Shown piece by piece: positions 1-64,000 of a stretch of DNA of 64,000 nucleotides. The notes below the pieces were generated by a model that did not search any database, was not told where the DNA came from, and was given only the letters and a program-made list of their open reading frames with translations. How positions within the stretch are numbered: position 1 is the stretch's first letter; every line of letters begins with the position of its first letter. This DNA comes from Bacteriovoracia bacterium. GTDB taxonomy: Bacteria > Bdellovibrionota > UBA1018 > JBFWNL01. A program made the translations under genes and the position numbers. Location of the stretch: contig JBFWNL010000010.1 of NCBI GenBank assembly GCA_050251055.1, positions 1 to 64,000 on the forward strand. Reading direction: 5' to 3'.

Positions 1-132
1 ACCCCACCCCCGCACCGCACGAGAACTACGCATTGAGTCGCCGGGAATTGAGGCCTGGCAACCGCGCCTAGGCGTTTTGCCCTGGAAAATATGTCAATCA
101 TCCCCTCTCGGTGCTAAGGTCAAGCCCCCCTC

Positions 133-1668
133 ATGAGTGATATTTTTCAGGCGGTCATTCACCACTATCCCGATCTCTTTTTCCGATTGGACTACGATGG
201 GACTTACCTGGACTACCAAGGAGGCCCCGAAGGAAACCGGCTCCTGCTGAAGACGCCGGGAGAGTTCCTCGGTAAGCGTGTTTCCGAGGTGCTCCCGCCG
301 GACCTGGCGGGCCAGGTGATGCGGGCGCTCGAGAGCCTTCGCCACGGAGCCCAGGCCGTCGAGTTTGAATACACGCTACCCCAAGACGGGCAGACCCAGG
401 CCTACGCGGCGAAACTCATGGCGCTCTCCGAGCGGGAAGTTCTTTGCGTCTGCCGCGATATTACCCGCCGGAAAAAAACTGAAGCCGAGCACGTATTCAT
501 GACCCAGGTGAGCAAACTGGTCGGCGCGCAGGGGGATCTGGGCGAGCTGCTCCACCGCATCGCCCGCGAGTTCGCACCTCGCTTCGGCGATCATTGCGTC
601 ATCACGCTGGTCAATGCCGACCGCCGCGTCGCCCGCGTCGAGGCTTATAGCCCGTACGAAAAAACGCAGGCGTTGCTCAGCATCGCCGCGGCGAAGTATC
701 TTTGGAACGGTACGAATGTCACCGTGGACGCCGTTTTCGCTCAGGATGGCCCCGTCCTGGTCTCGGAGATGGGCGTGACGGAGACACGCGATCTCGCGGT
801 GGACGACGAAGGGCTGAAACTTCTCGCCAAGATCGCGCTTCGCTCCCTCATCTCCTTCCCTTTGCGCTCGCGTGACCGCGTCATCGGCGTGATCAATCTT
901 GGCATGATCGAATCGAATCGACGTTTCTTCGCCGAAGATGTCGAGGTGATGGAACGGCTCGCGCTCTTCGTGTCGCTCGTGGTGACCGACTGGCAGAATC
1001 GCCATGCCGCGGAGCTCGCCTCCCTCCGCCGCGATGAGCTGGCTTACCAGATCCAAGAACTTCACGAGCCGGTAGCGACGATCGACAAACAGCTCGGGGT
1101 GCTACTGAAGTCGTGGCCGCTCCAAGGCCGCGAATCCGCGCCACTCAAGAAAGCGTTGAAGTCCATCCAAGGCGCGAGCGAACAACTGATGGCGAGCCTC
1201 CAGGAAATGAATGCCGAGAACTTCTCCGCCGAACTTCATGCGGAACCCAAGCGGGTGGAAGACGTCATTCAGCAAGCCCGCAGCGCCATTCCCGGAAGAG
1301 TAACCACGGAAGTCACCATGCCCAACACCCTCGTGCTCTGTGATGAACCCCGCCTAGCGCAAGCGATCTCCCAACTCGCGCGCGCGACCGCCCTACGCGT
1401 GGGCAAGTCCGCGAGTATCCATCTCAGCGCAGAAGTGAGCGAAGGCTCACCCCGATTCACGGTAACCTCCGACGAATGGGGAACGAGCAAACGGTCGCTG
1501 GAGTCCACCCAAGCCGCCGAGCAAGCGCAAAAAATCATCGAGGCGCATGGCGGCCGGCTCTGGAGTGAAAGTAACCCGCCACCACCCGCCGTGGGGGGAG
1601 CCGATGTTTCGGAACGCCGGCAAAAACCCGTATACCGCTTCACTTTGCCGGAGTTTCGGCCCTCTTAA
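133..1668 (+). CDS. PAS-GAF sensor with degenerate histidine-kinase module (probable pseudokinase)
   Basis: N-terminal PAS (PDLFFRLDYDGTYLDY...CRDIT), GAF (LISFPLRSRDRVIGVI), C-terminal IIEAHGGRLWSES typical of HATPase_c; H, N and G boxes eroded. Confidence 0.75.
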   Translation: MSDIFQAVIHHYPDLFFRLDYDGTYLDYQGGPEGNRLLLKTPGEFLGKRVSEVLPPDLAGQVMRALESLRHGAQAVEFEYTLPQDGQTQAYAAKLMALSEREVLCVCRDITRRKKTEAEHVFMTQVSKLVGAQGDLGELLHRIAREFAPRFGDHCVITLVNADRRVARVEAYSPYEKTQALLSIAAAKYLWNGTNVTVDAVFAQDGPVLVSEMGVTETRDLAVDDEGLKLLAKIALRSLISFPLRSRDRVIGVINLGMIESNRRFFAEDVEVMERLALFVSLVVTDWQNRHAAELASLRRDELAYQIQELHEPVATIDKQLGVLLKSWPLQGRESAPLKKALKSIQGASEQLMASLQEMNAENFSAELHAEPKRVEDVIQQARSAIPGRVTTEVTMPNTLVLCDEPRLAQAISQLARATALRVGKSASIHLSAEVSEGSPRFTVTSDEWGTSKRSLESTQAAEQAQKIIEAHGGRLWSESNPPPPAVGGADVSERRQKPVYRFTLPEFRPS

Positions 1669-1670
1669 GC

Positions 1671-2273
1671 ATGCACGCGGAACCCATCGCCCGCCAGCTG
1701 CACGCCCAAGGCTACGCGATCGCCCCGGACTTCTTGCCCGGGCCCACCTGGCGGGACTTACATCAAGAATTCGGCACCTGGCTGAGCCAAGGAAAATTCC
1801 GCCCCGCCGGGATCGGCAAGGGCCCTGAACGTCAGATCCAGACGGACATTCGCGGCGACCGCATCTGCTGGTGGGAGAGCGCGACGCCCACCGATGCGCA
1901 ACGGGAAACGCGGACTAAGCTAGACGAGCTGCGCACGCATCTGAATCACGCGCTTTTTCTCGGCCTGCACGAGTTCGAAGGGCACTACGCGATCTATCCG
2001 CCGGGAGCCGGCTACCAAAAGCACCGGGACGCCTTTCGCGACGACGATGCGCGCACGCTTTCGCTGGTCCTTTACCTAAACCCGGATTGGCGTCCAGGCG
2101 ACGGCGGCGAACTCGCGCTCTATCCTGGCTCTCCCGCTAGTACGGTGATCGTGGAGCCGCGCGCCGGTACCCTCGCGTGCTTTTTAAGCCGTGAGATCAC
2201 GCACGAGGTGCGGCCAGCACGTACGGAACGCCGCAGCTTCGCCGGCTGGTGGAAACAGTCCCGCCCTATTTGA
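1671..2273 (+). CDS. 2OG-Fe(II) oxygenase, prolyl-4-hydroxylase/SM-20-like
   Basis: IRGDRICW, YQKHRD (HxD), LYLNPDW...GGEL, HEV...R.S motifs. Confidence 0.85.
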   Translation: MHAEPIARQLHAQGYAIAPDFLPGPTWRDLHQEFGTWLSQGKFRPAGIGKGPERQIQTDIRGDRICWWESATPTDAQRETRTKLDELRTHLNHALFLGLHEFEGHYAIYPPGAGYQKHRDAFRDDDARTLSLVLYLNPDWRPGDGGELALYPGSPASTVIVEPRAGTLACFLSREITHEVRPARTERRSFAGWWKQSRPI

Positions 2274-2883
2274 GGAGCCCCTGAATCAGGTCACGCGAAA
2301 CCCTCGTCGCGGCCGCTTTGGCATCGGCGGGGGAAAAACCGCACGTAGTCTGCAGGCGCCCGCCCATCAAGAGCACGGAAAGACCGTGCGAAGCCGACCA
2401 AAGCGACATCGAGATCTCGTTCACCTGCCGATCACGCAGCAACCCCGCCTCGGCACATTCCTTCACTAAGTCGTTCAACACGTTGAACCCCTTCTGCGCG
2501 CTCATTAGCACGTGGGGGAATTCGAGGAAATTGCCGACGTCGTACTGAAACATGATTTGATAAAGAATGGGGTGCGCGAGCGCGAACTCGACGTAGGCGG
2601 AAAAAAGCGCGGAGAGTCGCCGCAATGGCTGATTCGCCGGCTTCGCCGAAGCACTGGCCAAACTGGCGTGGAACTTCACGAAACCTTCGCCCGCGATTTC
2701 GGCCAGGATCGCGTTCTTGCTGGAAAAGTGGCGGTATGCCGCCGCCGGGACGACGCCGGCGACGTCGCAGATATCTTTAATTCCAAAATTCACCGACTGG
2801 CGTTCGTTCATGAGCTGAACGGCTGCCGCCATCAGCGTGTTTCGCAGATCGCCGTGATGATAGGCTCGCTTCTTTTTCGGCAT
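2266..2883 (-). CDS. TetR/AcrR family transcriptional regulator (WHG-type C-terminus)
   Basis: YHHGDLR N-terminus, HTH AGVVPAAAYRHFSSK, WSASHG. Confidence 0.9.
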   Translation of the reverse strand: MPKKKRAYHHGDLRNTLMAAAVQLMNERQSVNFGIKDICDVAGVVPAAAYRHFSSKNAILAEIAGEGFVKFHASLASASAKPANQPLRRLSALFSAYVEFALAHPILYQIMFQYDVGNFLEFPHVLMSAQKGFNVLNDLVKECAEAGLLRDRQVNEISMSLWSASHGLSVLLMGGRLQTTCGFSPADAKAAATRVSRDLIQGLLK

Positions 2884-2925
2884 GGAATCACCAGTTTAGC
2901 AGAATCAAGGCAAATGCCAATTTTA

Positions 2926-2968
2926 ATGTGTACAACATTCACATTTTATGTGAATATTATTCACATAA
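2926..2968. promoter_or_regulatory. Two tandem palindromic operators ATGTG-N9-CACAT, probable TetR sites
   Basis: ATGTGTACAACATTCACAT at 2926-2944 and TTATGTGAATA-T-TATTCACATAA at 2946-2968 (perfect 11-bp arms), between the divergent tetR and barrel genes. Confidence 0.75.
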
Positions 2969-2982
2969 GGAGCCTCTGGCAT

Positions 2983-3711
2983 ATGAAGCTGAAACAACAT
3001 GTATCCACTTTAACCCTAATCGCGGCCCTCGCGGCTGGCGCCCTCCCCCTCACTCCGGCCTTCGCCGGCGACGACGGGGACTGCGAAGAATGCGGACACC
3101 ACCAGAAGCACTGGCGGAACTGGTCCTTTACCCTTTCGCCCCTCTACCAGAGGAATACCCGCACCAGCCTCAATGCGGCCTACGCCGCCAACGGCTTCGC
3201 GGCGCCTACCCAAGACCTCTTCGGACTCAGTTTCCAAGCGGTCCGTAACTACGAATCGGGCGTGAAGCTTGGCTTCGAGTTCCAAGGCGTTGGCACGGGC
3301 CAAACCGTGGGCGCGAACGAGGCGATGTATAACTCCGGTGCGTTCGGCGTTTACGTCGGCTACGAGTTCGCGCGCCTGGGTAACACTTCATTCACGATCG
3401 GTAGCGGGTTGGGCTGGTCCGGCTCCACCGTGCAAATGTTCAGTGGTGGTCAAGACGGGCGATACACCGAGTACGGCTTCTACGCGAACCCGGCTTTAGC
3501 GATCGACCAGCAGGTCTCCGACCGCGTGAAGATAGGGGTTTCGGGCGGATACTTCGCCGCCATCAGCCAAGGCTCCGAAACCCGGGGGGACACGCTTGCC
3601 CTAAGCGATATCTCGCCGCGGGGACTAGAAATCCAAGTGAATTTTACTTTCGGTAAATTCGGCGAAGACGCTAAGTCGGCCGAGAAGAAGACGTCGGAAG
3701 AAAAGAAATAA
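2983..3711 (+). CDS. Exported outer-membrane beta-barrel-like protein
   Basis: Start re-called at ATG 2983 after AAGGAG; signal peptide ending AFA; alternating aromatic beta strands; N-terminal CEECGHH. Confidence 0.6.
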   Translation: MKLKQHVSTLTLIAALAAGALPLTPAFAGDDGDCEECGHHQKHWRNWSFTLSPLYQRNTRTSLNAAYAANGFAAPTQDLFGLSFQAVRNYESGVKLGFEFQGVGTGQTVGANEAMYNSGAFGVYVGYEFARLGNTSFTIGSGLGWSGSTVQMFSGGQDGRYTEYGFYANPALAIDQQVSDRVKIGVSGGYFAAISQGSETRGDTLALSDISPRGLEIQVNFTFGKFGEDAKSAEKKTSEEKK

Positions 3712-3740
3712 CAGAGAAGTAAACCCGCCAAGAGCGGAGC

Positions 3741-3965
3741 CTACATCTCCTTCAGACGGTGGGTGATCAGGCCGTGAGTAGGATCGTAGGGGGAGACAGC
3801 GACCGTCACGTTGTCTCCCACCAATACACGAATTTTGAATTTCTTGAGCCGGCCCGAGAGTCTTGCCATGACGGTGGCCCCATTACCCAATTGAACGACA
3901 TAGTTCCCGCCGCCCGTGACGTCGGAAATCTTGCCGTTTATCTGGATAAGGTCCTCTCTCGACAT
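3741..3965 (-). CDS. infA: Translation initiation factor IF-1
   Basis: 74 aa; ARLSGRLKKFKIRVLVGDNVTVAVSPYDPTHGLITHR matches IF-1 pattern. Confidence 0.92.
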   Translation of the reverse strand: MSREDLIQINGKISDVTGGGNYVVQLGNGATVMARLSGRLKKFKIRVLVGDNVTVAVSPYDPTHGLITHRLKEM

Positions 3966-3992
3966 AACCCGCCCATAGAGAAAGAAGTTGGA

Positions 3993-4346
3993 TTAGTAAC
4001 GACCGCGTCCGCCGCCGCCACCACCGAAGCCGCCGCGTCCACCGCGACCGCCACCGCCGCCGCCGAAGCCGCCGCGTCCACCGCCGCCTTCACGGGGCGC
4101 CATGGGACGAGCTTCGTTCACCGTCATCGCGCGGCCTTCGTAGTCAGCGCCATTGAACTTAGCGATCGCGTCTTGAGCTTCCGCGTCCGTGGACATTTCC
4201 ACGAAGCCGAAGCCCTTGCTGCGACCGGTTTCACGATCCATGATGATTTTAGCCGATTCCACGGTTCCGCATTGAGCGAAAGTGTTCGCGAGCACGTCAT
4301 CGGTCGCGGTGAAAGGCAGATTTCCAACGTAAAGTTTTTTTCCCAT
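3993..4346 (-). CDS. RRM RNA-binding protein with Gly/Arg-rich tail
   Basis: RNP2 LYVGNL, RNP1 KGFGFVEM, RGG-rich C-terminus; GGAGG RBS. Confidence 0.95.
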   Translation of the reverse strand: MGKKLYVGNLPFTATDDVLANTFAQCGTVESAKIIMDRETGRSKGFGFVEMSTDAEAQDAIAKFNGADYEGRAMTVNEARPMAPREGGGGRGGFGGGGGGRGGRGGFGGGGGGRGRY

Positions 4347-4517
4347 ATAACCTCCAAATGGCCGGGGCCGCTAACAACGAGGATATGGGACACTATGTCC
4401 GCAGACTCTGTAGTGGCTAAACTGCCTTGCACCTTAGCAAAAGGATTGCCTTTCGGGTACCTCGAATTTCCAAGATCTAGATAATTCTAGACTAAAATAA
4501 TCATATAATATTCTGCC

Positions 4518-5465
4518 CTAACTACGGGGAGAATTCACCGCCGCGGCTGGATCTTTTCGGCTTTTGATCACCGAATAGAGGATCGCCGCCCCTAAGCAGA
4601 TGAGGATCACGATCAGGGACCAACCGGGGGAAATTTTATAAATATCGGTCAGACAGAGCTTGATCCCGACAAAGCTCAGGACGGTTGCCAGCCCGTAACG
4701 TAAATAAGCAAACAACGACATCAGGCCTGCCAACGCGAAGTAGAGCGAACGCAAGCCCAAGATCGCGAAAATATTCGAAGTATATACGATGAACGGATCG
4801 CTTGAGATGGCCAAAATAGCGGGAATGGAGTCCGCCGCGAAAACCAGGTCCGTTACCTCGACAATAATGAGCACCATCAAAAGCGGCGTACCCAGGCGAC
4901 GCCCGTTTTGAATCGTGATGAACTTGCCACCGTCGTATCGATCGCTAAAACGAAACCATCGGGTGGCGAACTTCACGATCCATCGCTCGCGCGGATCGGT
5001 CTCGCCGGCATCCCCCCCGAAGGCGAGCTTAATGCCGGTAACCAGGAGAAACGCGCCAAAGATATAGACGATCCAGTGAAACTGCTTCAATAAGGCGATC
5101 CCGCCGAAAATGAATATCGCCCGCATGACCAGCGCGCCCAATATCCCCCAGAACAACACGCGGTGCTGGAGCTTAGACGGCACGGCGAAGGCCGAGAAGA
5201 TCGTCAAGAACACGAAGAGATTGTCGACACTCAGCGACCATTCAATCACGTAGCCGGTGAGGAAAGTGATGGCGGCGTCCTTGCCCCGAAAAAACCAGAT
5301 GCCGCCGTTAAACAGCAGCGCGAGCGAAAACCAAACCGCGCTCCAGCTCAAAGCCTCCTTAAACTTGATCTCGTGCGCCTTCTTGTGAAAAACCCCCAAA
5401 TCGAGAGCCAGCGCGGCGAAGAGAAAGAGGTGAAAGCCGATCCAGGGCCAATAGTTTTGCAGCAT
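4518..5465 (-). CDS. TerC/Alx family membrane protein
   Basis: EWSLSVDNLFVF, QHRVLFWGILGALVMR, DLVFAADSIPA, SNIFAILGLRSLYF. Confidence 0.93.
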   Translation of the reverse strand: MLQNYWPWIGFHLFLFAALALDLGVFHKKAHEIKFKEALSWSAVWFSLALLFNGGIWFFRGKDAAITFLTGYVIEWSLSVDNLFVFLTIFSAFAVPSKLQHRVLFWGILGALVMRAIFIFGGIALLKQFHWIVYIFGAFLLVTGIKLAFGGDAGETDPRERWIVKFATRWFRFSDRYDGGKFITIQNGRRLGTPLLMVLIIVEVTDLVFAADSIPAILAISSDPFIVYTSNIFAILGLRSLYFALAGLMSLFAYLRYGLATVLSFVGIKLCLTDIYKISPGWSLIVILICLGAAILYSVIKSRKDPAAAVNSPRS

Positions 5466-5562
5466 CTTTAAAAATTCCCTGGATTCAATCCTACGTGAAG
5501 GTGCGGCTGGCGCCCATTCCCAATTTGCGATCGGGTTCTTTGCTTTAAACGAATGCTCGGCC

Positions 5563-6444
5563 TCACAGCGAAAATCCCTGCATCAGCTTGGCCGCCACCG
5601 GATTTTCGTGTTTACGATGAGCGGAAATAAGCCAAACTTCTTCGTAAACCCCCCTTAGCCGGCCGATGCGTTCGAGCTTTCCTTCCTTCTCCAAGGCGTC
5701 GATCGCGGTTTCGGAAAACGGCGCCAGCCCCAGGCCATTCAGCGCCATCAGCCGCTGCAAACTCGTATCTTGGGTTTCCGCCGCCGGCGCGATCTGGATT
5801 CCTTGCAATTTGAAGTAGTGGTTCAGGTCGTGGCGAAGACGGCTATGGGCGGTAGGCAACACGAATGGCTTGCCGTTAAGGGATTTGGGAAACCCCCGGC
5901 GCAGCTCCACATATTGGCGGGCGCCGAAAACCGAAACGGGTGATTTGGCCACCGATTTCGAATAAACCTGTTCGCGGTCGGACGCGGGCGGCGGAAAATT
6001 CGAGAGAATCAAGTCCAGCCGGTGCGTGTAAAGCTCGCGGAAAAGCTCATCCCCCTTCCCTTCCAAAATGGAAACCGTGCAGGGGCCAATTCGGTACGCC
6101 GCCTTCGCTAACGAGAGAATCACGCTCTTCGGTACGCTATCGAGCGCGCCAATCTGCAGGTGGGTCTTGTTGTCCACGGTCTTGTCCTTCATGACCTCCA
6201 AAAGCTCGTCACCGAGGCGAAAAATCTCGTTGGCGTAATCGAGCGCAGCCAAGCCGGCCTCCGTTAGCACCATTTTGCGGTTACGCCGCTCAAACAAAGC
6301 TACACCCAGGGTCTCTTCCAGTTGTCGAAGCTGCGTGCTCAAGGTGGGCTGGCCCAACCTCAATTTCGCGGCGGCCCGGGCAATGCCGCCCTCGTTGGCG
6401 ATCGCCCGAAAATAAAAGAGGTGGTGGTAATTCAGCCAAGTCAT
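5563..6444 (-). CDS. LysR family regulator, NhaR-like
   Basis: WLNYHHLFYF...QPTLSTQLRQLEETLG HTH typical of NhaR-like LysRs. Confidence 0.88.
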   Translation of the reverse strand: MTWLNYHHLFYFRAIANEGGIARAAAKLRLGQPTLSTQLRQLEETLGVALFERRNRKMVLTEAGLAALDYANEIFRLGDELLEVMKDKTVDNKTHLQIGALDSVPKSVILSLAKAAYRIGPCTVSILEGKGDELFRELYTHRLDLILSNFPPPASDREQVYSKSVAKSPVSVFGARQYVELRRGFPKSLNGKPFVLPTAHSRLRHDLNHYFKLQGIQIAPAAETQDTSLQRLMALNGLGLAPFSETAIDALEKEGKLERIGRLRGVYEEVWLISAHRKHENPVAAKLMQGFSL

Positions 6445-6543
6445 TGATCATTCTCTTTTTTAGAATAATTAAATCGCATTTATCGTATTTTAATAACCGA
6501 AGGTCAAGCCTATGCTATGTAGAGTCCTGTAGGAGGCTATTTT

Positions 6544-7455
6544 ATGGCTTGGTTAAAGCGCATCGGTTTGTTTATCGCGGTGAACCTGTTGGTGATGGTG
6601 ACCATCTCCGTCATCCTCAACGTGCTGGGGGTCGGTAATTACATCACCCGGTACGGCCTGGATTACTCCTCGCTGATGGTGTTCTGCCTGGTTTGGGGTA
6701 TGGGCGGCGCCTTCATCTCGCTCGCGCTTTCCCGCGTCATGGCCAAGTGGATGATGGGGGTGCGGATCATTCCGGCCGATACCCGCGACCCGACCCTAAG
6801 CGAGCTGGTCGAAACCGTGCATGAGCTGGCCCGCGCGGCCCGTCTCCCTGCCATGCCCCAAGTCGGCATCTACGATTCCCCCGAGGTGAATGCTTTCGCC
6901 ACCGGGCCTAGCAAATCCCGCTCGCTCGTGGCCGTTTCCACCGGCCTCTTGCAACGCATGCGCAAAGGCGAGGTCCACGGCGTGCTTGGCCACGAAGTGG
7001 CCCACATCGCCAACGGCGATATGGTGACCATGACCCTGATTCAAGGCATCGTGAACGCGTTCGTGATGTTCTTGGCCCGCGTGATCGCATTCGCGCTTAC
7101 GATGAGTGGCCGCGACCGCGACAGCGAGGAAAGCTCGGTCGGTAGCCCCATGGCTTACTACGCAGTGCAGTTCGTGCTCGAAATCGTGTTCATGATCCTC
7201 GGTTCGATCGTCGTGGCGTGGTTCTCGCGCTTACGCGAGTACCGAGCCGACGCGGGCGGTGCCCGCCTGGCAGGCCGCGAGAACATGGTGCAGGCGCTCC
7301 AAGCCCTGCAACGCACGTTCGAAGGCGTCGACCCCTCCGCGCAACCTGCGATCCAGGCGCTTAAGATCTCGAGCCGGCCGGGCGGAATCATGCGGCTGTT
7401 CTCTACGCACCCGGCTCTCTCGGACCGCATCGCGCGCTTGCAAAACGCCGTCTAA
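6544..7455 (+). CDS. htpX: Zinc metalloprotease HtpX (M48)
   Basis: NAFATG, HEVAHIANGDMVT, SRLREYRAD, FSTHP. Confidence 0.95.
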   Translation: MAWLKRIGLFIAVNLLVMVTISVILNVLGVGNYITRYGLDYSSLMVFCLVWGMGGAFISLALSRVMAKWMMGVRIIPADTRDPTLSELVETVHELARAARLPAMPQVGIYDSPEVNAFATGPSKSRSLVAVSTGLLQRMRKGEVHGVLGHEVAHIANGDMVTMTLIQGIVNAFVMFLARVIAFALTMSGRDRDSEESSVGSPMAYYAVQFVLEIVFMILGSIVVAWFSRLREYRADAGGARLAGRENMVQALQALQRTFEGVDPSAQPAIQALKISSRPGGIMRLFSTHPALSDRIARLQNAV

Positions 7456-7492
7456 TTCTTAGGATATCTTTTTCCCTTCGATGCTCGGACGC

Positions 7493-8743
7493 TCAACGTC
7501 CGAGCATCGACATCAAATCCGCCTTCGTCCAGTTGTATTCCCGCTTCAGCTCGGAGAACTTGCGACGCGCCTCCAAGTAGCGTTGGGAAGCACTGAGTAC
7601 GTCCGGCGAGTTCTTCAACCCACGCTGGTACTCCGAAAGCGTACCGTGCAAATACTTCTGCGACTGCTCGACATTGCGCTCAGTTCCGTGCACCAGATCG
7701 TGCGTCAATTTCAGCTGCGCCCGGGCGTTTTCGAAATCCACCCGCGCACCGACGTAGGCTTGATTCGCGCGAAGCCGGAATGCTTCCGCACGCCGGCGGT
7801 CAGCGCGGGCGGTCGCCCCCTGGGCTAGTCCGTCAAACAGTGTGAAAGTCAGCTTGGCTCCAAACACCGTTTCGAAGCGGTCAGCCTGGCTTGGATACTC
7901 GCGTTCTCGAAACGTATATAATGAGTAGTGCGCATACACGTCCAGTTCGGGCGCCCACCACCGCCCGGCCTGGGCGCCCTGCAGATCGAAGATTCGCTCC
8001 TGCAACGAATCGCCCTGGGAACTCAGGTCCGCTTCCGGCGTCAATCCCTCGGGAAGCCAACCCTCGCCGTGCTCGTGCGGGGGCTCAACGACTTGCAATC
8101 TCTCCTCGACAGGGACCCCCAAAGCGACGCCAAGCTTCCGCTCGGCCGACTTTTGCTGCAACTCCAGCCGCGCGAGTTCCTGCTCGAGCTGGGTCTGGTA
8201 GATCTCGAATTCGTAACGATCGGTCTCGGCGCCCATCCCCGCGCCGACCCGGCGCTTGGCGGCGGCAAGATTTTTTGCGTTCTGCTCGATCGCGTCTTTC
8301 ACGAGTCGAATGGACTCCTGCAAGTAGATCAGATCCCAATAATCACGGCGGACCAATCGTAACTCGGTTCGCAGTTTTCGCTGGGCATCGACTTTAGCCA
8401 ACTCGGACTTCTCGCCGCGAAGCTGATGCTCCAGGGCATCTCGCCCGCCACGAAACAAGTTCAAGCTCGCGCCCAGCGACGCCGTGGGCTGGCTTTGGAA
8501 GTCATAAGGGCCCGTCCGGAAGTTTTCCCAGCCCAGCTCGGCGCCGACGCGGGGAAGGAAAGAGCGCAGCAAGTGTCCCGTTTCGACATCCGCAGCTTCC
8601 GCTTCCCGCAGGGCTCCCGCCACTTGGCCGTTCTGCTCGGGCAGCCAACGGGCGAGATCCTCGTAGCGCACCTCCCGGCCCTCGGCCGAAACCGTCGCCA
8701 GTCCCCCCACCATCGCCATGAACCATCCCGTGAATTTAGTCAT
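7493..8743 (-). CDS. TolC-family outer membrane efflux protein
   Basis: Signal peptide, two helical/beta repeats (FLPRV..., LNLFRGG; WAPEL..., FTLFDG), downstream of an RND pump. Confidence 0.8.
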   Translation of the reverse strand: MTKFTGWFMAMVGGLATVSAEGREVRYEDLARWLPEQNGQVAGALREAEAADVETGHLLRSFLPRVGAELGWENFRTGPYDFQSQPTASLGASLNLFRGGRDALEHQLRGEKSELAKVDAQRKLRTELRLVRRDYWDLIYLQESIRLVKDAIEQNAKNLAAAKRRVGAGMGAETDRYEFEIYQTQLEQELARLELQQKSAERKLGVALGVPVEERLQVVEPPHEHGEGWLPEGLTPEADLSSQGDSLQERIFDLQGAQAGRWWAPELDVYAHYSLYTFREREYPSQADRFETVFGAKLTFTLFDGLAQGATARADRRRAEAFRLRANQAYVGARVDFENARAQLKLTHDLVHGTERNVEQSQKYLHGTLSEYQRGLKNSPDVLSASQRYLEARRKFSELKREYNWTKADLMSMLGR

Positions 8744-9168
8744 CAGTGAATATTGTCCACCCCGAAGTCGATCAACGTCGAGGTCGGGCCTTCCTTGAGC
8801 GTCACATGCAAATCATACCGATGCACCTTGGAAATGCCAGGGAGCGGAGCCACGAAATAATCCGCCTCCCGTTTGAAGATCACGGTGCGGTCTTTCTTTT
8901 CCTTGGGAAACCGGATTTTTGCTTCGAGCGTTTCGGTTTTAAGGGGCGCCAGCTTCAGTCCTTTGTCGTAGACATAAATCTTAGCCACTTCCCCTTTCAG
9001 CAATAGCTCACTCTTATAAGGAGGCGCATCCCGTAAAATACCGCCGTGGGGTGCGGGCTCCACCGCCGCCTCATGGTTGTGGCCGTGGCCTTCGCCCGCC
9101 CAGACGGTACGGGGCACGGCGGCAAAGACAAAACACGATATCAGGATGCCGATGGTGATGGTTTTCAT
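8743..9168 (-). CDS. Small exported His-rich protein, putative metal chaperone
   Basis: Signal peptide ending VWA, then GEGHGHNHE...APHGG; overlaps both neighbours. Confidence 0.65.
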   Translation of the reverse strand: MKTITIGILISCFVFAAVPRTVWAGEGHGHNHEAAVEPAPHGGILRDAPPYKSELLLKGEVAKIYVYDKGLKLAPLKTETLEAKIRFPKEKKDRTVIFKREADYFVAPLPGISKVHRYDLHVTLKEGPTSTLIDFGVDNIH

Positions 9169-12100
9169 TTTTCCTCCAATTTTTCTCGTAAAGTTTCGGA
9201 CGAAACAGGTTGAACAAAACGTTCCGCCGACTTCCGACCAAATCGGAAGAAAACAGCGGGCGTAACTAGAATATCCAACAAGGTGGACGAAAGCAGGCCC
9301 CCGACGATCACGATCGCGACGGGATGAAGTATTTCCTTCCCCGACTGGTCCTTCGCGAGCACCAGCGGCGTAAGCGCCAGAATCGCCGAAAATGCCGTCA
9401 TCAATACCGGCACTAGGCGCTCGATCGAACCCCGGGTAATCATTTCACGGGAAAACTTCTCCCCTTCCTCCTTCATCAAGTGAAGGTAATGACTGATCAT
9501 CAGCACCCCATTTCGACTGGCGATGCCACAAAGGGCGACAAACGCGATAAGGGTAGCTACCGAAAAGGTTCGGTCGGTGATCAGAATCGCCACCACCGCA
9601 CCAATCAGCGCGAGCGGGATATTGGCCATCACCTGGGCCGCGATCATCGCCGATTTGAAATGCAGGAACAGCACGAGGAAAATAGCGAGCAGCGAAAGCG
9701 CGCCCAGGAGCACCACCCGACGGGTGGCCTCGCGCTGGCTCTCATACTGGCCGCCCACGTGATGGAAATACCCCTCCACGGGCTTTACCTCGCGTGCGAT
9801 CCGCGCCTTTGCTTCCGTGACCACAGACGCCAGATCCCGGCCGGTAGTCCGGCTATCCACGTTAAACGAAACCACGATCTTGCGCTGTAGGTTCTCGCGC
9901 TCGACCTGGTTCGGCCCGCTCGTCTCAAAAATGTCGGTGACCTCATCCAAAGGCACGACTTGGCCGGTAGGCAGCACGTGAGCGGGCAGCTCCTTGATGC
10001 GATCGATGCTGGCACGCGACGCTTCGTCCAACCGTAAATAAACATCGAGATATCGATCGTCCTCAATGATGCGGGTCACGGGCACCCCCTGCAGCATGGC
10101 TTCGAGATTGTCGATCAGCTCGCCAGGGATGATCCCGTATTTCGCTAGATCCGGTCGCATCGCGTAGATCTTATACTGCGGAAATAGCGTTTGACCTTCG
10201 ACGCGTAAATCCACCACTCCCGGCACTTCGCGGATGGCGTTACGGATTTCCGCCGCCTGTTGGCGAAGTACGCGTAAATCGGGTCCGAAAACCTTGATCG
10301 CCACCTGCGATTTTACTCCCGAAAGCAAGTAATCCAGTCGGTGAGTGATCGGCTGGGTAAGCCCGATAAACGCGTCGGGGGGAATGACCGCTTGCGCGCG
10401 CGCACGTAGATCGGCGAATACCTCAGCGCGCGAGCGCTTCGATGGCCGGAGCGCGATTTCGATTTCGGTGAGATTCACGCCCCCTCCGTGATCATCTTCC
10501 TCCGCCCGGCCCGTGCGCCGGGCCGTCGACCTCACTTCCGGCACTTCGAGCAAGGCCTTCTCGACCGTCACCGCAATCTCGTTCGAAGCCGGCAAAGAGA
10601 TGCCGGCCTTCGTTCCGAGTTCCAACATAGCGCTGCCCTCATTAAAAGAGGGCAAGAAGTTGCGCCCCAAAAAAGGAACCGCGCACAAGGCAAGCAACGC
10701 GACGGCCAACGCGCCTACGATCACCCGCTGGGGGTGGCTCAATGTACGCTCAAGCACGCGTCGGTGCCAACCTTTCAGGCGCTGGACTAACGCGGTCTCG
10801 CGCTCGGATCCCAAATGACCCTTCCGCAAAAGATAGTAGCAAAGGACGGGAGTCAACGTGAGGGACACCAAAAGCGACGCCAAGAGCGAGATCACGTAGG
10901 CGATACCGATGGGCGTGAAGATGCGCCCTTCAATTCCTGACAACGCAAACAAGGGAAAGAACACCAAAATCACGATCAAGGTGGAGAGTACGACCGAATT
11001 TCTCACCTCACTACAGGCCTCGAAGATAATCCGCCACAGGCTGCGTCCGTCGGGTTTCGCCCGGCTTTCTCGAAAGCGGCGAAAAACATTCTCAACGTCG
11101 ACGATCGCATCGTCCACGAGCTCGCCCATCGCGATCGCAAGCCCTCCTAGCGTCATCGTGTTCACGCCAATGCCGAACCAATGAAAGATGATCGCGGTGA
11201 CGAGAAGCGAAACCGGAATGGCCGTCAGCGTGATGACCGTCGCCCGTAAATTCAGCAAGAAAAGCATCAACACGAGTGCGACCATGATGGATCCGTCGCG
11301 CAAAGCTTCTTCGACATTATGAATGGCGGCCTGGATAAAGTCCGCCTGACGGAACAGATCGGGGTGGATCACCACCCCGGAAGGAGCGACGGCCTGGATC
11401 TCTTTCAGCACGTCGTCGATCCTCGCGGTGAGATCGACAGTATCCGTACCCGGTTGCTTCTGCACCAGCAGGATTACGCCTGCCCGCCCAGAAATCGAAG
11501 CGTCGCCACGCTTCGGCGCGGGCGCAAACTTCACCTCCGCGACGTCTTTCAACAGCACGGGATAGCCACGATGCAAGCCGATCGGGGTGTTCGGAATTTC
11601 TTCGTGGTTCAAGATACGGCCGAAGTTTCGGATCAGCCACTCTCGCTTGCCATCCTCCAAGAAACCGCCGCCCGAGGCCTCGGAGAGATGCGCCAGCTTC
11701 GCCCGCAGCTCTTGGATGGTAATCTGCCGCTTGCGCAATTTTTCCGCGTTCACCAAAATCTGAACCTGCAGCTGGTCACCCCCGATGATGATGACTTGGG
11801 AGACGCCCGAGATCGTAAGTAAGCGTGGCCGCAGCGTCCAATCAGCGAGCGTGCGCAGGTCGCCGCCGGACACTTTTCCCTCGGGACTGGATAGCCCGAT
11901 CATCTGGATCTCGCCCATGATCGACGATGTAGGAGAGAGAAACGGCTCGACGCCCGCCGGCATGCGGGCCTTGGCGAGCTGAAGGCGCTCGGACACCGCC
12001 AACCGGGCGAATCGCAGGTCGGTACCCCAGTCGAATTCGACGCGTACGACCGATATCCCCGTGACGGAGGAAGAATAAATTTTACTCACCCCCGGCGCGC

Positions 12101-12329
12101 CGTTGAGCACCGACTCGACGGGACGCGTAACGACCACCTCCACCTCTTCGGGCGCCATTCCCTCCACCGGCGTGAGCACGTTCACCGTGGGACGGTTCAT
12201 GTCGGGAAACACGTCCACGGGAAGTTCCCGCAATGTGTAGCTGCCGTAAACGACGACGAGCGCGGTCAGCGCGATCACCAACAAACGGTGACGTAACGAA
12301 TAACTAATGATGGAATCCAGCATAGGCAC
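9165..12329 (-). CDS. Heavy-metal efflux RND permease, CusA/CzcA family
   Basis: 1054 aa; LPVDVFPD, GELVDDAIVDVEN, RLVPVLMTA, HPVAIVIVGGL. Confidence 0.95.
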   Translation of the reverse strand: MPMLDSIISYSLRHRLLVIALTALVVVYGSYTLRELPVDVFPDMNRPTVNVLTPVEGMAPEEVEVVVTRPVESVLNGAPGVSKIYSSSVTGISVVRVEFDWGTDLRFARLAVSERLQLAKARMPAGVEPFLSPTSSIMGEIQMIGLSSPEGKVSGGDLRTLADWTLRPRLLTISGVSQVIIIGGDQLQVQILVNAEKLRKRQITIQELRAKLAHLSEASGGGFLEDGKREWLIRNFGRILNHEEIPNTPIGLHRGYPVLLKDVAEVKFAPAPKRGDASISGRAGVILLVQKQPGTDTVDLTARIDDVLKEIQAVAPSGVVIHPDLFRQADFIQAAIHNVEEALRDGSIMVALVLMLFLLNLRATVITLTAIPVSLLVTAIIFHWFGIGVNTMTLGGLAIAMGELVDDAIVDVENVFRRFRESRAKPDGRSLWRIIFEACSEVRNSVVLSTLIVILVFFPLFALSGIEGRIFTPIGIAYVISLLASLLVSLTLTPVLCYYLLRKGHLGSERETALVQRLKGWHRRVLERTLSHPQRVIVGALAVALLALCAVPFLGRNFLPSFNEGSAMLELGTKAGISLPASNEIAVTVEKALLEVPEVRSTARRTGRAEEDDHGGGVNLTEIEIALRPSKRSRAEVFADLRARAQAVIPPDAFIGLTQPITHRLDYLLSGVKSQVAIKVFGPDLRVLRQQAAEIRNAIREVPGVVDLRVEGQTLFPQYKIYAMRPDLAKYGIIPGELIDNLEAMLQGVPVTRIIEDDRYLDVYLRLDEASRASIDRIKELPAHVLPTGQVVPLDEVTDIFETSGPNQVERENLQRKIVVSFNVDSRTTGRDLASVVTEAKARIAREVKPVEGYFHHVGGQYESQREATRRVVLLGALSLLAIFLVLFLHFKSAMIAAQVMANIPLALIGAVVAILITDRTFSVATLIAFVALCGIASRNGVLMISHYLHLMKEEGEKFSREMITRGSIERLVPVLMTAFSAILALTPLVLAKDQSGKEILHPVAIVIVGGLLSSTLLDILVTPAVFFRFGRKSAERFVQPVSSETLREKLEEK

Positions 12330-12374
12330 CTAAAGCCAAATCAGTTCACTGCGAAACAAAAATCCGTAGCGGAA

Positions 12375-12719
12375 TTAGGCAATAGGCGGACGGTAAGGAA
12401 GGGCGTCGCGCGGGTCGCTCGGGAAGGCCGGCGCCACCGGCGGCAAGGACTCGAGCACGGCCGGCATGATCAGGGGCTTTACCTGGCGGGGGTTCAACGT
12501 GGGTGAGGCGTGACAGCGCGGACAATTATCGCACCGGCAAGGCGCCGATTGATCGCACTCGGACGCAGCGGAAAGCGTATCCCCGGCCGAGGTCTCAGCC
12601 GCGTGGCAGGTCGACACCGACGGAGCGGCTGAATGCGCCACTTCGCAAGCACTGGACCAGCTAGCCAGCCCGTTCAGAAAGAACGAAACGGCGGCCAGGA
12701 TGGGGAAGAATCTGCGCAT
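12375..12719 (-). CDS. Cys/His-rich leader protein, CzcI/DUF2946-like, ending YRPPIA
   Basis: Start re-called at MRRFFPILAA; hydrophobic N-terminus, CH and CRCDNCPRCH cluster, Pro-rich C-terminus with RPP; directly upstream of the RND gene. Confidence 0.55.
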   Translation of the reverse strand: MRRFFPILAAVSFFLNGLASWSSACEVAHSAAPSVSTCHAAETSAGDTLSAASECDQSAPCRCDNCPRCHASPTLNPRQVKPLIMPAVLESLPPVAPAFPSDPRDALPYRPPIA

Positions 12720-12829
12720 GACGAAAGCATAACGATCGCCTACCCAATCGTCAACGTAGGATCGATGTTTCCCATAAATATGCGAACTCCTCCATCGACT
12801 AACCGGTGAGGCGGACATATAGGAAGGTC

Positions 12830-13534
12830 ATGGCGCAGGACTTCTCTCTATTCGACTCCAGGAATTACCCCACCGTGTCCGTGACCGAAGGTTACGCGAA
12901 GTGGGCGCAGATCTATGAGCGTGACTTCGACTCGGCGCTCGACCAAGAGCTCTTCGGGCGAATCACTTCGGTGCCTTGGCGGGAATTGCAAACCGCGGCG
13001 GACCTCGCTTGCGGCACCGGCCGCACCGGGGCCTGGCTGCACGCCCACGGAGTAGCGACGCTCGACGGCGTCGATCTCACCCCCGAGATGATGGAACGCG
13101 CCCAAACCCGCGGGATTTACCGATCGCTCAAACTCGAGGACATTCGCCGCACTTCCCTGCCTATGGCCGCTTATGATCTAGTCATCAACTCACTGGCCTC
13201 CGAACATCTAGAAACGCTCGCGCCGTTGTTCTCGGAGGCGCGCCGCCTCGCCCGGCCCGGAGGGTATTTCGTAATTTTGGGCTACCACCCGCATTTCATG
13301 TTGCGAGGAATCCCCACCCACTTCGACGACCCCCAAACCCAAGCCCCGATCGCCATCCGCGGCCACGTGCATTTATTAAGCGACTTCATAAAGGCCGGCC
13401 GGGAAACCGGCTGGAAGCCACTTGAGCTCGACGAGAAAGTAGTGGATCCTGAATGGGCGGAAAGAAATCCCGGCATGAAAAAACACCTAGGCCACCCCAT
13501 CAGCTTCGTCGGAGTTTTCCAGTCATCATGTTAA
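12830..13534 (+). CDS. Class I SAM-dependent methyltransferase
   Basis: Motif I ADLACGTG, GVDLTPEM, RLARPGG; start after AGGAAGG. Confidence 0.88.
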   Translation: MAQDFSLFDSRNYPTVSVTEGYAKWAQIYERDFDSALDQELFGRITSVPWRELQTAADLACGTGRTGAWLHAHGVATLDGVDLTPEMMERAQTRGIYRSLKLEDIRRTSLPMAAYDLVINSLASEHLETLAPLFSEARRLARPGGYFVILGYHPHFMLRGIPTHFDDPQTQAPIAIRGHVHLLSDFIKAGRETGWKPLELDEKVVDPEWAERNPGMKKHLGHPISFVGVFQSSC

Positions 13535-13977
13535 AGCCACGCATCATCGTCATCGTTTTCGGTCTAACTTTCTCGCTTGCGCCGGGTCCACAGCTATTTT
13601 CTGTTTCAGAAATCGCATTCGCCGCGCCGAAGAAAACTACGAAGAGCGCAAAAAAAATCACCAAAAAAGACGCCGACCGTGCCTGGAGAAAATTCATCCG
13701 GACCCTTAAGTCGGAGAACGAGGTGAAGATCCGCAACGCCACGAGCCCCGATGTTTACGGGCGGATGACCCTGCTTTGGAACGGTAGCGACCCGATCGGA
13801 AAGTTCCTCAAGACGTTAGCCGAATCCTGGGAAGCCTTGGGCGTGGAGTGGGAAGAGCACAATCGCCGCGTGCTTCGTGGCAAGCTGGGCGGAAAAAGCA
13901 CGTCGGCCACGACCGTTATCTTCCGGCGCAACGGTAAGTCCTGGCAATTACAGAGCTGGGACGGACCTGCCAAGTAG
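13528..13977 (+). CDS. Hypothetical exported protein
   Basis: Hydrophobic N-terminus followed by Lys-rich segment; overlaps the methyltransferase stop. Confidence 0.5.
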   Translation: MLKPRIIVIVFGLTFSLAPGPQLFSVSEIAFAAPKKTTKSAKKITKKDADRAWRKFIRTLKSENEVKIRNATSPDVYGRMTLLWNGSDPIGKFLKTLAESWEALGVEWEEHNRRVLRGKLGGKSTSATTVIFRRNGKSWQLQSWDGPAK

Positions 13978-14169
13978 TTCGACAGGGGTTCCTCGATTCA
14001 GCTCGCTTATATCGACGAGTAAATCACGCCTCGGGCGCCGACGCGTAATTTCGCGCTGACCGACCAAACTCCGGGCATCGTCCAGGAGATGTTCAGGTGT
14101 TTTTCGACGCAGGTCACGCGCGCCCCATCCGCTTTCGTTGATTTCACTGGGAATTCACCTCAACAGTTG

Positions 14170-14185
14170 TGGCCCCGTCCTTGCG
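14170..14185 (+). promoter_or_regulatory. Putative sigma-54 (-24/-12) promoter of the lytic transglycosylase
   Basis: TGGCCCCGTCCTTGCG = GG-N10-GC with TGGC and TTGC cores, about 35 bp upstream of ATG 14218. Confidence 0.5.
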
Positions 14186-14217
14186 ATCTATCTAGCCCGG
14201 GTGGTTTGGAGGGGAAC

Positions 14218-14928
14218 ATGGGTCGTTACGGGGCTATTCTCATTATATTGTCGTTCGGTTTTCTGGGCACGATCAGCGGACAGCTCTCCGGCAAATCGGA
14301 GCAATCCCTGGCCGAAGTCCTGATGGATTTCTCCTATCCGTCGGCCACGGTGCAAGCTTCGGTGCCGCACGCCCGGGAAGTCTTAGGAGAAGTATATTCA
14401 CGCGGGATCGCCCAACTCGACGAAGCGCACGGCTTGATCGTCGCTCAACTCAAGAAAGAGTGGGCGAACACGCCTTGGGCCATCCACATTCAGGCCGTCG
14501 CCGCCGAGATCAGCCGGTCGGCCAAACGCTACAACTTCGACCCCTTGTTGATCTTGGCGCTCATCAAGAACGAAAGCCGACTGCACATCAACGCCCGTGG
14601 CAATGCCGGTGAGATCGGCCTCATGCAGATCTTGCCGAACACCGCCGCGTGGATCGCCGGCCGCAAGAAAATCTACCTGGCCGACGCCGACCAGCTCTAT
14701 GATCCCGTGGTCAATATCCAGATCGGCACGGCGTATCTGAATTATCTACGCCAGAAGTTCGATTCGCATAGCGGACACTATCTCGCGGCCTATAACATGG
14801 GCGCGGGCAACCTATACCGCGCGCTCAAGAACAACCTGCAGCCGCGCGCCTACCTCGGCAAGGTGATGGAGCACTACATCGAGCTGTACCGCCAGATCGC
14901 CGGCCCGATGCAGATCGCGGCGCAGTAA
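14218..14928 (+). CDS. Lytic transglycosylase (SLT domain)
   Basis: LALIKNES (catalytic Glu), GLMQILPNTA, AAYNMG; N-terminal TM/signal; GGAGG RBS. Confidence 0.9.
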   Translation: MGRYGAILIILSFGFLGTISGQLSGKSEQSLAEVLMDFSYPSATVQASVPHAREVLGEVYSRGIAQLDEAHGLIVAQLKKEWANTPWAIHIQAVAAEISRSAKRYNFDPLLILALIKNESRLHINARGNAGEIGLMQILPNTAAWIAGRKKIYLADADQLYDPVVNIQIGTAYLNYLRQKFDSHSGHYLAAYNMGAGNLYRALKNNLQPRAYLGKVMEHYIELYRQIAGPMQIAAQ

Positions 14929-14938
14929 CCTTAGGGCA

Positions 14939-15601
14939 CTACCGGGGGCGCCAGCCGCGGCGCATATCGCAGGTATTGTAGTCGTGCAGGCGCTTGGCGG
15001 CGTCAAATCCCAGAACTTCGACGTACACGCATCCGCCGATGCTGGAAACACGCTCGAACTTTTCGCTTAACCCATTCGTGTCCACCCAGCCGCCAATGCT
15101 TCCATCGGGAGAGGCGTTGAAATGAAGCGTGTTAAAGAAAATCTTATGCTCGTGATTGATCGCGAAGACCACGAGCTGACCGCCCGCGACGATGCCCGAC
15201 ACAATCGAGACTAGGCCACCGAAACTACGGAGGACAGGTTCGCGCATCCGCGGCGAGGAGATGCTCGCTCGCAATTCGCGGCCCACCAGCTCCAAAACGA
15301 TGCTCGTGTCGCCGATCATAAAGATATCGCCCAATCCACCCGCTTCCCCTTCGGTCAGAATGGGTTGCTGGCCTATTGAATTGAGGCGCGTGTTCAGCGC
15401 ATCCAGATCATTCACGAGACTGGCCCGCACTTCCGGGGTCAGGCGGTGCTTCATACGGGCATAGCGGAACTTAAAGCGCATGACCGAGCTCGCGAGCTCG
15501 GAGGCTTTCTGCTCTACCCGGTCCTCTGGGCCCGATGCCCCCGCGACCGACATCGTGAACAGACTGCTTACGAGAAGCGTGGAAATGTAATTCGTTTTCA
15601 T
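14939..15601 (-). CDS. Hypothetical exported protein
   Basis: MKTNYISTLLVSSLFTMSVAGA signal peptide after AAGGAG. Confidence 0.55.
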   Translation of the reverse strand: MKTNYISTLLVSSLFTMSVAGASGPEDRVEQKASELASSVMRFKFRYARMKHRLTPEVRASLVNDLDALNTRLNSIGQQPILTEGEAGGLGDIFMIGDTSIVLELVGRELRASISSPRMREPVLRSFGGLVSIVSGIVAGGQLVVFAINHEHKIFFNTLHFNASPDGSIGGWVDTNGLSEKFERVSSIGGCVYVEVLGFDAAKRLHDYNTCDMRRGWRPR

Positions 15602-15727
15602 GGCGAAGCTCCTTTTCGTTGCGCACCTCATAACGCTATACGTCATTATCTCGCCAGAACTACCTTACAGGTCCGCGCGATAACGTACGCAAGGGTGGGT
15701 GCAGGAAACGGCTGAGTAAGGGGGTTC

Positions 15728-15764
15728 TTGACAAAGTTTAATATTTCTATTATTCTAGAAATAT
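15728..15764 (+). promoter_or_regulatory. Sigma-70 promoter overlapped by an inverted repeat (ArsR operator)
   Basis: TTGACA 15728-15733, 17 bp spacer, TATTCT 15751-15756; ATATTTCTA-N6-TAGAAATAT at 15741-15764. Confidence 0.7.
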
Positions 15765-16086
15765 GGAAATGCTTGATGCCCTCGAAGCGTTTGCTTCCTT
15801 ATCGCAGGAGACCCGGCTTCGCGTCTTTAAGCTACTGATTGAATACGGCGACGACGGGCGATTGCCGGGAAAAATCGCCGGGGCGCTCAAGATTCCGGAC
15901 AATACGCTCTCTTTCCATCTCTCCCATATGAGCAAAGCGGGGCTCGTGACCTCCAAGAAGGAAGGCCGCTCGATCACCTACTATGCGAATTGCGAGTTAA
16001 TCGAAGACCTCATTGGATTCATGCAGAAAAACTGCTGCGTGCGGCAGAAGACTAAACCTAGAAGCTGCGCCTCGAAAGTTTGTTGA
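15763..16086 (+). CDS. arsR: ArsR/SmtB repressor with C-terminal Cys metal site
   Basis: LSQETRLRVF, NTLSFHL, GRSITY, C-terminal NCC...C. Confidence 0.9.
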   Translation: MEMLDALEAFASLSQETRLRVFKLLIEYGDDGRLPGKIAGALKIPDNTLSFHLSHMSKAGLVTSKKEGRSITYYANCELIEDLIGFMQKNCCVRQKTKPRSCASKVC

Positions 16087-16087
16087 T

Positions 16088-16492
16088 ATGAAAATTCTCT
16101 TTATGTGCGTGGCCAACTCGGCCAGAAGTCAACTGGCGGAAGGACTTGCAAAAAAATTCTTTCCGGACGCGGAAATCCAAAGCGCGGGCTCTCACCCTGG
16201 AAAATTGAATCCCTACGCGGTCGCCGTCATGAAAGAGATCGGCGTGGATATCTCTCGGCAATATTCGAAGTCGGTCGATGAATTGCCGCCTCCGTTTATC
16301 GTCGAACTGAATCATGTCATCACGCTTTGCGCGGAAGAGGTGTGCCCCACGCTGCTTTCCCGGGCGAAAAAACACCACTGGCCCTTCCCGGATCCGGCCA
16401 CGAAAGAACCCCTTCCTGAAGCTGAAGCTTTATCGCGCTTTCGCGAAGCCAGGGACGCCATCGCCGCCCGGCTGCGGGAATTCAAACCCTAA
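16088..16492 (+). CDS. arsC: Arsenate reductase, LMW-PTP/thioredoxin type
   Basis: ILFMCVANSARSQLAE P-loop; CAEEVCP; HWPFPDP. Confidence 0.92.
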   Translation: MKILFMCVANSARSQLAEGLAKKFFPDAEIQSAGSHPGKLNPYAVAVMKEIGVDISRQYSKSVDELPPPFIVELNHVITLCAEEVCPTLLSRAKKHHWPFPDPATKEPLPEAEALSRFREARDAIAARLREFKP

Positions 16493-16521
16493 TGCCAACC
16501 GGGCGAGAACTTGGAGCCAGT

Positions 16522-17187
16522 ATGAAAATCACCACTTCCACCTTCCAGATGCTGCTGGCGGAATTTCTGGGGACCGCAGGATTATTAATCGTGGTCGTGG
16601 GCTCCGGAATCATGGGTGAAACACTCGCCGGCGGAAACCAAGCGATCGCGCTCCTAGCCAACTCCTTGGCGACGGGGGCTGGTCTTTACGCCCTCATTCA
16701 AACCTTCGGACCAGTCTCGGGTGCGCACTTCAATCCCGCGGTAAGCTTCGTGGAGTTTCTTTGGCGGCGCCTCACTTTAAGAAACCTAGGGTTGTACTCC
16801 GTGGCGCAAGTGCTGGGTGCCCTCGCCGGAGTTGGTCTCACCCATTTTATTTTCGGCTTCCCGCTATTTCAACTCTCCCGCCATGATCGTGGAGAAGTCC
16901 GTTTGTTCACTTCGGAAGTCATCGCCACCCTAGGGTTGATTCTCGTGATCGCGCTCTCCGGAAGAAAAAATGTCCACGCGACCCCCATGGCGGTTGCTTT
17001 CTATATTACGGCCGCTTACTGGTGCACCTCCTCCACTTCCTTCGCCAATCCGGCGGTAACGATTGCTCGCAGCTTCACCGACACGTTTTCGGGAATTCTT
17101 TGGACCGGCGCCCCCGGCTTCATCGCCGCGCAGCTCTTCGGCGCCACCTTAGCGTTCAACTTGACTCGTGTTTTTTCGGAAAAATGA
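16522..17187 (+). CDS. MIP-family aquaporin, AqpS-like arsenite channel
   Basis: SGAHFNPAVS and TSFANPAVT NPA boxes; located in the ars operon. Confidence 0.9.
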   Translation: MKITTSTFQMLLAEFLGTAGLLIVVVGSGIMGETLAGGNQAIALLANSLATGAGLYALIQTFGPVSGAHFNPAVSFVEFLWRRLTLRNLGLYSVAQVLGALAGVGLTHFIFGFPLFQLSRHDRGEVRLFTSEVIATLGLILVIALSGRKNVHATPMAVAFYITAAYWCTSSTSFANPAVTIARSFTDTFSGILWTGAPGFIAAQLFGATLAFNLTRVFSEK

Positions 17188-17321
17188 ATCAACACTACGG
17201 CCCTGAAATAGAGGGATTCTCGGTTCGCTTACGCATTTGATAAGCAACCACTTAAAATTTGATCCGAATATTGACTGATGACTCATTGCGTTATATTTAA
17301 CGCTTCGAACAAGGAGTCCTC

Positions 17322-17756
17322 ATGAAAATTTTAATGCTAACATTGGTGGCCACGGCTTCGTTCAATGCAAATGCTTATGAATGCGTGGTGCAATCCATGA
17401 AGCCTAAAGTTTTTGAAGAAAAATCTTACAAAGTAGGTCCCGGCGACTCAATTCAAATTAAAGATTTGCGAGTCGGAACGATTCAATCTGACGATTCCGG
17501 AAAGTACCGCGACGCTTTTTGGCTCAACGCCGATGTGAGCTGCCCCGAGACAGGAAAGTGTTCATTCGTAGGTCGAATTCGTCGAACCGCTTTAGAATGG
17601 GTTGGCGGCAAGGAGCACTACCTGGGTTGGGGTGATGGAACTCTCGCAGTTAAGGTCGAGCAAAATTTTTGGGCGGGTGAATCGGTTAAGCGGGTCCAAG
17701 ACATCCTAATGACCAACGGTGAGGATAACGGCATTCTGCGCGTGAAGTGCCAATAA
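17322..17756 (+). CDS. Hypothetical exported protein
   Basis: AAGGAG RBS, signal peptide ending ANA, four Cys; visibly AT-richer than neighbours. Confidence 0.6.
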   Translation: MKILMLTLVATASFNANAYECVVQSMKPKVFEEKSYKVGPGDSIQIKDLRVGTIQSDDSGKYRDAFWLNADVSCPETGKCSFVGRIRRTALEWVGGKEHYLGWGDGTLAVKVEQNFWAGESVKRVQDILMTNGEDNGILRVKCQ

Positions 17757-17824
17757 GCAAACTTTGTGGAGTATTTGCGCCCGCCGGTTTTCAAGTCCTG
17801 ACGCAAGGTGCGGCGACTGCAAAA

Positions 17825-17901
17825 TGGTGGGCCCACTAGGACTTGAACCTAGGACCAATCGGTTATGAGCCGACCGCTCTAACCAGCTGAGCTATGGGCC
17901 C
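17825..17901 (-). tRNA. tRNA with CAT anticodon, most likely tRNA-Ile2 (lysidine)
   Basis: Reverse complement folds as a cloverleaf: GGGCCCA/TGGGCCC acceptor stem, GTCGG-CTCATAA-CCGAT anticodon arm, TTCAAGT T-loop, encoded CCA; lacks initiator features. Confidence 0.93.
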
Positions 17902-17951
17902 ACGCCCAGAAAAAGTATGACAAAGCCCGAAGAAGCGCAAATACGGAGTTT

Positions 17952-17992
17952 AAAAAAACCGCCGCGCCGAGGGATCCCCCCGGACGCGGCGG
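17952..17992 (-). terminator. Rho-independent terminator
   Basis: CCGCCGCG/CGCGGCGG stem followed by a 7-T run on the minus strand, just after the stop at 18013. Confidence 0.65.
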
Positions 17993-18012
17993 AAGCGTTA
18001 CTTAGATAAAGA

Positions 18013-18720
18013 TCAGTTACAGGCTTTCGCCTGAAACAACATGTCGGCACCGTTTCCCAATCCGTAGTAGATGCCATCCAAGAAACCGAAGGTCATCACA
18101 CCAGCGGCGTAGTCGCTGGGATCGCCATAGGCAATATTGATCTCCACGCCTTGGCCGTGGATCGGCGCCTCAAGGATCAACCAATACCGAGTACCGGCCG
18201 TCAGACTCACCGGCGTCGAAAAGACGAACTCCACGTCTTCCAACGCCCAGAAGCTGCCAAACGGCATCGCGGCCGGAGGTACGACCTCGGAAGTGCCGAG
18301 GGTGCCCCCGCTCGGGCAATTGGCGATTCCCCAACATCCCAGATTGGCGTTGGATTGCACTTTGATCCGCAAGCCCTGGCTCAGCAGTCCTCCGTTGCTT
18401 TGGACCATCTTGAGGGTGACGCTCGAAAGCGAAAGATTCGAAGCAGGCACGATCGACTGGGCGAACGCGATATCGTCGTCGATTTGGAAAGTACCGTTGT
18501 TGACCGAGGCCTCCGCGAAAACCGAGGCCGCGCACCCTCCGCTCGTGCCCCCGGTAGCGGGAAGGCCATCGGCGGCTCCGCCGAGATCCGGCAGAACGGG
18601 AATCTCCGGAAGCGCACCGATTGCTGCCTCTTCGTCCCCCCCCCTTTGCCACGGCCACTTGCACGCGCTCGCCATAGCGAGAAGCGCAAAAAAAAGCACA
18701 ATCCTACTTAACCCTTTCAT
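18013..18720 (-). CDS. Putative lipoprotein with C-terminal beta-sandwich domain
   Basis: MKGLSRIVLFFALLAMASAC lipobox-like; FAQS...LSSVTL...FSTPVSLTAGTRYWL pattern. Confidence 0.6.
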   Translation of the reverse strand: MKGLSRIVLFFALLAMASACKWPWQRGGDEEAAIGALPEIPVLPDLGGAADGLPATGGTSGGCAASVFAEASVNNGTFQIDDDIAFAQSIVPASNLSLSSVTLKMVQSNGGLLSQGLRIKVQSNANLGCWGIANCPSGGTLGTSEVVPPAAMPFGSFWALEDVEFVFSTPVSLTAGTRYWLILEAPIHGQGVEINIAYGDPSDYAAGVMTFGFLDGIYYGLGNGADMLFQAKACN

Positions 18721-18897
18721 GTGTGAGCCCCTTCTACAGAGCCACTCGCTCACACACCCCCACTAGATACAAACTGCGTATCGGAAATATGACGTGGCGC
18801 ATTAGTCGGTTAACAATCATGGCCGCCATCTATTTGGCGCCGAAAACTCCAGAGAAATTACGTCGCCAGTGCGTGCGGGCTATAGGAAAATTTTGGG

Positions 18898-19329
18898 ATG
18901 GGCGTCCTCACTCGATTCAAACGCAACCCCGAAGGATTTCGCGCGCTCGTGGAGTTACTGGAAAGCGCGCCCGCCGACAAACGACAGAAGATGATCGCCG
19001 CCGGCATGGCCGAGGATCCGCCGTTCATGCATAAAGCGATGGATCTGATGATGAACTTCGAGGATATCACGATGCTTTCCGATCCGGAGCTCGCGGAAGT
19101 GGTCGCGGTCGCTCCCCCGCGAATTACTTCGCTCGCCATTTCAAAAAGCGATTCCGAGCTGCAAATGCGTTTTTTTAAATGCGCGCCTCCGCGCCTGATG
19201 GCCGAAATCCGCGACGGCCTCACGCCGGACGCCGCGCTCAAAGCCATTGGCGGCGCCCAACTCAAGATGGTCGAAGTCGCGCGCAAGCTCGAGCGCGAAG
19301 GCCGTTTGCGCGTAAAGCGCATCCCCTAA
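18898..19329 (+). CDS. Stand-alone FliG C-terminal-like domain protein
   Basis: MMNFEDITML...AQLKMVEVARKLEREG resembles FliG-C (MFxFED...AQxxI...R.L..G). Confidence 0.7.
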   Translation: MGVLTRFKRNPEGFRALVELLESAPADKRQKMIAAGMAEDPPFMHKAMDLMMNFEDITMLSDPELAEVVAVAPPRITSLAISKSDSELQMRFFKCAPPRLMAEIRDGLTPDAALKAIGGAQLKMVEVARKLEREGRLRVKRIP

Positions 19330-19350
19330 AGAGGGTAAGCCCGATCTTTC

Positions 19351-21300
<1,950 letters not shown>

Positions 21301-21851
21301 AGAAACTGCTAAACTCCTTCATTTCGATGAGAAGGTCAAGGCGCGCGAGCGCGGATCCGCGCGAATCATTTCGCCTTTTCCTCAAAGATTTCGTGCGAAA
21401 AACATGCCTGCATTCTGAGTGGGAAAGGAATTGGATAAGAACCTTAAGCGCAAGCCTAAAGCCAGCCTTAAAACCACTGTTTTATTTATTAATATCAAAT
21501 ACTTACAAATGTACCCAGAATTCGATTTCACCTCAGAGACAAACACACTGCCGGTTTCCGCGTCGTAGCCCCTCTGAGCCGCCCTATAAAACTTTCGTCG
21601 TTTTGGAACAAAAAAAGTCACCGCCGACGGAGTGGGAAGAATTAATTCAGATAAAACTTTTTTGGTCCATTATGCTTACTACACCAAACCCCACGAAATC
21701 AGATTTAAATACCTTATGGCTTGATGCGTTAAAAAAAAATTGACTAACGCTTCTTAAAATGAAATCAACGCATCGAGTCAAAATTCAAGGTTGGTGGGTG
21801 ACCTGAGAGATCTTCCCCCTAACGACTGATTTCCTCGAGGAGCGGATAGCG

Positions 21852-24800
21852 ATGCAGAACTTCCTTTCGACTTTTTTGGCCGCGGTTTTTCCTTCAGCCA
21901 TGATGGCTAACCTTCCCGCCCAAAATCTCACCGACATGGTCCTGGTAAATGACTCGAACCAGGCTTTTTACATCGATATTTTTGAACCCACCGCAACCCA
22001 GGTCAACGCGATCGTGCGTGGAGCGGCCTCGAACGATCCGAACAAAGCTGCCCGAATCACTCGATTCGAAAACGCCGTGGCATTCTGCGAACGCCAAGGC
22101 AAACGGGTGCCCACCCAGCAAGAGTGGATGGCTGCCGCCTCGAACTTGGGACGGAATCGTAACTACACGCTCCGCGGAGATGCCCTCCAAGACGCGCGGG
22201 GTAATCTACTGGTCAATATCAACGGAAACTACCGGGAAGCGGACGGCAGCACGGGCTCGGCGTCGCCTTACCTCACATCCGCCCTTGGGATCGACGCCAT
22301 CGGCACGGTTGGCATGACGGGAAACCGCGCCGAATGGGTGTATAACAATCGGGCCTCCGGACAGTGCGGATCCCGCTACGAAGAAAACAACATCGCGAAC
22401 GCACGCCTCGATCGAATTTGTTCCGCGCCGCTAAGCGATTCGGCGACGGTCCGTTGCGTAACCAACGCCAACGGTGCCGACACCGTAACCTATTCGGCCA
22501 ACGTATCGGGCGAACTTTTGACCTACCTAAATCAGATCGGTGGCCGTGGAAACGGAGCCCCCCCGGCAGTGAACCCACCGGCAGGCAATGGCCGGCCTAA
22601 CAATCCCCCGGCACGCCCCGGCAACAACCGCCCCGGCGATGACGAACCCGAAGCTCCGGTGCAGGGACCTCCACCCGAACCCAAGTACGACAATGAATTC
22701 GGAATCAACCCGGACCAGCCGCTCGCCGTGAATGACGCCCGCGTGCTGCCGGTGACCGACTACCTCATCATTTACCACGAAACCGCGGAGTATTTCGCTG
22801 AGGAGACGGGCCTAGAGCTGACCCCCGGCGTTTACGTCGCTTCCCGCGGCATCCTCAATACCCGCTCCGATCTGCAGAACCTGTTGATGGGCGGCGTGTG
22901 GACCAATCCATTCGGCGATCTGGCGCCGATTACGGCGGGTTATGCCAGTGGCGTAGCCGGGCCGGAAACCCGTGACGAAATCTGGGCCTCCCAGAACAAC
23001 CAGTATTTCCGGCTGCAAGACGGGAATAAGAAACTGCAAGCCATCGTCAAGGGCGTGCCCTACAAAATCTTCCCGGCCACCCTGGGCGCGTTCTTCCTTA
23101 CGAAGGACCGCAAAGTGACTTTCGTTCCCCGTAAGGCGGAAAACACGAAGTCCATGCAGCCCTTCAAGAACGTGAAGGTATTGAACGAAAACTATGTGAC
23201 CCTTACGCGCGACAAGCGCGGCCTGATCCTGCTCACCGAGTCCAAGCAGAAGAACATGGCGACCGTATCGATTTTGCGTTTTGACGGGAAGCTTACTCCG
23301 CTCGTGGACGTCGCCATGGAAGACGACCGCATTCGCGCGTCCGTTTCCGCGGACGGCATTTTCATCCCCACGAAGCAAGCCAAACCGGACGACCGCCAAG
23401 GCACCAGCATCGTCGGGTACATTCGCTTGGCGGACGACGGCTCGGTCATCGATCGCCGGGACAATATCTTCGAAACCCGCCCTGGCCAAGACTTGGTGTT
23501 TGAAGCGGAATGGCCCGAAGTCCGCGTGCGCAAAGCGCTCGGGGGCCGCATCTCTTATCGCGTGGCGGCCGACGGCTCGCTGCATGACAAGGCTCGAGGC
23601 GGCGACTCGGCGGCCACCCCGACCGGAGAAAATCTCCGTACGCTTAAAACCTTCGCCGAACATTGGACCGAAAAGGCCGCCAACGGCGACTTCGACGACC
23701 TGATGGATCGCGATGATTACATTGGCGACGCGCTGAACGTCATGCGCGCGAACAAAAACACTTGGGTGAACATTAACGGTCCGTTCGGCGTCGGCAAAAC
23801 CACACTGCTCAAGCTCATTGCCCGCACGGTCAACGCCCAGTCTGCTGCGAAGAAAGACTGGGTCGGCTACCAAGTATTCCACCTGCCGCTTTCCTCGGTG
23901 GCTGCCCTCATGGGCACCCAGGTCCAAGAAGGCGGGCAAGGCGGCGCGGCACCTCAGGCGGCCCCTAGCGCGGAGCAGCCCATTAACCGTCTACTCGAAG
24001 CGGTGGCGGGCAAGAAAGTCATCCTCGTGATGGACGACTTCCTGGACGACCCGAAGCTGGGACCCACGAACGTACAAAAATCGCTGGATGTATTCCTCGG
24101 CGCTTTCCGCGAAAAAATCGTCACTGGCCAATTGAAAATCGTGACCACGACGGACGCGCGCCTCTGGGTACAGGCCTTCGACCAAAACCCCGCCCTCGGC
24201 AACATGGTCACGACGGTCACCGTGCAGTCCGCCGGAATGACGGAATTGGCGATGATCCTGGGCGCCGAAATGCGCGCGCTTGAAAAACACTGGCGGTTGA
24301 AGTTCGACGCCGGCGTACTGGATGTCATCATCAACTCCGCCGCGGAAATCGATCCGACGACGCAAGAACCCCACCGTTCGATCAAGGCCGTGAACAAGCT
24401 GGCGTCGCTCCTAGGCGACGAAGTCAAACGCTCGGGCAGCCAGCTCATGATCGTGAGCGAGCAAAAGGCCCGATCCATCCTCCTTACGGGCGGATTAGTG
24501 GACGACGGCGTCGATGTCGAGCAACTCGGGCCTTATCTATCTTCGAAAATATTAGGCCAAGAAGAAGCAATCGATCGGATTTCCACTTCCATGCAAAGCT
24601 TGGCGCTCGGCGTGACCTCCCGCCGCGGAACGCGAGCGGTGCTCTTCCTGATCGGGCCCACGGGTACGGGCAAGACCTACGCTTCCGAGCTCATGGCGAA
24701 GTTCTTGAAAAAAGAAATCGTCAAGATCGATATGACGAAGTTCACGGGATTCACGGAACAGACCTTGTATACCCAAAAGATCAAGTCTCTGGGCGACAAG

Positions 24801-25478
24801 GACTACGTCCTTATCCTCGATGACATCGACAAGAGCCCGAACGCGAACAAGATCCTAACGGAATTGCGCCCGATCTTCGACGATGGCGTCTACGGACGCG
24901 GCACGAAGGACGAGCTTAGCTTCCGTAACGCGATCGTGATCATCACCGGCAACTACGCGGCCCAGCTGATATTGGACGCGAAGAACGACCCGCACGAAAT
25001 CATGAAGAATAAGGTGCGGGATTACGTGTTCGCCGACAAAACGCCGGATGCGGAAAAAATACCGAAGCACGTATGGTCCCGAATCGAGTCCTCGATCATC
25101 ATCTTTAAGGGCTTGAGCGTCGAGACCCTCATGCAAATCGCCCAGATATCGGCACAGCAGCTCAGTGCGGACATGCGCAATCGCTTCAATATTAGCGTCA
25201 CGCTGTCTAATCGTCTGATCGCGAACTTGGTCCACAAGAGCGCGGAAGCCGAGCTCGGTGCGGTTCCGGTGCAAAAGAAGATCGAGACCGAAGTGAAGGA
25301 AAAAATCGCCTTGCACATGGTCAAAGCCGAACGTGACGGCCGCCGCTACAAGATCCGGCAAATCGCCGTGAATCTCAACAGCGCCGACGAGATCATCTTG
25401 ACCGACGATCAACAGCCGGGTTTCGCCTCCGCCCTCAAACAGGCCGGTGAGCCCGCCGATGCAGGAGAACAACCATGA
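21852..25478 (+). CDS. FGE-sulfatase-like domain fused to a degenerate Clp/Hsp100 double-AAA+ module
   Basis: FYIDIFEPT, AFCERQGKRVPTQQEWMAAA, MTGNRAEWV; Pro/Asn linker; Walker A GPFGVGKT and GPTGTGKT; Walker B VILVMDD and VLILDD. Confidence 0.8.
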   Translation: MQNFLSTFLAAVFPSAMMANLPAQNLTDMVLVNDSNQAFYIDIFEPTATQVNAIVRGAASNDPNKAARITRFENAVAFCERQGKRVPTQQEWMAAASNLGRNRNYTLRGDALQDARGNLLVNINGNYREADGSTGSASPYLTSALGIDAIGTVGMTGNRAEWVYNNRASGQCGSRYEENNIANARLDRICSAPLSDSATVRCVTNANGADTVTYSANVSGELLTYLNQIGGRGNGAPPAVNPPAGNGRPNNPPARPGNNRPGDDEPEAPVQGPPPEPKYDNEFGINPDQPLAVNDARVLPVTDYLIIYHETAEYFAEETGLELTPGVYVASRGILNTRSDLQNLLMGGVWTNPFGDLAPITAGYASGVAGPETRDEIWASQNNQYFRLQDGNKKLQAIVKGVPYKIFPATLGAFFLTKDRKVTFVPRKAENTKSMQPFKNVKVLNENYVTLTRDKRGLILLTESKQKNMATVSILRFDGKLTPLVDVAMEDDRIRASVSADGIFIPTKQAKPDDRQGTSIVGYIRLADDGSVIDRRDNIFETRPGQDLVFEAEWPEVRVRKALGGRISYRVAADGSLHDKARGGDSAATPTGENLRTLKTFAEHWTEKAANGDFDDLMDRDDYIGDALNVMRANKNTWVNINGPFGVGKTTLLKLIARTVNAQSAAKKDWVGYQVFHLPLSSVAALMGTQVQEGGQGGAAPQAAPSAEQPINRLLEAVAGKKVILVMDDFLDDPKLGPTNVQKSLDVFLGAFREKIVTGQLKIVTTTDARLWVQAFDQNPALGNMVTTVTVQSAGMTELAMILGAEMRALEKHWRLKFDAGVLDVIINSAAEIDPTTQEPHRSIKAVNKLASLLGDEVKRSGSQLMIVSEQKARSILLTGGLVDDGVDVEQLGPYLSSKILGQEEAIDRISTSMQSLALGVTSRRGTRAVLFLIGPTGTGKTYASELMAKFLKKEIVKIDMTKFTGFTEQTLYTQKIKSLGDKDYVLILDDIDKSPNANKILTELRPIFDDGVYGRGTKDELSFRNAIVIITGNYAAQLILDAKNDPHEIMKNKVRDYVFADKTPDAEKIPKHVWSRIESSIIIFKGLSVETLMQIAQISAQQLSADMRNRFNISVTLSNRLIANLVHKSAEAELGAVPVQKKIETEVKEKIALHMVKAERDGRRYKIRQIAVNLNSADEIILTDDQQPGFASALKQAGEPADAGEQP

Positions 25479-26341
25479 GGCTAACCTCTTCGCGCTTGAA
25501 CATATTGAGCCTATCCGTGATCGCGCTGCTCGCGGCCACTACGTCCGCGGGTGACCCGCCGGGCGGAGGGATTCCTTCCGGCCCGGATTCCGGGATGACC
25601 CGCAAAAGCCGGACGACGGCGGTCCTATTCGTGCTGGACATCTCGAACTCAATGTCCCGCGGCCCGATCACGCGTGTGAAGCAGACGATCACCCAGGTCG
25701 CCAGCTCGGTATCACCGGAAACCGGCCTAGGATTGATTTCCTTCTGGGGCTGCAAGGAAACCGACAACAACCTCGATTTCCCCTTGGCGACGGGCGCGGA
25801 CAACCAGAAAAGCTTGATCCAGGTGGCCAGCGCCATCCAGACCAAGCACGGAACCAACATCTATAGCGCCCTGATGCTCGCGGAGAAGGAAATCCAGCGC
25901 GTGAAGGATTGGTGCGTGAACGTAATCCTCCTCAGCGACGGCTTCGAGAACTGCGGACCGGGCGACTTCCGCTCCGTGGTCGGACGCATCGTTGGCCAGC
26001 ACGGTAGCGGCTGCAATGCCGTTCACACCATCAGCGTGTCGACGATGGGCTGGGAGAATAAGGTGCTCAAGGAAATTTCCGAACTAGGGCACGGCTCCCA
26101 CCAGGAAGTCGAAGAAGAAAAAGAAATCGAAGTGGCGATCACGAAGGTAGTTGAAGCCGTCAAACATACCCAGAAGGTGAAATGGGCGGGCGACGGCAAG
26201 CCGGCGGAGAAGAAAGAGGGCGAAGAGGCCCCGAAAACCGACGACACGACGCCGCCAGCGGAAGCCCCGGCCCCCGACGGCCCTCCACCCGCCCCGGCCG
26301 AAGCCCCCATTAAGAAGCAGAAAGAAAACGGAAAGCAATAA
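25475..26341 (+). CDS. Exported VWA-domain protein with intact MIDAS
   Basis: Signal peptide; FVLDISNSM (DxSxS), GTNIYSAL, ILLSDG; Pro-rich tail; ATGA overlap with the upstream gene. Confidence 0.88.
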   Translation: MRLTSSRLNILSLSVIALLAATTSAGDPPGGGIPSGPDSGMTRKSRTTAVLFVLDISNSMSRGPITRVKQTITQVASSVSPETGLGLISFWGCKETDNNLDFPLATGADNQKSLIQVASAIQTKHGTNIYSALMLAEKEIQRVKDWCVNVILLSDGFENCGPGDFRSVVGRIVGQHGSGCNAVHTISVSTMGWENKVLKEISELGHGSHQEVEEEKEIEVAITKVVEAVKHTQKVKWAGDGKPAEKKEGEEAPKTDDTTPPAEAPAPDGPPPAPAEAPIKKQKENGKQ

Positions 26342-26374
26342 CCCCAACCCCAACGAGATAGAGGATCCCGAACC

Positions 26375-28840
26375 ATGAAGAGCCTGAAGAATTCCGTACA
26401 GAAACCGATGATTTTCGCGAGCCTGGGCTTGGCCCTGCAAGCCGCCACGGCCATCGGCGCCTCCGCTAACGACTGCGTCGTTCGCCATAAAGCGAACTTC
26501 GACGAAGTGAAACCCGCCGGCGGCGGATACTGCGTCGGCGTGATGAATCCCAACAACGACCGTTTCGCGGAAGACAAGGATTATAACTACGTTGAAGGCA
26601 GCCTGATCTGGTTGAGCGACCAGTCAGACAAGCGCATCAAGCGCATCGGCAACATCCCGATGCAGTGGCTAGTTCTCGATAAAGGCGTCATCGGCGTTTA
26701 CTCGTCCGGCGCCAACTACTCCATCCGGTACTGGAACTCCGACACCTTGGGCACGCGCACCTGCAAGAGCGACATTAAGGTGGAAGACGTCAAGAAGGGC
26801 ACGACCAAGATCGAGCTGGGCAAGAATTTCATCCGCGTCGCCTCCCCGAGCGGTAACGAAGATTGGTACGGCGGCGCCGACGGCAACTGCACGAGCAAAA
26901 ACGCGCGCGCCTTCATGAATTTGACCTCGGAAGATCGCCGCGTGCTCGAGAAATACGGCACGAGCGGGGGTACCGGTGAATCCAACGAACTCACCAACCC
27001 CGTGGTGGCCGCCAAGCTGCGCATGCCGAAGGGCCGCGACGGCGTGATGAAGAATATGATCCAGGCCATGCAAAGCCAAGACATCCGCTCTGTACTGCTT
27101 TGGGGAGCGGCCGGCACGGGCAAGACGACGATCGCTTACGGCATCGCCAAGCGCATCGCGCAGAAAGATCCGACGCTGCCGGAATGGATCCGCGACTGGA
27201 GCATCTATGCCATCGATCTCTCCAAAGTGAACGAAGAAGGCGCCCTGGGCGTCGCGCAGAAGAAGATGACCGAGATCATCCAAGCCGCCGCCGGTAAGAA
27301 GGTGATTCTCTTGATGGACGAAATCCATCAGCTGCTAGGCCTCGGCGCCCGTGAGTCGGGATCCTCCGACGTTACGGATGCGCTCAAGACCCCGCTCGCC
27401 AACGGCCAGATCTGCATCATCGGAACCCTGACGGGCGACGTTGCCGAAAAGGGCCGTTTCGACGCGAACTCGGCGTTCCAACGCCGCTTCTCCCAGATGA
27501 TGATCGACGAGCCGAGCGACGAAGTGCTGCGGGAAATCTTCCGTGACTATGCCGACGAGATGACGAAGAAGTACAACGTCACTTACGACGACTTAGCCTT
27601 AGAAGAGATGATCAAGCTCACGCGCCAGTATGGCAACGGCCAGAAACACCCGGCCGTAGGCATCAACTTCCTCGATCAACTTTCCGCCTCGAAGGAAAAG
27701 AACGAGGGCGAAGCTTACGCCATCGTGGTCGCCGACATTAAAGCCAAAGTCGGCCTCATGTTCAACGTGGCGGCGCTGAAGCCGGTTGACCCGGCGAAGA
27801 AGGAAAAAACCATGGGCCAGAAGGCCGTGGTCTTCAAGGCCGAAATCAGCAAGCAGTTCATCGGCCAGACGTCTGCCCTAGACGTCGTGCAGCGGGGTCT
27901 CACGATCTACGCCGCACGCGGGGCTAAGCCCGGCAAGCCTCCGGTGTTCCTGTTCTTGGGGCCCTCCGGCGTGGGGAAGACTTACCTCGCCGAATTGACC
28001 GCCAAGTACTTCAACATGCCTTATAAGGAATTCAAGATGGAAGGCTATCAGCAGGAGCACAGCGTGGAGTCCCTGAAGGGTTCCCCGCAAGGTTACGTTG
28101 GCTCCCAAGAAGGCGGCGCGCTGCCGAACTGGATCAGCCAGAACCCGACTTCCGTGCTGAACTTCGATGAAATCGACAAGGCCCACCCACGCGTCCTGCA
28201 ATATCTAATGGGATTGTTGGAGCAGGGCGTGGTGCAGGACGGCAAGGGTAACGAGCACACCTTCCGCGGCGTCGTATTCCTCACTTCGAACTACCTGCTC
28301 GAAGTGATCGAGGAATGGGATCGCGCGAATGGAATCGAGGACAACGAGTGGAAAGCCACCAATGGCGACGCGAAACCGCCGTCGACCGGCATCGGATCCT
28401 ACACTCCGGAACAGCTCAAGCAGCACCTCATGAACCTGCTCGAGAAGCCGGGTGAAAACGGACAAGATCAGAAGATCGGGTCGTTCATCACCGGCCGTAT
28501 CGGGCTTGAGAACATCGTCATCTTCAACCACTTCAACAAGGAGCAAGCGAAGCAAGTCGCGATGCTCGAAGTGAAGAGCGTGCTCAAGAAGATGAAGGAA
28601 GACTACAAGAAAGACGTCGTGCCGGATCCTGCCCTCGTCGAGCACATCGTCAGCAACGGCTTCAGCTTCAAGTACGGCGCCCGCCCGGTTCGCGGCATGG
28701 CGGTGAGCTTGATCGAAGGACCGGTCGCCGAAAAGATGATCGAAATGGAAGGCCAGGAAGACCAGATCAAACGCCTGGTCGTCGGCATCCAAGGCGCTGG
28801 CCGCAGCGCCCGCGGCGTCGTACGGGTCGAGACGGAGTAA
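26375..28840 (+). CDS. ClpA/B-like double-AAA+ ATPase with N-terminal signal peptide
   Basis: GAAGTGKT, LLMDEIH, AFQRRF; GPSGVGKT, GYVG, FDEIDKAHP, LTSN, YGARP; N-terminus MKSLK...IFASLGLALQAATAIGASA. Confidence 0.88.
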   Translation: MKSLKNSVQKPMIFASLGLALQAATAIGASANDCVVRHKANFDEVKPAGGGYCVGVMNPNNDRFAEDKDYNYVEGSLIWLSDQSDKRIKRIGNIPMQWLVLDKGVIGVYSSGANYSIRYWNSDTLGTRTCKSDIKVEDVKKGTTKIELGKNFIRVASPSGNEDWYGGADGNCTSKNARAFMNLTSEDRRVLEKYGTSGGTGESNELTNPVVAAKLRMPKGRDGVMKNMIQAMQSQDIRSVLLWGAAGTGKTTIAYGIAKRIAQKDPTLPEWIRDWSIYAIDLSKVNEEGALGVAQKKMTEIIQAAAGKKVILLMDEIHQLLGLGARESGSSDVTDALKTPLANGQICIIGTLTGDVAEKGRFDANSAFQRRFSQMMIDEPSDEVLREIFRDYADEMTKKYNVTYDDLALEEMIKLTRQYGNGQKHPAVGINFLDQLSASKEKNEGEAYAIVVADIKAKVGLMFNVAALKPVDPAKKEKTMGQKAVVFKAEISKQFIGQTSALDVVQRGLTIYAARGAKPGKPPVFLFLGPSGVGKTYLAELTAKYFNMPYKEFKMEGYQQEHSVESLKGSPQGYVGSQEGGALPNWISQNPTSVLNFDEIDKAHPRVLQYLMGLLEQGVVQDGKGNEHTFRGVVFLTSNYLLEVIEEWDRANGIEDNEWKATNGDAKPPSTGIGSYTPEQLKQHLMNLLEKPGENGQDQKIGSFITGRIGLENIVIFNHFNKEQAKQVAMLEVKSVLKKMKEDYKKDVVPDPALVEHIVSNGFSFKYGARPVRGMAVSLIEGPVAEKMIEMEGQEDQIKRLVVGIQGAGRSARGVVRVETE

Positions 28841-28846
28841 TAAGCC

Positions 28847-29785
28847 GTGCGCCGCGGATTAATCGCGCTAGCCGCTGCTCTAACATGGATGATTTCGGTG
28901 ATGGCGGCGCCCGGGATGGGCGCCGCCGAACCGCCGGAAGTGGCCGCCTTGGCCAAGTTCCGCGTGAAAATGCGTTCATTGAAAGCGGCGGTTGGCTACG
29001 TCGATTACAAAGTCGAAGTCAAAGGGGCGAATTACAGCAGTTTCTGTAACTTATTCCTGGTCGGCGAAAACCTGGCATTGACCGCATCTCATTGCATCAG
29101 CACGCAGGCCCAATGCGATACTGCCACTGCGTACTTCTCCGAGGACGGTGATAGCCCGACTCACCACTATGCTTGCAAGAAAGTGTTGGGTATCGGCGCT
29201 CCGTACGACGACAACCTGAAAAACCAAGATGACTTTTCGCTTTTGGAGCTGGAGGGCAAGCCCGGTTCAGATCTTTTGACCGCACCGCTGCACTTCATGC
29301 AGCCCACCGAAGGTCAGAAGTGGCTCTACGTTTTCCTGCCGAAGTACGACACGAAGACCCATATCAAGGATAACATCTCGAGAAGTCTGTCGATTTGCAT
29401 GGCTCGTCGCTCGCACGTGGAATCCGAGATCGGATCTTGGGAAATTAGGCCGCTGCCCAATTCGGACGAACCCTGTCATCTCATGCGTGGAAACTCCGGC
29501 GGACCGATTTTTAACATTCAAGGAAAGATTATCGGAATAGCCACTTGGCTCAAAGCCGCGGAAGGATCGGTGGGAGAGCTGAATGATAACCGCGTGATCG
29601 AAGCGAGAGGTCCTACGATCCAGTCGGTAACCAACAAGCTGGCATCATTGCGCCTGCTTTACCCGGTGGACGCGCCCAAGAACAAACCTGACCCGGAAAT
29701 GGGCCTAGGTACCGCGCCCGAAAAAGAAATCGTCACGATTCCCGCGACCAAGGCCGAACGCAAAAAAGCCCTCGAAGAAAAATAA
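28847..29785 (+). CDS. Exported trypsin-like (S1) serine protease
   Basis: Signal peptide; ALTASHC, DDFSLL, GNSGGP catalytic triad. Confidence 0.88.
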   Translation: MRRGLIALAAALTWMISVMAAPGMGAAEPPEVAALAKFRVKMRSLKAAVGYVDYKVEVKGANYSSFCNLFLVGENLALTASHCISTQAQCDTATAYFSEDGDSPTHHYACKKVLGIGAPYDDNLKNQDDFSLLELEGKPGSDLLTAPLHFMQPTEGQKWLYVFLPKYDTKTHIKDNISRSLSICMARRSHVESEIGSWEIRPLPNSDEPCHLMRGNSGGPIFNIQGKIIGIATWLKAAEGSVGELNDNRVIEARGPTIQSVTNKLASLRLLYPVDAPKNKPDPEMGLGTAPEKEIVTIPATKAERKKALEEK

Positions 29786-29789
29786 CTCG

Positions 29790-31757
29790 TTAACTGGATG
29801 GCGAATCCGGCGCGCCGCCGGTCAATTCCTTGCGCTTTTTCTGGACATCCAAATACATGGACATTAGCTCGGCTTGTCGGCCGGAATCCTGGTTGGCCGC
29901 CGCTTCGGCGAGATCCGCCTCGATTTTCTGCGAAAACGCACCCCATGCGCGCGCGAGTCCCTTGCTTAGCGCCAGCCGGATATCTTCGGAGGGGGTGCCG
30001 GCTTCCGCGATAAAAGTCTCCACGAGCAGCGACCGCAAGGCCGGGGGCAGCTCCTGCTCAAAAAGCAAGGCCTGCACGGCTGCCGGATCTTGGCGGCTGG
30101 TTTCCCATTCCGGCCGGGCGAGCAAGCGCGAAGCACAGTCTTTGAAAGCCGGATGCTGGAAAAGCTCGCTGAGCGGTGTCTGGGGCGGCAAATTCAGTTG
30201 GGCGTGGTTCCAATCGGTTTGAAACTCCGCCCACTTCGCCAGCGCGACCATCAATAACTTATCGGAGGGCCCCGGTTTGGCGCTCGCGGAAACGGGACGC
30301 GCGGCCGGGCGCACCGCCATGCCCACGCGAGGGCCGCCACCGGCCGGTGAATTCGGGTACGCCGGGGGCGCGGACTTCAGCGGCGGCAAGCCAAAGAGAT
30401 CGCGCCGAATACCCAAGCGCTGCTCGAGCGCGCTCACGCGGACTTCTCGTCCCACCGGATCCTGATAGAGGGCAAGCCACTGACCGATTTTTTTGATCGC
30501 TTGCGTCTTTTGCTCGGGCCCGTGGGTGGCAAGCTGCACTTGCTCGTCGATGCGCAGATCCAGCAAGGGCTTCGCCTCGCGCACCATCGCCTGCAGCCGT
30601 TCGGCGCCGCTCGGCTGCTCGCCTTGCGCGGGAAGCGCCGCGAATTCGTCGGGGTCGATATCCTCGGGCAAAAAAGCGGCGTGGACGATCACGCCTTGGC
30701 CAAGCGCCGTCTCCATCGCCCGGTCGGTGGCGTCACGGCCAGCCGTATCGCCGTCAAACAGAAGCACAATTCGGCTCGTAAGGCGCTGAAAGATCTGCAA
30801 GTGCTCGGTCGTGAGCGCGGTCCCACAGGTCGCCACTGCCTGCTTTAAGCCCGCCTTATGCAAGCCGAGGACATCGAAATAGCCTTCGACCAAGATCAGC
30901 TCGTCCAGCTCGCGAATATGCTTTTTGGCCTGAAATAGCCCAAAGGCGAGTTTACTTTTACGGAAAAGCGGTGACTCAGGCGAGTTGAGGTACTTCGGCG
31001 TATGGGCCCCATCCACCGAAGAGGAAGCATCGCCCGGAAGGATGCGCCCGCCAAAGCCCGCCACGCGCCCACGCAGATCCAAGATGGGGAACATCGCGCG
31101 ATTTCGAAATAGATCGAAATGACCCGTAACACTCGACTTCGCGCCCGGAGAAGAAGGCCGAATGAGCCCCAGCCGCGCGGCCATTTCCAAAGGCGCTTTC
31201 GCGTCCATCAGGCGCTTGGCCAAGCCTTCCCATTCCGCAGGCGCATAGCCCGCATAAAATTCCCGCTCAAGATCTCCGGTGATCCCGCGCTCGTCCAAAT
31301 AGCCACGCGCTTCCGCGCTCTGGGCGAGCGAATTACGGTAAAACGCCGCCGCGAAGCGATTGAGCTTGAACGCCACCGCCATCTCGTCGCGCTGTCCTCC
31401 CGAGCCAGGACCGTCCGCGCCGCTCGCCGAGCGCTTGATCACGCCCTCGAGCGAAATCCCCGCACGCGATGCGAGCTCCTCGACCGCCTCGATGAACGTG
31501 ATCCCGTGCAGATCAACCAAGAAGGAAATCATGTCGCCACCGGCCTTGCAGCCGTAGCAGTGGAAAAGCTGTTTCTGCTCGCTCACGCTGAAGGAGGGCG
31601 AACGCTCCGAGTGGAAGGGGCAGAGACCCGTATAGTTCGCGCCCTGCTTACGCAAAACCACGTGCTCGCCGACGATCTCGAGGATGCTGACCTTGTCCTT
31701 GATCTTACGCAGAAGTTCGGGCGAGATTTTGGACGAGCTGCCGGCGGACTGGCTCAT
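29790..31757 (-). CDS. dnaG: DNA primase
   Basis: CPFHSERSPSF...CYGC zinc finger, FRNRAMFPI, KYLNSPE, LVEGYFD, FDGDTAG; start re-called at the ATGA overlap with mpg. Confidence 0.97.
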   Translation of the reverse strand: MSQSAGSSSKISPELLRKIKDKVSILEIVGEHVVLRKQGANYTGLCPFHSERSPSFSVSEQKQLFHCYGCKAGGDMISFLVDLHGITFIEAVEELASRAGISLEGVIKRSASGADGPGSGGQRDEMAVAFKLNRFAAAFYRNSLAQSAEARGYLDERGITGDLEREFYAGYAPAEWEGLAKRLMDAKAPLEMAARLGLIRPSSPGAKSSVTGHFDLFRNRAMFPILDLRGRVAGFGGRILPGDASSSVDGAHTPKYLNSPESPLFRKSKLAFGLFQAKKHIRELDELILVEGYFDVLGLHKAGLKQAVATCGTALTTEHLQIFQRLTSRIVLLFDGDTAGRDATDRAMETALGQGVIVHAAFLPEDIDPDEFAALPAQGEQPSGAERLQAMVREAKPLLDLRIDEQVQLATHGPEQKTQAIKKIGQWLALYQDPVGREVRVSALEQRLGIRRDLFGLPPLKSAPPAYPNSPAGGGPRVGMAVRPAARPVSASAKPGPSDKLLMVALAKWAEFQTDWNHAQLNLPPQTPLSELFQHPAFKDCASRLLARPEWETSRQDPAAVQALLFEQELPPALRSLLVETFIAEAGTPSEDIRLALSKGLARAWGAFSQKIEADLAEAAANQDSGRQAELMSMYLDVQKKRKELTGGAPDSPSS

Positions 31758-32410
31758 GCCCGCCCCGCTTTCCGCGACGCTGGTGTCGACCACGGGCGCG
31801 CGGCTCGGTTTTGGCGAGACCGGCTCACGTACGGGTTACCCGCGATGAAATAGCGCCACTCTTGCTCGATCGCCTTCGTAATGCCCACGCGCGGGGACAC
31901 GTGGATCGCGGCGGACCGAAAGCCGTCGTCATACACAAAAAGCTCCGGGCCGCGTAACGACGCCCGGTTGTGCTTCATCCGGATGCCCATCGCCCGACAA
32001 AGTCTTCCCGGACCGTTCGTCCAATCGCGGCGGCTTGGACCGCGACGACGGCGCATCAGGGCGAAGCCCTCGAGCGGCTCCACCGCGCGGATCAGGACCG
32101 CGCCCGGCACGTGCTCGGCTTCGGTCACGAAATTGAGCATCTCGTACATCCCATAGATAAAATAAACGTAGGCGATTCCCGCCGCCTCGAACATCGGCGA
32201 GGTACGCGCGGTTTTTCCCGTCGCTGAATGCGAAGCGGGATCGTCCCCCATATAAGCTTCGGTTTCCACGATGCGCCCCGCGGTGATCTGCTCATACGGG
32301 CCGCGCGCCTGGCGGACCACCAGGACTTTTCCCAGTAAATCGCGCGCAACCTCGTGAGTATCGCGCGCAAAAAAACGACGGGGGAGCAGCTTTCGCCGTC
32401 CCCCGTCCAA
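31754..32410 (-). CDS. mpg: DNA-3-methyladenine glycosylase (MPG/AAG)
   Basis: VARDLLGK, GRIVETEAY, AYVYFIYGMY, AVLIRA, NGPGRLC, PRVGI; TTG start inferred. Confidence 0.92.
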   Translation of the reverse strand: MDGGRRKLLPRRFFARDTHEVARDLLGKVLVVRQARGPYEQITAGRIVETEAYMGDDPASHSATGKTARTSPMFEAAGIAYVYFIYGMYEMLNFVTEAEHVPGAVLIRAVEPLEGFALMRRRRGPSRRDWTNGPGRLCRAMGIRMKHNRASLRGPELFVYDDGFRSAAIHVSPRVGITKAIEQEWRYFIAGNPYVSRSRQNRAARPWSTPASRKAGRA

Positions 32411-32411
32411 T

Positions 32412-32861
32412 CTAGCCTTGGAGTTTTTTGGATACGAATTCGCTAATGCGTTTTCCATCCGCCCGCCCCTGCACCTTGGGCAAGAGCACCTTCATGACCT
32501 TGCCCATGTCCTTTGGCGTCGTCGCTTGCGCCTCCGCAACCGCGTCGGCTACGAGCTTCGAGAGCTCGTCGTCGCCCAGCTGCTGCGGGAGGTACGACTG
32601 CAGAAAGCTCAACTCCGCCGTCTCCGCCGCGACCAAGTCCTCCCGACCACCCTTTTTGAACTGGTCGATCGAGTCTTGGCGCTGCTTTGCCAGCGTCATG
32701 ATCACCTTCTGGATACCGGCATCGTCGAGGTCCACGCGATCATCGACCTCTTTCTTGCGAATGGCGGCATGCAGGTTCCGCGCGTAGCCCAGCGTTTCCT
32801 TCTGGCCCGACTTCATCGCGGTTTTGATCGCCTCGGAAAGTTTTTCCTTAAGCGTCGGCAT
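32412..32861 (-). CDS. GatB/YqeY domain protein
   Basis: KTAMKSG, KQRQDSI.QF..GGREDL, YLPQQL, KDMGKVM; adjacent to rpsU. Confidence 0.92.
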   Translation of the reverse strand: MPTLKEKLSEAIKTAMKSGQKETLGYARNLHAAIRKKEVDDRVDLDDAGIQKVIMTLAKQRQDSIDQFKKGGREDLVAAETAELSFLQSYLPQQLGDDELSKLVADAVAEAQATTPKDMGKVMKVLLPKVQGRADGKRISEFVSKKLQG

Positions 32862-32885
32862 TGAAACTCCAAATCAGTTTTAAGA

Positions 32886-33086
32886 TTAATATTCGCGGCG
32901 GCGACCAGGCTTCTTGGTAGCGCGCTTGCGAGCGGCGGCCGCTTTCTTCTTTCGCTTCACGGAAGGCTTCTCGTAAGCTTCGCGCTTACGGACTTCGGAA
33001 AGAATGCCGGCTTTCTCACACTGCTTCTTGAAGCGCTTCAAAGCGGCTTCAAACGAATCTCCATCACGGATTACGATTCCAGGCAT
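32886..33086 (-). CDS. rpsU: 30S ribosomal protein S21
   Basis: [28 protein letters not shown]; GGAGGTGA RBS. Confidence 0.97.
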
Positions 33087-33175
33087 TCTCAATCACCTCC
33101 TTCCAATTTGGGATAGGTAACCGGATATATGGGGTTTCCCGAATGAAAGCAAGCCCTTAATCCCCCATTCCGGGG

Positions 33176-34270
33176 CTAGGACACCGGCTCCGTGGTCTTA
33201 ACCACGATAAAACGCCCCACGCCGGCTCCATGGACGCCTAAGTCCGCCTGGACAAAGGTCAGGACCCCGGCCGTGGGGTCGAATCGGAAAGAAAATAGGC
33301 CTTTATTGGTCGAGTCATAAATCAGGGCCGTCTGGCCATCCGGCAAGAAATAAATCGATGCGGCGGAGCCCAGACTACTGACCGTAACGGACGCCACGGC
33401 GGGGGTCTGCACCACCCCATGACTGTCGAGGCGAAACACTTCGACTAGCCCCGTCCCGGTGGTGGCTTGCCACAGGTACTGCCCAGACGGATCGATTCCG
33501 CGTGCGCCCGCGCTCAATCCCCCCGCACTGCCGGCGAGCACGAATCCGCCCGTATTGCGATCGATTGTATAAGTATAGACAACGTTCGACGTCGAGCGCA
33601 GGACGTAATCACCCTCCCCCTGGAATAGGGCGCCTCCCCCGGAGTACCCTTGAAGAAAGGTTGTCACCCCGGAAGCCGCGTCCACCCCGTAAAGATACGT
33701 CTCCGCGGTCTCGGCCCGATTCAAAAAGAAATACTTTCCTTCGGGATGACCAAAACCTCGAATCGTGCTTCCTGAATTAAAGAAAATCGTCGGATTCAAG
33801 CTGGAAGCCGTTAAGCTCCCGTCGTCGGACAAAACTCTCAGGGTTCGAATACCCACCAGTGGTATCGACACGAAAAGAAAACGTTGGTCGACAGAAGCGC
33901 GAACCTCCTGAACTATCCCCGACCCTAAATTTAATGAAGACGCGAAGGCGGGCTCACCCGTGGCTGGGTTGAGCGCATAAGTGTCTACCGTCGGGGGGTT
34001 GACGATCGGTGCCATCCAAAGGAATCGGCCATCCCGAGAAGCCTCGAGTTTATCCGGGTTCGTGTTTTGAGTGGTGACACTCCAGGTCTGGCGGACAAAC
34101 GCACCCGTGGAAGGATTGATCTCGAAGGCCCCCAGCGTCTGTTGGCTAACCGCCGCCATATAGAGAAAATAGTGCACCTTTACGCCGTGGCTGAACTTCG
34201 CGCCGCATCCTGTCCCACCCGCCAGAAGCGATGCGGCAACGAACAGGGGTAGATGAGGAAAACGGGCCAT
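33176..34270 (-). CDS. Lactonase-like beta-propeller lipoprotein
   Basis: Lipobox-like GTGC; repeated blades (DGRFL, DQRFL, EGKYF, SGQYL, DGQTA). Confidence 0.65.
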   Translation of the reverse strand: MARFPHLPLFVAASLLAGGTGCGAKFSHGVKVHYFLYMAAVSQQTLGAFEINPSTGAFVRQTWSVTTQNTNPDKLEASRDGRFLWMAPIVNPPTVDTYALNPATGEPAFASSLNLGSGIVQEVRASVDQRFLFVSIPLVGIRTLRVLSDDGSLTASSLNPTIFFNSGSTIRGFGHPEGKYFFLNRAETAETYLYGVDAASGVTTFLQGYSGGGALFQGEGDYVLRSTSNVVYTYTIDRNTGGFVLAGSAGGLSAGARGIDPSGQYLWQATTGTGLVEVFRLDSHGVVQTPAVASVTVSSLGSAASIYFLPDGQTALIYDSTNKGLFSFRFDPTAGVLTFVQADLGVHGAGVGRFIVVKTTEPVS

Positions 34271-34349
34271 GGGGTCAGTATACCCCGCAGCAGGTATTTC
34301 TTGAAACGGGGGAAATCATGCTACTGCTTTTCATAGGGAGATCCCGTTT

Positions 34350-35234
34350 ATGAAATATAGCCACCGGAACCTACTTTGTATTTCCGCCTTACTCGCCGTG
34401 CTGAGCGGCTGCGCCGCCAGCATCGATGACGCCGAAGAAATCGGACAGTCCGTCGGAGACGCCATGGCGTCGGTGGATGAGTCGGCCGGGAACAATTCGG
34501 GAGGATTCGGGTGGCTGCCGTTTGATTCGGGCCGCGCGGTTCGCTACGCGGAACGCACGCCGATGGATACCCTGCAAAACTGGCTAGTCCCCGAAACCCA
34601 AGCGGCCGCATGCTGGGCCACGGCGACATTCGGCACCTGCACGGCCGGCGTGATGACCCGCACCTTCGGTGGCTGCACCTTGGTCGGCGTCACCCTCAAC
34701 GGCACGGTAACGCTGACTTTCAGCGACACCGCTTGCTCGATGGCTAGCACCGGAAATTCCGTCTCCCGTTCGCCTAACTTCACGCTCACGGGACGACGGG
34801 GAGCGACCCTCACGATTTCCCCGGACAACGGCGGATCACAGACGGTCACCCGCACGGGCGCGAACGCGTTCACCTACAGTAATTCCGGAATCCGGCGCGT
34901 AGCGACTAGCGTTGGCGGCGCCACGCTCTTCGATTTATCGTTTAAAACCACGACGGCCATTGGCGTAACGGGAGCAACACGCGCGACCCGCGTACTAGAC
35001 GGCGGCACCTTGCAAATCACCCACAACACCAAGAGTTACGTCGTGGCGCTCAGCCCTTCGCAGGTGACCTGGAGTTCGTCCTGCAGCTGCGCGGTTTCTG
35101 GGACCTGGAGCGGCACCGTCAGCGGGACCTACAGCGGAAACTTCACGGTGGAAATCACGGGTTGCGGCACGGCCAAAGTAACGTCCAACGGCGCTAGCGA
35201 AGACATCACGCTGGATCGTTGCGCGGGAGTTTAA
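34350..35234 (+). CDS. Thr/Gly/Cys-rich putative lipoprotein
   Basis: Lipobox LSGC; extended beta-rich body with several Cys. Confidence 0.65.
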   Translation: MKYSHRNLLCISALLAVLSGCAASIDDAEEIGQSVGDAMASVDESAGNNSGGFGWLPFDSGRAVRYAERTPMDTLQNWLVPETQAAACWATATFGTCTAGVMTRTFGGCTLVGVTLNGTVTLTFSDTACSMASTGNSVSRSPNFTLTGRRGATLTISPDNGGSQTVTRTGANAFTYSNSGIRRVATSVGGATLFDLSFKTTTAIGVTGATRATRVLDGGTLQITHNTKSYVVALSPSQVTWSSSCSCAVSGTWSGTVSGTYSGNFTVEITGCGTAKVTSNGASEDITLDRCAGV

Positions 35235-36157
35235 TCCCAGAGCGCGACGAGGAATCCGCCGCCACCGGCGCCGGTCAGTTTCGTCGCGAGCGCGCCTTGG
35301 CGCTTGAGTTCCGCGTGCAACGCAGAAACCGAATCCGGCACGAGCCCCCAGCCTTCGTAACAGCCTTGGCCTTGGGACATCGCCGAAGCCACTCGTTCCA
35401 AACCGCGCGCGCGATCTTCGGATCCGCCCCGGCCAAAAAGCTGTAAACCTTCGATCGCCTCGGCCGTCGCGGCCTTCATCTGGCGATCCAGCGCTTCGCC
35501 CCGCGCGGGATCCAATTCCGCCACCCGCTTCACCTTCTCGATGCAATCGCTGGTACGGCCGCGCACGCGCGTATCGTGGAATGTAAACTTCGGCAGGCCG
35601 CTCGCGAGCAGGAGCGGGGTAATGCCCACCTCCCCGGGTTCGGTCGTACGCCGGTAAACGATCGGTTGACCGCTGGCGACGACAGCCACGTCCATGCCGC
35701 TGCTTTTGCCGTGAAAGTAGTCCTCAAGCTCGGTAGCCACGGCCACCGGCTTTTCGAAGGCATACCCCGTGCGGGCGGAAAACCAACGGGTGACCGCCAC
35801 GCATAACGCGGCCGATGAACCCAGGCCGCCTCCCACGGGGATCGTGCTCTGTATCCGCAGCGTTCCGCCCGGAGCTTTCGCCCCGGACTTTCGCTCTAAC
35901 TGTCGCACCAGCTCGAGCACCGGCGAATAAATATGGTCACGACCGGAACGCCCCACCTTCAACTCACCGGCGCCGTCCGCCTCGAAAGAAAGCGTGAGGG
36001 AATACTCCGGATGTGGCATCGCGATCGCCGAACCCCCGCGCAGCACGGTGTGCTCGCCCGTCAGTACCCATTTCCCGGGTACCGTGACCTGGCTAGCGAG
36101 GAGCCCGCGATCGACGTTCGACTCGGCGGTGCGGAATGTGTCCGACGCGAGAATCAT
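35231..36157 (-). CDS. mvk: Mevalonate kinase (GHMP family)
   Basis: PGKWVLTGEH, PVGGGLGSSAA, HGKSSGMD, KLTGAGGGG; within the mevalonate operon. Confidence 0.82.
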   Translation of the reverse strand: MILASDTFRTAESNVDRGLLASQVTVPGKWVLTGEHTVLRGGSAIAMPHPEYSLTLSFEADGAGELKVGRSGRDHIYSPVLELVRQLERKSGAKAPGGTLRIQSTIPVGGGLGSSAALCVAVTRWFSARTGYAFEKPVAVATELEDYFHGKSSGMDVAVVASGQPIVYRRTTEPGEVGITPLLLASGLPKFTFHDTRVRGRTSDCIEKVKRVAELDPARGEALDRQMKAATAEAIEGLQLFGRGGSEDRARGLERVASAMSQGQGCYEGWGLVPDSVSALHAELKRQGALATKLTGAGGGGFLVALWD

Positions 36158-37311
36158 GACAACAGCTTCGCTCCGTCGCCCTGCGGGTCTTCGAGAAATT
36201 CCAGGTCAGGAAATTTCACGGTCAATAGCTCACGCCACTGCGCGGCCTTGGACTTCGCCACGAGCAGATGTACGTTCGGCCCGGCGTCCAACGTGACAAT
36301 CGGCGGAACCTGGTTATGGTCAAGCGCGGCGTTGTAAAGCGTAGCGAGCCACTTGAGGATCTCGATCGAGCGCGGCTCAAAGTAAGTGAACGGACGCTCG
36401 CAGGTATGAAAAAGACTGTGCATCTCCCAGGCTTCCGCCCAAGCGATCTTGGCGACGCCCGTGAGATCGCCTGAGGCGAGCGCGGTCTCAAGCTGGGTCA
36501 TGCGTCCGGCCACGCGATCCACGCGCCCCGTCCAAAGCGGTGACTGCAGCACGCGCAGGTGCGCTTCGCTGGAAGACACCTGCTTGCTTTCACGGCTCAC
36601 GAGGAGCACGAAATCGACCATCTCGGGCATCTTTGACGTTACGGCGGCGGCACGCTCCCCTTCCCACTTCACCCAAGGGCCTTCGAGCGAGCGGCACGAG
36701 CTGCCCGAACCTTGGCGGGAGAGCGCGGCAAAGGCCCGCCGAAAATCCGCTTGGGTTTGCCAAACCTTTTCGAAAGCCTTCACGTCGCGCGCGAAGGTCG
36801 CGGCGGCGGCGAGGGTGATGGCGGCAAAGCTCGAAGCACTGGACGCGATGCCGGCGGCGGCCGGAAAGGAATTGCAGGTGCGCCAGTTGATATCGCAGTC
36901 GAGATCAAACTGTAGACCGTGGGCGCCGAAGACCTCCGGCACGAAGCGCTGAACGCGCTCAATCTGCTTGTTCACCTTGGTCACGCCATGGTCGTTCAGC
37001 GCCGGCGCCATCCAAGGGGACTGCGGGGCGCGGGACTTAGCGGCCGCCGCCGATTTCGCGGCGCCTTTTTCCGCGGCAGCGGCGGTCAGCTTTTCAAGTT
37101 CCATGCGGGGAAGCTCTGGGATCCAGCGGAATACACACTGTTTTCCCTTCGTCGGCATGCGCTCGAACTCCACCACGGTCTGCAGCGAATTCAGGGTCAT
37201 CGACAGGCTGCCGTTCGCGGGCAGGTTCTGGGAAGCGTCCTTCTTTCCCATGTATTTAATGATCGCGATGTTAGAGGGCGCGCTGGCGAAAATCGACGTT
37301 TTGGTGCTCAT
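36154..37311 (-). CDS. mvaD: Diphosphomevalonate decarboxylase
   Basis: APSNIAIIKYMGK, FPAAAGIASSAS, RQGSGSSCRS, TLDAGPNVH. Confidence 0.92.
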   Translation of the reverse strand: MSTKTSIFASAPSNIAIIKYMGKKDASQNLPANGSLSMTLNSLQTVVEFERMPTKGKQCVFRWIPELPRMELEKLTAAAAEKGAAKSAAAAKSRAPQSPWMAPALNDHGVTKVNKQIERVQRFVPEVFGAHGLQFDLDCDINWRTCNSFPAAAGIASSASSFAAITLAAAATFARDVKAFEKVWQTQADFRRAFAALSRQGSGSSCRSLEGPWVKWEGERAAAVTSKMPEMVDFVLLVSRESKQVSSSEAHLRVLQSPLWTGRVDRVAGRMTQLETALASGDLTGVAKIAWAEAWEMHSLFHTCERPFTYFEPRSIEILKWLATLYNAALDHNQVPPIVTLDAGPNVHLLVAKSKAAQWRELLTVKFPDLEFLEDPQGDGAKLLS

Positions 37312-37321
37312 ATGGTCTCCC

Positions 37322-38299
37322 TCATTTCAGGCCGTCCTCGAATTCAATTCCTTGCCAAAGCAGTTTCAGTCCCCGGGCTTCGGCGGTTTGGCGGAGCGCC
37401 GCCGCTTCCGCGGGCCCTAAGCGCGCGGGATCCACGAGCGCCATCATATTATCCGCCAGCAGGGCGCCCCCGCCCTTCACGCCGAGCACGCCGGGAAGCG
37501 CGCGCAAGGCGCGACGATCTTCGGCGGCCTCCGCTAACTCCAGGCCCGCTTCGGACAATGCATTCGCGTAGTCGTCCATCGCCCGACCGAGCGCGGGCAA
37601 ATCGGTTTCCTCGAGCGCGCGCTGGCCGCCGACGGCAACCGCGGTCAAGCGATCGATCAAGTCTCCCGAGTGCTTCGGAAATCCCAAACGGCCAAGCGCC
37701 TGCAGATGCTCGTGCGTGGGAACCTTGCGCCCGGGCTTGCCCGTCGCCGAGAAAACCCAGAACTGCGAACCCCACCCCCGGCGGCAGTCTTCGATCTTCT
37801 CCGCTTCCAAGTGACAAACGGCCAAACCACCGTTGATCTGGGCGGCGAGGTCGGCGCCGCTCGGAGGCAGGGCCTGATCACCGGTCAAGCGGCGGTAGAG
37901 GCGCCAAGCCGCCCATGCGTTCAATTCGGACTTCCGGCCATTGGCTTCCATCACGGCCTGGTAAAGCAGCGCGAACTCGGCGGTGGATCCACCGAACCCC
38001 CCGGCACCCCCGTGAGCGTCGCGGAATTGAAACCACGGGACATTTAACTTCTCATGGGCGGCCCACTTCAATAATAGGCCAGCCGGACTTTCGGGATGGA
38101 ACCCCCCGAGCATTTCCGGCGTTGCTTCCCAGTCGGGCTCCACGACGAGGTGAAAGCGCGGACCGACGGCGGCGACGATCGCGGGCTTGCCCAGGAGGGC
38201 GATGTATTCGCCCAGTAAGAAAATTTTCCCGCCGACGGAGTACTCGCGGCTAGAGCTCGACGGATTCGTTCGCGCGTGCGGGTGGTACGCACTGGTCAC
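37322..38299 (-). CDS. Divergent GHMP kinase, probable phosphomevalonate kinase
   Basis: GKIFLLGEY, GFGGSTA, PSGADLAAQ, KGGGALLAD; operon position. Confidence 0.65.
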   Translation of the reverse strand: MTSAYHPHARTNPSSSSREYSVGGKIFLLGEYIALLGKPAIVAAVGPRFHLVVEPDWEATPEMLGGFHPESPAGLLLKWAAHEKLNVPWFQFRDAHGGAGGFGGSTAEFALLYQAVMEANGRKSELNAWAAWRLYRRLTGDQALPPSGADLAAQINGGLAVCHLEAEKIEDCRRGWGSQFWVFSATGKPGRKVPTHEHLQALGRLGFPKHSGDLIDRLTAVAVGGQRALEETDLPALGRAMDDYANALSEAGLELAEAAEDRRALRALPGVLGVKGGGALLADNMMALVDPARLGPAEAAALRQTAEARGLKLLWQGIEFEDGLK

Positions 38300-39572
38300 G
38301 GATCGCCTCCAATACTTCCTTGGCGTGGGTCAGGTTGATCCGCTTCTCCTGCATGAGCAGCGCGGCCAAGCGCTCGCGGCACTCGGCAATTTCATGGATT
38401 TCCGCACCGGCGGCGATCGCCAAGTTCGCCGCGTGCAACTTCATATGTCCTTGTACGATCCCGACCGTCGAAAGCGCGCGCAGCGCGCCCAGGTTCTGCA
38501 CCAGGCCCACGGCCACGCAGATGCGCGCGAGGTCGTCGGCGTGTTCGATGCCCATCATCTTCAGGGCCACCTTCGCCGTCGGATGCGAGCGGGTCACCCC
38601 GCCCACCGTTCCCACGGCCATCGGGATCTCGATCTGGCCGATCAGATCGCCGCCTTCCATGCGCCAATCGGTGATGGGCTGGTAGCGTCCGGAACGGGAA
38701 GCGTACGCGTGCACGCCCGCTTCCACCGCGCGCCAGTCGTTGCCGGTGGCGATCAAGATGGGGTCAATGCCGTTGAGCACGCCCTTATTGTGCGTGGTCG
38801 CGCGGTAGGGATCGGCCTTCGCGAAGATCGCGGCCTCGCAGATGCCCTTGCCCACGGCGGGATCGATGTCGCGGATGACGATCTCGGCGACGACCAAACG
38901 GCCGTCCGTCAAATTGGAGAGGATGCACATGCCAACGCGCTCGCCGGTCAGCGTTTCGATGCGGGGCTTGAGCGCTTCGCAAACTTGGTTGATAAGGTTC
39001 GCGCCCATGGCGTCGCAGGTGTCGCAAAGGAGGTGGAGCACCAGCATCTGACCGCCGTCCGGGCGATCGAGCACCCGTACGCCGATGTCACGCACGCCGC
39101 CGCCGCGCTTGACGATACCCGGCATGCATTCGTTGCCGAGCTCGATGAGCCGGTCACGGTTTTCGTGCAAGAGGTTGCGCGCGCGCTGGGCGTCGGCGAC
39201 GAGCGGGAGCTGGATCTGGCCAATCACCAAACGACCCTTCACGTAAGTGCGAATATGACCTTCGCGCGCGACCCATTTCGCGGTAGCGCTCGCGGCGGCC
39301 ACGATGGAGGTTTCTTCGACCGCCATCGGGATCAGGACGTTCTTACCGTCGATCTTGAAATAGGTGGCAACTCCCAGGGGAATCGCGAACGTGCCGACCA
39401 CGTTCTCGATGAGGTTGTCGGCCATTTCGGCCGAAAGCGAATCTTCGCCGGAAAGCGCCAGTACTTCCGAATCCGTGAGCCCGCAAAATTTTTGCACGCG
39501 CGCCAAGCGCTCCGTACGAGTCAGCTTATGGAAGCCGGTCATTAATTGCTGTTGTTCTTCTTGATCGAGCAT
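38250..39572 (-). CDS. mvaA: HMG-CoA reductase, class II
   Basis: ENVVG, PMAVEETS, DAMGAN, RATTHNKG, GNDWRAVEAG, GHMKLH. Confidence 0.95.
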   Translation of the reverse strand: MLDQEEQQQLMTGFHKLTRTERLARVQKFCGLTDSEVLALSGEDSLSAEMADNLIENVVGTFAIPLGVATYFKIDGKNVLIPMAVEETSIVAAASATAKWVAREGHIRTYVKGRLVIGQIQLPLVADAQRARNLLHENRDRLIELGNECMPGIVKRGGGVRDIGVRVLDRPDGGQMLVLHLLCDTCDAMGANLINQVCEALKPRIETLTGERVGMCILSNLTDGRLVVAEIVIRDIDPAVGKGICEAAIFAKADPYRATTHNKGVLNGIDPILIATGNDWRAVEAGVHAYASRSGRYQPITDWRMEGGDLIGQIEIPMAVGTVGGVTRSHPTAKVALKMMGIEHADDLARICVAVGLVQNLGALRALSTVGIVQGHMKLHAANLAIAAGAEIHEIAECRERLAALLMQEKRINLTHAKEVLEAIRDQCVPPARANESVEL

Positions 39573-40627
39573 ATCCCGCTTTTCCCCCTCAACGCGGTCG
39601 GAGAGGAACTTCCAGTGCAAAAGAGCGCCACCTTGAGCTCAAACTCCATTTGTTTCATCCATGAATCCAAGACGGCTTCACCACCCAGCGCCGCCTTCAA
39701 TACCGGCTGCGCGTATCCCACCTGCTTTGATCCTAAGGCGATGAGTTTAGCAGCATCCAAGCCGGAACGCACACCCCCGGACGCCCAAATTTCGGTACCC
39801 CCGGCTCCACCAGAACCGAGTACGTTTTTTGCGGCGACGACCGAATCCACCGTGGTCTCGCCCCAGTTTCCGAAGGTAACCGCCGCGCGCTGCTGCAAAC
39901 TGCCGCTTTCGGCCCGGCTGCCTTCGATGCGGCCCCAATGCGTGCCGCCCAATCCGCTTACGTCGATCGCGGCTAGGCCCACGTTTTTCAGCCGCACGAG
40001 CGTGTTCGACGAAAATCCACAGCCAGTTTCCTTCAGGACCACCGGCACGCCTAATTTGGCGCAAAGAGTTTCAAGCGCTTTCAGGGCTCCACGAAAGTGG
40101 GGCGTCCCTTCGGGCTGGATAGCCTCCTGCATGGCATTCACGTGCACGCAAAGTGCGCTCGCTTCAATCAGGTCGACCAGCTTACGTACGTCGTCGATAG
40201 ACGCGTCGATCAGTTGGCTAATCCCCAAGTTGCCCAAAAGCGTGAGACGCGGGAAGTCCGTCCGAAAACTCTTCCAATGATCAACCGAATGGTAACCAGC
40301 CGCAGACTTCCCTCGTAAAACCTCGAAGTCCCGCCGCTGGGAGCCCACACCCATGGCCCAACCTCGGTTTTGACACGATGCAGCAATTAATCGATTTAGG
40401 GTGGGTGCGTCCGCATGGCCGGCAGTCATGCCACAGACAAAGAACGGGGTGTGCGAAGGCTTGCCTAGGCACTCCGATTCGATGGTAAGATCCTCGAAAT
40501 TCAGCTCTGGGAGCGCCTCATGGGCGAGGCGAACGTCGTCCAAACCACTCAGTCCAGTGGACTGGTTAAGCGGATTAAGGGACTGCTGAATGTGTTCGCG
40601 TTTTCGGTTCTCGAACTGGGGATCCAT
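39542..40627 (-). CDS. fni: Type 2 isopentenyl-diphosphate delta-isomerase
   Basis: RKREHI, MTAG, GSQR, QEAIQPEG, KETGCG, GGTHW, SGGVR. Confidence 0.93.
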   Translation of the reverse strand: MDPQFENRKREHIQQSLNPLNQSTGLSGLDDVRLAHEALPELNFEDLTIESECLGKPSHTPFFVCGMTAGHADAPTLNRLIAASCQNRGWAMGVGSQRRDFEVLRGKSAAGYHSVDHWKSFRTDFPRLTLLGNLGISQLIDASIDDVRKLVDLIEASALCVHVNAMQEAIQPEGTPHFRGALKALETLCAKLGVPVVLKETGCGFSSNTLVRLKNVGLAAIDVSGLGGTHWGRIEGSRAESGSLQQRAAVTFGNWGETTVDSVVAAKNVLGSGGAGGTEIWASGGVRSGLDAAKLIALGSKQVGYAQPVLKAALGGEAVLDSWMKQMEFELKVALFCTGSSSPTALRGKSGICSIKKNNSN

Positions 40628-40712
40628 TATGTAACCAGGTAATAATTTTGGACTGGTCTTATCATAAATTCGTCAATCGGCACGTCCAAAAAAAACTGCT
40701 AACCTGGGGGTA

Positions 40713-41837
40713 ATGTCCGTGGCGAACGCTACCCAACCCTCACGCGTCAAGCTCTTACTCGTCGCATCATTAGCCCTCTTCGTAGTGGTGGAGATCGTGA
40801 TCCTTTCTCCTAGCACGCTGGACGAACCCTCGACCTGGGGCTTTCGTCCGACCCTGAATCCGCAAGACGCCATCACTCATTTGGGAGTGAATGACGAAAC
40901 GCTCGCACCCGGCATCCCCAAGGGCAAGATCCCCGACTACACGCTCAAGGACTTTAGCTACGCCGCGAACCAAGGCGTGCAGAAAATGTGGCGGTTGCAG
41001 GCAAAGAACGCCGTGATGTTCCAAAAAGAGCAGCTCGTGCATTCGCGCCAGGTGATGGCGCACCTTTACAACGCCGGCGACGAGCCCACCATCGTGACCG
41101 GCAAAGAAGCCAAGTATTTCAGCAACCAGCGTGATCTGGAGGTTTTCGGCGACGTGACCACGGTCTTTCCCGACGGCTTCACGCTCTACAGCCAGTACAT
41201 CTTGTACCACCCCGACACCCGCAAGATCGAAATCCCACCCAACCAACCGGTGCGCGGCGAGGGCATTTCCGACGAGGAAAAAACCCTGAGTTTCACGAGT
41301 GAAGGCATGGACTTCTCGATGGAGAAAAACCATATCGTCCTGCCCAAGCACGTACGCCTAAAGATGAAGCGGAACGTCCCGAGGACGGCGAACACGCAAG
41401 GCGTGGCGGACGACACCACGATCGAAGCGGACCGCTGCGAGATCGATCGGATCGCGCGCACCGCGGATTTCTCGATGGATCGCCGGCGTCCGATCGCCGA
41501 GCGTTTCGTCAAAACCCGCCAGGAAAAGCTGCTCGTATACAGCCGCACCGGGCAGCTGAATTACGGCGAGTTTTCCACGCAGCTCAATTACATGAAAGCA
41601 TTCGACGACGTGCTGATCTACGACACGAGCGTGCGGGACCGGAAAAATTCGGAAGGCGCGAAGTATGCGACGTGCGGGCAGGCGGATTTCGACACGCGCA
41701 AAAACATCATTATCCTCAGGAAATTTCCGCAGGTTTATCAAAATTCTGATACCGTGACCGGGGAAACGATCCTGATCCACAAGGAAACGGACATCGTCGA
41801 GGTCGACCATAGCAATGCTTACAGCGAAGGAAGATGA
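40713..41837 (+). CDS. lptC: LPS export protein LptC, extended by a second LptA/OstA-like jellyroll
   Basis: N-terminal TM, WRLQAKNA; C-terminal PQVYQNSDTVTGETI resembles LptA; directly upstream of lptB. Confidence 0.7.
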   Translation: MSVANATQPSRVKLLLVASLALFVVVEIVILSPSTLDEPSTWGFRPTLNPQDAITHLGVNDETLAPGIPKGKIPDYTLKDFSYAANQGVQKMWRLQAKNAVMFQKEQLVHSRQVMAHLYNAGDEPTIVTGKEAKYFSNQRDLEVFGDVTTVFPDGFTLYSQYILYHPDTRKIEIPPNQPVRGEGISDEEKTLSFTSEGMDFSMEKNHIVLPKHVRLKMKRNVPRTANTQGVADDTTIEADRCEIDRIARTADFSMDRRRPIAERFVKTRQEKLLVYSRTGQLNYGEFSTQLNYMKAFDDVLIYDTSVRDRKNSEGAKYATCGQADFDTRKNIIILRKFPQVYQNSDTVTGETILIHKETDIVEVDHSNAYSEGR

Positions 41838-42576
41838 CACCGCCAACGCCCCCGCGCACGTGCTGCGCGCGGTGAACCTACACAAGGCCTACAAAGGACG
41901 GCCAGTCGTGAAGGGGGTGGATTTCGAGATCCACACGGGCCAGGTCGTGGGGTTGCTCGGCCCCAACGGGGCGGGCAAAACCACCTCGTTCTACATGGTG
42001 GTCGGAATCATCCGCGGCGAAGAGGGCGACGTCACCCTCGATAATCAATCCATCCTGGACGTGCCGATGCATGAACGAGCACGCCGCGGGATTGCGTATC
42101 TACCCCAGGAAGCTTCGGTCTTTCGGCGCATGACGGTCGAGGAAAACATCCTCACGGTGCTGGAAGTAATGAAGTTGGGCGATGTGGAACGGCGCAACCG
42201 GCTCCAGAGACTGCTCGACGAGTTCAATCTCAACGCCATCGCCAAGCAAAAGGCTTTCACCCTTTCCGGGGGGGAGCGGCGGCGCGTGGAAGTCGCCAGA
42301 GCGCTTGCGTTAAACCCTATTTTCCTGCTGTTGGACGAACCATTCGCAGGGATTGACCCGATTGCGGTCGCCGACATTCAAAAAATGATCCAGATCCTGA
42401 AAGCCCGGGGCATCGGGGTTCTCATAACTGATCATAACGTACGGGAAACACTAGAGATTTGTGATTTGGGTTATTTGCTAAATGATGGTAAAATTCTGGA
42501 GAAAGGTACACCCAAAGAGATCGCCAACAGCCGCGCCGCTCGGGAAAAGTACCTCGGAGAGAAGTTCCAGCTTTAG
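41815..42576 (+). CDS. lptB: LPS export ABC ATPase
   Basis: GPNGAGKTTSFY, YLPQEASVFR, LSGGERRRVE, LDEPFAGIDP, ITDHNVRET. Confidence 0.96.
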   Translation: MLTAKEDDTANAPAHVLRAVNLHKAYKGRPVVKGVDFEIHTGQVVGLLGPNGAGKTTSFYMVVGIIRGEEGDVTLDNQSILDVPMHERARRGIAYLPQEASVFRRMTVEENILTVLEVMKLGDVERRNRLQRLLDEFNLNAIAKQKAFTLSGGERRRVEVARALALNPIFLLLDEPFAGIDPIAVADIQKMIQILKARGIGVLITDHNVRETLEICDLGYLLNDGKILEKGTPKEIANSRAAREKYLGEKFQL

Positions 42577-42607
42577 CTGCACTACCGGAAAAGACGACAT
42601 CTAGACC

Positions 42608-44101
42608 ATGGCCTTAGAACTCAAACAGAGCTTAAAACTCAGCCAGCAGCTGGTAATGACGCCCCAGCTGCAGCAGGCGATTAAGCTGTTGCAACTGAAC
42701 CGCATGGAGCTGGCCGAGCTCATCAATAACGAGCTGGTCGAGAATCCGGTCCTGGAAGAGACCTACGAGCAGCAGGATCAAGAAGGCACGCCGGAACCCA
42801 CAGAGTCCGCCAGCGGCGCCGACCCGGAAGCCGAACAGCGCCGCGATGAAGAAGCTTTCGACAAGGCCCCCGACGCCAAGGAAGAGCTCGTGAAGGGCAA
42901 GGACGACTTCAACTGGGAGTCGTACATCGAAGATTTCAATTCTAACTATTCGACCGCGCCGTCGATGAAGGAAGTCAACGACGAGCTGCCGAGCTTCGAG
43001 AGCGTGCTGACCAAAACCAGCACGCTCGAAGACCACCTGACCTGGCAGCTCTCCATGGCTAGCCTCACCGACGAGGAAATGAAGTTTGGGAGCCTCGTTA
43101 TCGGCAATCTATCCGACGACGGCTACCTCACCGCGAACATGGAAGACCTGGCGAAGGAGTCCGGGCTGGAGGTGGAAGACGCGGAAGAAGTCCTCAAGAT
43201 CATCAAGAACTTCGATCCCATCGGCGTCTGCTCGCGCTCGCTGCAGGAATGCCTGGCGACCCAAGCCACGTTCCTGAATCCGCGCCAGCCGCTCGTGGAG
43301 TCGATCATCGAAAAGCACCTGGGCGATTTGGAGCGCAAGAACTACTCGACGATCGCGAAAGCGTTGAACACGCCGATCGAAAAAGTCATTGAAGCCACGA
43401 AGATGATCATGGAGCTCGAGCCAAAACCCGGCCGCTCCTTCAACACCGGCGACACCCAGTACATCACGCCCGACATTTACGTGTATAAGGTTGGCCACGA
43501 GTACGTCATCGTGCTCAATGAAGATGGCATGCCGAAGCTGCGTATCTCCGGCTACTACAAAAACATCCTGGCCGAAGCCACCAAGGGCGACGGCAAGAAC
43601 AAGGTCACCAAGGAATACGTGCAGGAAAAACTGCGCTCGGCCATGTGGCTCATCCGCTCGATCCACAATCGCCAGAAGACCATTTACAAGGTGACGGAAG
43701 CCATCGTCCAGCGCCAGCGTGACTTCTTCGAGAAGGGCGTGCAGTTCCTCAAGCCCATGATCCTGAAAGACGTGGCGAACGATATTGGCATGCACGAATC
43801 CACCATCTCGCGCGTGACCACGAACAAATTCGTGCATACGCCCGTGGGTATTTTCGAGCTCAAATACTTCTTCAACTCTTCCATCAACTCGGCCGACGGA
43901 TCCGACGCCCTGGCCAGCGAAGCGGTGAAGGAAAAGATCCGCCAGCTCGTATCAAAGGAAGACCCGAAGAATCCTTTGTCCGATCAGAAGATCGTGGAGC
44001 TCTTAATGAAGGACAACATCAACATCGCCCGCCGCACGGTCGCCAAGTACCGCGAGATGCTGGGCATCCTTTCTTCCGGTAAGCGGAAGAAGGTCATCTA
44101 A
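42608..44101 (+). CDS. rpoN: RNA polymerase sigma-54 factor
   Basis: MTPQLQQAIKLLQL, HESTISR, RpoN box ARRTVAKYR. Confidence 0.98.
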   Translation: MALELKQSLKLSQQLVMTPQLQQAIKLLQLNRMELAELINNELVENPVLEETYEQQDQEGTPEPTESASGADPEAEQRRDEEAFDKAPDAKEELVKGKDDFNWESYIEDFNSNYSTAPSMKEVNDELPSFESVLTKTSTLEDHLTWQLSMASLTDEEMKFGSLVIGNLSDDGYLTANMEDLAKESGLEVEDAEEVLKIIKNFDPIGVCSRSLQECLATQATFLNPRQPLVESIIEKHLGDLERKNYSTIAKALNTPIEKVIEATKMIMELEPKPGRSFNTGDTQYITPDIYVYKVGHEYVIVLNEDGMPKLRISGYYKNILAEATKGDGKNKVTKEYVQEKLRSAMWLIRSIHNRQKTIYKVTEAIVQRQRDFFEKGVQFLKPMILKDVANDIGMHESTISRVTTNKFVHTPVGIFELKYFFNSSINSADGSDALASEAVKEKIRQLVSKEDPKNPLSDQKIVELLMKDNINIARRTVAKYREMLGILSSGKRKKVI

Positions 44102-44127
44102 AAACATTGAATTAAATTGAGCGAAGA

Positions 44128-44916
44128 TTAGTCGGCGAAAACGACGCCGCGGTTTCCGCTGTTCTCGTGATCGTGGCAGTAGAACAAACCGGCCTTCGCC
44201 ACCGTCGGCATGTACTTGCCGCCGTCCTTACCCTTCTCGGGGGACTTGGCGAGCGAGTCGTCCTGGTGGCGGATGCCGCCTTGGCCGTGCACCCGGTGAA
44301 CGGAAGTGGTGTCGCGGTTGATGAACTCCAAAGTCACCGGCGCGGCCGCCGTACGGAAAGTCACGGACGAGTTCGCCGCGAACGGCTTGGCTTCCAGGCC
44401 TTCGCCGCCCATCCAAAGGTGGAACGGCCGAGCGGTGTCTTCAATCGTCACGACATACTTGCTCGCGATCGAAACTGGCACTACGGCCTCGTCGGCCTTC
44501 GCTCCGTCTTGCACGGAAACCTTGAACCCCTTCGCCGCGAAAGGGAGCGCGGTCGATTTCGCTCGGGCGGAGAGCGTGATGGTCTTGGTTTCGCCGGCCT
44601 TTAACGGAAACTCGAGCAGATCGACGGAGAACTGTAGATTCTCGCCTTGCGCGAAGACGGCGTCTTGTTGGCCGTCGCCGTTGATGACGACCTTCACTTG
44701 ATCACCGGCATATTCGGCGCCGGCCTTCACGACGAGCATCACTTCGCGCGATGAAGCGAGGTTCATCTCCAGCTTTTGGTCGACTTGCGCCAAACGCACG
44801 CAAAAGCCAGCCGCGTCTTCGCAGCTATCGGCCCCGACGTAGGCGGTATACGCCTGCGCTCCGCCGACCATAGACAAAGCCCCGCACATCCATCCCATCA
44901 GAATCAGTTTCTTCAT
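44128..44916 (-). CDS. Exported protein with C-terminal cupredoxin-like His/Cys motif
   Basis: Start re-called at MKKLIL; signal peptide ending AQA; N.D...HRVH...HQ...FYCHDH. Confidence 0.6.
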   Translation of the reverse strand: MKKLILMGWMCGALSMVGGAQAYTAYVGADSCEDAAGFCVRLAQVDQKLEMNLASSREVMLVVKAGAEYAGDQVKVVINGDGQQDAVFAQGENLQFSVDLLEFPLKAGETKTITLSARAKSTALPFAAKGFKVSVQDGAKADEAVVPVSIASKYVVTIEDTARPFHLWMGGEGLEAKPFAANSSVTFRTAAAPVTLEFINRDTTSVHRVHGQGGIRHQDDSLAKSPEKGKDGGKYMPTVAKAGLFYCHDHENSGNRGVVFAD

Positions 44917-45026
44917 ATGGGAAGAATTTAGCACCCGCACTCGGAGGCGACCACAAAAGACTTCTGAAGCGAACTCGGTTTTGGTCCAGCGAGCGCACGT
45001 CAAAAAAATGGCGGGACGCGTGATTT

Positions 45027-46307
45027 TTAGCGCCGCACTTGGTAGCCGGCCAGCTGACCGCGATCGGTCGCCACCACCAGGAACGGGTCGGAAGCCGTGG
45101 CCTTGGCGTAAAGATACGCCCCGTCCTCGGTGTGCAGCGGCAAATGCCACGTCACCTTGCCCTTCATGTCGAAGGAGAAGAGGTGGCTGTGCCGGCTTTT
45201 CGTGGACGGCGAATAGATGTCCTCGAACCCCACCAGAACTTCGTCGCGAGAGACGACCATCGGGGACGAATAATCCGCGAAATGCTGATCTCGGTAGAAG
45301 AAGCCTTTGGCGAGCTTCACGGCCGGCGCGGTTCCCGGCTCGAGCTTATACGACGCCAAGTACTGGCCCTGGGGTCCGTTGCCATAAACCAACACGGTAT
45401 CTGCTTTTTCGGAGAACGAAACCTGCTCGGTGTGTTGGCTGAGCTGAACCTGCGCGAGCGTGTTGCCCTGCTTGTCGAGCAAGGCCAAGCTCTGGCCCTT
45501 CAAGGGCGCGCCTTCCGCTCCCACGGCGGGCGCGCTTCCGGTCCCGGGATGCACGTTATAAATGACGGCGATCATCCCGCCCCCGGGGCCTTCGCCCGTG
45601 ATGGCGGCATCCACGATTTCACCTGGCACCGTCTTCTTGAAGACTTCCTTCATCTCGGAATTCAACCGCACCAGCTCGCCGCGATTAAGCGCAATGAGGA
45701 AATGACTCTCGTCGCGCGCAACCTTCAAAGTCAACACCTCGCGCCCGGTACGGTAGGTTTCGAGCTTCTTTCCCGACCAATCGAACAGATCGTAGGCGAC
45801 GCCGGGACGAGAGTCGTCGTCGTAGTAGCACAGCACGCGCTTCACCCGGTTCAGGAGCATGGGCTTGCAAAGCGCGCCATAGGACCACTGAACCTTACCC
45901 GCCTGATCAATGCCGGAGAGCTTTTCGTCGTACGTGCTCATCACGGCGAACTCGCCGCTCTCGCTGATCTCGAGATCCTTGATCTTCGACTTCAACGGCA
46001 GCCGCCACACTTCCTCGCCCTGTTTGGAAAAGAGCAGGACGAACGGATTCGTCGGCGCGCTCGACTCCTCGTCGCTCGGCACGGTCGCCGCCAAGATAAA
46101 CTTCCCGTTCTTCGAGAGCTTCAGGTCCGTCACGAAGCCGGGCATCTTCTGCGACCAAAGGTGCGTCGCGAGCGAGTTCTGCTCCGAGACTTCGAAGGGC
46201 AAACTGTGTTGGATGGACTTCGTCGTGGAGCACGCGGGAATGCCTAGGTAGGCGAGGATCGTGCTCCAGCTCATCATGAGGGTAACGCCCGAACTTTTCT
46301 TCTTCAC
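45027..46307 (-). CDS. Beta-propeller (PQQ/WD40-like) putative lipoprotein
   Basis: Lipobox-like IPAC; repeated G..W blades (GEEVW, GKVQW, GKVTW). Confidence 0.6.
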   Translation of the reverse strand: MKKKSSGVTLMMSWSTILAYLGIPACSTTKSIQHSLPFEVSEQNSLATHLWSQKMPGFVTDLKLSKNGKFILAATVPSDEESSAPTNPFVLLFSKQGEEVWRLPLKSKIKDLEISESGEFAVMSTYDEKLSGIDQAGKVQWSYGALCKPMLLNRVKRVLCYYDDDSRPGVAYDLFDWSGKKLETYRTGREVLTLKVARDESHFLIALNRGELVRLNSEMKEVFKKTVPGEIVDAAITGEGPGGGMIAVIYNVHPGTGSAPAVGAEGAPLKGQSLALLDKQGNTLAQVQLSQHTEQVSFSEKADTVLVYGNGPQGQYLASYKLEPGTAPAVKLAKGFFYRDQHFADYSSPMVVSRDEVLVGFEDIYSPSTKSRHSHLFSFDMKGKVTWHLPLHTEDGAYLYAKATASDPFLVVATDRGQLAGYQVRR

Positions 46308-46324
46308 GGTTTATTAATGGTGAC

Positions 46325-46675
46325 TTATCCGGCGCGTGAACGCAACCGGGTATAACGGGCTTTCGCCTGGCGCCGCAGGGTAGGCGTGGCAGGATCCTTG
46401 CGCGCGCTCTTTTGATAGTCTTGAATGCTCAGGCAACCGTAGATTTTCTTCACCAGCATGGTGTTCACCTGGGCGCCGATCTCCTCGGCAATCGATTGCA
46501 CCATGGAATTTGGAATCGAAAGCTTCAACTTTCTGAGGTAGGCTAGGTAATCCATAACCACCTTGCCAATGAAGGCTTTGCGGTCCATGTCCGCGTCATG
46601 GAATTGGTACAGGTGTTGTTCGAAGATCACGTACAGTGGATCGAGATTGGAGTCTTTGTCAGGTGTTGGGCGCAT
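46325..46675 (-). CDS. Hypothetical protein
   Basis: Start re-called at MRPTPDKD to avoid overlap with the divergent DHH gene; plausible helical protein. Confidence 0.55.
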   Translation of the reverse strand: MRPTPDKDSNLDPLYVIFEQHLYQFHDADMDRKAFIGKVVMDYLAYLRKLKLSIPNSMVQSIAEEIGAQVNTMLVKKIYGCLSIQDYQKSARKDPATPTLRRQAKARYTRLRSRAG

Positions 46676-46715
46676 AAGGCGTTTGATATCTTTCTCGGTG
46701 ATCTGGAGAGGCGTC

Positions 46716-47789
46716 TTGAGCAAGAAGTACAAGGAAAAAGAAGTCGGGCTTTCGCGTAGCAAAGATTTCCAAGAGTTCCAAAAGCTTTTGGGGGACGCCA
46801 AACGCGTGCTCATTTCTACCCACCTCCTTCCTGATGGCGACGGCTTGGGCGCGGAATTCGCGCTCTTTCACTACCTCAAGCGGGCGCGGAAAGCTTGCCG
46901 CGTCTATAACCCCGATCCGGTGCCAAAGCGTTATCGCTTCATGGATCCAAAGTCGACGGTTTTACTCGGTCCAGGCGAGGTAGAACTCTGGGATACGTTC
47001 GATCTCTGGGTCATCGTCGACACGAACGACCCGCGTCGACTGGGGCCCCTCTGGGGTGAGCTTTCGCTGCGGGCGAAGAAGATCGTCTTTCTTGATCACC
47101 ATCCGCCCACGCTCGGCGCGGGCGGCACGGTGGAAGAATTGAACTACCCTCCCCACGCCTTCGTGGTTTCGGATACCGCCTCGAGCAGCATCGGCGAATT
47201 GCTTTATCACCTCTTCGGGGAGCTGAACCTCACCAAGATCAATCGCGATATGGCGCTCGGGCTCTACGTCTCGGTGATGACGGATACGAACAGCTTCCGC
47301 TACTCGCGCACGACGCCGGCCGCGCACCGGATCGCGGGAGAGATGATCGAGCTCGGCGTGAATCCGGAGGACGTTTACCAATCCATTTTCTCGTCAAAGG
47401 AACTCTCCCACCTGCAACTGCTCGGGCACATGTTGCAAAACGTGAAGGTGGCCGCCGGCGGCAAGCTCGCCTGGCTCGAGATGGGGCTGAACCTGCGCAA
47501 GGAACACCGCGCTTCGGCGGACGACACGCAGTCGTTCCTGAACCTGCTCCTGCTCCTGCGTGACGCCGAGGTGGTTTGCCTCTTCCGCGAGGAGGACAAC
47601 GACATGGTCCGCGTTTCGATTAAGTCCAAAGGCAAGATCGTCATTAACCGGGTGGCGATGGAACTGGGCGGAGGCGGACATGAGTACGCCGCCGGACTCG
47701 CGCTCGACGCTCCCTTACGCAAGACGGTCGAGGCCGTCACGGGCCGCATTGAAACCTTGATCCAAAACTTCGAAAGGTTCGGCAAATGA
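46716..47789 (+). CDS. DHH/DHHA1 phosphoesterase, NrnA-like
   Basis: THLLPDGDGLG, VDT, LDHH, TDTNSF, GGGGHEYAAG; TTG start inferred. Confidence 0.9.
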   Translation: MSKKYKEKEVGLSRSKDFQEFQKLLGDAKRVLISTHLLPDGDGLGAEFALFHYLKRARKACRVYNPDPVPKRYRFMDPKSTVLLGPGEVELWDTFDLWVIVDTNDPRRLGPLWGELSLRAKKIVFLDHHPPTLGAGGTVEELNYPPHAFVVSDTASSSIGELLYHLFGELNLTKINRDMALGLYVSVMTDTNSFRYSRTTPAAHRIAGEMIELGVNPEDVYQSIFSSKELSHLQLLGHMLQNVKVAAGGKLAWLEMGLNLRKEHRASADDTQSFLNLLLLLRDAEVVCLFREEDNDMVRVSIKSKGKIVINRVAMELGGGGHEYAAGLALDAPLRKTVEAVTGRIETLIQNFERFGK

Positions 47790-47802
47790 AGGGGGGTTCT
47801 GC

Positions 47803-48801
47803 ATGAAGGCCGCGACCATCACCCGCAACGGGGGCCCCGGGGTTTTTCAGATGCGCGAGATCAAACCGCCGACGATCGTCGCCGGTGGCATCCGGATCCG
47901 CGTGAAGGCATGCGGCGTGAACTTCGCGGACTTAATGATGCGCATGGGGCTCTACCCCGAGGCGCCGAAACCGCCGTTCGTGCCCGGCTACGAAGTCGCC
48001 GGCACGGTGACGGAAGTCGGCCCAGGCGTGGGCGTGTTTCGTGTCGGTGATCGCGTGATGGCCGCCTGTAAATTCGGCGGCTACACCGAAGAGATCGTGG
48101 TGCCCGCGTTGGTAGCGCGTAAAATTCCCGACGCGATGTCGTTCGAGGAAGCGGCGGCCGTGGTGGTGAACTACATGACGGCGTGGGTAGGTCTCATGGA
48201 CATGGCGCGCGTGCGCTCCGGCGATAGGGTTTTGATCTCGAGCGCGGCAGGCGGCGTGGGCACGGCGGCGGTGCAACTCTGCAAGCATGCGGGCGCGGAA
48301 GTCGTGGGGCTGGTGAGCTCGCACGCCAAAGATGCCTACGTGAAGGGGTTGGGCGCGGACGCGGTTTGGGAGTACGACGAGTGGTACGCGAAAAAAGACG
48401 AGCGCTTCAGCGTCGTCTTCGACGCGAACGGCGGCAAAAGCCTGAAACTCGCCTTCGCCCGGCTCGCGCCCATGGGTCGCGTGGTGAGCTTCGGCGTTTC
48501 GGACATGATTTCGGGCCAGAAGCGAAACCTCTTCAAAACCGTGGCGGGGTTGCTCCAGACACCCATCTTCTCCCAGTTCAAACTCCAGATGCAGAACAAG
48601 GGCGTCTTCGGCCTGAACGTGCTGAAGTTCATGGACGAGCCCGAAACCTTGAGCGGCGCCTTCGACGGCATCATGCAGGGCTTCCAAGAGGGGAAGTACA
48701 AAGTCCACGTCGGGAAAACGTTCCCCCTCGCCCACGCGGGCGAAGCTCACACCTACCTGCAAAGCCGCAAAGGCACCGGCAAGGTCGTCCTGATCACCTG
48801 A
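47803..48801 (+). CDS. MDR-family NAD(P)H oxidoreductase (QOR/VAT-1-like)
   Basis: GVNFADL..RMGLY, PGYEVAG, AAGGVGTA, GKVVL. Confidence 0.9.
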   Translation: MKAATITRNGGPGVFQMREIKPPTIVAGGIRIRVKACGVNFADLMMRMGLYPEAPKPPFVPGYEVAGTVTEVGPGVGVFRVGDRVMAACKFGGYTEEIVVPALVARKIPDAMSFEEAAAVVVNYMTAWVGLMDMARVRSGDRVLISSAAGGVGTAAVQLCKHAGAEVVGLVSSHAKDAYVKGLGADAVWEYDEWYAKKDERFSVVFDANGGKSLKLAFARLAPMGRVVSFGVSDMISGQKRNLFKTVAGLLQTPIFSQFKLQMQNKGVFGLNVLKFMDEPETLSGAFDGIMQGFQEGKYKVHVGKTFPLAHAGEAHTYLQSRKGTGKVVLIT

Positions 48802-48989
48802 GAACACGTTCGACCGCTTTTTTACGCACTGCGCTTCGCTCAAATTACAGGACTCTCAAGTGAAACAACTTGTTAATGATGATGCATAGCGCACCAAAAG
48901 CTTAATCCGACAGCTTTTCATTGCTCACGGCCCTCGGGTCGTTTATAAATTCATATTCATAACAAACACTTGGCTAAGAGGGCACGAGC

Positions 48990-49910
48990 ATGATTCAGGT
49001 TCAGGATCTAACCAAGATGTACGGCGTCCGCGCGGCGGTACAGAATCTCAATTTTGAAATCCAAAAAGGTGAAGTTGTCGGATTCCTGGGGCCGAACGGC
49101 GCCGGCAAGTCGACGACCATGAAGATCATCACGTGCTTCATGCCGCCCACGTCGGGTACGGCGAAAGTCGCGGGCTACGATATCGCCGAAGATCCCATCG
49201 AGGTGAAGCGTAACATCGGCTACCTACCGGAAACGCCGCCCGTCTACCGCGAGATGGTCGTGGAAGATTACCTGGAGTTTGCCGCCAAGCTGCACGACGT
49301 GCCTTCTCCGAAAGTGAGTTCCGCCGTCCGCACCGCGATCGACAAGATCGGCCTGGGCGACGTGCGCCGCCGCCTCATCGGTAACCTCTCGAAAGGCTAC
49401 CAGCAGCGCGTGGGCTTGGCCCAAGCGCTGGTGCACGACCCGAAAGTGCTGATCCTCGACGAACCGACCGTCGGCCTCGACCCCAACCAGATCATCGAGA
49501 TCCGCAAGCTCATTAAAAGCTTGGGCGGCGACCACACCGTCATCCTAAGCTCGCACATCCTGCCCGAGGTGACGGCGACCTGCCAACGCATCATCGTCAT
49601 CAGCAAGGGTCAGATCGTCGCGCAGGACACGCTCGAAAAGCTCACGACCCGCCTGAAGAAAGGGCTGATTTACCGGATGACGGTGCGCAACCCGTCGGCG
49701 GGAGGGATGAGCTCGCTCGAGAAGGTCGCGGGCGTCACGCGCGTCGCCGTCGAAGGCAACGGTTACACCATCGAGCTTGATCCCAAGGCCAGCGAAGTGC
49801 GCGACCAGGTCGTCGCCGCCGCCGTCGGCAGCGGAATGGGCGTACTGGAATTCGCGGCCGAGAAGCTCAGCCTCGAAGAAATCTTCCTCCAACTGACCAC
49901 CCAAGAATAG
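48990..49910 (+). CDS. ABC transporter ATPase, GldA-like
   Basis: GPNGAGKST, LSKGYQQRVGLAQAL, LDEPTVGLDP, SSHILPEV. Confidence 0.92.
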   Translation: MIQVQDLTKMYGVRAAVQNLNFEIQKGEVVGFLGPNGAGKSTTMKIITCFMPPTSGTAKVAGYDIAEDPIEVKRNIGYLPETPPVYREMVVEDYLEFAAKLHDVPSPKVSSAVRTAIDKIGLGDVRRRLIGNLSKGYQQRVGLAQALVHDPKVLILDEPTVGLDPNQIIEIRKLIKSLGGDHTVILSSHILPEVTATCQRIIVISKGQIVAQDTLEKLTTRLKKGLIYRMTVRNPSAGGMSSLEKVAGVTRVAVEGNGYTIELDPKASEVRDQVVAAAVGSGMGVLEFAAEKLSLEEIFLQLTTQE

Positions 49911-49940
49911 AGCCAAGCCAAAGGACCCAAAGGAAACGCT

Positions 49941-50708
49941 ATGAAAAAAATTCTTACCATCGCCTGGCGGGACTACAAAACCTACTTCACCTCGCCGATC
50001 GCCTATATCCTAATGTTCGTTTTCCTCGTGATCATGGGCCTATCCTTCTACAACGGACTGATCACGTTCTATAACTTCACCCAGAACTCGCGCGGCAACT
50101 TCATGGGCGGCGGCCCCCGCAGCATCTCGGATTTCCTGCGCCAGGGCCTATTCCCGATGCTGAACCTGCTGATGCTCTTCATCACGCCGTTCATCACCAT
50201 GCGGCTCCTTTCGGAAGAACGCAAGATGCACACCTACGAGCTGCTCGCCACCGCGCCCATCACCCTGTGGCAGATCGTGCTCGGCAAGTTCCTCTCCGGG
50301 CTGTTCATGGTGCTCACGCTTTTTGCGCTGACGCTCTTCTACCCGATCTTCCTTTATGTTTTCGGCAACCCGGAAACCGGCACGCTCGTCGCGTGTTACC
50401 TCGGGGCGATCCTGATGGCGGCTTGTTACCTTTCGATTGGTACCTTGTTCTCCGCCATGACGGAAAATCAAATCATCTCGGCGGCGGTCACGTTTTCAGC
50501 CTGCTTCTTTTTCTGGATCGTGTCGTGGGCGTCGTACCACATCGGCGCGTTCTGGGGCGATATCCTGAAGTTCTTGTCCCTGCATAGCCATTTCATGACG
50601 ATGAGCGAGGGCCTGATCAACACGAGCGACGTGTTCTTCTTCCTGTCTTTCATCGGTTTCGGACTGTACCTGGCCCGCCAGGTGCTCGAATCCTACCGTT
50701 GGCGTTAA
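49941..50708 (+). CDS. ABC-2 permease, GldF-like
   Basis: YFTSPIAY, TMRLLSEERK..T.ELL.T.P, IVLGKF. Confidence 0.9.
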   Translation: MKKILTIAWRDYKTYFTSPIAYILMFVFLVIMGLSFYNGLITFYNFTQNSRGNFMGGGPRSISDFLRQGLFPMLNLLMLFITPFITMRLLSEERKMHTYELLATAPITLWQIVLGKFLSGLFMVLTLFALTLFYPIFLYVFGNPETGTLVACYLGAILMAACYLSIGTLFSAMTENQIISAAVTFSACFFFWIVSWASYHIGAFWGDILKFLSLHSHFMTMSEGLINTSDVFFFLSFIGFGLYLARQVLESYRWR

Positions 50709-50730
50709 TCGAGCGCTAAGGAGAAAATTT

Positions 50731-52269
50731 ATGAACCAACCTAATGAAAAACGTTCCGCTAAATTCGCCATCGCCCTCTGGCTGGGCGCCTCCGTCCTAG
50801 GACTGGGCCTCCTCTTCGGCCGCATCCTGCTGCCGGAAGCGACCTGGCTCATGTACGCACTCGGGGCCGCCCTGGTGGCGAACCTCTACTTCCTGATCCA
50901 GGAGAACAAGAAGATCTTCTTCAGCAAGCAAACCGCCTACGGCCTCCACGCCACGGTCTCGGTACTCATCGCGCTCGGCATTCTCGGGGTGCTCAACCTG
51001 CTTTCCTACAAGCACCCGATGAAGCTCGACCTCACGAAGAACAGCCTGCACACCTTCTCCGACCAAACCAAGAAGGTCGTAAGAGAGATGAAGAAGGAAG
51101 TGAAGGCGGTGCTTTTCTCCAACACCATCGAACGCGAGAAAATGCGGCCAGTGCTGCAAAACTTCGCGGACCTCAACTCCAACTTCAAGGTCGAGTACGT
51201 CGACATCCAGAAAGAAAAGGCCGCGGTGGAGATCGCCGGCATCACCAAGGCCAACACCCTGAAAATATCGGTCGGCGATCGCAACCTCAAGATCAACGAA
51301 ATCACCGAGGAAAAGATCACCAACGCGCTCATGAAGCTTCTGCGCGAGGGTGACCGCACCATGTGCTTCATCCTGGGCCACGGCGAGAAAGACGCGAAAT
51401 CTAACGAGCCCATCGGCATGGGCATCATCAAAAACGAGCTCGAACAGCAGGCGTACGAAGTAAAGAGCGTCGATCTGCCGACGGAAATGAAGATCCCGGA
51501 CGGCTGCAACACGATCGGCATCTTGGGACCCACGCGCTCTTTCCTGGACGAAGAAATCAAGGTCATCGGCGACTACCTGAACAACGGGGGCCGCGCGATC
51601 ATCGCCCTGGACTTCGTGTTCCAAGGCCCGAATCCGCACGCCAAGCTCGAAGCCCTGATCGAGCAGTGGTACGTGAAGTTTCCGAATGCCCTCGTGATCC
51701 AGCTGCCGAACCCGCAGGTGGTGGCCGCGGCGGACATCTCCAAGGCGCATCCCATCACCAAGGAGTTCGAAACCGCGATCCTCATGCCGCTGCCGCGCGC
51801 GCTCGTGCTCATGCCGGACCCGCCTGCCAGCCTGAACGTGGCTTACCTGGCGAAATCGTCCCCCAAGAGCTGGGGTAAAACGGACATCTCGGAATTCAAA
51901 ACGGGCCGAATCACCATCAACAAAGGCAAGGATCTCGACGGACCGATCGTGCTCGCGGCGGTCGTCGAGGGCAAGCAGAAGGGCTCGACGGCGACGAAGA
52001 ACTCGCGCCTGGTGCTCTTCGGCAGCTCGCACATGGTCGCCAACGGCGGCGTGCAGGCCGGGGGGAATTCGGATTTCTTCATGAACTCGGTGAGCTGGCT
52101 CATGGACGACGAGAACCTGATCTCGATCCGCTCGAAGCAGGACGATCCGGCGAAACTCGAGATCGACGACCAGAAGAACATCATCACGTTCTGGCTCACG
52201 GTGATCCTCTACCCGCTGGCGATCGGCGCGCTGGGCATCGTGGTGTGGATCCGTCGCCGACGCCTGTAG
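50731..52269 (+). CDS. GldG-like ABC auxiliary component
   Basis: Three N-terminal TMs, DLTKNSLHT.S, GHGE, N.DFFMNSVSWL, C-terminal TM and RRRR. Confidence 0.88.
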   Translation: MNQPNEKRSAKFAIALWLGASVLGLGLLFGRILLPEATWLMYALGAALVANLYFLIQENKKIFFSKQTAYGLHATVSVLIALGILGVLNLLSYKHPMKLDLTKNSLHTFSDQTKKVVREMKKEVKAVLFSNTIEREKMRPVLQNFADLNSNFKVEYVDIQKEKAAVEIAGITKANTLKISVGDRNLKINEITEEKITNALMKLLREGDRTMCFILGHGEKDAKSNEPIGMGIIKNELEQQAYEVKSVDLPTEMKIPDGCNTIGILGPTRSFLDEEIKVIGDYLNNGGRAIIALDFVFQGPNPHAKLEALIEQWYVKFPNALVIQLPNPQVVAAADISKAHPITKEFETAILMPLPRALVLMPDPPASLNVAYLAKSSPKSWGKTDISEFKTGRITINKGKDLDGPIVLAAVVEGKQKGSTATKNSRLVLFGSSHMVANGGVQAGGNSDFFMNSVSWLMDDENLISIRSKQDDPAKLEIDDQKNIITFWLTVILYPLAIGALGIVVWIRRRRL

Positions 52270-52279
52270 GAGACATAAC

Positions 52280-53878
52280 ATGCCGAAGAAAATGAACTGG
52301 ACCGGGCAACTCATCGGCGCAGCCGTCCTGCTCGTGGGCGGGGGCGCGATCTACTGGTACGAATATAACTACCTACCAAAGCAGGAGTCCGCGAAAGAAG
52401 AAGTAGAAACGGGCGGGAAAAAACTCATCGACCTCAAGGGCGTCACTCTAAAAAACGTACGCCTCACCGACGGAAGCAAGGTCGTGAACTTCGCCTGCCT
52501 GCCGGGCGAAGACTGCAAAGTGGGCGAAACCAATAACTGGGAAGTAACCTCCTCATTGAACGACCGTAAGTTCCGGGCCGACCGCACCAGCATCAGCTCG
52601 ATGCTTTCGGTGCTGAACAACACGACGGCCAGCGAGACGATCGACCTCAGCACGGACACTCCCGAAACCCAGGCCCGCCTGTTGAAGGAATACGGACTCG
52701 ACGAAGCCACCCGCAAGCAGCCGGGCATGCGCCGCTACGAGTTCACCACCGCCGACGGCAAGGTCCACACCGGCTACCTAGGCGCGATGTATCCCATCGG
52801 TGGCAAGGTGTACGGGCTGCGCGCGGATCCCGAAGGCAAGGTGAATCTCAAGCAGATCCTCTTGCTGCCCAGCAGCCTGGGCGCGAACTTCGACCAAAAA
52901 CTCGGCCACTGGCGGGACAAGAAGATCCTCGACTGGGCTCCGCACGACGTCGTCTCCTTTCAACTGCAGGGGTCGCACGGGAAGATTTCGGGTGAAAAGC
53001 AGGATGGCAAATGGAAGCTCAAGACGTCCGCCGGCGAGCTGCCGGGTGACATCGAAAGCATCGACGGGCTGATGGCCGTGGTGGCGCACATCAACGCGAA
53101 GGAGTTCTTCGCGGAGAAGAAGAACTCCATCCCCGGCAAGAAGGCCGTCGAGATCACCGTGACGAGACGGCGGGAGAAAGCCGCAAACCAGTTGGAATCC
53201 GAACAGCGTACGCTATCGTTTTACGAAGACCGCAAGGATCCCAAAGCGCCGAAAGCGTACGCGGTCGTGGACAATAGCGAAGTGGTGTACGAGCTGGAGC
53301 CGGCGATGAAAGACCGCCTGGACAAGGACGCGAAGTCGCTGCGCCTCTCCAAGCTCATTACGTCCATCGAAAAGCTCGACGTGTCAGGATTGGATTTTGA
53401 AATCCCGGGCCAGGCCACGCCGTTTTCGGTCGATAAAAAAGACGGGAAGTGGAGCGCGAAGGAAAACCCACAGGCCGAGTTGGACGCGGGCAAACTAAAC
53501 GGCCTCGTCGAGAAGCTCGCCGGCAACCGGGTCATCGAGTTCCTCCCGACCGCGCCCGCCGCGGTCGCGCCGGGGCTGGCTTCAGGCAAAGGATTGGCGG
53601 TAACGATCCGCATGAACGGTGGTTCACGTCGATATTTCTTCGTGCAAACGGACAAGGAGCTCTTCGCGAAGGCGGATGCGACGCCTCCGGCGCCCCCGAT
53701 GAAGGAAACCCTGAAACTTGATCCGATGCTAAAGACCGCGCTCCCGTGGTCCGGCGCCGGACTCGCCTTCTTTAAAAAATCGGCGGAAACCGCCAAACCG
53801 GCCGCGCCCAGCCTTCCGCCCGGACATCCGCAAGTTCCTGGGCACGGCGGTGGCTCCCACGACGGACACGGACACTGA
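52280..53878 (+). CDS. DUF4340-like membrane-anchored periplasmic protein
   Basis: N-terminal TM, EYGLD, WRDK, repeated K.DGKW segments; usual partner of GldG-like ABC loci. Confidence 0.7.
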   Translation: MPKKMNWTGQLIGAAVLLVGGGAIYWYEYNYLPKQESAKEEVETGGKKLIDLKGVTLKNVRLTDGSKVVNFACLPGEDCKVGETNNWEVTSSLNDRKFRADRTSISSMLSVLNNTTASETIDLSTDTPETQARLLKEYGLDEATRKQPGMRRYEFTTADGKVHTGYLGAMYPIGGKVYGLRADPEGKVNLKQILLLPSSLGANFDQKLGHWRDKKILDWAPHDVVSFQLQGSHGKISGEKQDGKWKLKTSAGELPGDIESIDGLMAVVAHINAKEFFAEKKNSIPGKKAVEITVTRRREKAANQLESEQRTLSFYEDRKDPKAPKAYAVVDNSEVVYELEPAMKDRLDKDAKSLRLSKLITSIEKLDVSGLDFEIPGQATPFSVDKKDGKWSAKENPQAELDAGKLNGLVEKLAGNRVIEFLPTAPAAVAPGLASGKGLAVTIRMNGGSRRYFFVQTDKELFAKADATPPAPPMKETLKLDPMLKTALPWSGAGLAFFKKSAETAKPAAPSLPPGHPQVPGHGGGSHDGHGH

Positions 53879-53879
53879 G

Positions 53880-54578
53880 ATGACGGAACTTCGCCAGGAA
53901 AGCGCGCTCGATCCGGTGTACGGTTATTTTCGCTCGCTGCGCGACCTGCTTTGGCGTCCCACGGCGTTTTTTCAAACCCAGCCGGAAAAACTGAGCTTAG
54001 GAGGCCCCTTGGCGTTCGCGCTCGTCACGAACTGGGTCGTCGCGGCCGTCGAATACATCTATGCCCAAGTGTTTCGGGGCATGTCCGAAGGCGTTCTATC
54101 GGTGGCGACCCGAAGGATCGTCGAGGACCTGCCTGAAATCGATGGCATCTCGAGGCTCGCGCGCCAGACCGATTTCGGAGGCCTGTTACGGGCTTGGGCC
54201 GTGAGCGTGACGAAAGTCATCTTCGATCCCTTTTGGACCTTGGCGACGCTGGTCGTTTCGGCATGGTTCATTTTCATGGCCGCGAAGCTGCTCGCCCCCA
54301 AAGCCCAGCCCCGCTTCAACTCCACCCTGCGATTCGTCGCCTACGGCTCCTGTGCCTGCATCCTGAGCGTCATTCCCGTCGCCGGCTCGACGCTGGCTTG
54401 GATTTACGCGCTCGCTCTCACCACGATCGGGGCACGGGAAACCTACCGGACTTCGACGGGCCGCGCCTTCATGATCGTGATCCTTCCCAGGCTCTTGATT
54501 TTCTTGGTGGTTGCCTTGACGCTCGTGATGCTGATGATTTTCTTCGGCTTCATCTTCATGAAATTCCTTTCCGGTTAA
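53880..54578 (+). CDS. YIP1-family membrane protein
   Basis: LLWRPTAFF start, about five TMs, IPVAG. Confidence 0.7.
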   Translation: MTELRQESALDPVYGYFRSLRDLLWRPTAFFQTQPEKLSLGGPLAFALVTNWVVAAVEYIYAQVFRGMSEGVLSVATRRIVEDLPEIDGISRLARQTDFGGLLRAWAVSVTKVIFDPFWTLATLVVSAWFIFMAAKLLAPKAQPRFNSTLRFVAYGSCACILSVIPVAGSTLAWIYALALTTIGARETYRTSTGRAFMIVILPRLLIFLVVALTLVMLMIFFGFIFMKFLSG

Positions 54579-54609
54579 CAACTTAGCCCAAATCTGGTAG
54601 TTCGAGCCC

Positions 54610-55245
54610 ATGGTACACAACGCGCTTTCCGGGCACATCGAAGTGGTTTGCGGCAGCATGTTCAGCGGTAAAACCGAGGAACTCGTGCGCCGCCTCAAGC
54701 GCATGATGATCGCCCGCCAAAAAGTCCAGGTGTTTAAGCCCACGATCGATAACCGCTACAGCACGGAACACGTGCAGAGCCACGACGCCAGCCGCCTGGC
54801 CTCACGCTCCGTGGAAAACGCACTCCAGATATTGGAATACGTGGACGACAACACCCAGGTCGTCGGTATAGATGAAGCGCAATTCTTCGACGAAAGCATC
54901 GTCGAGGTCGCCCAGAAGCTCGCGTACCGCGGCAAACGCGTGATCGTCGCGGGCCTGGACATGGATTTCCGGGGTCAGCCCTTCGGCCCGATGCCGCAGC
55001 TTCTCAGCGTGGCCGAGAACGTAACCAAGCTCTCCGCCGTCTGCGTGGTTTGCGGCGGCGTCGCCTCGCGCACCCAGCGCGTGCACCAAAAAGTGGAGGG
55101 GAAGGTCCCCGCGGCTCATGCCTCACAAGTCGTGGTCGGCGCGCAGGAAATGTACGAGGCCCGTTGCCGGTTCTGCCACGAGCCGCACTCGATCAATCCC
55201 GAGAACACCCGCACTACCGGAGTCATGCACGATGCCCACGCCTGA
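54610..55245 (+). CDS. tdk: Thymidine kinase
   Basis: GSMFSGKTEEL, IDEAQFF, AGLDMDF, CVVC...YEARCRFC. Confidence 0.96.
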   Translation: MVHNALSGHIEVVCGSMFSGKTEELVRRLKRMMIARQKVQVFKPTIDNRYSTEHVQSHDASRLASRSVENALQILEYVDDNTQVVGIDEAQFFDESIVEVAQKLAYRGKRVIVAGLDMDFRGQPFGPMPQLLSVAENVTKLSAVCVVCGGVASRTQRVHQKVEGKVPAAHASQVVVGAQEMYEARCRFCHEPHSINPENTRTTGVMHDAHA

Positions 55246-56059
55246 GCCCCGCCCCGATCAGCAATACCAAGGGTTCCGTTACCGACTTTCGGAAATGGAG
55301 CACAAATACGGCCCGAACGTGCACATCCTCTCGGATCCGTTCATGCTCTCGCAGCTGGCGAAGCTATGCGCAGAAACGACTCAGCAACCCTTCATTAATG
55401 AGCTGATCGAAGGCCTTTACTCCTCGCTCCTGAAAGTCGTCATCAACCAGGAGTTTCCGGTCGTAAACAAGGCCGTGCGTACGCGCATGGTCGCCTATCA
55501 CCCGGAAGGCGTTTTTGAAGGCCCCGTGCTCGACACCGAAGTCCCGGTCGTCTCGGTAAATCTGGCGCGTGCCGGCACCGTGCCGTCCCATATCTGCTAC
55601 ACCGAGCTCAACTACCTGATGAACCCCGCGCTCGTGCGTCAGGATCATATCAGCATCGCCCGCAAGACCAATGACCAGCAAAAGGTCACGGGCTCGGAGA
55701 TCTCCGGCCACAAAATCGGCGGCACCGTCGAAAACTCGATCGTTTTGTTTCCCGATCCGATGGGAGCCACCGGGGGCACGCTGGTCGAGTCCCTGGATAC
55801 CTACAAAAAGAATGGAAAAGCGCGGAAGTTCATTGCGCTTCACTGTATTGTTACTCCAGAATACCTCAAGAGGGTGACGAAGGCGCATCCCGACCTCGTG
55901 GTCTACGCGATTCGCTTGGACCGCGGATTGTCTCCGGCTTCCGTGCTAGGGACCGTCCCGGGGACCCACTGGGACCAAGAAAAGGGACTGAACGATAAGT
56001 GCTATATCGTTCCCGGCGGCGGCGGCTTCGGCGAGATTCTCAATAACGCGTACGTATAG
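55232..56059 (+). CDS. upp: Uracil phosphoribosyltransferase
   Basis: LARAG, DPMGATGGT PRPP loop, LNDKCYIVPGGG.FG. Confidence 0.85.
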   Translation: MPTPEPRPDQQYQGFRYRLSEMEHKYGPNVHILSDPFMLSQLAKLCAETTQQPFINELIEGLYSSLLKVVINQEFPVVNKAVRTRMVAYHPEGVFEGPVLDTEVPVVSVNLARAGTVPSHICYTELNYLMNPALVRQDHISIARKTNDQQKVTGSEISGHKIGGTVENSIVLFPDPMGATGGTLVESLDTYKKNGKARKFIALHCIVTPEYLKRVTKAHPDLVVYAIRLDRGLSPASVLGTVPGTHWDQEKGLNDKCYIVPGGGGFGEILNNAYV

Positions 56060-56068
56060 GGAGCGAAA

Positions 56069-56608
56069 ATGGCCGACCAGCCCGTCGTTAAACCGAAGAT
56101 CCTCATCGCCGAGCCGAAGCTACAGGCGCGGGTCAAGGAAATCGCCCAGAAGATCAACCACGATTATCGCGGACTGGAAATCACGGCCGTTTGCGTGCTG
56201 AAGGGCAGCTTCGTTTTCTTCTCCGACCTGATCCGCCAACTCGATCTTTCCATGAGCTGCGAGTTCCTGGGACTTTCGAGCTACGGCGGCCAGACCACGT
56301 CGTCCGGCGAAGTAAAGATGACGCTCGACCTGAACGAACCCATCGAAGGCCGCCACGTGCTGGTGATCGAAGACATCGTGGACACCGGCCTCACCTTGGA
56401 ATACATCGCGCACGCGCTCAAGGGCCGCAAGCCCGCGTCGCTCAAGATCTGCTCCCTGCTCGTGAAACCCGAGTCGATGAAGACCACCTTGGAAGTGGAT
56501 TACGTCGGCTTCACCATCGGCAACGAGTTCGTGGTGGGCTACGGGCTCGACTACGCGGAGAAGTTCCGCGGGCTGCCGTACATCGGCTACATCGAAAACG
56601 AACACTAA
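56069..56608 (+). CDS. hpt: Hypoxanthine phosphoribosyltransferase
   Basis: VLKGSFVF, SSY, VIEDIVDTGLT, FVVGYGLDY. Confidence 0.96.
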   Translation: MADQPVVKPKILIAEPKLQARVKEIAQKINHDYRGLEITAVCVLKGSFVFFSDLIRQLDLSMSCEFLGLSSYGGQTTSSGEVKMTLDLNEPIEGRHVLVIEDIVDTGLTLEYIAHALKGRKPASLKICSLLVKPESMKTTLEVDYVGFTIGNEFVVGYGLDYAEKFRGLPYIGYIENEH

Positions 56609-56623
56609 ACCAGAAGATCCACG

Positions 56624-57703
56624 ATGCACATCGAATCACGCGCCCCGATCCGGATCGACTTGGCCGGTGGTACCCTCGACATCTGGCCGCTGTACCTGCT
56701 CATCCCCCACGCGACCACCGTCAACGTCGGTATCGACATGTACGCCCAGGCATTCTTGCGGGGCGAACCGTCCGATCGCGACGTGTTCGTGCTGCGTTCG
56801 GAGGATCTGAACGCGCAGGCTGAGATCCCGGTCGCCGACGTCTATTCCGCCACGGTCGGTCCCGCGCTCGATCTGCACCTACGTCTCCTTCGCCACTTCT
56901 TGCGGCAGAAAAAAGATTTCCCTTCTCGCAAGCCCCAGCGCGTGACGCTTTCCACGAAAGCGAAAAGCCCCGCGGGCGCGGGCCTAGGCGGATCCTCAGC
57001 GCTGAACATCGCCCTGTGCGGAGCGCTCGATACCTGGGTTTCGGAACGCAAATCACTCGATATAGTGAAAGAAGGCGAACGCCTGATCGGCATCGCCCGC
57101 GACGTCGAGTCCCAGGTATTGAAGGTGCCCGCCGGACTGCAAGATTACTACGGCGCCATGTACGGCGGCCTCCAAGCCATCCAGTGGGCGGCCGGCGAGC
57201 ATCATCGCCGTTGGCTGGATCCCGCGATCCTGAAGGAACTCAGCGCGCGGCTGGTGTTGTTTTATTCCGGAAAATCGCGCAACTCCGGCATCAATAACTG
57301 GCACGTTTATAAATCGGTCATTGATCAGGAACCGACGATCACGGCCCGCCTGCGGGCGATCGCCGAAGCGACCTCCCAGCTGGAAAAGAATCTCTCCGGC
57401 ACCCCGGACTGGACGGCGGCCGTCGCGAGCATCGCCGACGAATGGAAAGCCCGCCGCGAACTGGCCCAGGGGATTTCCACCCCCGAGATGGAAACCGCGT
57501 TCGCGGCCGGCGAGAAGCTTGGCGCGCGTGCCTACAAAGTGTGCGGCGCCGGCGGCGGCGGCTGCTTTTTCCTGATGACGGAGAAAGCGGACGAAGCCCT
57601 GCGCCAAAAGCTCGTGGCGCAGATTCCCGCTTCCGCGCCCGACATCCGGCACCTGCCGTTCCAAGCCGTGAACCACGGCTTGGAAGTCCAAGTGCACGCC
57701 TAG
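56624..57703 (+). CDS. GHMP sugar kinase, HddA-like
   Basis: RAPIRIDLAGGTLD, PAGAGLGGSS, GLQDYY, KVCGAGGGG. Confidence 0.8.
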   Translation: MHIESRAPIRIDLAGGTLDIWPLYLLIPHATTVNVGIDMYAQAFLRGEPSDRDVFVLRSEDLNAQAEIPVADVYSATVGPALDLHLRLLRHFLRQKKDFPSRKPQRVTLSTKAKSPAGAGLGGSSALNIALCGALDTWVSERKSLDIVKEGERLIGIARDVESQVLKVPAGLQDYYGAMYGGLQAIQWAAGEHHRRWLDPAILKELSARLVLFYSGKSRNSGINNWHVYKSVIDQEPTITARLRAIAEATSQLEKNLSGTPDWTAAVASIADEWKARRELAQGISTPEMETAFAAGEKLGARAYKVCGAGGGGCFFLMTEKADEALRQKLVAQIPASAPDIRHLPFQAVNHGLEVQVHA

Positions 57704-57759
57704 ACTTTACGCCGGAACTGGCTATTTTCCCGATATATATATGGTAGACTTGCCCGGAT

Positions 57760-58656
57760 ATGGTGGCCTCCCGCGGAACCTCCCCTGCCCATCGCCCGAG
57801 CGGCAAATCCGGACACGACGTGTCCGCGCCCAGCCGCTACCTAGGACTGGAGCTATCCGGCGCAAAGAGCGATAAAACCACGCTCGCGGCGCTGGAGTAC
57901 TATCCGCGCGAAAAGAAAACCTTCCTACTCGATATCCACGAACGCATGGGCCGAAGTGATCGGTTGACCGCGGACGAAAATCTCCTGGAAGTGATCGACC
58001 AAAACCGCGCGAACTTGGCCGCGATCGCCGTCAACGTGCCGCTCACGCTCCCGCCCTGCCTGGAATGCACGCGCAAGGTTTGTCCGCACGCCGGGGAGTG
58101 CAACGTGGCCGCGATCAAGTGGATGCGCGATACGATGAAGCGCGTGCCCCGCCGGAACTCCGCCCGCGAATTCACCGCCTACACCCAACGGCCCATCGAG
58201 CTCTGGGTACGCCACCACGTGTTTCCGGAGCTGGCCGAAAAATCCCACTTCGAGATCGATGAAAGCTTCGGCGGCAACAAAGCTCCGCTGGCCGCGCGCA
58301 TGCATTTTTTGAAGCGGCATCTGCGCAACGTGAATTTGCTCGAGGTCTGGCCAAAACTGACGGTGGCGATGATCGCCGAGCGGCTGGATCTGCCGGCCCG
58401 GTTTGTAACGAGCTATCGAGATCTGGAGAAAGGCGCCCATTCGCGGCTCGAGATCCTAGAGCCGCTCATCGAGCACTTTGGGGTGTTTGTTTATGAGAAA
58501 GACGTAAAGACGATGGCCCAAAATCTTTCGGCCTTCGACGCATTCGTCTGCGCATTCACCGGACTGCTCTCCGATTTGGAGGAGTGCGAAAAGCCCCCCA
58601 AGGGGTTTCCGATCGCCTCCGGTTGGGTCCAGTATCCGAAAGCGAGCCATGCTTAA
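57760..58656 (+). CDS. DUF429-like predicted RNase H-fold protein with Cys cluster
   Basis: YLGLELSG, VNVPLTLP, CLECTRKVCPHAGEC, LLEVWP, FDAFVCA. Confidence 0.55.
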   Translation: MVASRGTSPAHRPSGKSGHDVSAPSRYLGLELSGAKSDKTTLAALEYYPREKKTFLLDIHERMGRSDRLTADENLLEVIDQNRANLAAIAVNVPLTLPPCLECTRKVCPHAGECNVAAIKWMRDTMKRVPRRNSAREFTAYTQRPIELWVRHHVFPELAEKSHFEIDESFGGNKAPLAARMHFLKRHLRNVNLLEVWPKLTVAMIAERLDLPARFVTSYRDLEKGAHSRLEILEPLIEHFGVFVYEKDVKTMAQNLSAFDAFVCAFTGLLSDLEECEKPPKGFPIASGWVQYPKASHA

Positions 58657-59569
58657 GTTTACGCTGGGTCGTTTGCTCGCTTCCGCGCTCACGCTGGCTT
58701 TCTTGATTCCGCTCACCTTCTTTCTCCTGCGCTTCGCTCCCGGCGGGCCCTTCGATGGTGAACGCGCCTGGCCGGTGGAGATTCAGCGTAATATCGAGCA
58801 GAAGTATGGCCTGCACGAACCGCTTTGGCGCCAGTTCACGAGCTGGGCTTACGATGTGCTGCGTGGCGATCTACACGAGTCGTTTCAATACCTAGGCAAG
58901 CCCGTCCGGGAGATTATTGCCGAAACGCTGCCGAATTCGATCCATTTGGGCCTATGGGCGCTCCTGGGTGCGGTCGTAATCGGCATCGGCTTGGGCTCGC
59001 TGGCCGCGGCATATCGGGGAAGCTGGCTGGACTGGTCCTCGAGTTTCCTAGCCATGGCGGGCATTAGCCTCCCGAGCTATCTCGTCGCCAGCCTCCTGAT
59101 TCTCTGTTTTTCGTTTTGGCTCGACTGGCTCCCGCCCGCGCTGATGGAGGATCCGGGGTCTTTGGTCTTGCCGGCCGTGACCTTAGGGCTACGCCCGATG
59201 GCGATCATCGCGCGCCTAACGCGTGCGTCGCTGCTCGATACGCTCGCATCCGACTATATCCGCACGGCCTATGCCAAGGGATTGAGCCGCTCCATGGTCG
59301 TCTTCAAGCACGCCCTTCGGAATTCGCTCATTCCCGTCGTGACCTTGCTCGGCCCCTTGACCGCGAACTTGATCACCGGATCGTTCGTGGTGGAAATCGT
59401 ATTTCAAATTCCCGGCATCGGTAAGTACTTCGTGACCGCCGTGCTGAATCGCGACTATCCGCTGGTGATGGGAGTGACCCTCATCTACGGGATGATCTTG
59501 ATCGGAAGCAACTTTCTGGTCGATCTGAGCTACGGCTGGATCGACCCCCGAATGCGGAGCGAACGCTGA
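58649..59569 (+). CDS. oppB: Oligopeptide ABC permease
   Basis: APGGPFD, DYIRTAYAKGL, KHALRNSLIP, NRDYPLVMG, IDPR. Confidence 0.93.
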   Translation: MLKFTLGRLLASALTLAFLIPLTFFLLRFAPGGPFDGERAWPVEIQRNIEQKYGLHEPLWRQFTSWAYDVLRGDLHESFQYLGKPVREIIAETLPNSIHLGLWALLGAVVIGIGLGSLAAAYRGSWLDWSSSFLAMAGISLPSYLVASLLILCFSFWLDWLPPALMEDPGSLVLPAVTLGLRPMAIIARLTRASLLDTLASDYIRTAYAKGLSRSMVVFKHALRNSLIPVVTLLGPLTANLITGSFVVEIVFQIPGIGKYFVTAVLNRDYPLVMGVTLIYGMILIGSNFLVDLSYGWIDPRMRSER

Positions 59570-59570
59570 T

Positions 59571-60419
59571 ATGTTCTGGACGCGAACTTGGCAACGTATC
59601 CGCCGCAACCGGACCGCGCTGCTTTCGTTGAGCTTCTTGGCGGCGATTTCCCTCGCCGCGCTCCTCGCTCCCGTCATCGCTCCCTACTCCTTCGATACCC
59701 AGATCATCGAAGACCGCTTGCAGCCGCCGTCGATTGCGCACTGGATGGGAACCGACACGCTGGGGCGCGATCTCTATAGCCGCATCCTTTACGGGGCGCG
59801 GATGTCGCTCGCGGTAGGTGTAATTACGGCGCTTTTCGCGCTGATCCTGGGCACGGTCACCGGCGCGCTTGCCGGATATTTTGGCGGATGGCTCGACCAG
59901 TTGCTGATGCGGATCGTGGATATCTTCTATGTCTTTCCGAGCCTGCTCATGGCGATCCTGCTGATGCTGGTGGTCGGTCGGGGTTTTATGGGGATCTTTT
60001 TGGCTATCGGGCTCGCGACCTGGGTAACCCAGGCCCGACTCGTGCGGGCCCTCGTCGCGCAAGCAAAGGGGTTTCCCTACGTAGAAGCCGCGCGCAGCGT
60101 GGGCGTTCCCCACCTCTGGATTATCGTGCGCCACATCTTGCCCAATCTGCTCGGGCCGGTCATCGTCTCGCTCACGTTCCAGATTCCCAACAACATTATG
60201 GCCGAGAGTTTCCTATCTTTCATCGGCGTCGGTTTGCAGCCGCCGTTTTCGAGCTGGGGAACCCTGGCAAACGAAGGGTTCCGGGCGATGCGCAGTTATC
60301 CCTACTTGATCGTTTTCCCGGGTGGGATCCTGTTCATCACGATGATGGCGTTCAACTATCTGGGTGACGCGCTTCGTGACATCCTGGATCCCACCTCCGA
60401 TGCGGGAAAATCGTTCTAA
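59571..60419 (+). CDS. oppC: Oligopeptide ABC permease
   Basis: HWMGTDTLGRDL.SR, YVEAARSVG, RHILPN, GDALRDILDP. Confidence 0.93.
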   Translation: MFWTRTWQRIRRNRTALLSLSFLAAISLAALLAPVIAPYSFDTQIIEDRLQPPSIAHWMGTDTLGRDLYSRILYGARMSLAVGVITALFALILGTVTGALAGYFGGWLDQLLMRIVDIFYVFPSLLMAILLMLVVGRGFMGIFLAIGLATWVTQARLVRALVAQAKGFPYVEAARSVGVPHLWIIVRHILPNLLGPVIVSLTFQIPNNIMAESFLSFIGVGLQPPFSSWGTLANEGFRAMRSYPYLIVFPGGILFITMMAFNYLGDALRDILDPTSDAGKSF

Positions 60420-60421
60420 CC

Positions 60422-62101
60422 TCAATTCTGGTCAATGAACTGAATCCAGACCTCGCGTGCGTCAGTCCTCACCAACACAGCGCGCCCTCTAAGCGTGGTC
60501 GCCCCGGAAGTAACGACGGTTCCGGACCCACCCGGGACCCGTAGGCCCGTACCACGCGTGGTCCCTTTTTGCAGATCGCGCACCACCACTTCTCCGCCGA
60601 TCAATCGCGCGAAGATGGCGTCGTCTCGGTCAGGAAAGAAACCGACCGTGTCGACCGCCTGCGCAAAAGTCACCAGCCGGTCATCCTGTTTGTCCAACCC
60701 GGCGATCAACGCGGTCTTTTCCATATTCCGGGTACCTTCCAGCAGAATCTTACCACCCGCGAAACTCTCGTCTCGGTAGTAGTAGTTTTCAAAACTGCGT
60801 ACATCCAATCCCGTATTGGTGTCGCGAAACCGGGTCACAAAACGATCGGTTTTTTCCTCCCAAGCGAAGTAAGCGGCGTGCACGCTGTCCCCGAACCAGC
60901 TGAATCCAAAAAGCGACTCCCCATTATACATTCGCACGAAATCCAGAACCCGGTGATCGCCGGTAGACAGGATCGGCACCACGTCGTTCGTTAAATCCTG
61001 GCGAGCGTATCGCTTCAAGTCCCGGCTCACCCACTGAATATCGAAAGGATCACGGCCCGAATCAGGAATATGCAGGGAATACGGGGTTTCATGCCCAGAT
61101 TTCAGATCCACCACGGTGAACGAGACGCGGTTTCCGAGCCAAATCGAGCGCTGATCAGGCGACGGGCGAGCGGTATAATAATCTCCCGCCACCTGGAAAG
61201 TCTGCACTTGATTCGTACGCTGGTTTCGCACGACGTACTTGCGTTCGGCGAAGCGAACCAGAACTCGATCGCCGTCTAGTAGCTGATACTGCGGCCATGA
61301 CGGTTCCCACGGCCCCTCCGACTTCCCGGCGACTTCGACGAGGCGATCCCCGGATTCGAGATTGACCGTGACTAACTCCCCTTCCGGGCCCTTGGCCGTG
61401 AGGATCCGTCCGTCCGAGGTAAGCTTGAAGCCCGTCCAACCCACGTCCTTGAAGACGTACTGGGATTTCTTCGACACCGGCCGTTTCTGATACAGCAGCA
61501 CGCCGATCTGATCCAAAAAGTCATGCTCGGTTTCCGTGAGGGCTCCCGCGGCGAAGTGCCCTGCTTCGTGCACCGCGAGCGCGAAGGCTTTGGCTTCGGT
61601 GAACCCGTCTACACCGGTTAAATAAGGAACGCTCAAACGAACGTACCGAGGATCCGCGGCCGGTACGCTCTCGGCACCCACGGTGATACCGGCCTCCTTC
61701 AGTGAAGCCTCCGTTACCTTGATTGCGTCTGGGTTTTGGGAAAACTCTTTAAGGGCCGCTTGCCACCGCGTTCGGTGTTTCGCATAGAAGGCACTCAGCG
61801 CCTTAAGATTCTCCGTTTCGGCGGGGAGCTCGTCCACCGACTCCATGACCTGGCGGGCGGCGATCGCGCCCTGCTTGAAGGTAAAAACCACGGTGCCGCC
61901 GCCGCCCCGGGTGCCAATCGATCCCGACGAGGTGTCGTTCGAAGCATAGTCGCCGCCCGAACCCGTCGGCATCGGTTCGCTCGCCGCCTGATCCCGGTCT
62001 TTCACCCCGGCGCTTCCGCCATTCTTTCCCTGGCAAGCCAGCAAGGTCAGCGCGAAAAAACCGGTTAAAACGTAGCCGGTAACGACCGAAAATTTCTTCA
62101 T
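60422..62101 (-). CDS. Lipoprotein with HExxH motif and C-terminal beta-propeller
   Basis: Lipobox LLAC, GTRGGGG, LAVHEAGH, repeated beta blades. Confidence 0.6.
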   Translation of the reverse strand: MKKFSVVTGYVLTGFFALTLLACQGKNGGSAGVKDRDQAASEPMPTGSGGDYASNDTSSGSIGTRGGGGTVVFTFKQGAIAARQVMESVDELPAETENLKALSAFYAKHRTRWQAALKEFSQNPDAIKVTEASLKEAGITVGAESVPAADPRYVRLSVPYLTGVDGFTEAKAFALAVHEAGHFAAGALTETEHDFLDQIGVLLYQKRPVSKKSQYVFKDVGWTGFKLTSDGRILTAKGPEGELVTVNLESGDRLVEVAGKSEGPWEPSWPQYQLLDGDRVLVRFAERKYVVRNQRTNQVQTFQVAGDYYTARPSPDQRSIWLGNRVSFTVVDLKSGHETPYSLHIPDSGRDPFDIQWVSRDLKRYARQDLTNDVVPILSTGDHRVLDFVRMYNGESLFGFSWFGDSVHAAYFAWEEKTDRFVTRFRDTNTGLDVRSFENYYYRDESFAGGKILLEGTRNMEKTALIAGLDKQDDRLVTFAQAVDTVGFFPDRDDAIFARLIGGEVVVRDLQKGTTRGTGLRVPGGSGTVVTSGATTLRGRAVLVRTDAREVWIQFIDQN

Positions 62102-62103
62102 AA

Positions 62104-62913
62104 TTACTTGTCTCCTTTGGAAATACGAAAAAGTTGAAAGCCAAAATGGTACACGTGTCTTTTTTTAATGCCGGCGGACGCGAGGGCCGCGACTTTGGTC
62201 ACGCACTCTTCAATCAAGATGCCGGCTTCTCTCAAGCTGGCTTCATCCATCACGAAAGTCTCCGAACCTATGTACTTTTCCTGGCTCGTCTGGCCGTCGA
62301 GGCTCGAGATCGCGCGTTCCAGCATTTGTCGATGAAAGTGGCGCAACCCTTGATGGGCCGCCTGGGTTTTGAAAATCGGATTGAAATGAACCCGCCGGTA
62401 CTTCCCGCCCGCGTCGCGCTCAATCAGCTCTAAACGTATTAGACGCGAGATCGCCGCGTCGGCTTCGGCATTAGAAATCCCCAGGCGCTTGGCCACGTCG
62501 CGTGCCTGAAAATCAAAGTCCGGCAATTCGGTCATCGCCAAAATGGGAATGTGATACCAATCCGCGATCGCCCGGAAAGTATCGACGCTCAAATCCTGCG
62601 TTTCACGGTGCGGGTTCAGCGTGCTGAGGCGGCTCGCCACTACGGCTCTCGCCTCTGGGTTTTTGGCTTTTTCCTGCTGCACGAGCAGGCAGAAATATTC
62701 CGTCTCGGAGGGATTGAGCCCTAGCTTACGGGCCACCCGCGCCGCCGTAGATTGGGAGAAATTCTTATTTCCGTTTGCCACGTCCGAAAGGAGTGACGGC
62801 GCCACGCCCAGCCAACGGGCAAATGCCCGCAGCGAGTAGGCCGGATTCTCCATGATTCGCTCCGCGAGCACCGTCTTCAGATAGTCGCGGTAGTTTGAAT
62901 GATTCAGCACCAT
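62104..62913 (-). CDS. TIGR02147-like HTH protein (DUF4423-type C-terminus)
   Basis: YRDYLK, NPAYSLRAFARWLGV, IADWYHIPIL, RHFHRQML, VYHFGFQLF. Confidence 0.85.
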   Translation of the reverse strand: MVLNHSNYRDYLKTVLAERIMENPAYSLRAFARWLGVAPSLLSDVANGNKNFSQSTAARVARKLGLNPSETEYFCLLVQQEKAKNPEARAVVASRLSTLNPHRETQDLSVDTFRAIADWYHIPILAMTELPDFDFQARDVAKRLGISNAEADAAISRLIRLELIERDAGGKYRRVHFNPIFKTQAAHQGLRHFHRQMLERAISSLDGQTSQEKYIGSETFVMDEASLREAGILIEECVTKVAALASAGIKKRHVYHFGFQLFRISKGDK

Positions 62914-63160
62914 AGACAGACAAATAGACGAGGAGGGGGGAGGATTCAATTAATCAGTGAACAATCTATTCACATCTGGTGAACACACAAAACTCCATGT
63001 ATGTATTTTTTTATAATAAATTCAAATATTTATATCAGAAAAACAAATCTCTCCATTGTTATGGCTGACTGCATCTGAAAATAAACACAAATTTGACCAA
63101 TTAAGTCTATTAAAGTATGGTGCATCAAAGCCTGAGGGGCATTTCAGGCTGGAGGTGCAG

Positions 63161-63781
63161 ATGATGAAGTCGAATAGGGTGAAAACCCTGATTTTAGCCA
63201 TGCTTTGCGTGGCGCTCGCGCTCCCCGCGTTCGCGGCGGAAGAACCCGAATATCGCTACACGGCCGAAGTCACGCTCATGGGAATCGGACCGGACTACAA
63301 CCTGGGCCAGGACCTCTTCGTGGAAGTCATCGCCCGCGGCACCGACGTGGACGCGCGCCACGCCGAGCGCGTGAAGATGTTCGCCGAAGGCGGCGTGGGT
63401 CTCAACAACGGCAAGATCCGCGATCTCGTGAAGGAAAAAGATTTCCAGTCGAAGGCTCTACCCAAACCCGCCGTGGAGCAGATGATCTCGGGCGGCAAGC
63501 TGAAGATCACCTTGGATCTTAAAAACAAGATGCCGGCTTACGAGAACAAAAAGTACGAAGCGATCGGACCGGTGGAAATGGAGATCGATCTCGCGGATTT
63601 CGACAAAGACGCATCCCAAACCGTGCAGTATGATTCGGAGCCCATCAAGAAACTTACTCCGGAAGAAGAAAAAGAACACATGCGCCGCTATCGACGGCTC
63701 ATCCAGCCACAACTGCTGGGTTATCACGTGGCTTTGCGGGTTAACCGGCAGGCGGCCGTAGCCCCTGCCCCGACGAAATAA
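63161..63781 (+). CDS. Hypothetical exported protein
   Basis: GGAGG RBS; signal peptide ending AFA. Confidence 0.6.
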   Translation: MMKSNRVKTLILAMLCVALALPAFAAEEPEYRYTAEVTLMGIGPDYNLGQDLFVEVIARGTDVDARHAERVKMFAEGGVGLNNGKIRDLVKEKDFQSKALPKPAVEQMISGGKLKITLDLKNKMPAYENKKYEAIGPVEMEIDLADFDKDASQTVQYDSEPIKKLTPEEEKEHMRRYRRLIQPQLLGYHVALRVNRQAAVAPAPTK

Positions 63782-63784
63782 ATA

Positions 63785-64000
63785 TCAGTCCGTAAGTCGG
63801 GAAACCTTGATGGAAGCGACGGTCGTCGTTTCGGCAGTCGCGCGTTGGGCCACGAGCTCCAACTTAAACTCCGAATCGGACACCGGCACGCACTTACCGC
63901 CGACCACGATCACATCCCCGGGGAACGACATGGCCTTGAACCGAAACTGGGTCGCGGCGATTCTCCAGTCGGGATAGCCGTCTAAAAACCGCTGCGCCCG
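63785..64000 (-). CDS. MaoC-like hotdog dehydratase, C-terminal part (truncated by the window edge)
   Basis: Hand translation of the minus strand: ...QFRFKAMSFPGDVIVVGG...SRLTD*. Confidence 0.55.
   Translation of the reverse strand, partial: RAQRFLDGYPDWRIAATQFRFKAMSFPGDVIVVGGKCVPVSDSEFKLELVAQRATAETTTVASIKVSRLTD

What the first reader, a model, noticed from the sequence alone, without database searches (positions are those of the whole stretch)
21852..29785. Candidate new system: exported Clp/Hsp100 AAA+ pair with a VWA protein and a trypsin protease
Seen: four tightly linked genes (ATGA overlap at 25475-25478, gaps of 33 and 6 bp) encoding an FGE-like-AAA-AAA protein, a VWA/MIDAS protein, a second AAA-AAA protein and an S1 protease. 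Genes 2-4 begin with basic-hydrophobic-small-residue signal-like segments; gene 1 has a weaker hydrophobic N-terminus. The non-ATPase domains carry multiple Cys, consistent with disulfide bonding. Known: bacterial ClpA/B/C/V are cytoplasmic, the periplasm is generally considered ATP-free, VWA adaptors normally pair with MoxR-type rather than Clp-type ATPases, and Clp ATPases feed ClpP rather than S1 proteases. Exported Clp relatives are known in eukaryotes (Plasmodium HSP101, ER torsins). Inference: an extracytoplasmic unfoldase/remodelling-proteolysis module, perhaps delivered into an ATP-containing compartment such as prey cytoplasm if the host is predatory.
Basis: partly seen in the sequence, partly recalled or inferred. 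Interest (0 to 1): 0.92.

Follow-up and report, generated by a model that had tools for sequence, protein, structure and literature searches.

The report
Exported Clp-like ATPases with VWA and protease
A rare four-gene operon in a Bdellovibrio-phylum bacterium encodes two Clp-type ATP-driven unfolding motors, a metal-site adhesion protein and a trypsin-like protease that all carry export signals, which is odd because bacteria are not known to run such ATP motors outside the cytoplasm.

Summary
Four co-oriented genes lie at 21852-29785 with the stated overlap and gaps: AAA1, VWA, AAA2 and an S1 protease. The same gene order recurs in five loci of three Bdellovibrionota genomes. One is a second copy in this genome, where VWA is fused to AAA2. 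All 19 proteins begin with signal-peptide-like segments by a lax home-made test, and 15 of 19 pass a stricter one (genome background 40% and 24%). The non-ATPase domains keep paired cysteines. The MIDAS site, the protease triad and the AAA2 D2 motor motifs are invariant. AAA1 is partly degenerate, and its FGE-like domain occurs only in the window copy. The AAA2 N-domain is very rare: 5 strong hits among 1.84 billion representative proteins. In this genome the cluster is an insertion between dnaG and rpoD. Best reading (0.5): a Sec-exported bind-unfold-cut machine that works where ATP is available outside the producer, most likely in prey. Neither export nor the ATP source was measured. Two loci carry a TLC-type ATP/ADP transporter gene next to the cluster. 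No publication on exported bacterial Clp-type ATPases turned up in my searches. Interest is high.

The parts
21301..21851 (.). AT-rich divergent intergenic region between rpoD (minus strand) and gene 1. A GAGGAG Shine-Dalgarno-like motif lies at 21837-21842.
   Evidence: Sequence read; upstream 30-mers. The consensus promoter scan found nothing above the shuffle level.
21852..25478 (+). AAA1 (1208 aa). Weak signal-like N-terminus at residues 1-23. FGE-sulfatase/C-type-lectin-like domain at residues 72-166 (22065-22349), followed by a Pro-rich linker to about residue 290; both are specific to this copy. Beta-rich N-domain at residues 291-615 (22722-23696). D1 with Walker A GPFGVGKT (23778-23801) but a DD Walker B. 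D2 with Walker A GPTGTGKT (24654-24677). AAA_2 at 24642-25022. D2-small at 25113-25343.
   Evidence: alignment A4. The N-domain model has pLDDT 60 and gives only weak beta-propeller-like matches.
25475..26341 (+). VWA protein (288 aa). Signal-like residues 1-26. VWA domain at 25622-26098. MIDAS motif D55-x-S57-x-S59 at 25637-25651, plus T127 and D155. Four invariant Cys (93, 147, 160, 180). Charged, Pro-rich C-terminal tail at 26177-26338.
   Evidence: alignment A2. The nearest solved relatives are extracellular VWA domains: ITIH, BatB and the calcium-channel alpha2-delta subunit.
26375..28840 (+). AAA2 (821 aa), the likely motor. Signal-like residues 1-30. Four-Cys propeller-like N-domain at 26465-27019. 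D1 Walker A at 27104-27127 and Walker B DE at 27317-27322. D2 AAA_2 at 27944-28315. GYVG pore loop at 28091-28102. D2-small at 28535-28756.
   Evidence: alignments A1, A6. It aligns contiguously to ClpA residues 190-607. The N-domain model has pLDDT 72 and gives propeller-blade look-alikes.
28847..29785 (+). S1 (chymotrypsin-fold) serine protease (312 aa, GTG start). Signal-like residues 1-26. Trypsin domain at 29000-29554. Catalytic H82 (29090-29092), D129 (29231-29233) and S217 (29495-29497). Six Cys.
   Evidence: (alignment A3).
19351..21300 (-). rpoD, the left flank of the insertion.
   Evidence: dnaG abuts rpoD in 11 of 11 relatives' loci.
29790..31793 (-). dnaG, the right flank of the insertion. 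It is convergent with gene 4 and lies 4 bp from it.

Best explanation
The four genes encode one Sec-exported machine of a Bdellovibrionota bacterium.

Shown by sequence:
- All four proteins, and all their homologues in five loci, start with signal-peptide-like segments.
- The non-ATPase domains keep paired cysteines, as disulfide-bonded exported proteins do.
- The VWA keeps a complete MIDAS site and the protease a complete H-D-S triad.
- AAA2 keeps a complete D2 ATPase with a GYVG pore loop.

Inferred working:
- The VWA MIDAS site and the propeller-like N-domains (plus a lectin-like FGE domain in this copy) bind a target protein.
- AAA2 threads and unfolds it through its D2 ring. It may form a mixed ring with its degenerate paralogue AAA1.
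- The S1 protease cuts the unfolded chain, or matures the machine.

The conserved ATPase sites imply that ATP must be at hand where the machine acts. The most likely site is therefore prey: the invaded prey periplasm or leaky prey cytoplasm. It is less likely to be the producer's own ATP-poor periplasm.

My odds: export itself about 0.8; action in or on prey about 0.5.
For: Conserved operon. The order AAA1-VWA-AAA2-protease is seen in the window, G000 contig C1, L010, L011 and L042. The flanking genes differ in every locus.

Gene fusion. VWA is fused to AAA2 in the C1 copy.

Signal-like N-termini.
- 19 of 19 system proteins pass the lax test; the genome background is 699 of 1738 ORFs.
- 15 of 19 pass the strict test; the background is 423 of 1738.
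- 3 of 3 extra AAA2 homologues (P0008, P0248, P0249) pass the strict test.
- The genome's ordinary ClpA- and ClpB-like proteins have no such N-termini.

Cysteines. There are 4 at fixed positions in each of the four stand-alone VWA proteins, 4 in the AAA2 N-domain in 4 of 5 loci, and 6 in the protease in 4 of 5 loci.

Extracellular type of VWA. Its nearest solved relatives are extracellular VWA domains.

Active sites.
- MIDAS DxSxS, T and D are invariant.
- H82, D129 and S217 are invariant.
- In AAA2 D2, the Walker A glycines and Lys535, Walker B D598/E599, R708 and G768-A769-R770 are invariant in 6 of 6 sequences. The pore loop keeps the form aromatic-hydrophobic-Gly in all six.

Host. The nearest named DnaG relatives are all Bdellovibrionota or Oligoflexia, at 44-49% identity. 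HMG-CoA reductase and kynA are present. A comparative study calls both predator-enriched (PMC4646340, passages).

Background from Bdellovibrio work.
- Proteins secreted into prey suffice to kill it, and an exported MIDAS adhesin acts at the predator-prey junction (PMC11003981, passages).
- An ATP transport system of intraperiplasmic Bdellovibrio is on record: Ruby and McCabe 1986, seen only as an entry in the reference list of PMC13689555.
Against: - No experiment supports export, and no validated predictor (SignalP or DeepTMHMM) was run. My tests are crude: 24-40% of background ORFs pass them.
- Gene 1 of the window fails the strict test, as do three homologues (L011 AAA2, L042 VWA, L042 protease).
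- Cys depletion of the AAA modules is weak evidence. They hold 0-4 Cys against 5-9 expected, but the cytoplasmic ClpA and ClpB of this genome are also Cys-poor, with 4 and 3.
- Predation by this uncultured lineage is not shown. It is the only member of its family among the genomes held, and 40 same-order relatives lack the system.
- There is no route across the outer membrane, no identified target and no measured ATP source.
- AAA1 lacks a canonical pore loop, and its Walker motifs are degenerate in several copies.
- A monomeric S1 protease is not a known docking partner of any AAA+ ring.
Confidence: 0.5

Rival explanations
1. The machine works in the producer's own periplasm, for example in envelope or surface-protein remodelling or quality control. 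ATP would be supplied across the inner membrane by a TLC-type ATP/ADP exchanger. An antiporter would export ATP in return for the ADP that the machine makes.
For: A TLC-family transporter gene lies on the same strand just downstream of the cluster in 2 of 5 loci, in two different genomes. These are L010:15139-16572 (PF03219, E 9e-16) and L042:14216-15490. The two are homologous, at 28% identity and E 2e-30. They are not each other's closest relatives: other genomes give 30-36% identity. No other flanking gene is shared between genomes.
Against: The transporter family is common in the phylum, in 99 of 401 genomes. It is unlinked in G000, where it sits on contig C7. It is absent from the L011 locus and the C1 locus. 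Import of prey ATP is the function known for such carriers in intracellular bacteria (recalled). Porins would leak ATP from the periplasm. The direction of transport cannot be read from sequence.
Confidence: 0.15
2. It is a cytoplasmic NTPase-vWA-protease conflict or defence system of the kind described by Kaur et al. 2020. On this reading the hydrophobic N-termini are not export signals.
For: The domain vocabulary is shared: vWA, AAA+, trypsin-like peptidase and FGS/FGE domains all occur in the vWA-MoxR ternary systems (PMC7159879, passages). PADLOC gives weak matches to DolB, PDC-M37B and the LmuA protease. The cluster is an insertion and sits in a different context in every locus.
Against: The PADLOC matches cover generic AAA and protease cores only, and the VWA has none. 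The ATPases are Clp-type two-module proteins, not MoxR; AAA_2 and ClpB_D2-small are the best Pfam families. Signal-like N-termini and paired Cys are conserved across all loci. The VWA resembles extracellular VWAs. In the eLife paper 'signal peptide' and 'secreted' occur 0 times.
Confidence: 0.07
3. The exported proteins no longer use ATP. The AAA modules would serve as ATP-independent scaffolds or holdases for a secreted adhesin-protease complex.
For: AAA1 D1 lacks the Walker A lysine in 3 of 5 copies, and a Walker B Glu follows the Asp in only 1 of 5. AAA1 D2 has DD instead of DE in 2 of 5. D1 of the fused C1 AAA2 is degenerate. The periplasm is held to lack ATP (textbook knowledge).
Against: AAA2 D2 keeps Walker A, Walker B DE, the Arg finger, sensor 2 and the pore loop in 6 of 6 sequences at only 22-38% overall identity. 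This argues for selection on hydrolysis and threading.
Confidence: 0.05

Closest known systems
ClpA/ClpC (class I Hsp100 unfoldases, partners of ClpP)
   Same: AAA2 has two AAA+ modules and a D2-small domain. It aligns in one stretch to ClpA residues 190-607, with no ClpB-type middle domain. It has a GYVG D2 pore loop.
   Different: It has no Clp_N domain, but a signal peptide and a four-Cys propeller-like N-domain instead. NCBIfam gives 257 bits against the ClpA cut-off of 993. The D1 pore loop is degenerate. There is no conserved IG[FL] tripeptide where ClpA carries its ClpP loop (the position is recalled). The neighbouring protease is S1, not ClpP.
Plasmodium HSP101 of the PTEX translocon (exported ClpB-like ATPase)
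   Same: It is a Clp/Hsp100 ATPase carrying an export signal that works outside the producer's cytosol, inside a host-derived compartment (recalled). HSP101 chains are among the solved relatives of AAA2 (6e10 and 6e11, E about 1e-46).
   Different: HSP101 is eukaryotic. Its partners are EXP2 and PTEX150, not a VWA protein and a protease. No pore-forming partner is seen in this cluster.
MoxR-VWA pairs and the vWA-MoxR ternary conflict systems (Kaur et al. 2020, PMC7159879)
   Same: An AAA+ ATPase is encoded next to a MIDAS-bearing VWA protein. Trypsin-like and FGS/FGE domains recur in those systems.
   Different: Those use single-module MoxR ATPases and are cytoplasmic. Here there are two Clp-type double-module ATPases, export signals and an extracellular type of VWA.
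Mg-chelatase BchI/BchD and Pex1/Pex6 (recalled, not tested here)
   Same: Two paralogous AAA+ proteins, one active and one degenerate, are encoded together. In BchD a VWA/MIDAS domain is tethered by a charged, Pro-rich linker. That resembles the VWA tail here, which becomes the linker in the fused C1 copy.
   Different: They belong to a different AAA+ clade (Mg chelatase) or are eukaryotic and cytosolic (Pex1/Pex6). Neither is exported and neither has a protease partner.
Bdellovibrio MIDAS adhesins such as Bd0875 (PMC11003981)
   Same: These are exported VWA/MIDAS proteins with disulfides in a member of the same phylum, used at the predator-prey interface (passages).
   Different: Bd0875 is a lipoprotein with its own small beta domain. 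The word 'ATPase' occurs 0 times in that paper's main text. I did not compare sequences.
HtrA/DegP periplasmic proteases
   Same: They are exported S1-fold serine proteases. The GNSGGP region gives the only PDB and NCBIfam matches of gene 4.
   Different: Gene 4 has no PDZ domain. It scores 26.8 bits against a cut-off of 416. DegP works without ATP, whereas this protease is encoded with ATPases.

Membership tests
ClpA/ClpC-type Hsp100 (ClpP partner) | Two AAA+ modules with intact Walker A and B motifs | tested here: met
   AAA2 has GAAGTGKT and DE in D1, and GPSGVGKT and DE in D2. AAA1 meets this only in part.
ClpA/ClpC-type Hsp100 (ClpP partner) | N-terminal Clp_N (PF02861) domain | tested here: not met
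   PF02861 is not among the Pfam families listed for P0001 or P0003 (best 25 shown). The ClpC/ClpB hits carry it.
ClpA/ClpC-type Hsp100 (ClpP partner) | Score above the curated equivalog cut-off | tested here: not met
   TIGR02639 ClpA gives 257.4 bits (AAA2) and 107.1 bits (AAA1) against a cut-off of 993.
ClpA/ClpC-type Hsp100 (ClpP partner) | ClpP-docking IG[FL] loop in D2 | tested here: not met
   There is no conserved [ILV]G[FL] between the TSN sensor and the GR finger in alignment A6. The position of the ClpA loop is recalled.
ClpB/Hsp104 disaggregase | Coiled-coil middle domain inserted in D1, and score above the cut-off | tested here: not met
   The contiguous ClpA-like alignment leaves no room for an insertion. 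TIGR03346 gives 231 bits against a cut-off of 1232.
ClpV/TssH (type VI secretion) | Score above the cut-off and a T6SS gene context | tested here: not met
   TIGR03345 gives 240 bits against a cut-off of 885. The flanking genes are rpoD and dnaG.
MoxR-VWA systems | MoxR-type single-module AAA+ partner | tested here: not met
   The best Pfam families are AAA_2, AAA and ClpB_D2-small. No MoxR family is among the 25 listed for either ATPase.
MoxR-VWA systems | VWA domain with a complete MIDAS motif | tested here: met
   D55, S57, S59, T127 and D155 are invariant in 5 of 5 sequences.
S1 (chymotrypsin-fold) serine proteases | Pfam Trypsin above its cut-off and an intact His-Asp-Ser triad | tested here: met
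   42.2 bits against a cut-off of 20.6. H82, D129 and S217 are invariant in 5 of 5.
HtrA/DegP | PDZ domain(s) and score above the subfamily cut-off | tested here: not met
   No PDZ family appears. TIGR02037 gives 26.8 bits against a cut-off of 416.
FGE-sulfatase / FGS (C-type-lectin-like) domain | Pfam PF03781 above its cut-off | tested here: met
   34.9 bits against a cut-off of 23.3, but only profile positions 98-192 of 255 are covered. The domain is present in 1 of 5 AAA1 proteins. No DGR-like template repeat exists in the genome. Enzyme activity was not tested.
Sec-exported proteins | Cleavable N-terminal signal peptide | tested here: inconclusive
   My own heuristics only: 19 of 19 pass the lax test and 15 of 19 the strict one, against 40% and 24% of background ORFs. 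SignalP and DeepTMHMM are not available here, and there is no experiment.

The most novel reading that the evidence does not exclude
Some Bdellovibrionota run ATP-driven Clp-type motors in an extracytoplasmic space. The machine would be a bacterial counterpart of the malaria parasite's PTEX: an exported unfoldase that feeds proteins across, or pulls them out of, a prey membrane. It would be fuelled by prey ATP, or by ATP exchanged outward through the TLC-type ATP/ADP carrier encoded beside the cluster in two of the five loci. This would overturn the rule that bacterial extracytoplasmic proteostasis is ATP-independent.
Probability: 0.12. Interest if true: 0.95.

Novelty: new variant of a known kind. 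Interest (0 to 1): 0.8.

Why it matters
Textbooks hold that the bacterial periplasm and exterior lack ATP, so exported chaperones and proteases such as DegP, SurA and Skp work without it. Here a conserved operon puts export signals and disulfide-type cysteines on Clp-type ATPases whose motor sites remain under selection.

If the proteins are truly exported and active, there are two possibilities. Predatory bacteria may deliver ATP-dependent unfolding machines into prey and run them on the prey's own ATP. Alternatively, a bacterial periplasm can be energised. Either outcome would be a new principle for bacterial secretion and predation, and a possible source of prey-killing enzymes.

The family is very small: three genomes and a few metagenome proteins. 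The same genome holds three further signal-bearing AAA+ proteins. That gives a defined gene set for testing whether exported AAA+ ATPases are a wider habit of this phylum.

Tried and rejected
Structure and binding
- Complex prediction on the VWA (residues 40-235) with the AAA2 N-domain gave no verdict: score 0.00, controls not run. It is evidence neither way.
- Foldseek against the PDB gave only weak propeller-like matches for both N-domain models. TM by query was at most 0.44, and the best E-values were 3.8e-3 and 3.4e-4. No fold family is claimed beyond 'beta-propeller-blade-like'. The Atlas structure search agrees (TM 0.44-0.54) and its feature search gave no usable hit.
- hhalign found no homology between the AAA1 and AAA2 N-domains.

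Defence and mobility
- PADLOC gave only generic AAA and protease matches.
- No repeats flank the insertion. No tRNA lies at its borders; tRNA-Met is at 17825-17901. The promoter and terminator scans were at shuffle level.
- There is no DGR-type template for the FGE-like domain. The only matches are 49-58 nt hits at other places on contigs C1 and C5, which I did not examine.

Searching for more copies
- The metagenome scan found nothing new. Its two strong loci are the same DNA as L042 and L010.
- The AAA2 N-domain was found in 3 of 401 phylum genomes. Forty same-order relatives lack an AAA2 orthologue.

Other checks
- Cys depletion of the AAA modules is downgraded, because the cytoplasmic ClpA and ClpB are also Cys-poor.
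- The TLC-like link is downgraded, because the family occurs in 99 of 401 phylum genomes.
- The look-up of sequencing runs listed no RNA holder. Two DNA runs, X1 and X2, hold the stretch and may be its source.

Literature
- Searches found no paper on a Sec-exported bacterial Clp/Hsp100 or AAA+ machine.
- The library holds open-access papers and bioRxiv only.

Full report
**1.

One search lists four + strand ORFs: 21852-25478, 25475-26341, 26375-28840 and 28847-29785. They have a 4-bp ATGA overlap and gaps of 33 and 6 bp. SD-like motifs precede all four starts.

Pfam and NCBIfam give the following:
- Gene 1 (AAA1, 1208 aa): a partial FGE-sulfatase domain at 72-166, a weak first P-loop module, then AAA_2 and ClpB_D2-small.
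- Gene 2: a VWA domain.
- Gene 3 (AAA2, 821 aa): AAA, AAA_lid_9, AAA_2 and ClpB_D2-small. It scores 257 bits on the ClpA model, far below the cut-off of 993.
- Gene 4: a Trypsin domain.

**2. It is a conserved, mobile, very rare operon**

A word-indexed search of 5.8 billion proteins with AAA2 found two full-length relatives, P0008 and P0009, at 37-38% identity. All other listed hits were ordinary ClpC/ClpB proteins at 32% identity or less, carrying Clp_N.

The scan of species-representative genomes gave two true loci out of 26:
- L010, from a Bacteriovoracaceae MAG.
- L011, from 'Proteobacteria bacterium SG_bin7'.

Both loci carry AAA1-VWA-AAA2-trypsin in the same order. SG_bin7 has a second copy, L042.

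The window's own genome also has a second, divergent copy on contig C1. There the VWA is fused to the N-terminus of AAA2. That makes five loci in three genomes.

Further searches added little:
- The metagenome scan returned only the same DNA again.
- A profile of the AAA2 N-domain, run against 1.84 billion representative proteins, found 9 hits at E 0.001 or better and only 5 at 1e-30 or better. Two of those five were new: P0248 and P0249.
- Within the phylum the N-domain was found in 3 of 401 sampled genomes, one of them weakly.
- None of 40 same-order relatives has an AAA2 orthologue.

Flanking genes differ in all five loci. In this genome the cluster sits on the opposite strand between rpoD and dnaG. 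These two genes abut each other in 11 of 11 relatives' loci examined. Twelve relatives matched, and one gave no locus. The cluster is therefore an insertion here. I found no repeats or tRNA at its borders.

**3. Evidence for export**

Signal-like N-termini:
- Every one of the 19 proteins begins with a short, usually basic stretch. An uncharged hydrophobic run and a small-x-small site follow.
- My lax test passes 19 of 19, against 699 of 1738 background ORFs.
- My strict test passes 15 of 19, against 423 of 1738. The failures are the window's gene 1, L011 AAA2, L042 VWA and L042 protease.
- P0008, P0248 and P0249 also pass the strict test.
- The N-terminal sequences are not alike; only their signal-peptide character is kept.
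- The genome's ordinary ClpA- and ClpB-like proteins start with polar sequence.

Cysteines:
- There are four at fixed positions in every stand-alone VWA.
- There are four in the AAA2 N-domain in 4 of 5 loci.
- There are six in the protease in 4 of 5 loci.
- The window's AAA1 has four Cys in its FGE-like part and none in the remaining 918 residues.
- The low Cys count of the AAA modules is only weak support, since the cytoplasmic Clp proteins are also Cys-poor.

Type of VWA: its nearest solved relatives are extracellular. They are inter-alpha-trypsin-inhibitor heavy chains, BatB and the calcium-channel alpha2-delta subunit.

All of this is inference from sequence. No validated predictor and no experiment was available.

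**4. The parts look functional**

- VWA: the MIDAS residues D55, S57, S59, T127 and D155 are invariant. The charged, Pro-rich tail corresponds to the linker in the fused C1 protein.
- Protease: H82, D129 and S217 are invariant.
- AAA2: it aligns in one piece to ClpA residues 190-607, so it has no ClpB-type middle domain.
  - D1 has GxxGxGKT and DE in 5 of 6 sequences, but a degenerate pore loop.
  - D2 keeps Walker A, D598/E599, R708, G768-A769-R770 and a GYVG-type pore loop in 6 of 6.
  - I saw no conserved IG[FL] tripeptide.
- AAA1: it is a paralogue of AAA2 (26% identity; a 48-nt repeat at 75% identity).
  - Its D1 Walker A lacks the lysine in 3 of 5 copies, and the catalytic Glu is mostly absent.
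  - Its D2 has DD in 2 of 5 copies, and there is no GYVG loop.
- The FGE-like domain and Pro-rich linker are present only in the window copy. They have no DGR template.
- Both N-domains are beta-rich with weak propeller-blade resemblance. They show no detectable homology to each other.

**5. The host**

The nearest named DnaG relatives are Bdellovibrionales, Oligoflexia, Bdellovibrionia and Bdellovibrionota MAGs, at 44-49% identity. SG_bin7 is reported as 'same phylum'.

The genome has HMG-CoA reductase (window 38430-39515) and kynA. A comparative study describes both as enriched in predators, though not specific to them (PMC4646340, passages). Predation by this lineage is not shown.

**6. Mechanism**

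I propose a bind-unfold-cut machine. The MIDAS site and the propeller-like and lectin-like domains would hold a target. The AAA2 D2 ring would thread it, perhaps in a mixed ring with AAA1. The S1 protease would cleave it.

The conserved hydrolysis site means the machine must meet ATP. For a predator that is the invaded prey. Two lines from Bdellovibrio work fit this:
- Proteins secreted into prey suffice to kill it, and an exported MIDAS adhesin acts at the junction (PMC11003981, passages).
- An ATP transport system of the intraperiplasmic predator is on record. I saw it only as a reference entry in PMC13689555.

An alternative is raised by a TLC-family ATP/ADP transporter gene just downstream of the cluster in L010 and L042. 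That family is common in the phylum, in 99 of 401 genomes, and it is unlinked in this genome. The link is therefore suggestive only.

**7. Comparison with known systems**

- It is not a ClpA, ClpB, ClpC or ClpV by the membership tests. It lacks Clp_N, a middle domain and a ClpP loop, and it scores far below the cut-offs.
- It shares domain vocabulary with the vWA-MoxR ternary conflict systems (PMC7159879, passages). It lacks MoxR and carries export signals.
- The closest functional analogue is the exported HSP101 of PTEX, whose chains appear among the solved relatives. The biology of PTEX is recalled, not tested here.

My literature searches found no description of an exported bacterial Clp-type ATPase.

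**8. Verdict**

- Export: about 0.8.
- Action in prey: about 0.5.
- Novelty: a new variant of exported or adaptor-assisted Hsp100 machines.
- Interest: 0.8.

Closed or failed tools: the search of earlier findings, the listing of cluster members and pdb_via_wide.

Noticed in passing
G000 contig C1, locus L009:6821-14089 (minus strand): This is a second, divergent copy of the system in the same genome. It comprises AAA1 (1013 aa), a VWA-AAA2 fusion (1085 aa, with degenerate D1) and a trypsin-like protease (330 aa). All three have clear signal-like N-termini. Five paralogous proteins with no Pfam match flank it (L009:14173-18250 and 3899-6579).
   Followed up: partly
window 19351-21300 and 29790-31793: rpoD and dnaG abut each other in 11 of 11 same-order relatives' loci. 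Here they are separated by the 8.5-kb cluster on the opposite strand. rpoD therefore sits behind a new 550-bp AT-rich intergenic region.
   Followed up: yes
G000 C2:127601-129904 (L048:3602-5905); G000 C3:92876-94237 and 94250-95731 (L049): These are three further AAA+ proteins with signal-like N-termini in this genome. One has a weak CUB match plus AAA_2 and D2-small (767 aa). The other two are adjacent classical AAA proteins (453 and 493 aa). The latter type was found in 2 of 401 phylum genomes.
   Followed up: partly
L010:15139-16572 and L042:14216-15490: TLC-family (ATP/ADP transporter-like) genes lie on the same strand just downstream of the cluster in two genomes. The two share 28% identity. 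The family occurs in 99 of 401 phylum genomes. In G000 the homologue is unlinked, on contig C7.
   Followed up: partly
L011:9905-13375: The AAA2 of one SG_bin7 copy carries a third AAA module, a duplicated D2 with its own D2-small domain (about 1156 aa).
   Followed up: no
L027:8765-11698 (Pseudobdellovibrionaceae MAG): This is a 977-aa protein with a signal-like N-terminus, a large beta-rich region, a degenerate D1 and an intact D2 (GPPGVGKT, FDEVDKA). Other signal-bearing unknown proteins flank it, but no VWA or trypsin domain was apparent by eye in the printed translations of the neighbouring ORFs (not scanned against Pfam). Only 4 relatives were found among 5.8 billion proteins.
   Followed up: partly
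L010:13764-15200: An RCC1-repeat protein with a hydrophobic N-terminus is encoded between the protease and the TLC-like gene in the Bacteriovoracaceae MAG.
   Followed up: no
window 38430-39515 (minus strand): HMG-CoA reductase (mevalonate pathway) matches at E 3.7e-99. kynA lies on contig C3. Both are described as predator-enriched markers in PMC4646340.
   Followed up: partly
window 23995-24042 and 27279-27326: A 48-nt direct repeat at 75% identity spans the Walker B regions of AAA1 D1 and AAA2 D1. It is a trace of their paralogy.
   Followed up: no
window 17825-17901 (minus strand): This is a tRNA-Met (CAT) gene. It is not at the border of the insertion.
   Followed up: no

Follow-up and report, generated by a model that had tools for sequence, protein, structure and literature searches.

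A pore-loop-less, Clp-type double-ring AAA+ protein as candidate regulatory partner of a neighbouring Clp-like ATPase in an apparently exported four-gene module

The window analysed here, the whole stretch of 64,000 nucleotides, carries a cassette of four genes on the forward strand. The first, P0001 (21852..25478, +), is the target of this analysis and encodes 1208 aa in an uninterrupted frame. It is followed by the vWA protein P0003 (288 aa; 25475..26341, +), which has a MIDAS motif, DISNS, at residues 55–59; by the partner Clp-like ATPase P0002 (821 aa; 26375..28840, +), whose N-domain contains four invariant Cys; and by the trypsin-like serine protease P0004 (312 aa; 28847..29785, +), with the triad motifs TASHC, DDFSLL and GNSGGP. 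The last three proteins all begin with a signal-like N-terminus. Spacing is that of an operon: P0001 and P0003 overlap by 4 nt, and the following gaps measure 33 nt and 6 nt. The inserted cassette is flanked on the left by rpoD (19351..21300, −) and on the right by dnaG (29790..31793, −). These two genes are adjacent in all five other genomes, whereas the cassette separates them in the Bdellovibrionota host. Among the best 120 matches to RpoD, 11 of the 16 with a name bear one of Bdellovibrionota type.

P0001 is a composite protein. Its order is (i) a signal-like N-terminus, (ii) an FGE-sulfatase-like domain, (iii) a Pro/Gly-rich linker, (iv) a beta-propeller-like middle domain, (v) a degenerate AAA+ ring, D1, and (vi) a pore-loop-less AAA+ ring, D2, with a ClpB_D2-small region. 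The hydrophobic N-terminus MQNFLSTFLAAVFPSAMMANLP (21852..21920, +) resembles a signal peptide, atypically without Lys or Arg ahead of the hydrophobic core. Residues 72–168 (22065..22355, +) form the FGE-sulfatase (SUMF1)-like domain, which scores 34.9–38.1 bits against Pfam PF03781 (cut-off 23.3). Copies of the N-terminal module (residues 1–237) occur in four other proteins of the same genome, at 37–47% identity. The family-specific middle domain (residues 285–600; 22704..23651, +) is predicted to be all-beta and propeller-like, with an AF2 model of pLDDT 84.7 and pTM 0.78. Structure searches of this model found no close match: Foldseek gave E = 6.5e-5 at best, with TMq ≤ 0.35, and VIA reached at most Z = 7.9, with S9-peptidase and DPP4 propellers. 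The two-ring model of residues 594–1208 reaches pLDDT 84.6, with a confident fold for both AAA+ modules; in Foldseek it comes closest to ClpC, ClpA and ClpB (E about 1e-29). By sequence, the nearest solved relative is ClpB (1qvr, 66.9 bits), and Pfam places AAA_2 at residues 931–1057 (47.3 bits) and ClpB_D2-small at residues 1088–1164 (26.5 bits).

P0001 belongs to a small family. A HMMER search over 1.84 billion representatives recovered seven orthologous representatives at 280–426 bits, the next match scoring 130 bits. The orthologues are intact at 903–1173 aa, with one further 729-aa fragment cut N-terminally. At 28–39% identity, they repeat the substitutions of P0001, and 57 columns are invariant over nine sequences.

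A preliminary description of this DNA had presented P0001 as a paralogous pseudo-ATPase in which both rings keep Walker A and lose the catalytic residues. All the motif strings it quoted were located in the 1208-aa frame; its start, 23630, is one base off that frame, as residue 594 begins at 23631. The claim of lost catalytic residues holds for D1 only. Here Walker A (GPFGVGKT, residues 643–650; 23778..23801, +) is intact, as described, and its Lys is present in seven of ten orthologues. Walker B (VILVMDDF, residues 723–730; 24018..24041, +) has Asp where the catalytic Glu is expected, a residue that is gone in nine of the ten orthologues, where the pair reads DD in six, EN in two, DN in one and DE in one. 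The arginine-finger position NPALGNM (residues 779–785; 24186..24206, +) has lost both Arg that the neighbour P0002 keeps in NSAFQRRF (residues 365–372). The reported loss of these fingers extends to the family, since no orthologue has both and only two have one. By alignment, a low-complexity insert, EGGQGGAAPQAAPSAEQ (23928..23978, +), occupies the D1 pore-loop position; it falls below pLDDT 50, at residues 98–114 of the 594–1208 model.

D2 presents another picture. Walker A (GPTGTGKT, residues 935–942; 24654..24677, +) is intact, again as described, and invariant in all ten orthologues, in a paralogue and in five of five more distant relatives. Walker B (VLILDDIDK, residues 986–994; 24807..24833, +) does have the reported Asp for Glu, a substitution that is true of P0001 and not a family trait in this ring: five orthologues have DD and five DE, and the second position is acidic in all 16 family members and relatives. 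Sensor-1 (VIITGN; 24936..24953, +) retains its Asn, N1034, which is invariant and found in ten of ten orthologues. The arginine finger, noted earlier as retained in WSRIE, is present in HVWSRIE (residues 1073–1079; 25068..25088, +); this Arg occurs in seven of ten orthologues, in the paralogue and in all five relatives. Two features are missing, in agreement with the preliminary description. At the pore-loop site FTGFTEQT (24741..24764, +) stands where GAPPGYVGYEEGG would be expected, a gap of about 16 residues relative to both ClpB and P0002, and this GYVG loop is deleted in ten of ten orthologues, in the paralogue and in five of five relatives. At sensor-2, GAVPVQ (residues 1136–1141; 25257..25274, +) stands opposite GARPVR of P0002; the Arg is absent from all ten orthologues, which have Val, Ile or Ser, and is mostly present in the more distant relatives. 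Loss of this Arg is no proof of inactivity, since classical AAA proteins, according to PMC5070193, have GAD at the site and hydrolyse ATP without it. Judged from its motifs, D2 has probably kept ATP binding, and slow hydrolysis is possible. The DD or DE pair, sensor-1 and the finger would fit a fully active, autonomous ATPase too, which counts against reading P0001 as an adaptor.

The orthologue alignment thus cuts the pseudo-ATPase description in two: D1 has DE in one of ten sequences and RR in none, and D2 has GAR in none, but DE in five. Invariant Walker A and sensor-1 residues, a finger in seven of ten and an always acidic Walker B together form a D2 pattern unlike relaxed constraint. Three of ten orthologues are without the D2 finger and three of ten without the D1 Walker A Lys, so that the copies may differ in role, or else their nucleotide sites are unevenly constrained. 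It is very unlikely that P0001 is a functionless, decaying duplicate. Several catalytic residues are indeed gone, but the frame runs uninterrupted through 1208 codons, orthologues as divergent as those above have intact frames and share the 57 invariant columns, and the models of the middle domain and of the two rings are confident. Specialisation, the earlier preference over decay, is upheld by the same intact orthologues and columns.

P0002 is a more conventional protein. Walker A and Walker B (DE) are intact in both of its rings; D2 additionally has GYVG, the sensor-1 Asn, an Arg finger and GAR, so that all canonical motifs are present in D2 and most in D1. Across the partner family, D2 has Walker A, DE, an aromatic pore loop, the sensor-1 Asn, the Arg finger and GAR in five of five sequences, and D1 is intact in four of five. 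Over 620 aligned columns, P0001 and P0002 are 22% identical (E = 4e-24). This value, together with the substitutions recurring in orthologues, places what was described beyond chance. The segment common to the two is EAVAGKKVILVMDD in P0001 and QAAAGKKVILLMDE in P0002, and both families have a KKV-IL-MD stretch in D1. On the D2 tree they join with an SH-aLRT of 90. The duplication proposed from the shared segment gains from the tree and the stretch, at a strength that stops at compatible: the tree agrees with a single origin of the two families.

Gene order ties the two proteins together. The sequence target-type gene, partner-type ATPase, trypsin-like gene is found in five of five loci (the window, L113, L116, L114 and L115), a sample drawn from two genomes and one contig, mutually non-independent, with six other family members left out. 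In three of the five a separate vWA gene lies between these genes; in one the vWA is fused to the partner. The partner itself varies: that of L114 has three rings, and that of L115 is joined to a vWA domain and has a degenerate D1. Of 401 genomes sampled from the phylum, the same two were found to have the target middle domain with D1 and the partner N-domain, at identical loci. The functional tie to the neighbouring Clp-like ATPase that had been proposed is thus strengthened by both synteny and co-occurrence. C2, a further exported, Clp-like, pore-loop-less paralogue of 767 aa, lacks a neighbouring vWA, protease or partner gene, which indicates that pairing is not obligatory for the pore-loop-less proteins of this clade.

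In a rather doubtful alternative, P0001 would be an autonomous, active, non-threading ATPase that forms its own ring, hydrolyses ATP at D2 via an Asp or Glu base, remodels or releases a propeller-bound target and is merely co-regulated with P0002. Besides the partnerless relative C2, this reading draws on the uniformly acidic second Walker B position, where interchange of D and E is tolerated, on the conserved sensor-1 and frequent finger, and on the classical AAA precedent for hydrolysis without a sensor-2 Arg (PMC5070193). It sits poorly with the co-occurrence of both families in the two genomes that have either, and with the three orthologues that are missing a finger a hydrolysing ring needs.

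Another alternative is the preliminary description taken strictly. P0001 would then be dead in both rings and would alternate with P0002 in a mixed heterohexamer like that of Pex1/Pex6, providing only scaffold surfaces and an Arg finger for the ATP sites of P0002. We give this arrangement a small chance. Its case consists of the syntenic paralogous pair, the union of the families on the D2 tree, and a D2 finger kept in most orthologues while their own sensor-2 Arg is gone from all; type II AAA+ heterohexamers with a degenerate D1 are moreover known, as PMC4490564 describes for Pex1/Pex6. The invariant D2 Walker A and sensor-1 and the always acidic Walker B pair are, however, unlike a dead site. 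In the same account both D2 rings of Pex1/Pex6 have substrate-binding pore loops, and P0001 has none. The triple-ring partner of L114 and the vWA-fused, degenerate-D1 partner of L115 fit a strict 1 : 1 ring register poorly.

Signal-peptide-like N-termini occur on nearly all cassette proteins, that of P0001 being the atypical one: it is accepted by a loose hydrophobicity test (KD10 2.23) but not by a strict heuristic, which seven of ten full-length family members pass. These heuristics are crude, the strict one passing 27% and the loose one 42% of 1638 proxy genes. The ClpB-like and ClpA-like housekeeping proteins of this genome have no signal-like N-terminus. Across loci, the vWA, partner and protease proteins share 30–40% identity, and their hydrophobic N-termini with small-x-small ends recur. 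On these sequence features P0001, P0002, the vWA protein and the protease appear to be exported from the cell. The contrary view, that signal peptides have been mispredicted and that these genes encode a conflict or defence system of AAA+, vWA and protease components in the cytoplasm, is quite unlikely. AAA+/vWA partnerships and ATPase–protease pairs are common in cytoplasmic systems, and the P0001 N-terminus is atypical. PADLOC, among whose systems Dodola (DolB), PDC-M37, Ietswaart and Lamassu were considered, matches the cassette proteins in part, with scores of 51 and 80 bits for DolB (the former over profile positions 134–280 of 375), 97 bits for PDC-M37B and 33 bits for LmuA. These are confined to the generic AAA_2 and protease core; the vWA protein P0003 has no PADLOC match, and the other components of these systems were not found among the four cassette proteins, the sole proteins scanned. 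Recurrence of the N-termini at such divergence and the four invariant Cys of the partner N-domain also speak against a cytoplasmic location.

The explanation we prefer, with confidence about evenly balanced, is that P0001 does no threading itself and serves the intact ATPase P0002 as a regulator or adaptor within an exported module of four genes. We infer the adaptor role solely from domain content and gene order. The proposed mechanism is as follows. (i) Of two conserved, paired double-ring AAA+ proteins of Clp/Hsp100 type, P0001 would be the one that does not thread, presumably unable to draw polypeptides through a pore. (ii) Its D2 would bind ATP and hydrolyse it slowly at most. (iii) Binding would control assembly or conformation, much as in rings of other type II AAA+ proteins that do not hydrolyse ATP, and P0001 would thereby regulate or adapt the motor P0002. 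(iv) Target binding would fall to the propeller-like middle domain together, in this copy, with the FGE-like N-domain. (v) Unfolding of the target would be the work of P0002, and its cleavage that of the protease P0004. (vi) The module would work outside the cytoplasm of its Bdellovibrionota host, at a site supplied with ATP, a placement suggested because nearly all components have signal-peptide-like N-termini.

Several known systems resemble parts of this cassette. Like ClpA, ClpB and ClpC, P0001 has two tandem AAA+ modules, the second composed of AAA_2 and ClpB_D2-small. It scores far below the cut-offs of all NCBIfam equivalogs considered: ClpA (107.1 bits, cut-off 993, aligned over residues 592–1156), ClpB (106.9, cut-off 1232) and TssH (98.7, cut-off 885). 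Clp_N (PF02861) is not found among the best 25 of 26 Pfam families at E ≤ 0.01, nor in the precomputed domain list, and the ClpB M-domain is not found in the alignment with ClpB, which has a gap of about 100 columns. P0001 instead has its signal-like N-terminus, propeller-like domain and FGE-like domain. P0001 departs further from a canonical class I Clp/Hsp100 protein: there is no Walker B Glu in either ring and no D2 GYVG, GN replaces the D1 RR and GAVP replaces GARP. HSP101 of the Plasmodium PTEX is a secreted Hsp100/ClpB-type double-ring AAA+ protein that acts past the parasite's own membrane, and its structures 6e10 and 6e11 are among the best solved sequence relatives of P0001, at about 65 bits. 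HSP101, in contrast, is eukaryotic and a canonical threading motor with pore loops, and is not known to work with a degenerate paralogue, a vWA protein or a protease.

Torsin is a Clp-D2-like AAA+ protein with a signal peptide and no threading pore loop, and it needs a degenerate AAA+-like partner. LAP1 and LULL1, the partners, have lost nucleotide binding and donate an Arg finger. The likeness is a Clp-like ATPase placed outside the cytosol, which for P0001 and P0002 is a proposal. The Pfam Torsin model does not match P0001 and gives P0002 24.2 bits, under the cut-off of 27. The analogy drawn in the preliminary description is a loose one, as P0001 retains both P-loops and P0002 carries its own Arg finger. 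The D2 ring of NSF is likewise an ATP-binding ring, non- or slowly hydrolysing, that holds the hexamer together. NSF belongs to a different clade and has a sensor-2 Lys, which touches the gamma-phosphate (PMC5070193), whereas the P0001 family has Val, Ile or Ser.

Pex1/Pex6 provides two paralogous double-ring AAA+ proteins that work together, as is proposed here. PMC4490564 describes D1 rings without canonical Walker B and Arg fingers, and active D2 rings that are unequal between the partners. Those proteins are eukaryotic, cytosolic and of the classical AAA clade, and P0001 and P0002 are Clp-type. Both Pex D2 rings have aromatic pore loops and both D1 rings are degenerate, whereas the D2 of P0001 is loopless and D1 is intact in four of five members of the P0002 family. 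In MoxR–vWA pairs such as NorQ/NorD, an AAA+ gene adjoins a MIDAS vWA gene, as set out in PMC9976466. The cassette ATPases similarly lie beside P0003, with its DxSxS motif (DISNS). A MoxR–vWA identity was rejected, both ATPases being Clp-type double rings (AAA_2) and not single-ring MoxR proteins; this cassette family differs further in that one locus has the partner-type ATPase fused to the vWA domain.

The target protein P0001, a degenerate Clp-like ATPase, is encoded by an intact frame of 1208 aa (21852..25478, forward strand). The feature noted in the preliminary description lies in its C-terminal half; it is real, and its start is off by one base, residue 594 beginning at 23631 rather than 23630. 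All motif strings quoted in that description are found in the translation. In the first AAA+ module (D1), a Walker A motif GPFGVGKT (residues 643–650) and a Walker B stretch VILVMDDF (723–730) are accompanied at the arginine-finger position by NPALGNM (779–785), where the neighbouring partner ATPase P0002 has NSAFQRRF. The second module (D2) carries Walker A GPTGTGKT (935–942), Walker B VLILDDIDK (986–994), sensor-1 VIITGN (1029–1034), the arginine-finger region HVWSRIE (1073–1079) and, at the sensor-2 position, GAVPVQ (1136–1141) as against GARPVR in P0002. Alignment to ClpB and to P0002 bears out the reported absence of the GYVG loop, the D2 pore loop being deleted, and places a low-complexity insert at the D1 pore-loop position. 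Because pore loops are absent, P0001 cannot make use of them. Pfam assigns AAA_2 and ClpB_D2-small to D2, and residues 72–168 to an FGE-sulfatase-like domain. The NCBIfam ClpA model matches residues 592–1156 with 107 bits (cut-off 993). In the ESM Atlas, residues 285–930 yielded generic AAA clusters only (0.88; lead level 0.9).

These substitutions can be compared across a defined set of orthologues. A word-based search identified a single close relative, the 32% identical P0005. When 1.84 billion cluster representatives were searched by HMMER with residues 594–1208, seven orthologous representatives emerged (P0065 to P0071; 280–426 bits, 32–39% identity, 903–1173 aa), after which the next match drops to 130 bits. 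An additional orthologue lies at locus L113, in a genome of the same phylum; with P0001 these make up the 10 sequences counted here. A pattern scan of genome contigs, built on a five-row alignment, found no orthologue among 80 loci kept of the matches listed. The generic GPTGVGKTY dominated, the best segment among the matches listed was at most 30% identical, and little weight is placed on this absence. In D1, the Walker A lysine is present in seven orthologues, and the Walker B pair is DD in six, EN in two, DN in one and DE in one, the last being a protein without the Walker A lysine. Both D1 arginine fingers occur together in none of the 10, and a single arginine in two. In D2, Walker A is intact, the sensor-1 asparagine present and the pore loop deleted in all 10. 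The D2 Walker B pair is evenly divided between DD and DE (five each), the arginine finger is kept in 7/10 and the sensor-2 arginine in 0/10.

The same pattern extends further. P0076 (1013 aa, contig C1), a paralogue in the window's genome, G000, has a fully degenerate D1 and a D2 with Walker A, DE, asparagine and arginine and without a pore loop. Five more distant relatives (P0073, P0079, P0081, P0078 and, on G000 contig C2, a protein of 767 aa) all have signal-like N-termini, an intact D2 Walker A and no D2 pore loop; D1 Walker A is lost in every one except P0078. The 767-aa protein (C2:127601-129904; L117:8602-10905) is the fifth signal-peptide-bearing Clp-like protein of this genome. Its D1 is degenerate, and its D2 combines Walker A, an EE Walker B, asparagine, arginine and GARP with the lack of a pore loop. 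Its neighbours, of 388 and 1291 aa, are without a family match, and no vWA or trypsin gene adjoins it. Across 16 sequences the second position of the D2 Walker B pair is always aspartate or glutamate. Catalytic loss had been proposed for both rings. For D1 the proposal holds, because of the residue counts across orthologues and relatives: as read from its sequence, D1 of P0001 lacks the residues needed for hydrolysis. For D2 it does not, since in the 10 orthologues and all 16 sequences this module reads as a conserved nucleotide site. D2 of P0001 retains the residues predicted to bind ATP and to touch the ATP of a neighbour, and looks like a nucleotide site in which substrate threading has been given up. 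The absent sensor-2 arginine does not settle whether D2 is active, because classical AAA proteins carry GAD at this position (PMC5070193).

P0001 is the first gene of a four-gene cassette on the forward strand. The gene for the vWA protein P0003 (25475..26341; MIDAS motif DISNS) overlaps the P0001 stop by 4 nt. It is followed after 33 nt by that for P0002 (26375..28840; 821 aa), which scores 257 bits on the NCBIfam ClpA model and has all canonical motifs. A 6-nt gap separates this from the gene for the trypsin-like protease P0004 (28847..29785; triad motifs TASHC, DDFSLL and GNSGGP). Promoter-like and terminator-like sites in 21200-30000 (2 observed versus 3.2 expected, and 15 versus 13.3) gave nothing usable. 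Of the sequencing runs listed as containing the window, two are DNA runs and may be its source, and none is RNA. A small ORF at 21327-21743 was not counted as a gene, its translation being of low complexity and without a family match. The window's gene order recurs at L113, on contig C11 of genome G347 (907, 278, 784 and 262 aa), and on the metagenome contig L116 (907, 271, 792 and 254 aa). Two loci are variants. At L114 (G347 contig C30), P0071 precedes a Clp-like protein of 1212 aa, in which a single D1 is combined with two D2 modules, and a trypsin-like gene; no vWA domain was detected in the cassette. At L115 (G000 contig C1), P0076 precedes a 1085-aa fusion of vWA and partner-type ATPase, with degenerate D1 and intact D2, and a trypsin-like gene. 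A target-type gene followed by a partner-type ATPase and a trypsin-like protease is thus found in 5/5 loci, which are drawn from two genomes and one contig and are not independent. The vWA protein is a separate gene in three and partner-fused in one; because of the L115 fusion it would be tied to the partner-type ATPase. In the five partner-family sequences tabulated, D2 invariably combines Walker A and a DE Walker B pair with an aromatic pore loop, the sensor-1 asparagine, the arginine finger and GAR. The three-module arrangement (D1, D2, D2) of the L114 partner-type ATPase (L114:3586-7224, reverse strand) is also seen in P0080 (1158 aa). Upstream of the C1 cassette (L115:12173-17173, reverse strand) lie three signal-like proteins of 454–475 aa without a family match and a second trypsin-like gene, of 308 aa.

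The middle domain plus D1 of P0001 matched none of 126 other genomes of the class and one of 400 other sampled genomes of the phylum (G347, two copies). Residues 594–1208 gave housekeeping-grade matches only (at most 72 bits) in 60 genomes of the same order. No other genome in the collection belongs to the same family or genus as G000. Among the sampled genomes, the partner N-domain turned up in the two that carry the target, G000 and G347, its G347 loci coinciding with those of the target. Co-inherited with P0001 are a MIDAS protein, a protease and a motor that looks intact. In the window the cassette is flanked by reverse-strand housekeeping genes, rpoD to the left (19351-21300) and dnaG to the right (29790-31793). 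These two are adjacent in the five other genomes checked (four of the same order, and G347) and are here separated by 8.5 kb, with the cassette inside on the opposite strand. Because the pair is adjacent elsewhere and split here, the cassette looks like an insertion into a dnaG–rpoD operon. Its G+C content, 0.57–0.61, is that of the remainder of the window. Further along, at 35231-40627 (reverse strand), is a mevalonate-pathway cluster of GHMP kinase, diphosphomevalonate decarboxylase-like, HMG-CoA reductase and FMN-dependent dehydrogenase-like genes. Among the best 120 matches to RpoD, 11 of the 16 that are named bear Bdellovibrionota, Bdellovibrionales, Bdellovibrionia, Oligoflexia or Bdellovibrio names, and the name of one partner homologue assigns it to a Bacteriovoracaceae MAG. 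These named relatives point to a Bdellovibrionota host. Cultured Bdellovibrionota are described in PMC11003981 as predators that secrete proteins into prey.

P0001 and P0002 share 22% identity across 620 aligned columns (E = 4e-24). A quick maximum-likelihood tree of D2 modules (49 rows, SH-aLRT support only) places the 10 orthologues in a single clade (support 98), which joins P0076 and P0073/P0079/P0081 at 95. The partner family is likewise a single clade (95). Target groups, partner family and the C2 protein unite at 90, outside ClpA-, ClpB- and ClpC-like sequences; because several branches among these groups are long, long-branch attraction must be taken seriously. Target and partner families also have in common a KKV-IL-MD stretch, located ahead of the acidic pair of the D1 Walker B and absent from housekeeping Clp. 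The duplication suggested in the preliminary description gains from this stretch and from the tree, which make a common origin of the two families plausible, short of proof. The N-domains have no detectable homology (hhalign of the P0001 middle domain against the P0002 N-domain, probability 1.5%), and the duplication claim therefore concerns the AAA+ rings only. A separate group of Clp-like proteins (P0014, P0035, P0033 and P0055; 1124–1195 aa, without Clp_N) has an intact D2 (DE, GAR) and long unrelated terminal extensions, some with precomputed PF03462 matches; in the D2 tree it is unrelated to the target clade.

An AF2 model of P0001 residues 594–1208, from 14 aligned sequences, has a mean pLDDT of 84.6, with both AAA+ modules confident and the D1 insert below 50. 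A pTM of 0.52 leaves the mutual orientation of the rings uncertain. The top Foldseek matches of this model are ClpC, ClpA and ClpB chains (E ~1e-29), and the best solved relatives by sequence are ClpB (66.9 bits), Hsp104, Plasmodium HSP101, ClpC and ClpA. The middle domain (residues 285–600) is family-specific and modelled as all-beta (pLDDT 84.7, pTM 0.78). Its matches, to beta-propellers from S9 peptidases, DPP4, TolB, BamB and sortilin, were only middling (Foldseek E = 6.5e-5, TMq at most 0.35; VIA Z = 7.9). With nothing in either search at Z of 8 or more or TMq above 0.35, the predicted domain is described as propeller-like, without family assignment. The FGE-sulfatase-like N-terminal module (residues 1–237) recurs N-terminally in four other G000 proteins of 300–735 aa, at 37–47% identity (C1:568869-570995, C5:71930-72832, C5:75788-77995 and C1:766819-768705). 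One of these has a weak PI3_PI4_kinase-like C-terminus (24.9 bits; cut-off 27.1). The module looks like a shared targeting or binding unit joined to differing C-terminal domains.

In the mechanism proposed, P0001 would serve the module as an ATP-binding subunit with a regulatory or adaptor role, and a target or surface may be held by its propeller-like and FGE-like domains; P0002 would be the unfoldase and the trypsin-like enzyme the peptidase. The main rival, because the D2 site appears conserved and not abandoned, is that P0001 is an autonomous slow ATPase. For the regulatory subunit, two arrangements are compatible with the data: P0001 may enter the same ring as P0002, as originally proposed, or form a ring of its own. 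In PMC4490564, Pex1/Pex6 are described as two proteins mixed in one ring. Complex prediction for the D2 modules of P0002 (478–821) and P0001 (885–1208) scored 0.00 in both of two runs, made without control runs, and carries no weight for or against a complex.

Where such a module would operate is suggested by its N-termini. Nearly all cassette proteins have a hydrophobic stretch in the first ~25 residues, mostly ending small-x-small, as in MKSLKNSVQKPMIFASLGLALQAATAIGASA (partner) and MKPVHLILLGSLLASLGAFA (P0068). This is absent from the housekeeping ClpB-like and ClpA-like proteins of G000 and from Anabaena ClpB. A strict signal-peptide heuristic was passed by 7 of 10 full-length family members; such heuristics are crude, the loose version passing 42% and the strict 27% of 1638 proxy genes, and the strict one failing several obvious-looking signal peptides for technical reasons. 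P0001 also fails the strict version, since its N-terminus lacks any basic residue. The partner N-domain has four invariant cysteines, which are usual in extracytoplasmic domains. Export of the module is likely; that of P0001 itself is less certain. A 424-aa membrane protein is encoded directly after the L113 cassette (L113:15216-16490, forward strand). A homologue (45 bits) lies ~2 kb after the L116 cassette (L116:14445-14969, forward strand), cut by the contig end, and the G000 homologue (71 bits) is at C7:151107-152366, away from the cassette. In the ESM Atlas the 424-aa protein falls with TLC/Npt ATP:ADP-transporter-like clusters (features 0.99, 242/256 shared; structure TM 0.90), and no supporting Pfam or NCBIfam match was found. 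The gene is a possible ATP-supply link for the cassette, to be taken as a lead.

A tentative reading, which we regard as doubtful, is that a complete machine for ATP-dependent protein processing is exported by some Bdellovibrionota. Its parts would be a canonical unfoldase of Clp/Hsp100 type, an ATP-binding paralogue of that unfoldase, devoid of pore loops and serving as its regulator or as an adaptor for targets, a MIDAS-vWA protein and a protease of trypsin type. The machine would act beyond the cytoplasm of its producer, whether in the periplasm or within or on the surface of prey, with ATP drawn from prey or brought by a transporter. Clp/Hsp100 unfoldases are viewed as cytoplasmic or organellar machines, and we know of no bacterial member described with a Sec-type signal peptide. 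Full-text searches, with limited reach into subscription journals, found no account of the target family or the four-gene system, nor of an exported, periplasmic or predator-secreted AAA+/Clp protein or a Sec-exported bacterial Clp-type ATPase. The domain family is already known, as are degenerate rings in type II AAA+ proteins. Three features are new. One is the conserved clade of pore-loop-less Clp-like proteins with signal-like N-termini and, in most, a degenerate D1; the others are its constant pairing with a Clp-like motor that is intact and looks exported, and its association with a vWA protein and a protease of trypsin fold. Were the module indeed exported, the extracytoplasmic ATP source would become a testable question, as would whether predatory bacteria unfold the proteins of their prey, or those they secrete themselves, ahead of proteolysis. 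The pairing of an intact motor with a conserved paralogue that does not thread likewise offers a natural experiment on the purpose of degenerate AAA+ rings, a question common to Pex1/Pex6 D1 rings and torsin cofactors. Should the reading prove true, the exported machine would be a bacterial counterpart of torsin or Plasmodium HSP101 and, unlike ClpP systems, an extracytoplasmic AAA+ protease system whose peptidase has a trypsin fold.

What the first reader, a model, noticed from the sequence alone, without database searches (positions are those of the whole stretch)
26375..28840. Catalytically intact ClpA/B-like ATPase with a signal peptide replacing the Clp-N domain
Seen: MKSLKNSVQK-PMIFASLGLALQAATAIG-ASA|NDC (about 26375-26467), then roughly 150 aa of beta-rich, four-Cys sequence with no Clp-N repeats. 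Both rings are intact: GAAGTGKT/DEIH/QRRF and GPSGVGKT/GYVG/DEIDKAHP/TSN/GARP. There is no ClpB M-domain coiled coil and the NBD1 KYRG pore loop is missing. A long insertion (…PPSTGIGSY…) follows sensor-1, where ClpA carries its ClpP-docking loop. Inference: an active translocase with a new substrate or partner interface.
Basis: partly seen in the sequence, partly recalled or inferred. Interest (0 to 1): 0.82.

Follow-up and report, generated by a model that had tools for sequence, protein, structure and literature searches.

The report
Exported Clp-like ATPase in predator cassette
A rare Clp/Hsp100-type protein-unfolding ATPase in a Bdellovibrio-phylum bacterium carries an export signal instead of the usual N-domain and sits in a conserved four-gene set of exported proteins, which suggests an ATP-driven machine that works outside the cell that makes it.

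Summary
Window 26375-28840 (+) encodes an 821-aa two-ring Clp/Hsp100-like ATPase. It has a Sec-type n-h-c leader ending A-S-A, a 185-aa beta-rich four-Cys N-domain, no Clp_N and no M-domain. Both ATPase sites are intact, the D1 KYR pore loop is missing, and D2 carries an insert of about 25 aa after sensor-1.

It belongs to a very rare family. The N-domain found only 3 other proteins among 1.84 billion representatives, and I found 7 members in all. All 7 have a leader ending x-x-Ala and four conserved N-domain cysteines.

In a tree the family lies outside ClpA, ClpB, ClpC, ClpK, ClpL and TssH (split 100/100). It scores far below every NCBIfam cut-off.

The gene is the third of a cassette conserved in 4 of 4 loci with context:
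- a leader-bearing partly degenerate Clp-like ATPase;
- a leader-bearing VWA/MIDAS protein;
- this ATPase;
- a leader-bearing S1 protease with an intact triad.

In this genome the cassette is inserted between dnaG and rpoD. A second, diverged copy fuses VWA to the ATPase.

Best reading (inferred): a Sec-exported unfoldase and protease module of a Bdellovibrionota bacterium, probably fuelled by prey ATP. Export, cleavage and activity are untested.

The parts
21852..25478 (+). Cassette gene A, 1208 aa. Layout: hydrophobic N-terminus, partial FGE-sulfatase domain (aa 72-166, found only in this copy), Pro/Gly/Asn-rich linker, beta-propeller-like region (aa ~296-600), partly degenerate Clp-like D1, then D2 with ClpB_D2-small.
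   Evidence: Pfam and NCBIfam. Alignment of 5 A proteins: the D1 Walker A Lys is lost in 3 of 5; the D2 Walker A is intact in 5 of 5; the window's D2 Walker B reads DD; the sensor-2 Arg is replaced; there is no GYVG loop. Model of aa 296-600: pLDDT 72.8, with only generic propeller matches.
25475..26341 (+). Cassette gene V, 288 aa. Signal-like N-terminus, VWA domain with an intact MIDAS motif (D55-x-S57-x-S59, T127, D155), four conserved Cys, and a charged low-complexity C-terminal tail. Its start overlaps the stop of A by 4 nt.
   Evidence: Pfam VWA and VWA_2; alignment A5; Cys positions.
26375..26467 (+). Gene B, aa 1-31: predicted Sec/SPase I signal peptide. It has a +3 n-region, a 17-aa h-region and the c-region A-S-A.
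   Evidence: The same architecture is present in 7 of 7 orthologues.
26468..27019 (+). Gene B, aa 32-215: family-specific beta-rich N-domain that resembles part of a beta-propeller. It holds Cys 34, 53, 130 and 172 and replaces Clp_N.
   Evidence: No Pfam hit. phmmer against 1.84e9 representatives found 4 proteins including the query. Model pLDDT 83.2. Fold searches were generic only.
27020..27784 (+). Gene B, aa 216-470: the D1 AAA+ module plus lid. Walker A, Walker B, sensor-1 and the Arg finger are intact. The pore loop lacks the KYR motif.
27812..28534 (+). Gene B, aa 480-720: the D2 AAA+ module. Walker A, the GYVG pore loop, Walker B, sensor-1 and the Arg finger are all intact.
28310..28504 (+). 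Gene B, aa 646-710: family-conserved insert between D2 sensor-1 and the Arg finger, at the position of the ClpA and ClpC ClpP-docking loop. Only 3 of 7 members have an h-G-h tripeptide there; the window protein reads N-G-I.
28535..28756 (+). Gene B, aa 721-794: ClpB_D2-small domain with the sensor-2 motif GAR.
28847..29785 (+). Cassette gene P, 312 aa, GTG start 6 nt after the stop of B. Signal-like N-terminus and a trypsin-like S1 serine protease. The His (TASHC), Asp and Ser (GNSGGP) triad is invariant in 6 of 6 homologues. It has six Cys.
   Evidence: Pfam Trypsin and Trypsin_2; alignment; Cys positions.
19351..21300 (-). rpoD, the left flank of the insertion.
   Evidence: translation. In 18 of 19 loci from same-order relatives, rpoD follows dnaG directly.
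29790..31793 (-). dnaG, the right flank of the insertion, convergent with gene P.

Best explanation
Gene B encodes a member of a new, very rare clade of two-ring Clp/Hsp100-type AAA+ ATPases. In this clade a cleavable Sec signal peptide and a disulfide-bonded, propeller-like beta domain replace Clp_N.

B is made together with three other exported proteins from one tight operon, A-V-B-P: a partly degenerate Clp-like paralogue (A), a MIDAS/VWA protein (V) and an S1 serine protease (P).

Shown here:
- the protein architecture and the conservation of all ATPase motifs;
- the signal-peptide geometry and the Cys pattern;
- conservation of the cassette across loci;
- its place outside the described Clp subfamilies;
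- its insertion between dnaG and rpoD.

Inferred:
- After export the mature protein forms a ring, possibly together with A.
- It hydrolyses ATP in both rings and threads substrate through the D2 pore.
- V and the two propeller-like N-domains choose the target, and P cuts what is unfolded.
- A bacterium's own periplasm holds no ATP. In this Bdellovibrionota organism the machine would therefore work where prey ATP is reachable: in the prey cytoplasm or in a permeabilised prey envelope. It would be a prey-fuelled digestion or remodelling device.
For: Architecture and motifs.

Family rarity and coherence:
- The N-domain found 4 proteins, including the query, among 1.84e9 representatives.
- It occurs in 3 of 401 genomes of the phylum, one of those a weak hit.
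- Only 2 of the 80 genome-contig loci kept cover the N-domain.

Leader:
- 7 of 7 B proteins end their hydrophobic run in x-x-Ala.
- 12 of 13 cassette AAA+ proteins have a 10-residue Kyte-Doolittle maximum of at least 1.95, in an uncharged run that starts within the first 13 residues. The 14 canonical Clp proteins reach at most 1.76, and in 10 of them the run starts at residue 15 or later.
- No cassette protein has an internal TM-like segment.

Cysteines: there are four conserved Cys in the B N-domain, with spacing that lacks CxxC pairs. The roughly 600-aa AAA core holds none in 5 of 7 members. V has four conserved Cys. P has six, two of them 16 residues apart around the catalytic His.

Cassette:
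- The order A-V-B-P is kept in 4 of 4 loci with context: the window, L015, L013 and L016.
- The gaps between genes are -4, 33 and 6 nt.
- The N-regions of A and B occur in the same 2 strong-hit genomes out of 401.
- A second locus in this genome keeps the order A, V fused to a Clp-like ATPase, then P. This gene fusion links V to the ATPase.

Outside known subfamilies.

Organism:
- The nearest named DnaG homologues (48% identity) are from Bdellovibrionales, Oligoflexia and Bdellovibrionota MAGs, and P0003 is from a Bacteriovoracaceae MAG.
- The window holds a mevalonate-pathway cluster and the genome has tryptophan 2,3-dioxygenase. Both are reported as predator-enriched (PMC4646340, passages read).
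- Exported MIDAS adhesins and secreted serine proteases are used by B. bacteriovorus on prey (PMC11003981, passages read).
Against: - No ATP is known in the bacterial periplasm (established knowledge), so an exported AAA+ motor needs a special setting that I cannot show.
- No signal-peptide predictor was run. Cleavage and export are inferred from heuristics of my own.
- The lifestyle of this uncultured lineage is unknown. Mevalonate genes and TDO also occur in non-predators: TDO rings in 2 of 14 control genomes.
- D1 lacks a pore-loop aromatic residue. The partner A has lost D1 Walker residues in most copies, and the window's A has DD in its D2 Walker B. Threading by both rings is therefore not expected.
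- P is a small S1 protease without an evident chamber or PDZ domain, so coupling to an unfoldase has no precedent.
- The disulfides are inferred from Cys conservation only. I could not read the model coordinates.
- Physical contacts among A, V, B and P rest on gene order and one fusion.
Confidence: 0.45

Rival explanations
1. B is exported and serves as the motor of a translocon, not of a protease. This would resemble Plasmodium HSP101 in PTEX: B unfolds predator proteins and pushes them across a prey membrane, or pulls prey proteins out.
For: - HSP101 is a ClpB-like ATPase with a signal peptide that acts in a host-derived compartment (search listing and abstracts).
- HSP101 chains 6e10 and 6e11 are among the PDB sequence matches, at 162 bits.
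- The D2 pore loop and all ATPase motifs are intact.
Against: - No membrane-pore component was found: no cassette protein has a TM-like segment beyond its leader.
- A protease gene is invariably linked to the cassette.
- HSP101 keeps a Clp_N-type domain and an M-domain (recalled, not tested here), and B has neither.
Confidence: 0.12
2. B is exported but does not work as an ATP-driven motor. It would act as an ATP-independent holdase, scaffold or adhesin partner in the envelope, with the nucleotide sites kept only for folding or assembly.
For: - ATP is absent from the periplasm (established knowledge).
- D1 lacks its pore-loop aromatic residue.
- Partner A is partly degenerate.
Against: Across 7 B proteins that are only 25-41% identical, these are invariant or nearly so: Walker A Lys, Walker B Asp-Glu, sensor-1, the Arg fingers and sensor-2 of both rings, and an aromatic D2 pore-loop residue. 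Paralogue A shows what relaxed selection looks like in this same cassette.
Confidence: 0.13
3. The hydrophobic N-terminus is an uncleaved membrane anchor or peripheral helix, and the ATPase rings stay in the cytoplasm. The cassette would then be a membrane-tethered cytoplasmic remodelling or defence system of the AAA+/VWA/protease kind.
For: - AAA+ proteins need ATP.
- Cytoplasmic vWA/AAA+/peptidase conflict systems are described (PMC7159879, passages read).
- PADLOC gives domain-level hits: PDC-M37B 97 bits and DolB 80 bits on the D2 module.
Against: - The charge distribution predicts N-in and C-out in 7 of 7 B proteins.
- The h-regions are short; only 1 of 7 B proteins reaches the 19-residue TM threshold.
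- Ala is at -1 in 7 of 7.
- All four gene products carry the leader, including an S1 protease whose Cys pattern is that of secreted enzymes.
- The described conflict systems use MoxR-type AAA+ proteins, and that paper's main text has no occurrence of 'secreted'.
- The PADLOC hits cover only the generic AAA_2 module.
Confidence: 0.15
4. Annotation artefact: the true start lies downstream, so the leader is not translated and the protein is an N-terminally odd cytoplasmic Clp.
For: None found. There is an in-frame Met at residue 12 and another at residue 57.
Against: - The conserved N-domain begins at Cys 34, right after the leader, and needs residues upstream of Met 57.
- 7 of 7 independent orthologues start with a leader.
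- A Shine-Dalgarno-like GAGGA sits 9 nt before the ATG at 26375.
- A start at Met 12 would still leave the h-region and the A-S-A site.
Confidence: 0.03

Closest known systems
ClpA (E. coli, TIGR02639)
   Same: - Two AAA+ rings without an M-domain.
- Walker A spacing of 285 aa against 281 aa.
- Best NCBIfam hit.
- D2 GYVG loop, sensor and Arg-finger motifs, and the D2-small domain.
   Different: - Scores 257 bits against a cut-off of 993.
- No Clp_N and no D1 KYR loop.
- The IGL tripeptide is not conserved.
- About 25 extra residues after sensor-1.
- Has a signal peptide and a Cys-bearing beta domain.
- Lies on the other side of a 100/100 branch in the tree.
ClpB/Hsp104 and ClpC
   Same: These are the highest PDB sequence matches: ClpC 189 bits, ClpB 186, Hsp104 183. 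The module order is the same, and all have a ClpB_D2-small domain.
   Different: No M-domain: Walker A spacing is 285 aa against 399-401 in ClpB and 337 in ClpC. There is no Clp_N. B scores 231 bits against the ClpB cut-off of 1232.
Plasmodium HSP101, the motor of the PTEX translocon
   Same: An Hsp100-type ATPase with a signal peptide that works outside the producer's cytosol, in a compartment bounded by the victim cell (abstracts). This is the nearest functional precedent.
   Different: It is eukaryotic and works with EXP2 and PTEX150. The similarity is only 162 bits. It was not included in my tree. Here the linked genes encode a VWA protein and a protease, not a pore.
AAA+/VWA remodelling pairs: MoxR-VWA such as NorQ/NorD, and Mg-chelatase BchI/BchD (the latter recalled)
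   Same: The logic is the same: an active AAA+ protein, a degenerate AAA+ protein and a MIDAS/VWA protein are encoded together. A VWA-AAA+ fusion exists in the second locus. For NorQ/NorD I saw only the abstract listing.
   Different: Those systems use single-ring MoxR or BchI-type AAA+ proteins and are cytoplasmic. Here the ATPases are Clp-type two-ring proteins and every component carries a leader.
Torsins (AAA+ proteins of the ER lumen)
   Same: They are AAA+ proteins with a signal peptide that live in an oxidising compartment. There is a weak Pfam Torsin match to B at aa 484-544: 24.2 bits, under the cut-off of 27.
   Different: They are single-ring, eukaryotic and catalytically incomplete without activators (recalled). 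No membership is claimed.

Membership tests
Clp/Hsp100 class-1 (two-ring) AAA+ ATPases | Two AAA+ modules, each with Walker A, Walker B, sensor-1 and an Arg finger, plus sensor-2 in D2 | tested here: met
   Pfam AAA, AAA_lid_9 and AAA_2; motif alignment with 8 named or labelled references.
Clp/Hsp100 class-1 (two-ring) AAA+ ATPases | C-terminal D2-small domain | tested here: met
   PF10431, 36.4 bits against a cut-off of 21.9, aa 721-794.
Clp/Hsp100 class-1 (two-ring) AAA+ ATPases | N-terminal Clp_N repeat domain (PF02861) | tested here: not met
   No PF02861 hit at E <= 0.01. The ClpC and ClpB hits listed carry PF02861; P0002 and P0003 do not.
Clp/Hsp100 class-1 (two-ring) AAA+ ATPases | Aromatic residue in the D1 pore loop (K-Y/F-R-G) | tested here: not met
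   The loop is one residue shorter and has no aromatic residue at that position in 7 of 7 family members.
ClpA (TIGR02639 / NF008263) | Score over the curated cut-off | tested here: not met
   257.4 bits against 993.15, and 183.3 against 1350.
ClpA/ClpC (partners of ClpP) | Conserved [LIV]-G-[FL] ClpP-docking tripeptide after D2 sensor-1 | tested here: not met
   The aligned position reads NGI, LGI, LKI, LGI, LNI, LGL and LKI. Gly is present in 4 of 7 and a full h-G-h tripeptide in 3 of 7.
ClpB (TIGR03346) | Score over the cut-off, and an M-domain coiled coil inserted in D1 | tested here: not met
   231.3 bits against 1232.1. Walker A spacing is 285 aa against 399-401 aa in three ClpB proteins.
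ClpV/TssH (TIGR03345) | Score over the cut-off | tested here: not met
   240.1 bits against 884.95. No match over the cut-off anywhere in the genome. The two TssH references group apart from B in the tree.
ClpK / ClpG (NF033606, NF033607) | Score over the cut-off | tested here: not met
   154.4 and 153.7 bits against 1900. ClpK lies on the canonical side of the tree. ClpG itself was not in the tree.
Sec/SPase I secreted proteins | A positively charged n-region, an h-region of 7-15 hydrophobic residues, small residues at -3 and -1, and no lipobox | tested here: met
   Tested with my own heuristics only and by reading. Ala is at -1 in 7 of 7. Position -3 is A, V, L, S, T, A, A. The Cys after the site is not preceded by a lipobox. 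SignalP was not available.
Sec/SPase I secreted proteins | Experimental export and cleavage | not testable with these tools
   Needs reporter fusions, N-terminal sequencing or proteomics.
vWA-MoxR ternary conflict systems (Kaur et al. 2020) | A MoxR-type single-ring AAA+ protein with cytoplasmic vWA and effector proteins | tested here: not met
   The ATPases here are Clp-type two-ring proteins and all components carry leaders. I read passages of the paper only.

The most novel reading that the evidence does not exclude
This is the first bacterial Hsp100/Clp unfoldase system that works outside the cytoplasm of the cell that makes it. A predator would export a two-ring AAA+ motor together with a degenerate paralogue, a MIDAS adaptor and a serine protease. 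It would run the motor on the victim's ATP to unfold and digest prey proteins, or to move them across the prey membrane. That would be a prokaryotic counterpart of the malaria parasite's PTEX HSP101.
Probability: 0.3. Interest if true: 0.9.

Novelty: new variant of a known kind. Interest (0 to 1): 0.8.

Why it matters
AAA+ unfoldases are taken to be cytoplasmic in bacteria, because the periplasm has no ATP. A conserved family with intact catalytic motifs, an export signal and a disulfide-type N-domain challenges that rule.

If the protein is active after export, it implies a compartment where exported enzymes can tap ATP. For a Bdellovibrionota bacterium the obvious source is the prey. That would be a new principle of bacterial predation and a bacterial parallel to PTEX.

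The claim is directly testable. The mature protein, its partners and simple export reporters can all be made in E. coli.

The cassette also offers natural comparisons for the study of AAA+ mechanism: an active and a degenerate Clp-like paralogue side by side, a VWA-Clp fusion, and a three-module variant.

Tried and rejected
Searches and tests that gave nothing usable:
- Word-index search with the N-domain alone found only the query, among 1240 candidates.
- Fold searches of the B N-domain model gave no specific relative. Foldseek against the PDB had no hit at E <= 1e-3; the best was 2hu8 at 1.3e-3 with TMq 0.37. VIA-align wide gave a best Z of 8.0 (3s25: rmsd 3.6 over 118 residues), followed by many propellers at Z 6-8, which is the usual background. 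The ESM Atlas by features had no usable hit; by structure it gave TM 0.44-0.55 to PD40, Reg_prop and DUF5050 propeller clusters. I therefore call the domain 'propeller-like' only.
- The A N-region model gave the same generic picture: Foldseek best E 3.3e-5 with TMq about 0.25-0.34, and VIA best Z 7.8.
- hhalign of the A N-region against B found no relation (probability 0.3%).
- Complex prediction on the B N-domain with the V VWA domain returned 'no answer' (score 0.00, mark 0.32). This is not evidence either way.
- The look-up of sequencing runs listed no RNA holder. It found two DNA runs from one landfill-metagenome study that may be the source of this DNA.
- The promoter and terminator scan of 21200-30000 found 2 promoter-like and 15 terminator-like sites, no more than in shuffled sequence.
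- The metagenome-contig scan gave one family locus, L137. Its matched stretch is identical to L015, so it is not independent.
- PADLOC gave generic AAA and protease domain hits only.

Literature:
- The phrases 'periplasmic AAA+', 'secreted AAA+', 'extracytoplasmic AAA+', 'exported AAA+' and 'extracellular AAA+' occur in no held paper. 'Periplasmic ATPase' occurs only in ESX/EccB and unrelated contexts.
- Searches found no bacterial exported Clp/Hsp100.
- PMC11656739, a comparative genomics study of Bdellovibrionota, has no occurrence of AAA, Clp, ATPase, von Willebrand or signal peptide in its main text.
- Supplementary files of papers were closed and may list such genes.

Considered and rejected:
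- Lipoprotein: there is no lipobox before the first Cys.
- Cys4 zinc site of the ClpX type: the Cys spacing of 18-76-41 residues has no CxxC pairs. This is argued, not tested.

Correction: my ORF filter missed the V gene of L016 and over-extended the B ORF there. One search corrected this.


Full report
THE OBSERVATION

The window holds an 821-aa ORF at 26375-28840 on the + strand. It has an ATG start and a GAGGA 9 nt upstream. Only 11 in-frame codons separate the upstream stop from the start.

The product (P0001) begins MKSLKNSVQKP-MIFASLGLALQAATAIG-ASA, followed by NDC. Pfam finds AAA (240-343), AAA_lid_9 (387-445), AAA_2 (524-647) and ClpB_D2-small (721-794). It finds nothing in residues 1-215 and no Clp_N.

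I aligned the protein with E. coli ClpA and ClpB, the genome's own ClpA-like and ClpB proteins, a ClpC, a TssH, ClpK and ClpL.
- The D1 pore loop has lost the K-Y-R motif and is one residue shorter.
- The stretch between D2 sensor-1 and the Arg finger is about 22-28 residues longer than in the references.
- The two Walker A motifs are 285 residues apart, as in ClpA (281-287). ClpB has 399-401 and ClpC 337, so there is no M-domain.

A RARE, COHERENT FAMILY

The whole protein finds only two close relatives in the 5.8-billion-protein word index: P0002 (800 aa, 38% identity) and P0003 (792 aa, 37%, from a Bacteriovoracaceae MAG). The next hits are ordinary ClpC proteins at about 220 bits, against 510-561 bits for the two relatives.

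The N-domain alone, scored by phmmer against 1.84 billion representatives, finds four proteins including the query. The others are P0121, P0122 and P0123. A seventh member lies in genome G283.

Other scans agree on rarity.
- In a sample of 401 genomes of the same phylum the N-domain occurs in G000, twice in G283, and as one weak hit with an internal stop.
- In 185,579 species genomes only two of the 80 loci kept cover the N-domain.
- The metagenome scan added only a duplicate of one of them.

All seven proteins share the architecture. P0123 has an additional third AAA module.

IS THE N-TERMINUS A SIGNAL PEPTIDE?

No signal-peptide predictor was on hand, so I used conservation and simple measures.

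- The leader is not conserved in sequence but is conserved in form. All seven have a short, mostly positive n-region, an uncharged hydrophobic run, and Ala at -1 of an x-x-Ala site: ASA, VWA, LYA, SFA, TFA, ALA, AFA.
- The net charge before the run is 0 to +3. In the 15 residues after it the net charge is 0 to -4. By the positive-inside rule this places the body of the protein outside.
- Only one of the seven leaders reaches a 19-residue transmembrane threshold. No cassette protein has any further hydrophobic segment.
- The 14 canonical Clp proteins in my set have no such N-terminus.
- Four Cys are conserved in the N-domain, the first 2-3 residues after the predicted cleavage site in 6 of 7. 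The roughly 600-residue AAA core holds no Cys at all in 5 of 7 members. Their spacing lacks CxxC pairs, which argues for disulfides and against a ClpX-like zinc site. This is an argument, not a test.

THE N-DOMAIN

An AlphaFold2 model built on the seven-row alignment is confident (pLDDT 83.2, pTM 0.71) and is mainly beta strand. Fold searches give only generic matches to part of a beta-propeller: S9 peptidase propellers, TolB, PD40 and Reg_prop clusters, and Tsi1. The scores are at background level. I describe the domain as propeller-like and family-specific, and I name no relative.

NOT A MEMBER OF A DESCRIBED SUBFAMILY

NCBIfam scores are a quarter or less of each curated cut-off: ClpA 257 of 993, ClpV1 240 of 885, ClpB 231 of 1232, ClpK and ClpG 154 of 1900. 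PDB sequence matches are about equally distant: ClpC 189, ClpB 186, Hsp104 183, ClpA 171, ClpE 167 and PTEX HSP101 162 bits.

I built a careful maximum-likelihood tree of 27 rows (757 columns, LG+C20+F+G4, after the quick tree).
- The seven B proteins form one clade (95/97).
- A 100/100 branch of length 1.26 puts ClpA, ClpB, ClpC, ClpK, ClpL and TssH on one side. The B clade, the A clade and the VWA-Clp fusion lie on the other.
- Caveats: two rows have very long branches, the root is not inferred, and ClpG, ClpE, Hsp104 and HSP101 were not in the tree.

THE SURROUNDINGS CHANGE THE PICTURE

B is the third gene of a tight + strand operon from 21852 to 29785, with gaps of -4, 33 and 6 nt between genes.

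- Gene A (1208 aa) has a hydrophobic N-terminus, a partial FGE-sulfatase domain, a Pro-rich linker, a propeller-like region and a Clp-like two-module ATPase with a D2-small domain.
- Across five A proteins, D1 is decaying: the Walker A Lys is lost in 3 of 5 and Walker B varies. D2 keeps Walker A in 5 of 5 but lacks the GYVG loop and the sensor-2 Arg. The window's copy has DD in Walker B.
- Gene V (288 aa) is a leader-bearing VWA protein with an intact MIDAS motif, four conserved Cys and a charged disordered tail.
- Gene P (312 aa) is a leader-bearing S1 protease. His, Asp and Ser are invariant in 6 of 6 homologues. It has six Cys, two of them 16 residues apart around the catalytic His, as in secreted chymotrypsin-type enzymes (the chymotrypsin comparison is recalled).

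The order A-V-B-P is kept in all four loci where context is available: the window, L015 from a Bacteriovoracaceae MAG, and two loci of G283. A profile of the A N-region finds the same two genomes among 401 as the B N-domain does.

The same genome holds a second, diverged locus on contig C1 with seven leader-bearing genes. They include an A-like protein, a VWA domain fused to a Clp-like ATPase, and two S1 proteases. The fusion is independent evidence that the VWA protein and the ATPase act together.

AN INSERTION

The cassette lies between rpoD (19351-21300, - strand) and dnaG (29790-31793, - strand), on the opposite strand. In 18 of 19 dnaG loci from relatives of the same order, rpoD follows dnaG directly on the same strand. 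The nineteenth locus ends too early to tell. The cassette is therefore an insertion into a conserved operon. Together with its patchy distribution, this points to horizontal spread.

THE ORGANISM

The genome has 3.77 Mb in 21 contigs and is 93.5% complete. The nearest named DnaG homologues (48% identity) come from Bdellovibrionales, Oligoflexia and Bdellovibrionota MAGs.

The window also carries a mevalonate-pathway cluster, and the genome has tryptophan 2,3-dioxygenase. Both are reported as enriched in predatory bacteria, though neither is exclusive to them (PMC4646340, passages). In B. bacteriovorus, exported MIDAS adhesins act at the predator-prey junction and secreted serine proteases reach the prey (PMC11003981, passages). 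Whether this lineage is predatory is not known.

HOW IT MOST LIKELY WORKS

Shown: an export-type leader, extracytoplasmic-type Cys patterns, intact ATPase sites in both rings of B, an aromatic pore loop in D2 only, no ClpP-docking motif, and obligatory linkage to a degenerate paralogue, a MIDAS protein and an S1 protease, all with leaders.

Inferred: the four proteins are exported by Sec. B, perhaps mixed with A, forms a ring that uses ATP to pull on and unfold a target chosen by V and the propeller-like domains. P cleaves the product. Because a bacterium's own periplasm lacks ATP, the machine would be useful only where prey ATP is reachable.

I put about 0.7 on real export and 0.45 on the whole statement.

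The rivals are:
- a PTEX-like translocation motor (0.12);
- an exported but ATP-independent role (0.13);
- a membrane-tethered cytoplasmic system (0.15);
- a start-codon artefact (0.03).

NOVELTY

Phrase searches of the held literature found no exported, periplasmic or secreted bacterial AAA+ or Hsp100 protein. The nearest precedents are the signal-peptide-bearing HSP101 of Plasmodium PTEX and the ER-lumenal torsins.

The described vWA/AAA+/peptidase conflict systems use MoxR-type ATPases and are not described as secreted. Supplementary files could not be read.

I file this as a new variant of a known kind: a new Clp/Hsp100 clade with a new predicted location and a new gene partnership.

Noticed in passing
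window 19351-31793: The four-gene cassette interrupts the dnaG-rpoD pair, which is otherwise adjacent on one strand in 18 of 19 relatives of the same order. It lies on the opposite strand, so it looks like an acquired insertion.
   Followed up: yes
G000 contig C1:226820-239172 (locus L136:820-13172, - strand): A second, diverged cassette of seven genes, all with hydrophobic N-termini. In order: S1 protease (308 aa), three paralogous proteins of 475, 454 and 455 aa without any Pfam hit, an A-like ATPase (1013 aa), a VWA domain fused to a Clp-like ATPase (1085 aa, with only the D2 Walker A canonical), and an S1 protease (330 aa).
   Followed up: partly
L016 (G283 contig C30), protein P0123: This family member has three AAA modules. 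The D2 module and its D2-small domain are duplicated in tandem, giving 1158 aa.
   Followed up: partly
window 21852-22700 (gene A, aa 1-290): Only the window's A protein carries an extra N-terminal part: a partial FGE-sulfatase domain (aa 72-166, 34.9 bits) with four Cys, then a Pro/Gly/Asn-rich linker. The three ~907-921-aa A orthologues start directly with the propeller-like region.
   Followed up: partly
window 35231-40627 (- strand): A mevalonate-pathway cluster. HMG-CoA reductase and type 2 IPP isomerase score over their NCBIfam cut-offs. Mevalonate kinase-like and diphosphomevalonate decarboxylase-like genes score just under theirs. A 325-aa gene between them has no hit.
   Followed up: partly
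window 26180-26341 (gene V, C-terminal ~50 aa): All three aligned V proteins end in a long Lys/Glu/Asp/Pro-rich low-complexity tail that finishes in G-K. Such an unstructured tail could be what an AAA+ pore engages. This is pure speculation and was not tested.
   Followed up: no
window 33176-35234: Two divergently transcribed genes (364 aa on the - strand, 294 aa on the + strand) have lipoprotein-like or signal-like N-termini and no NCBIfam hit.
   Followed up: no
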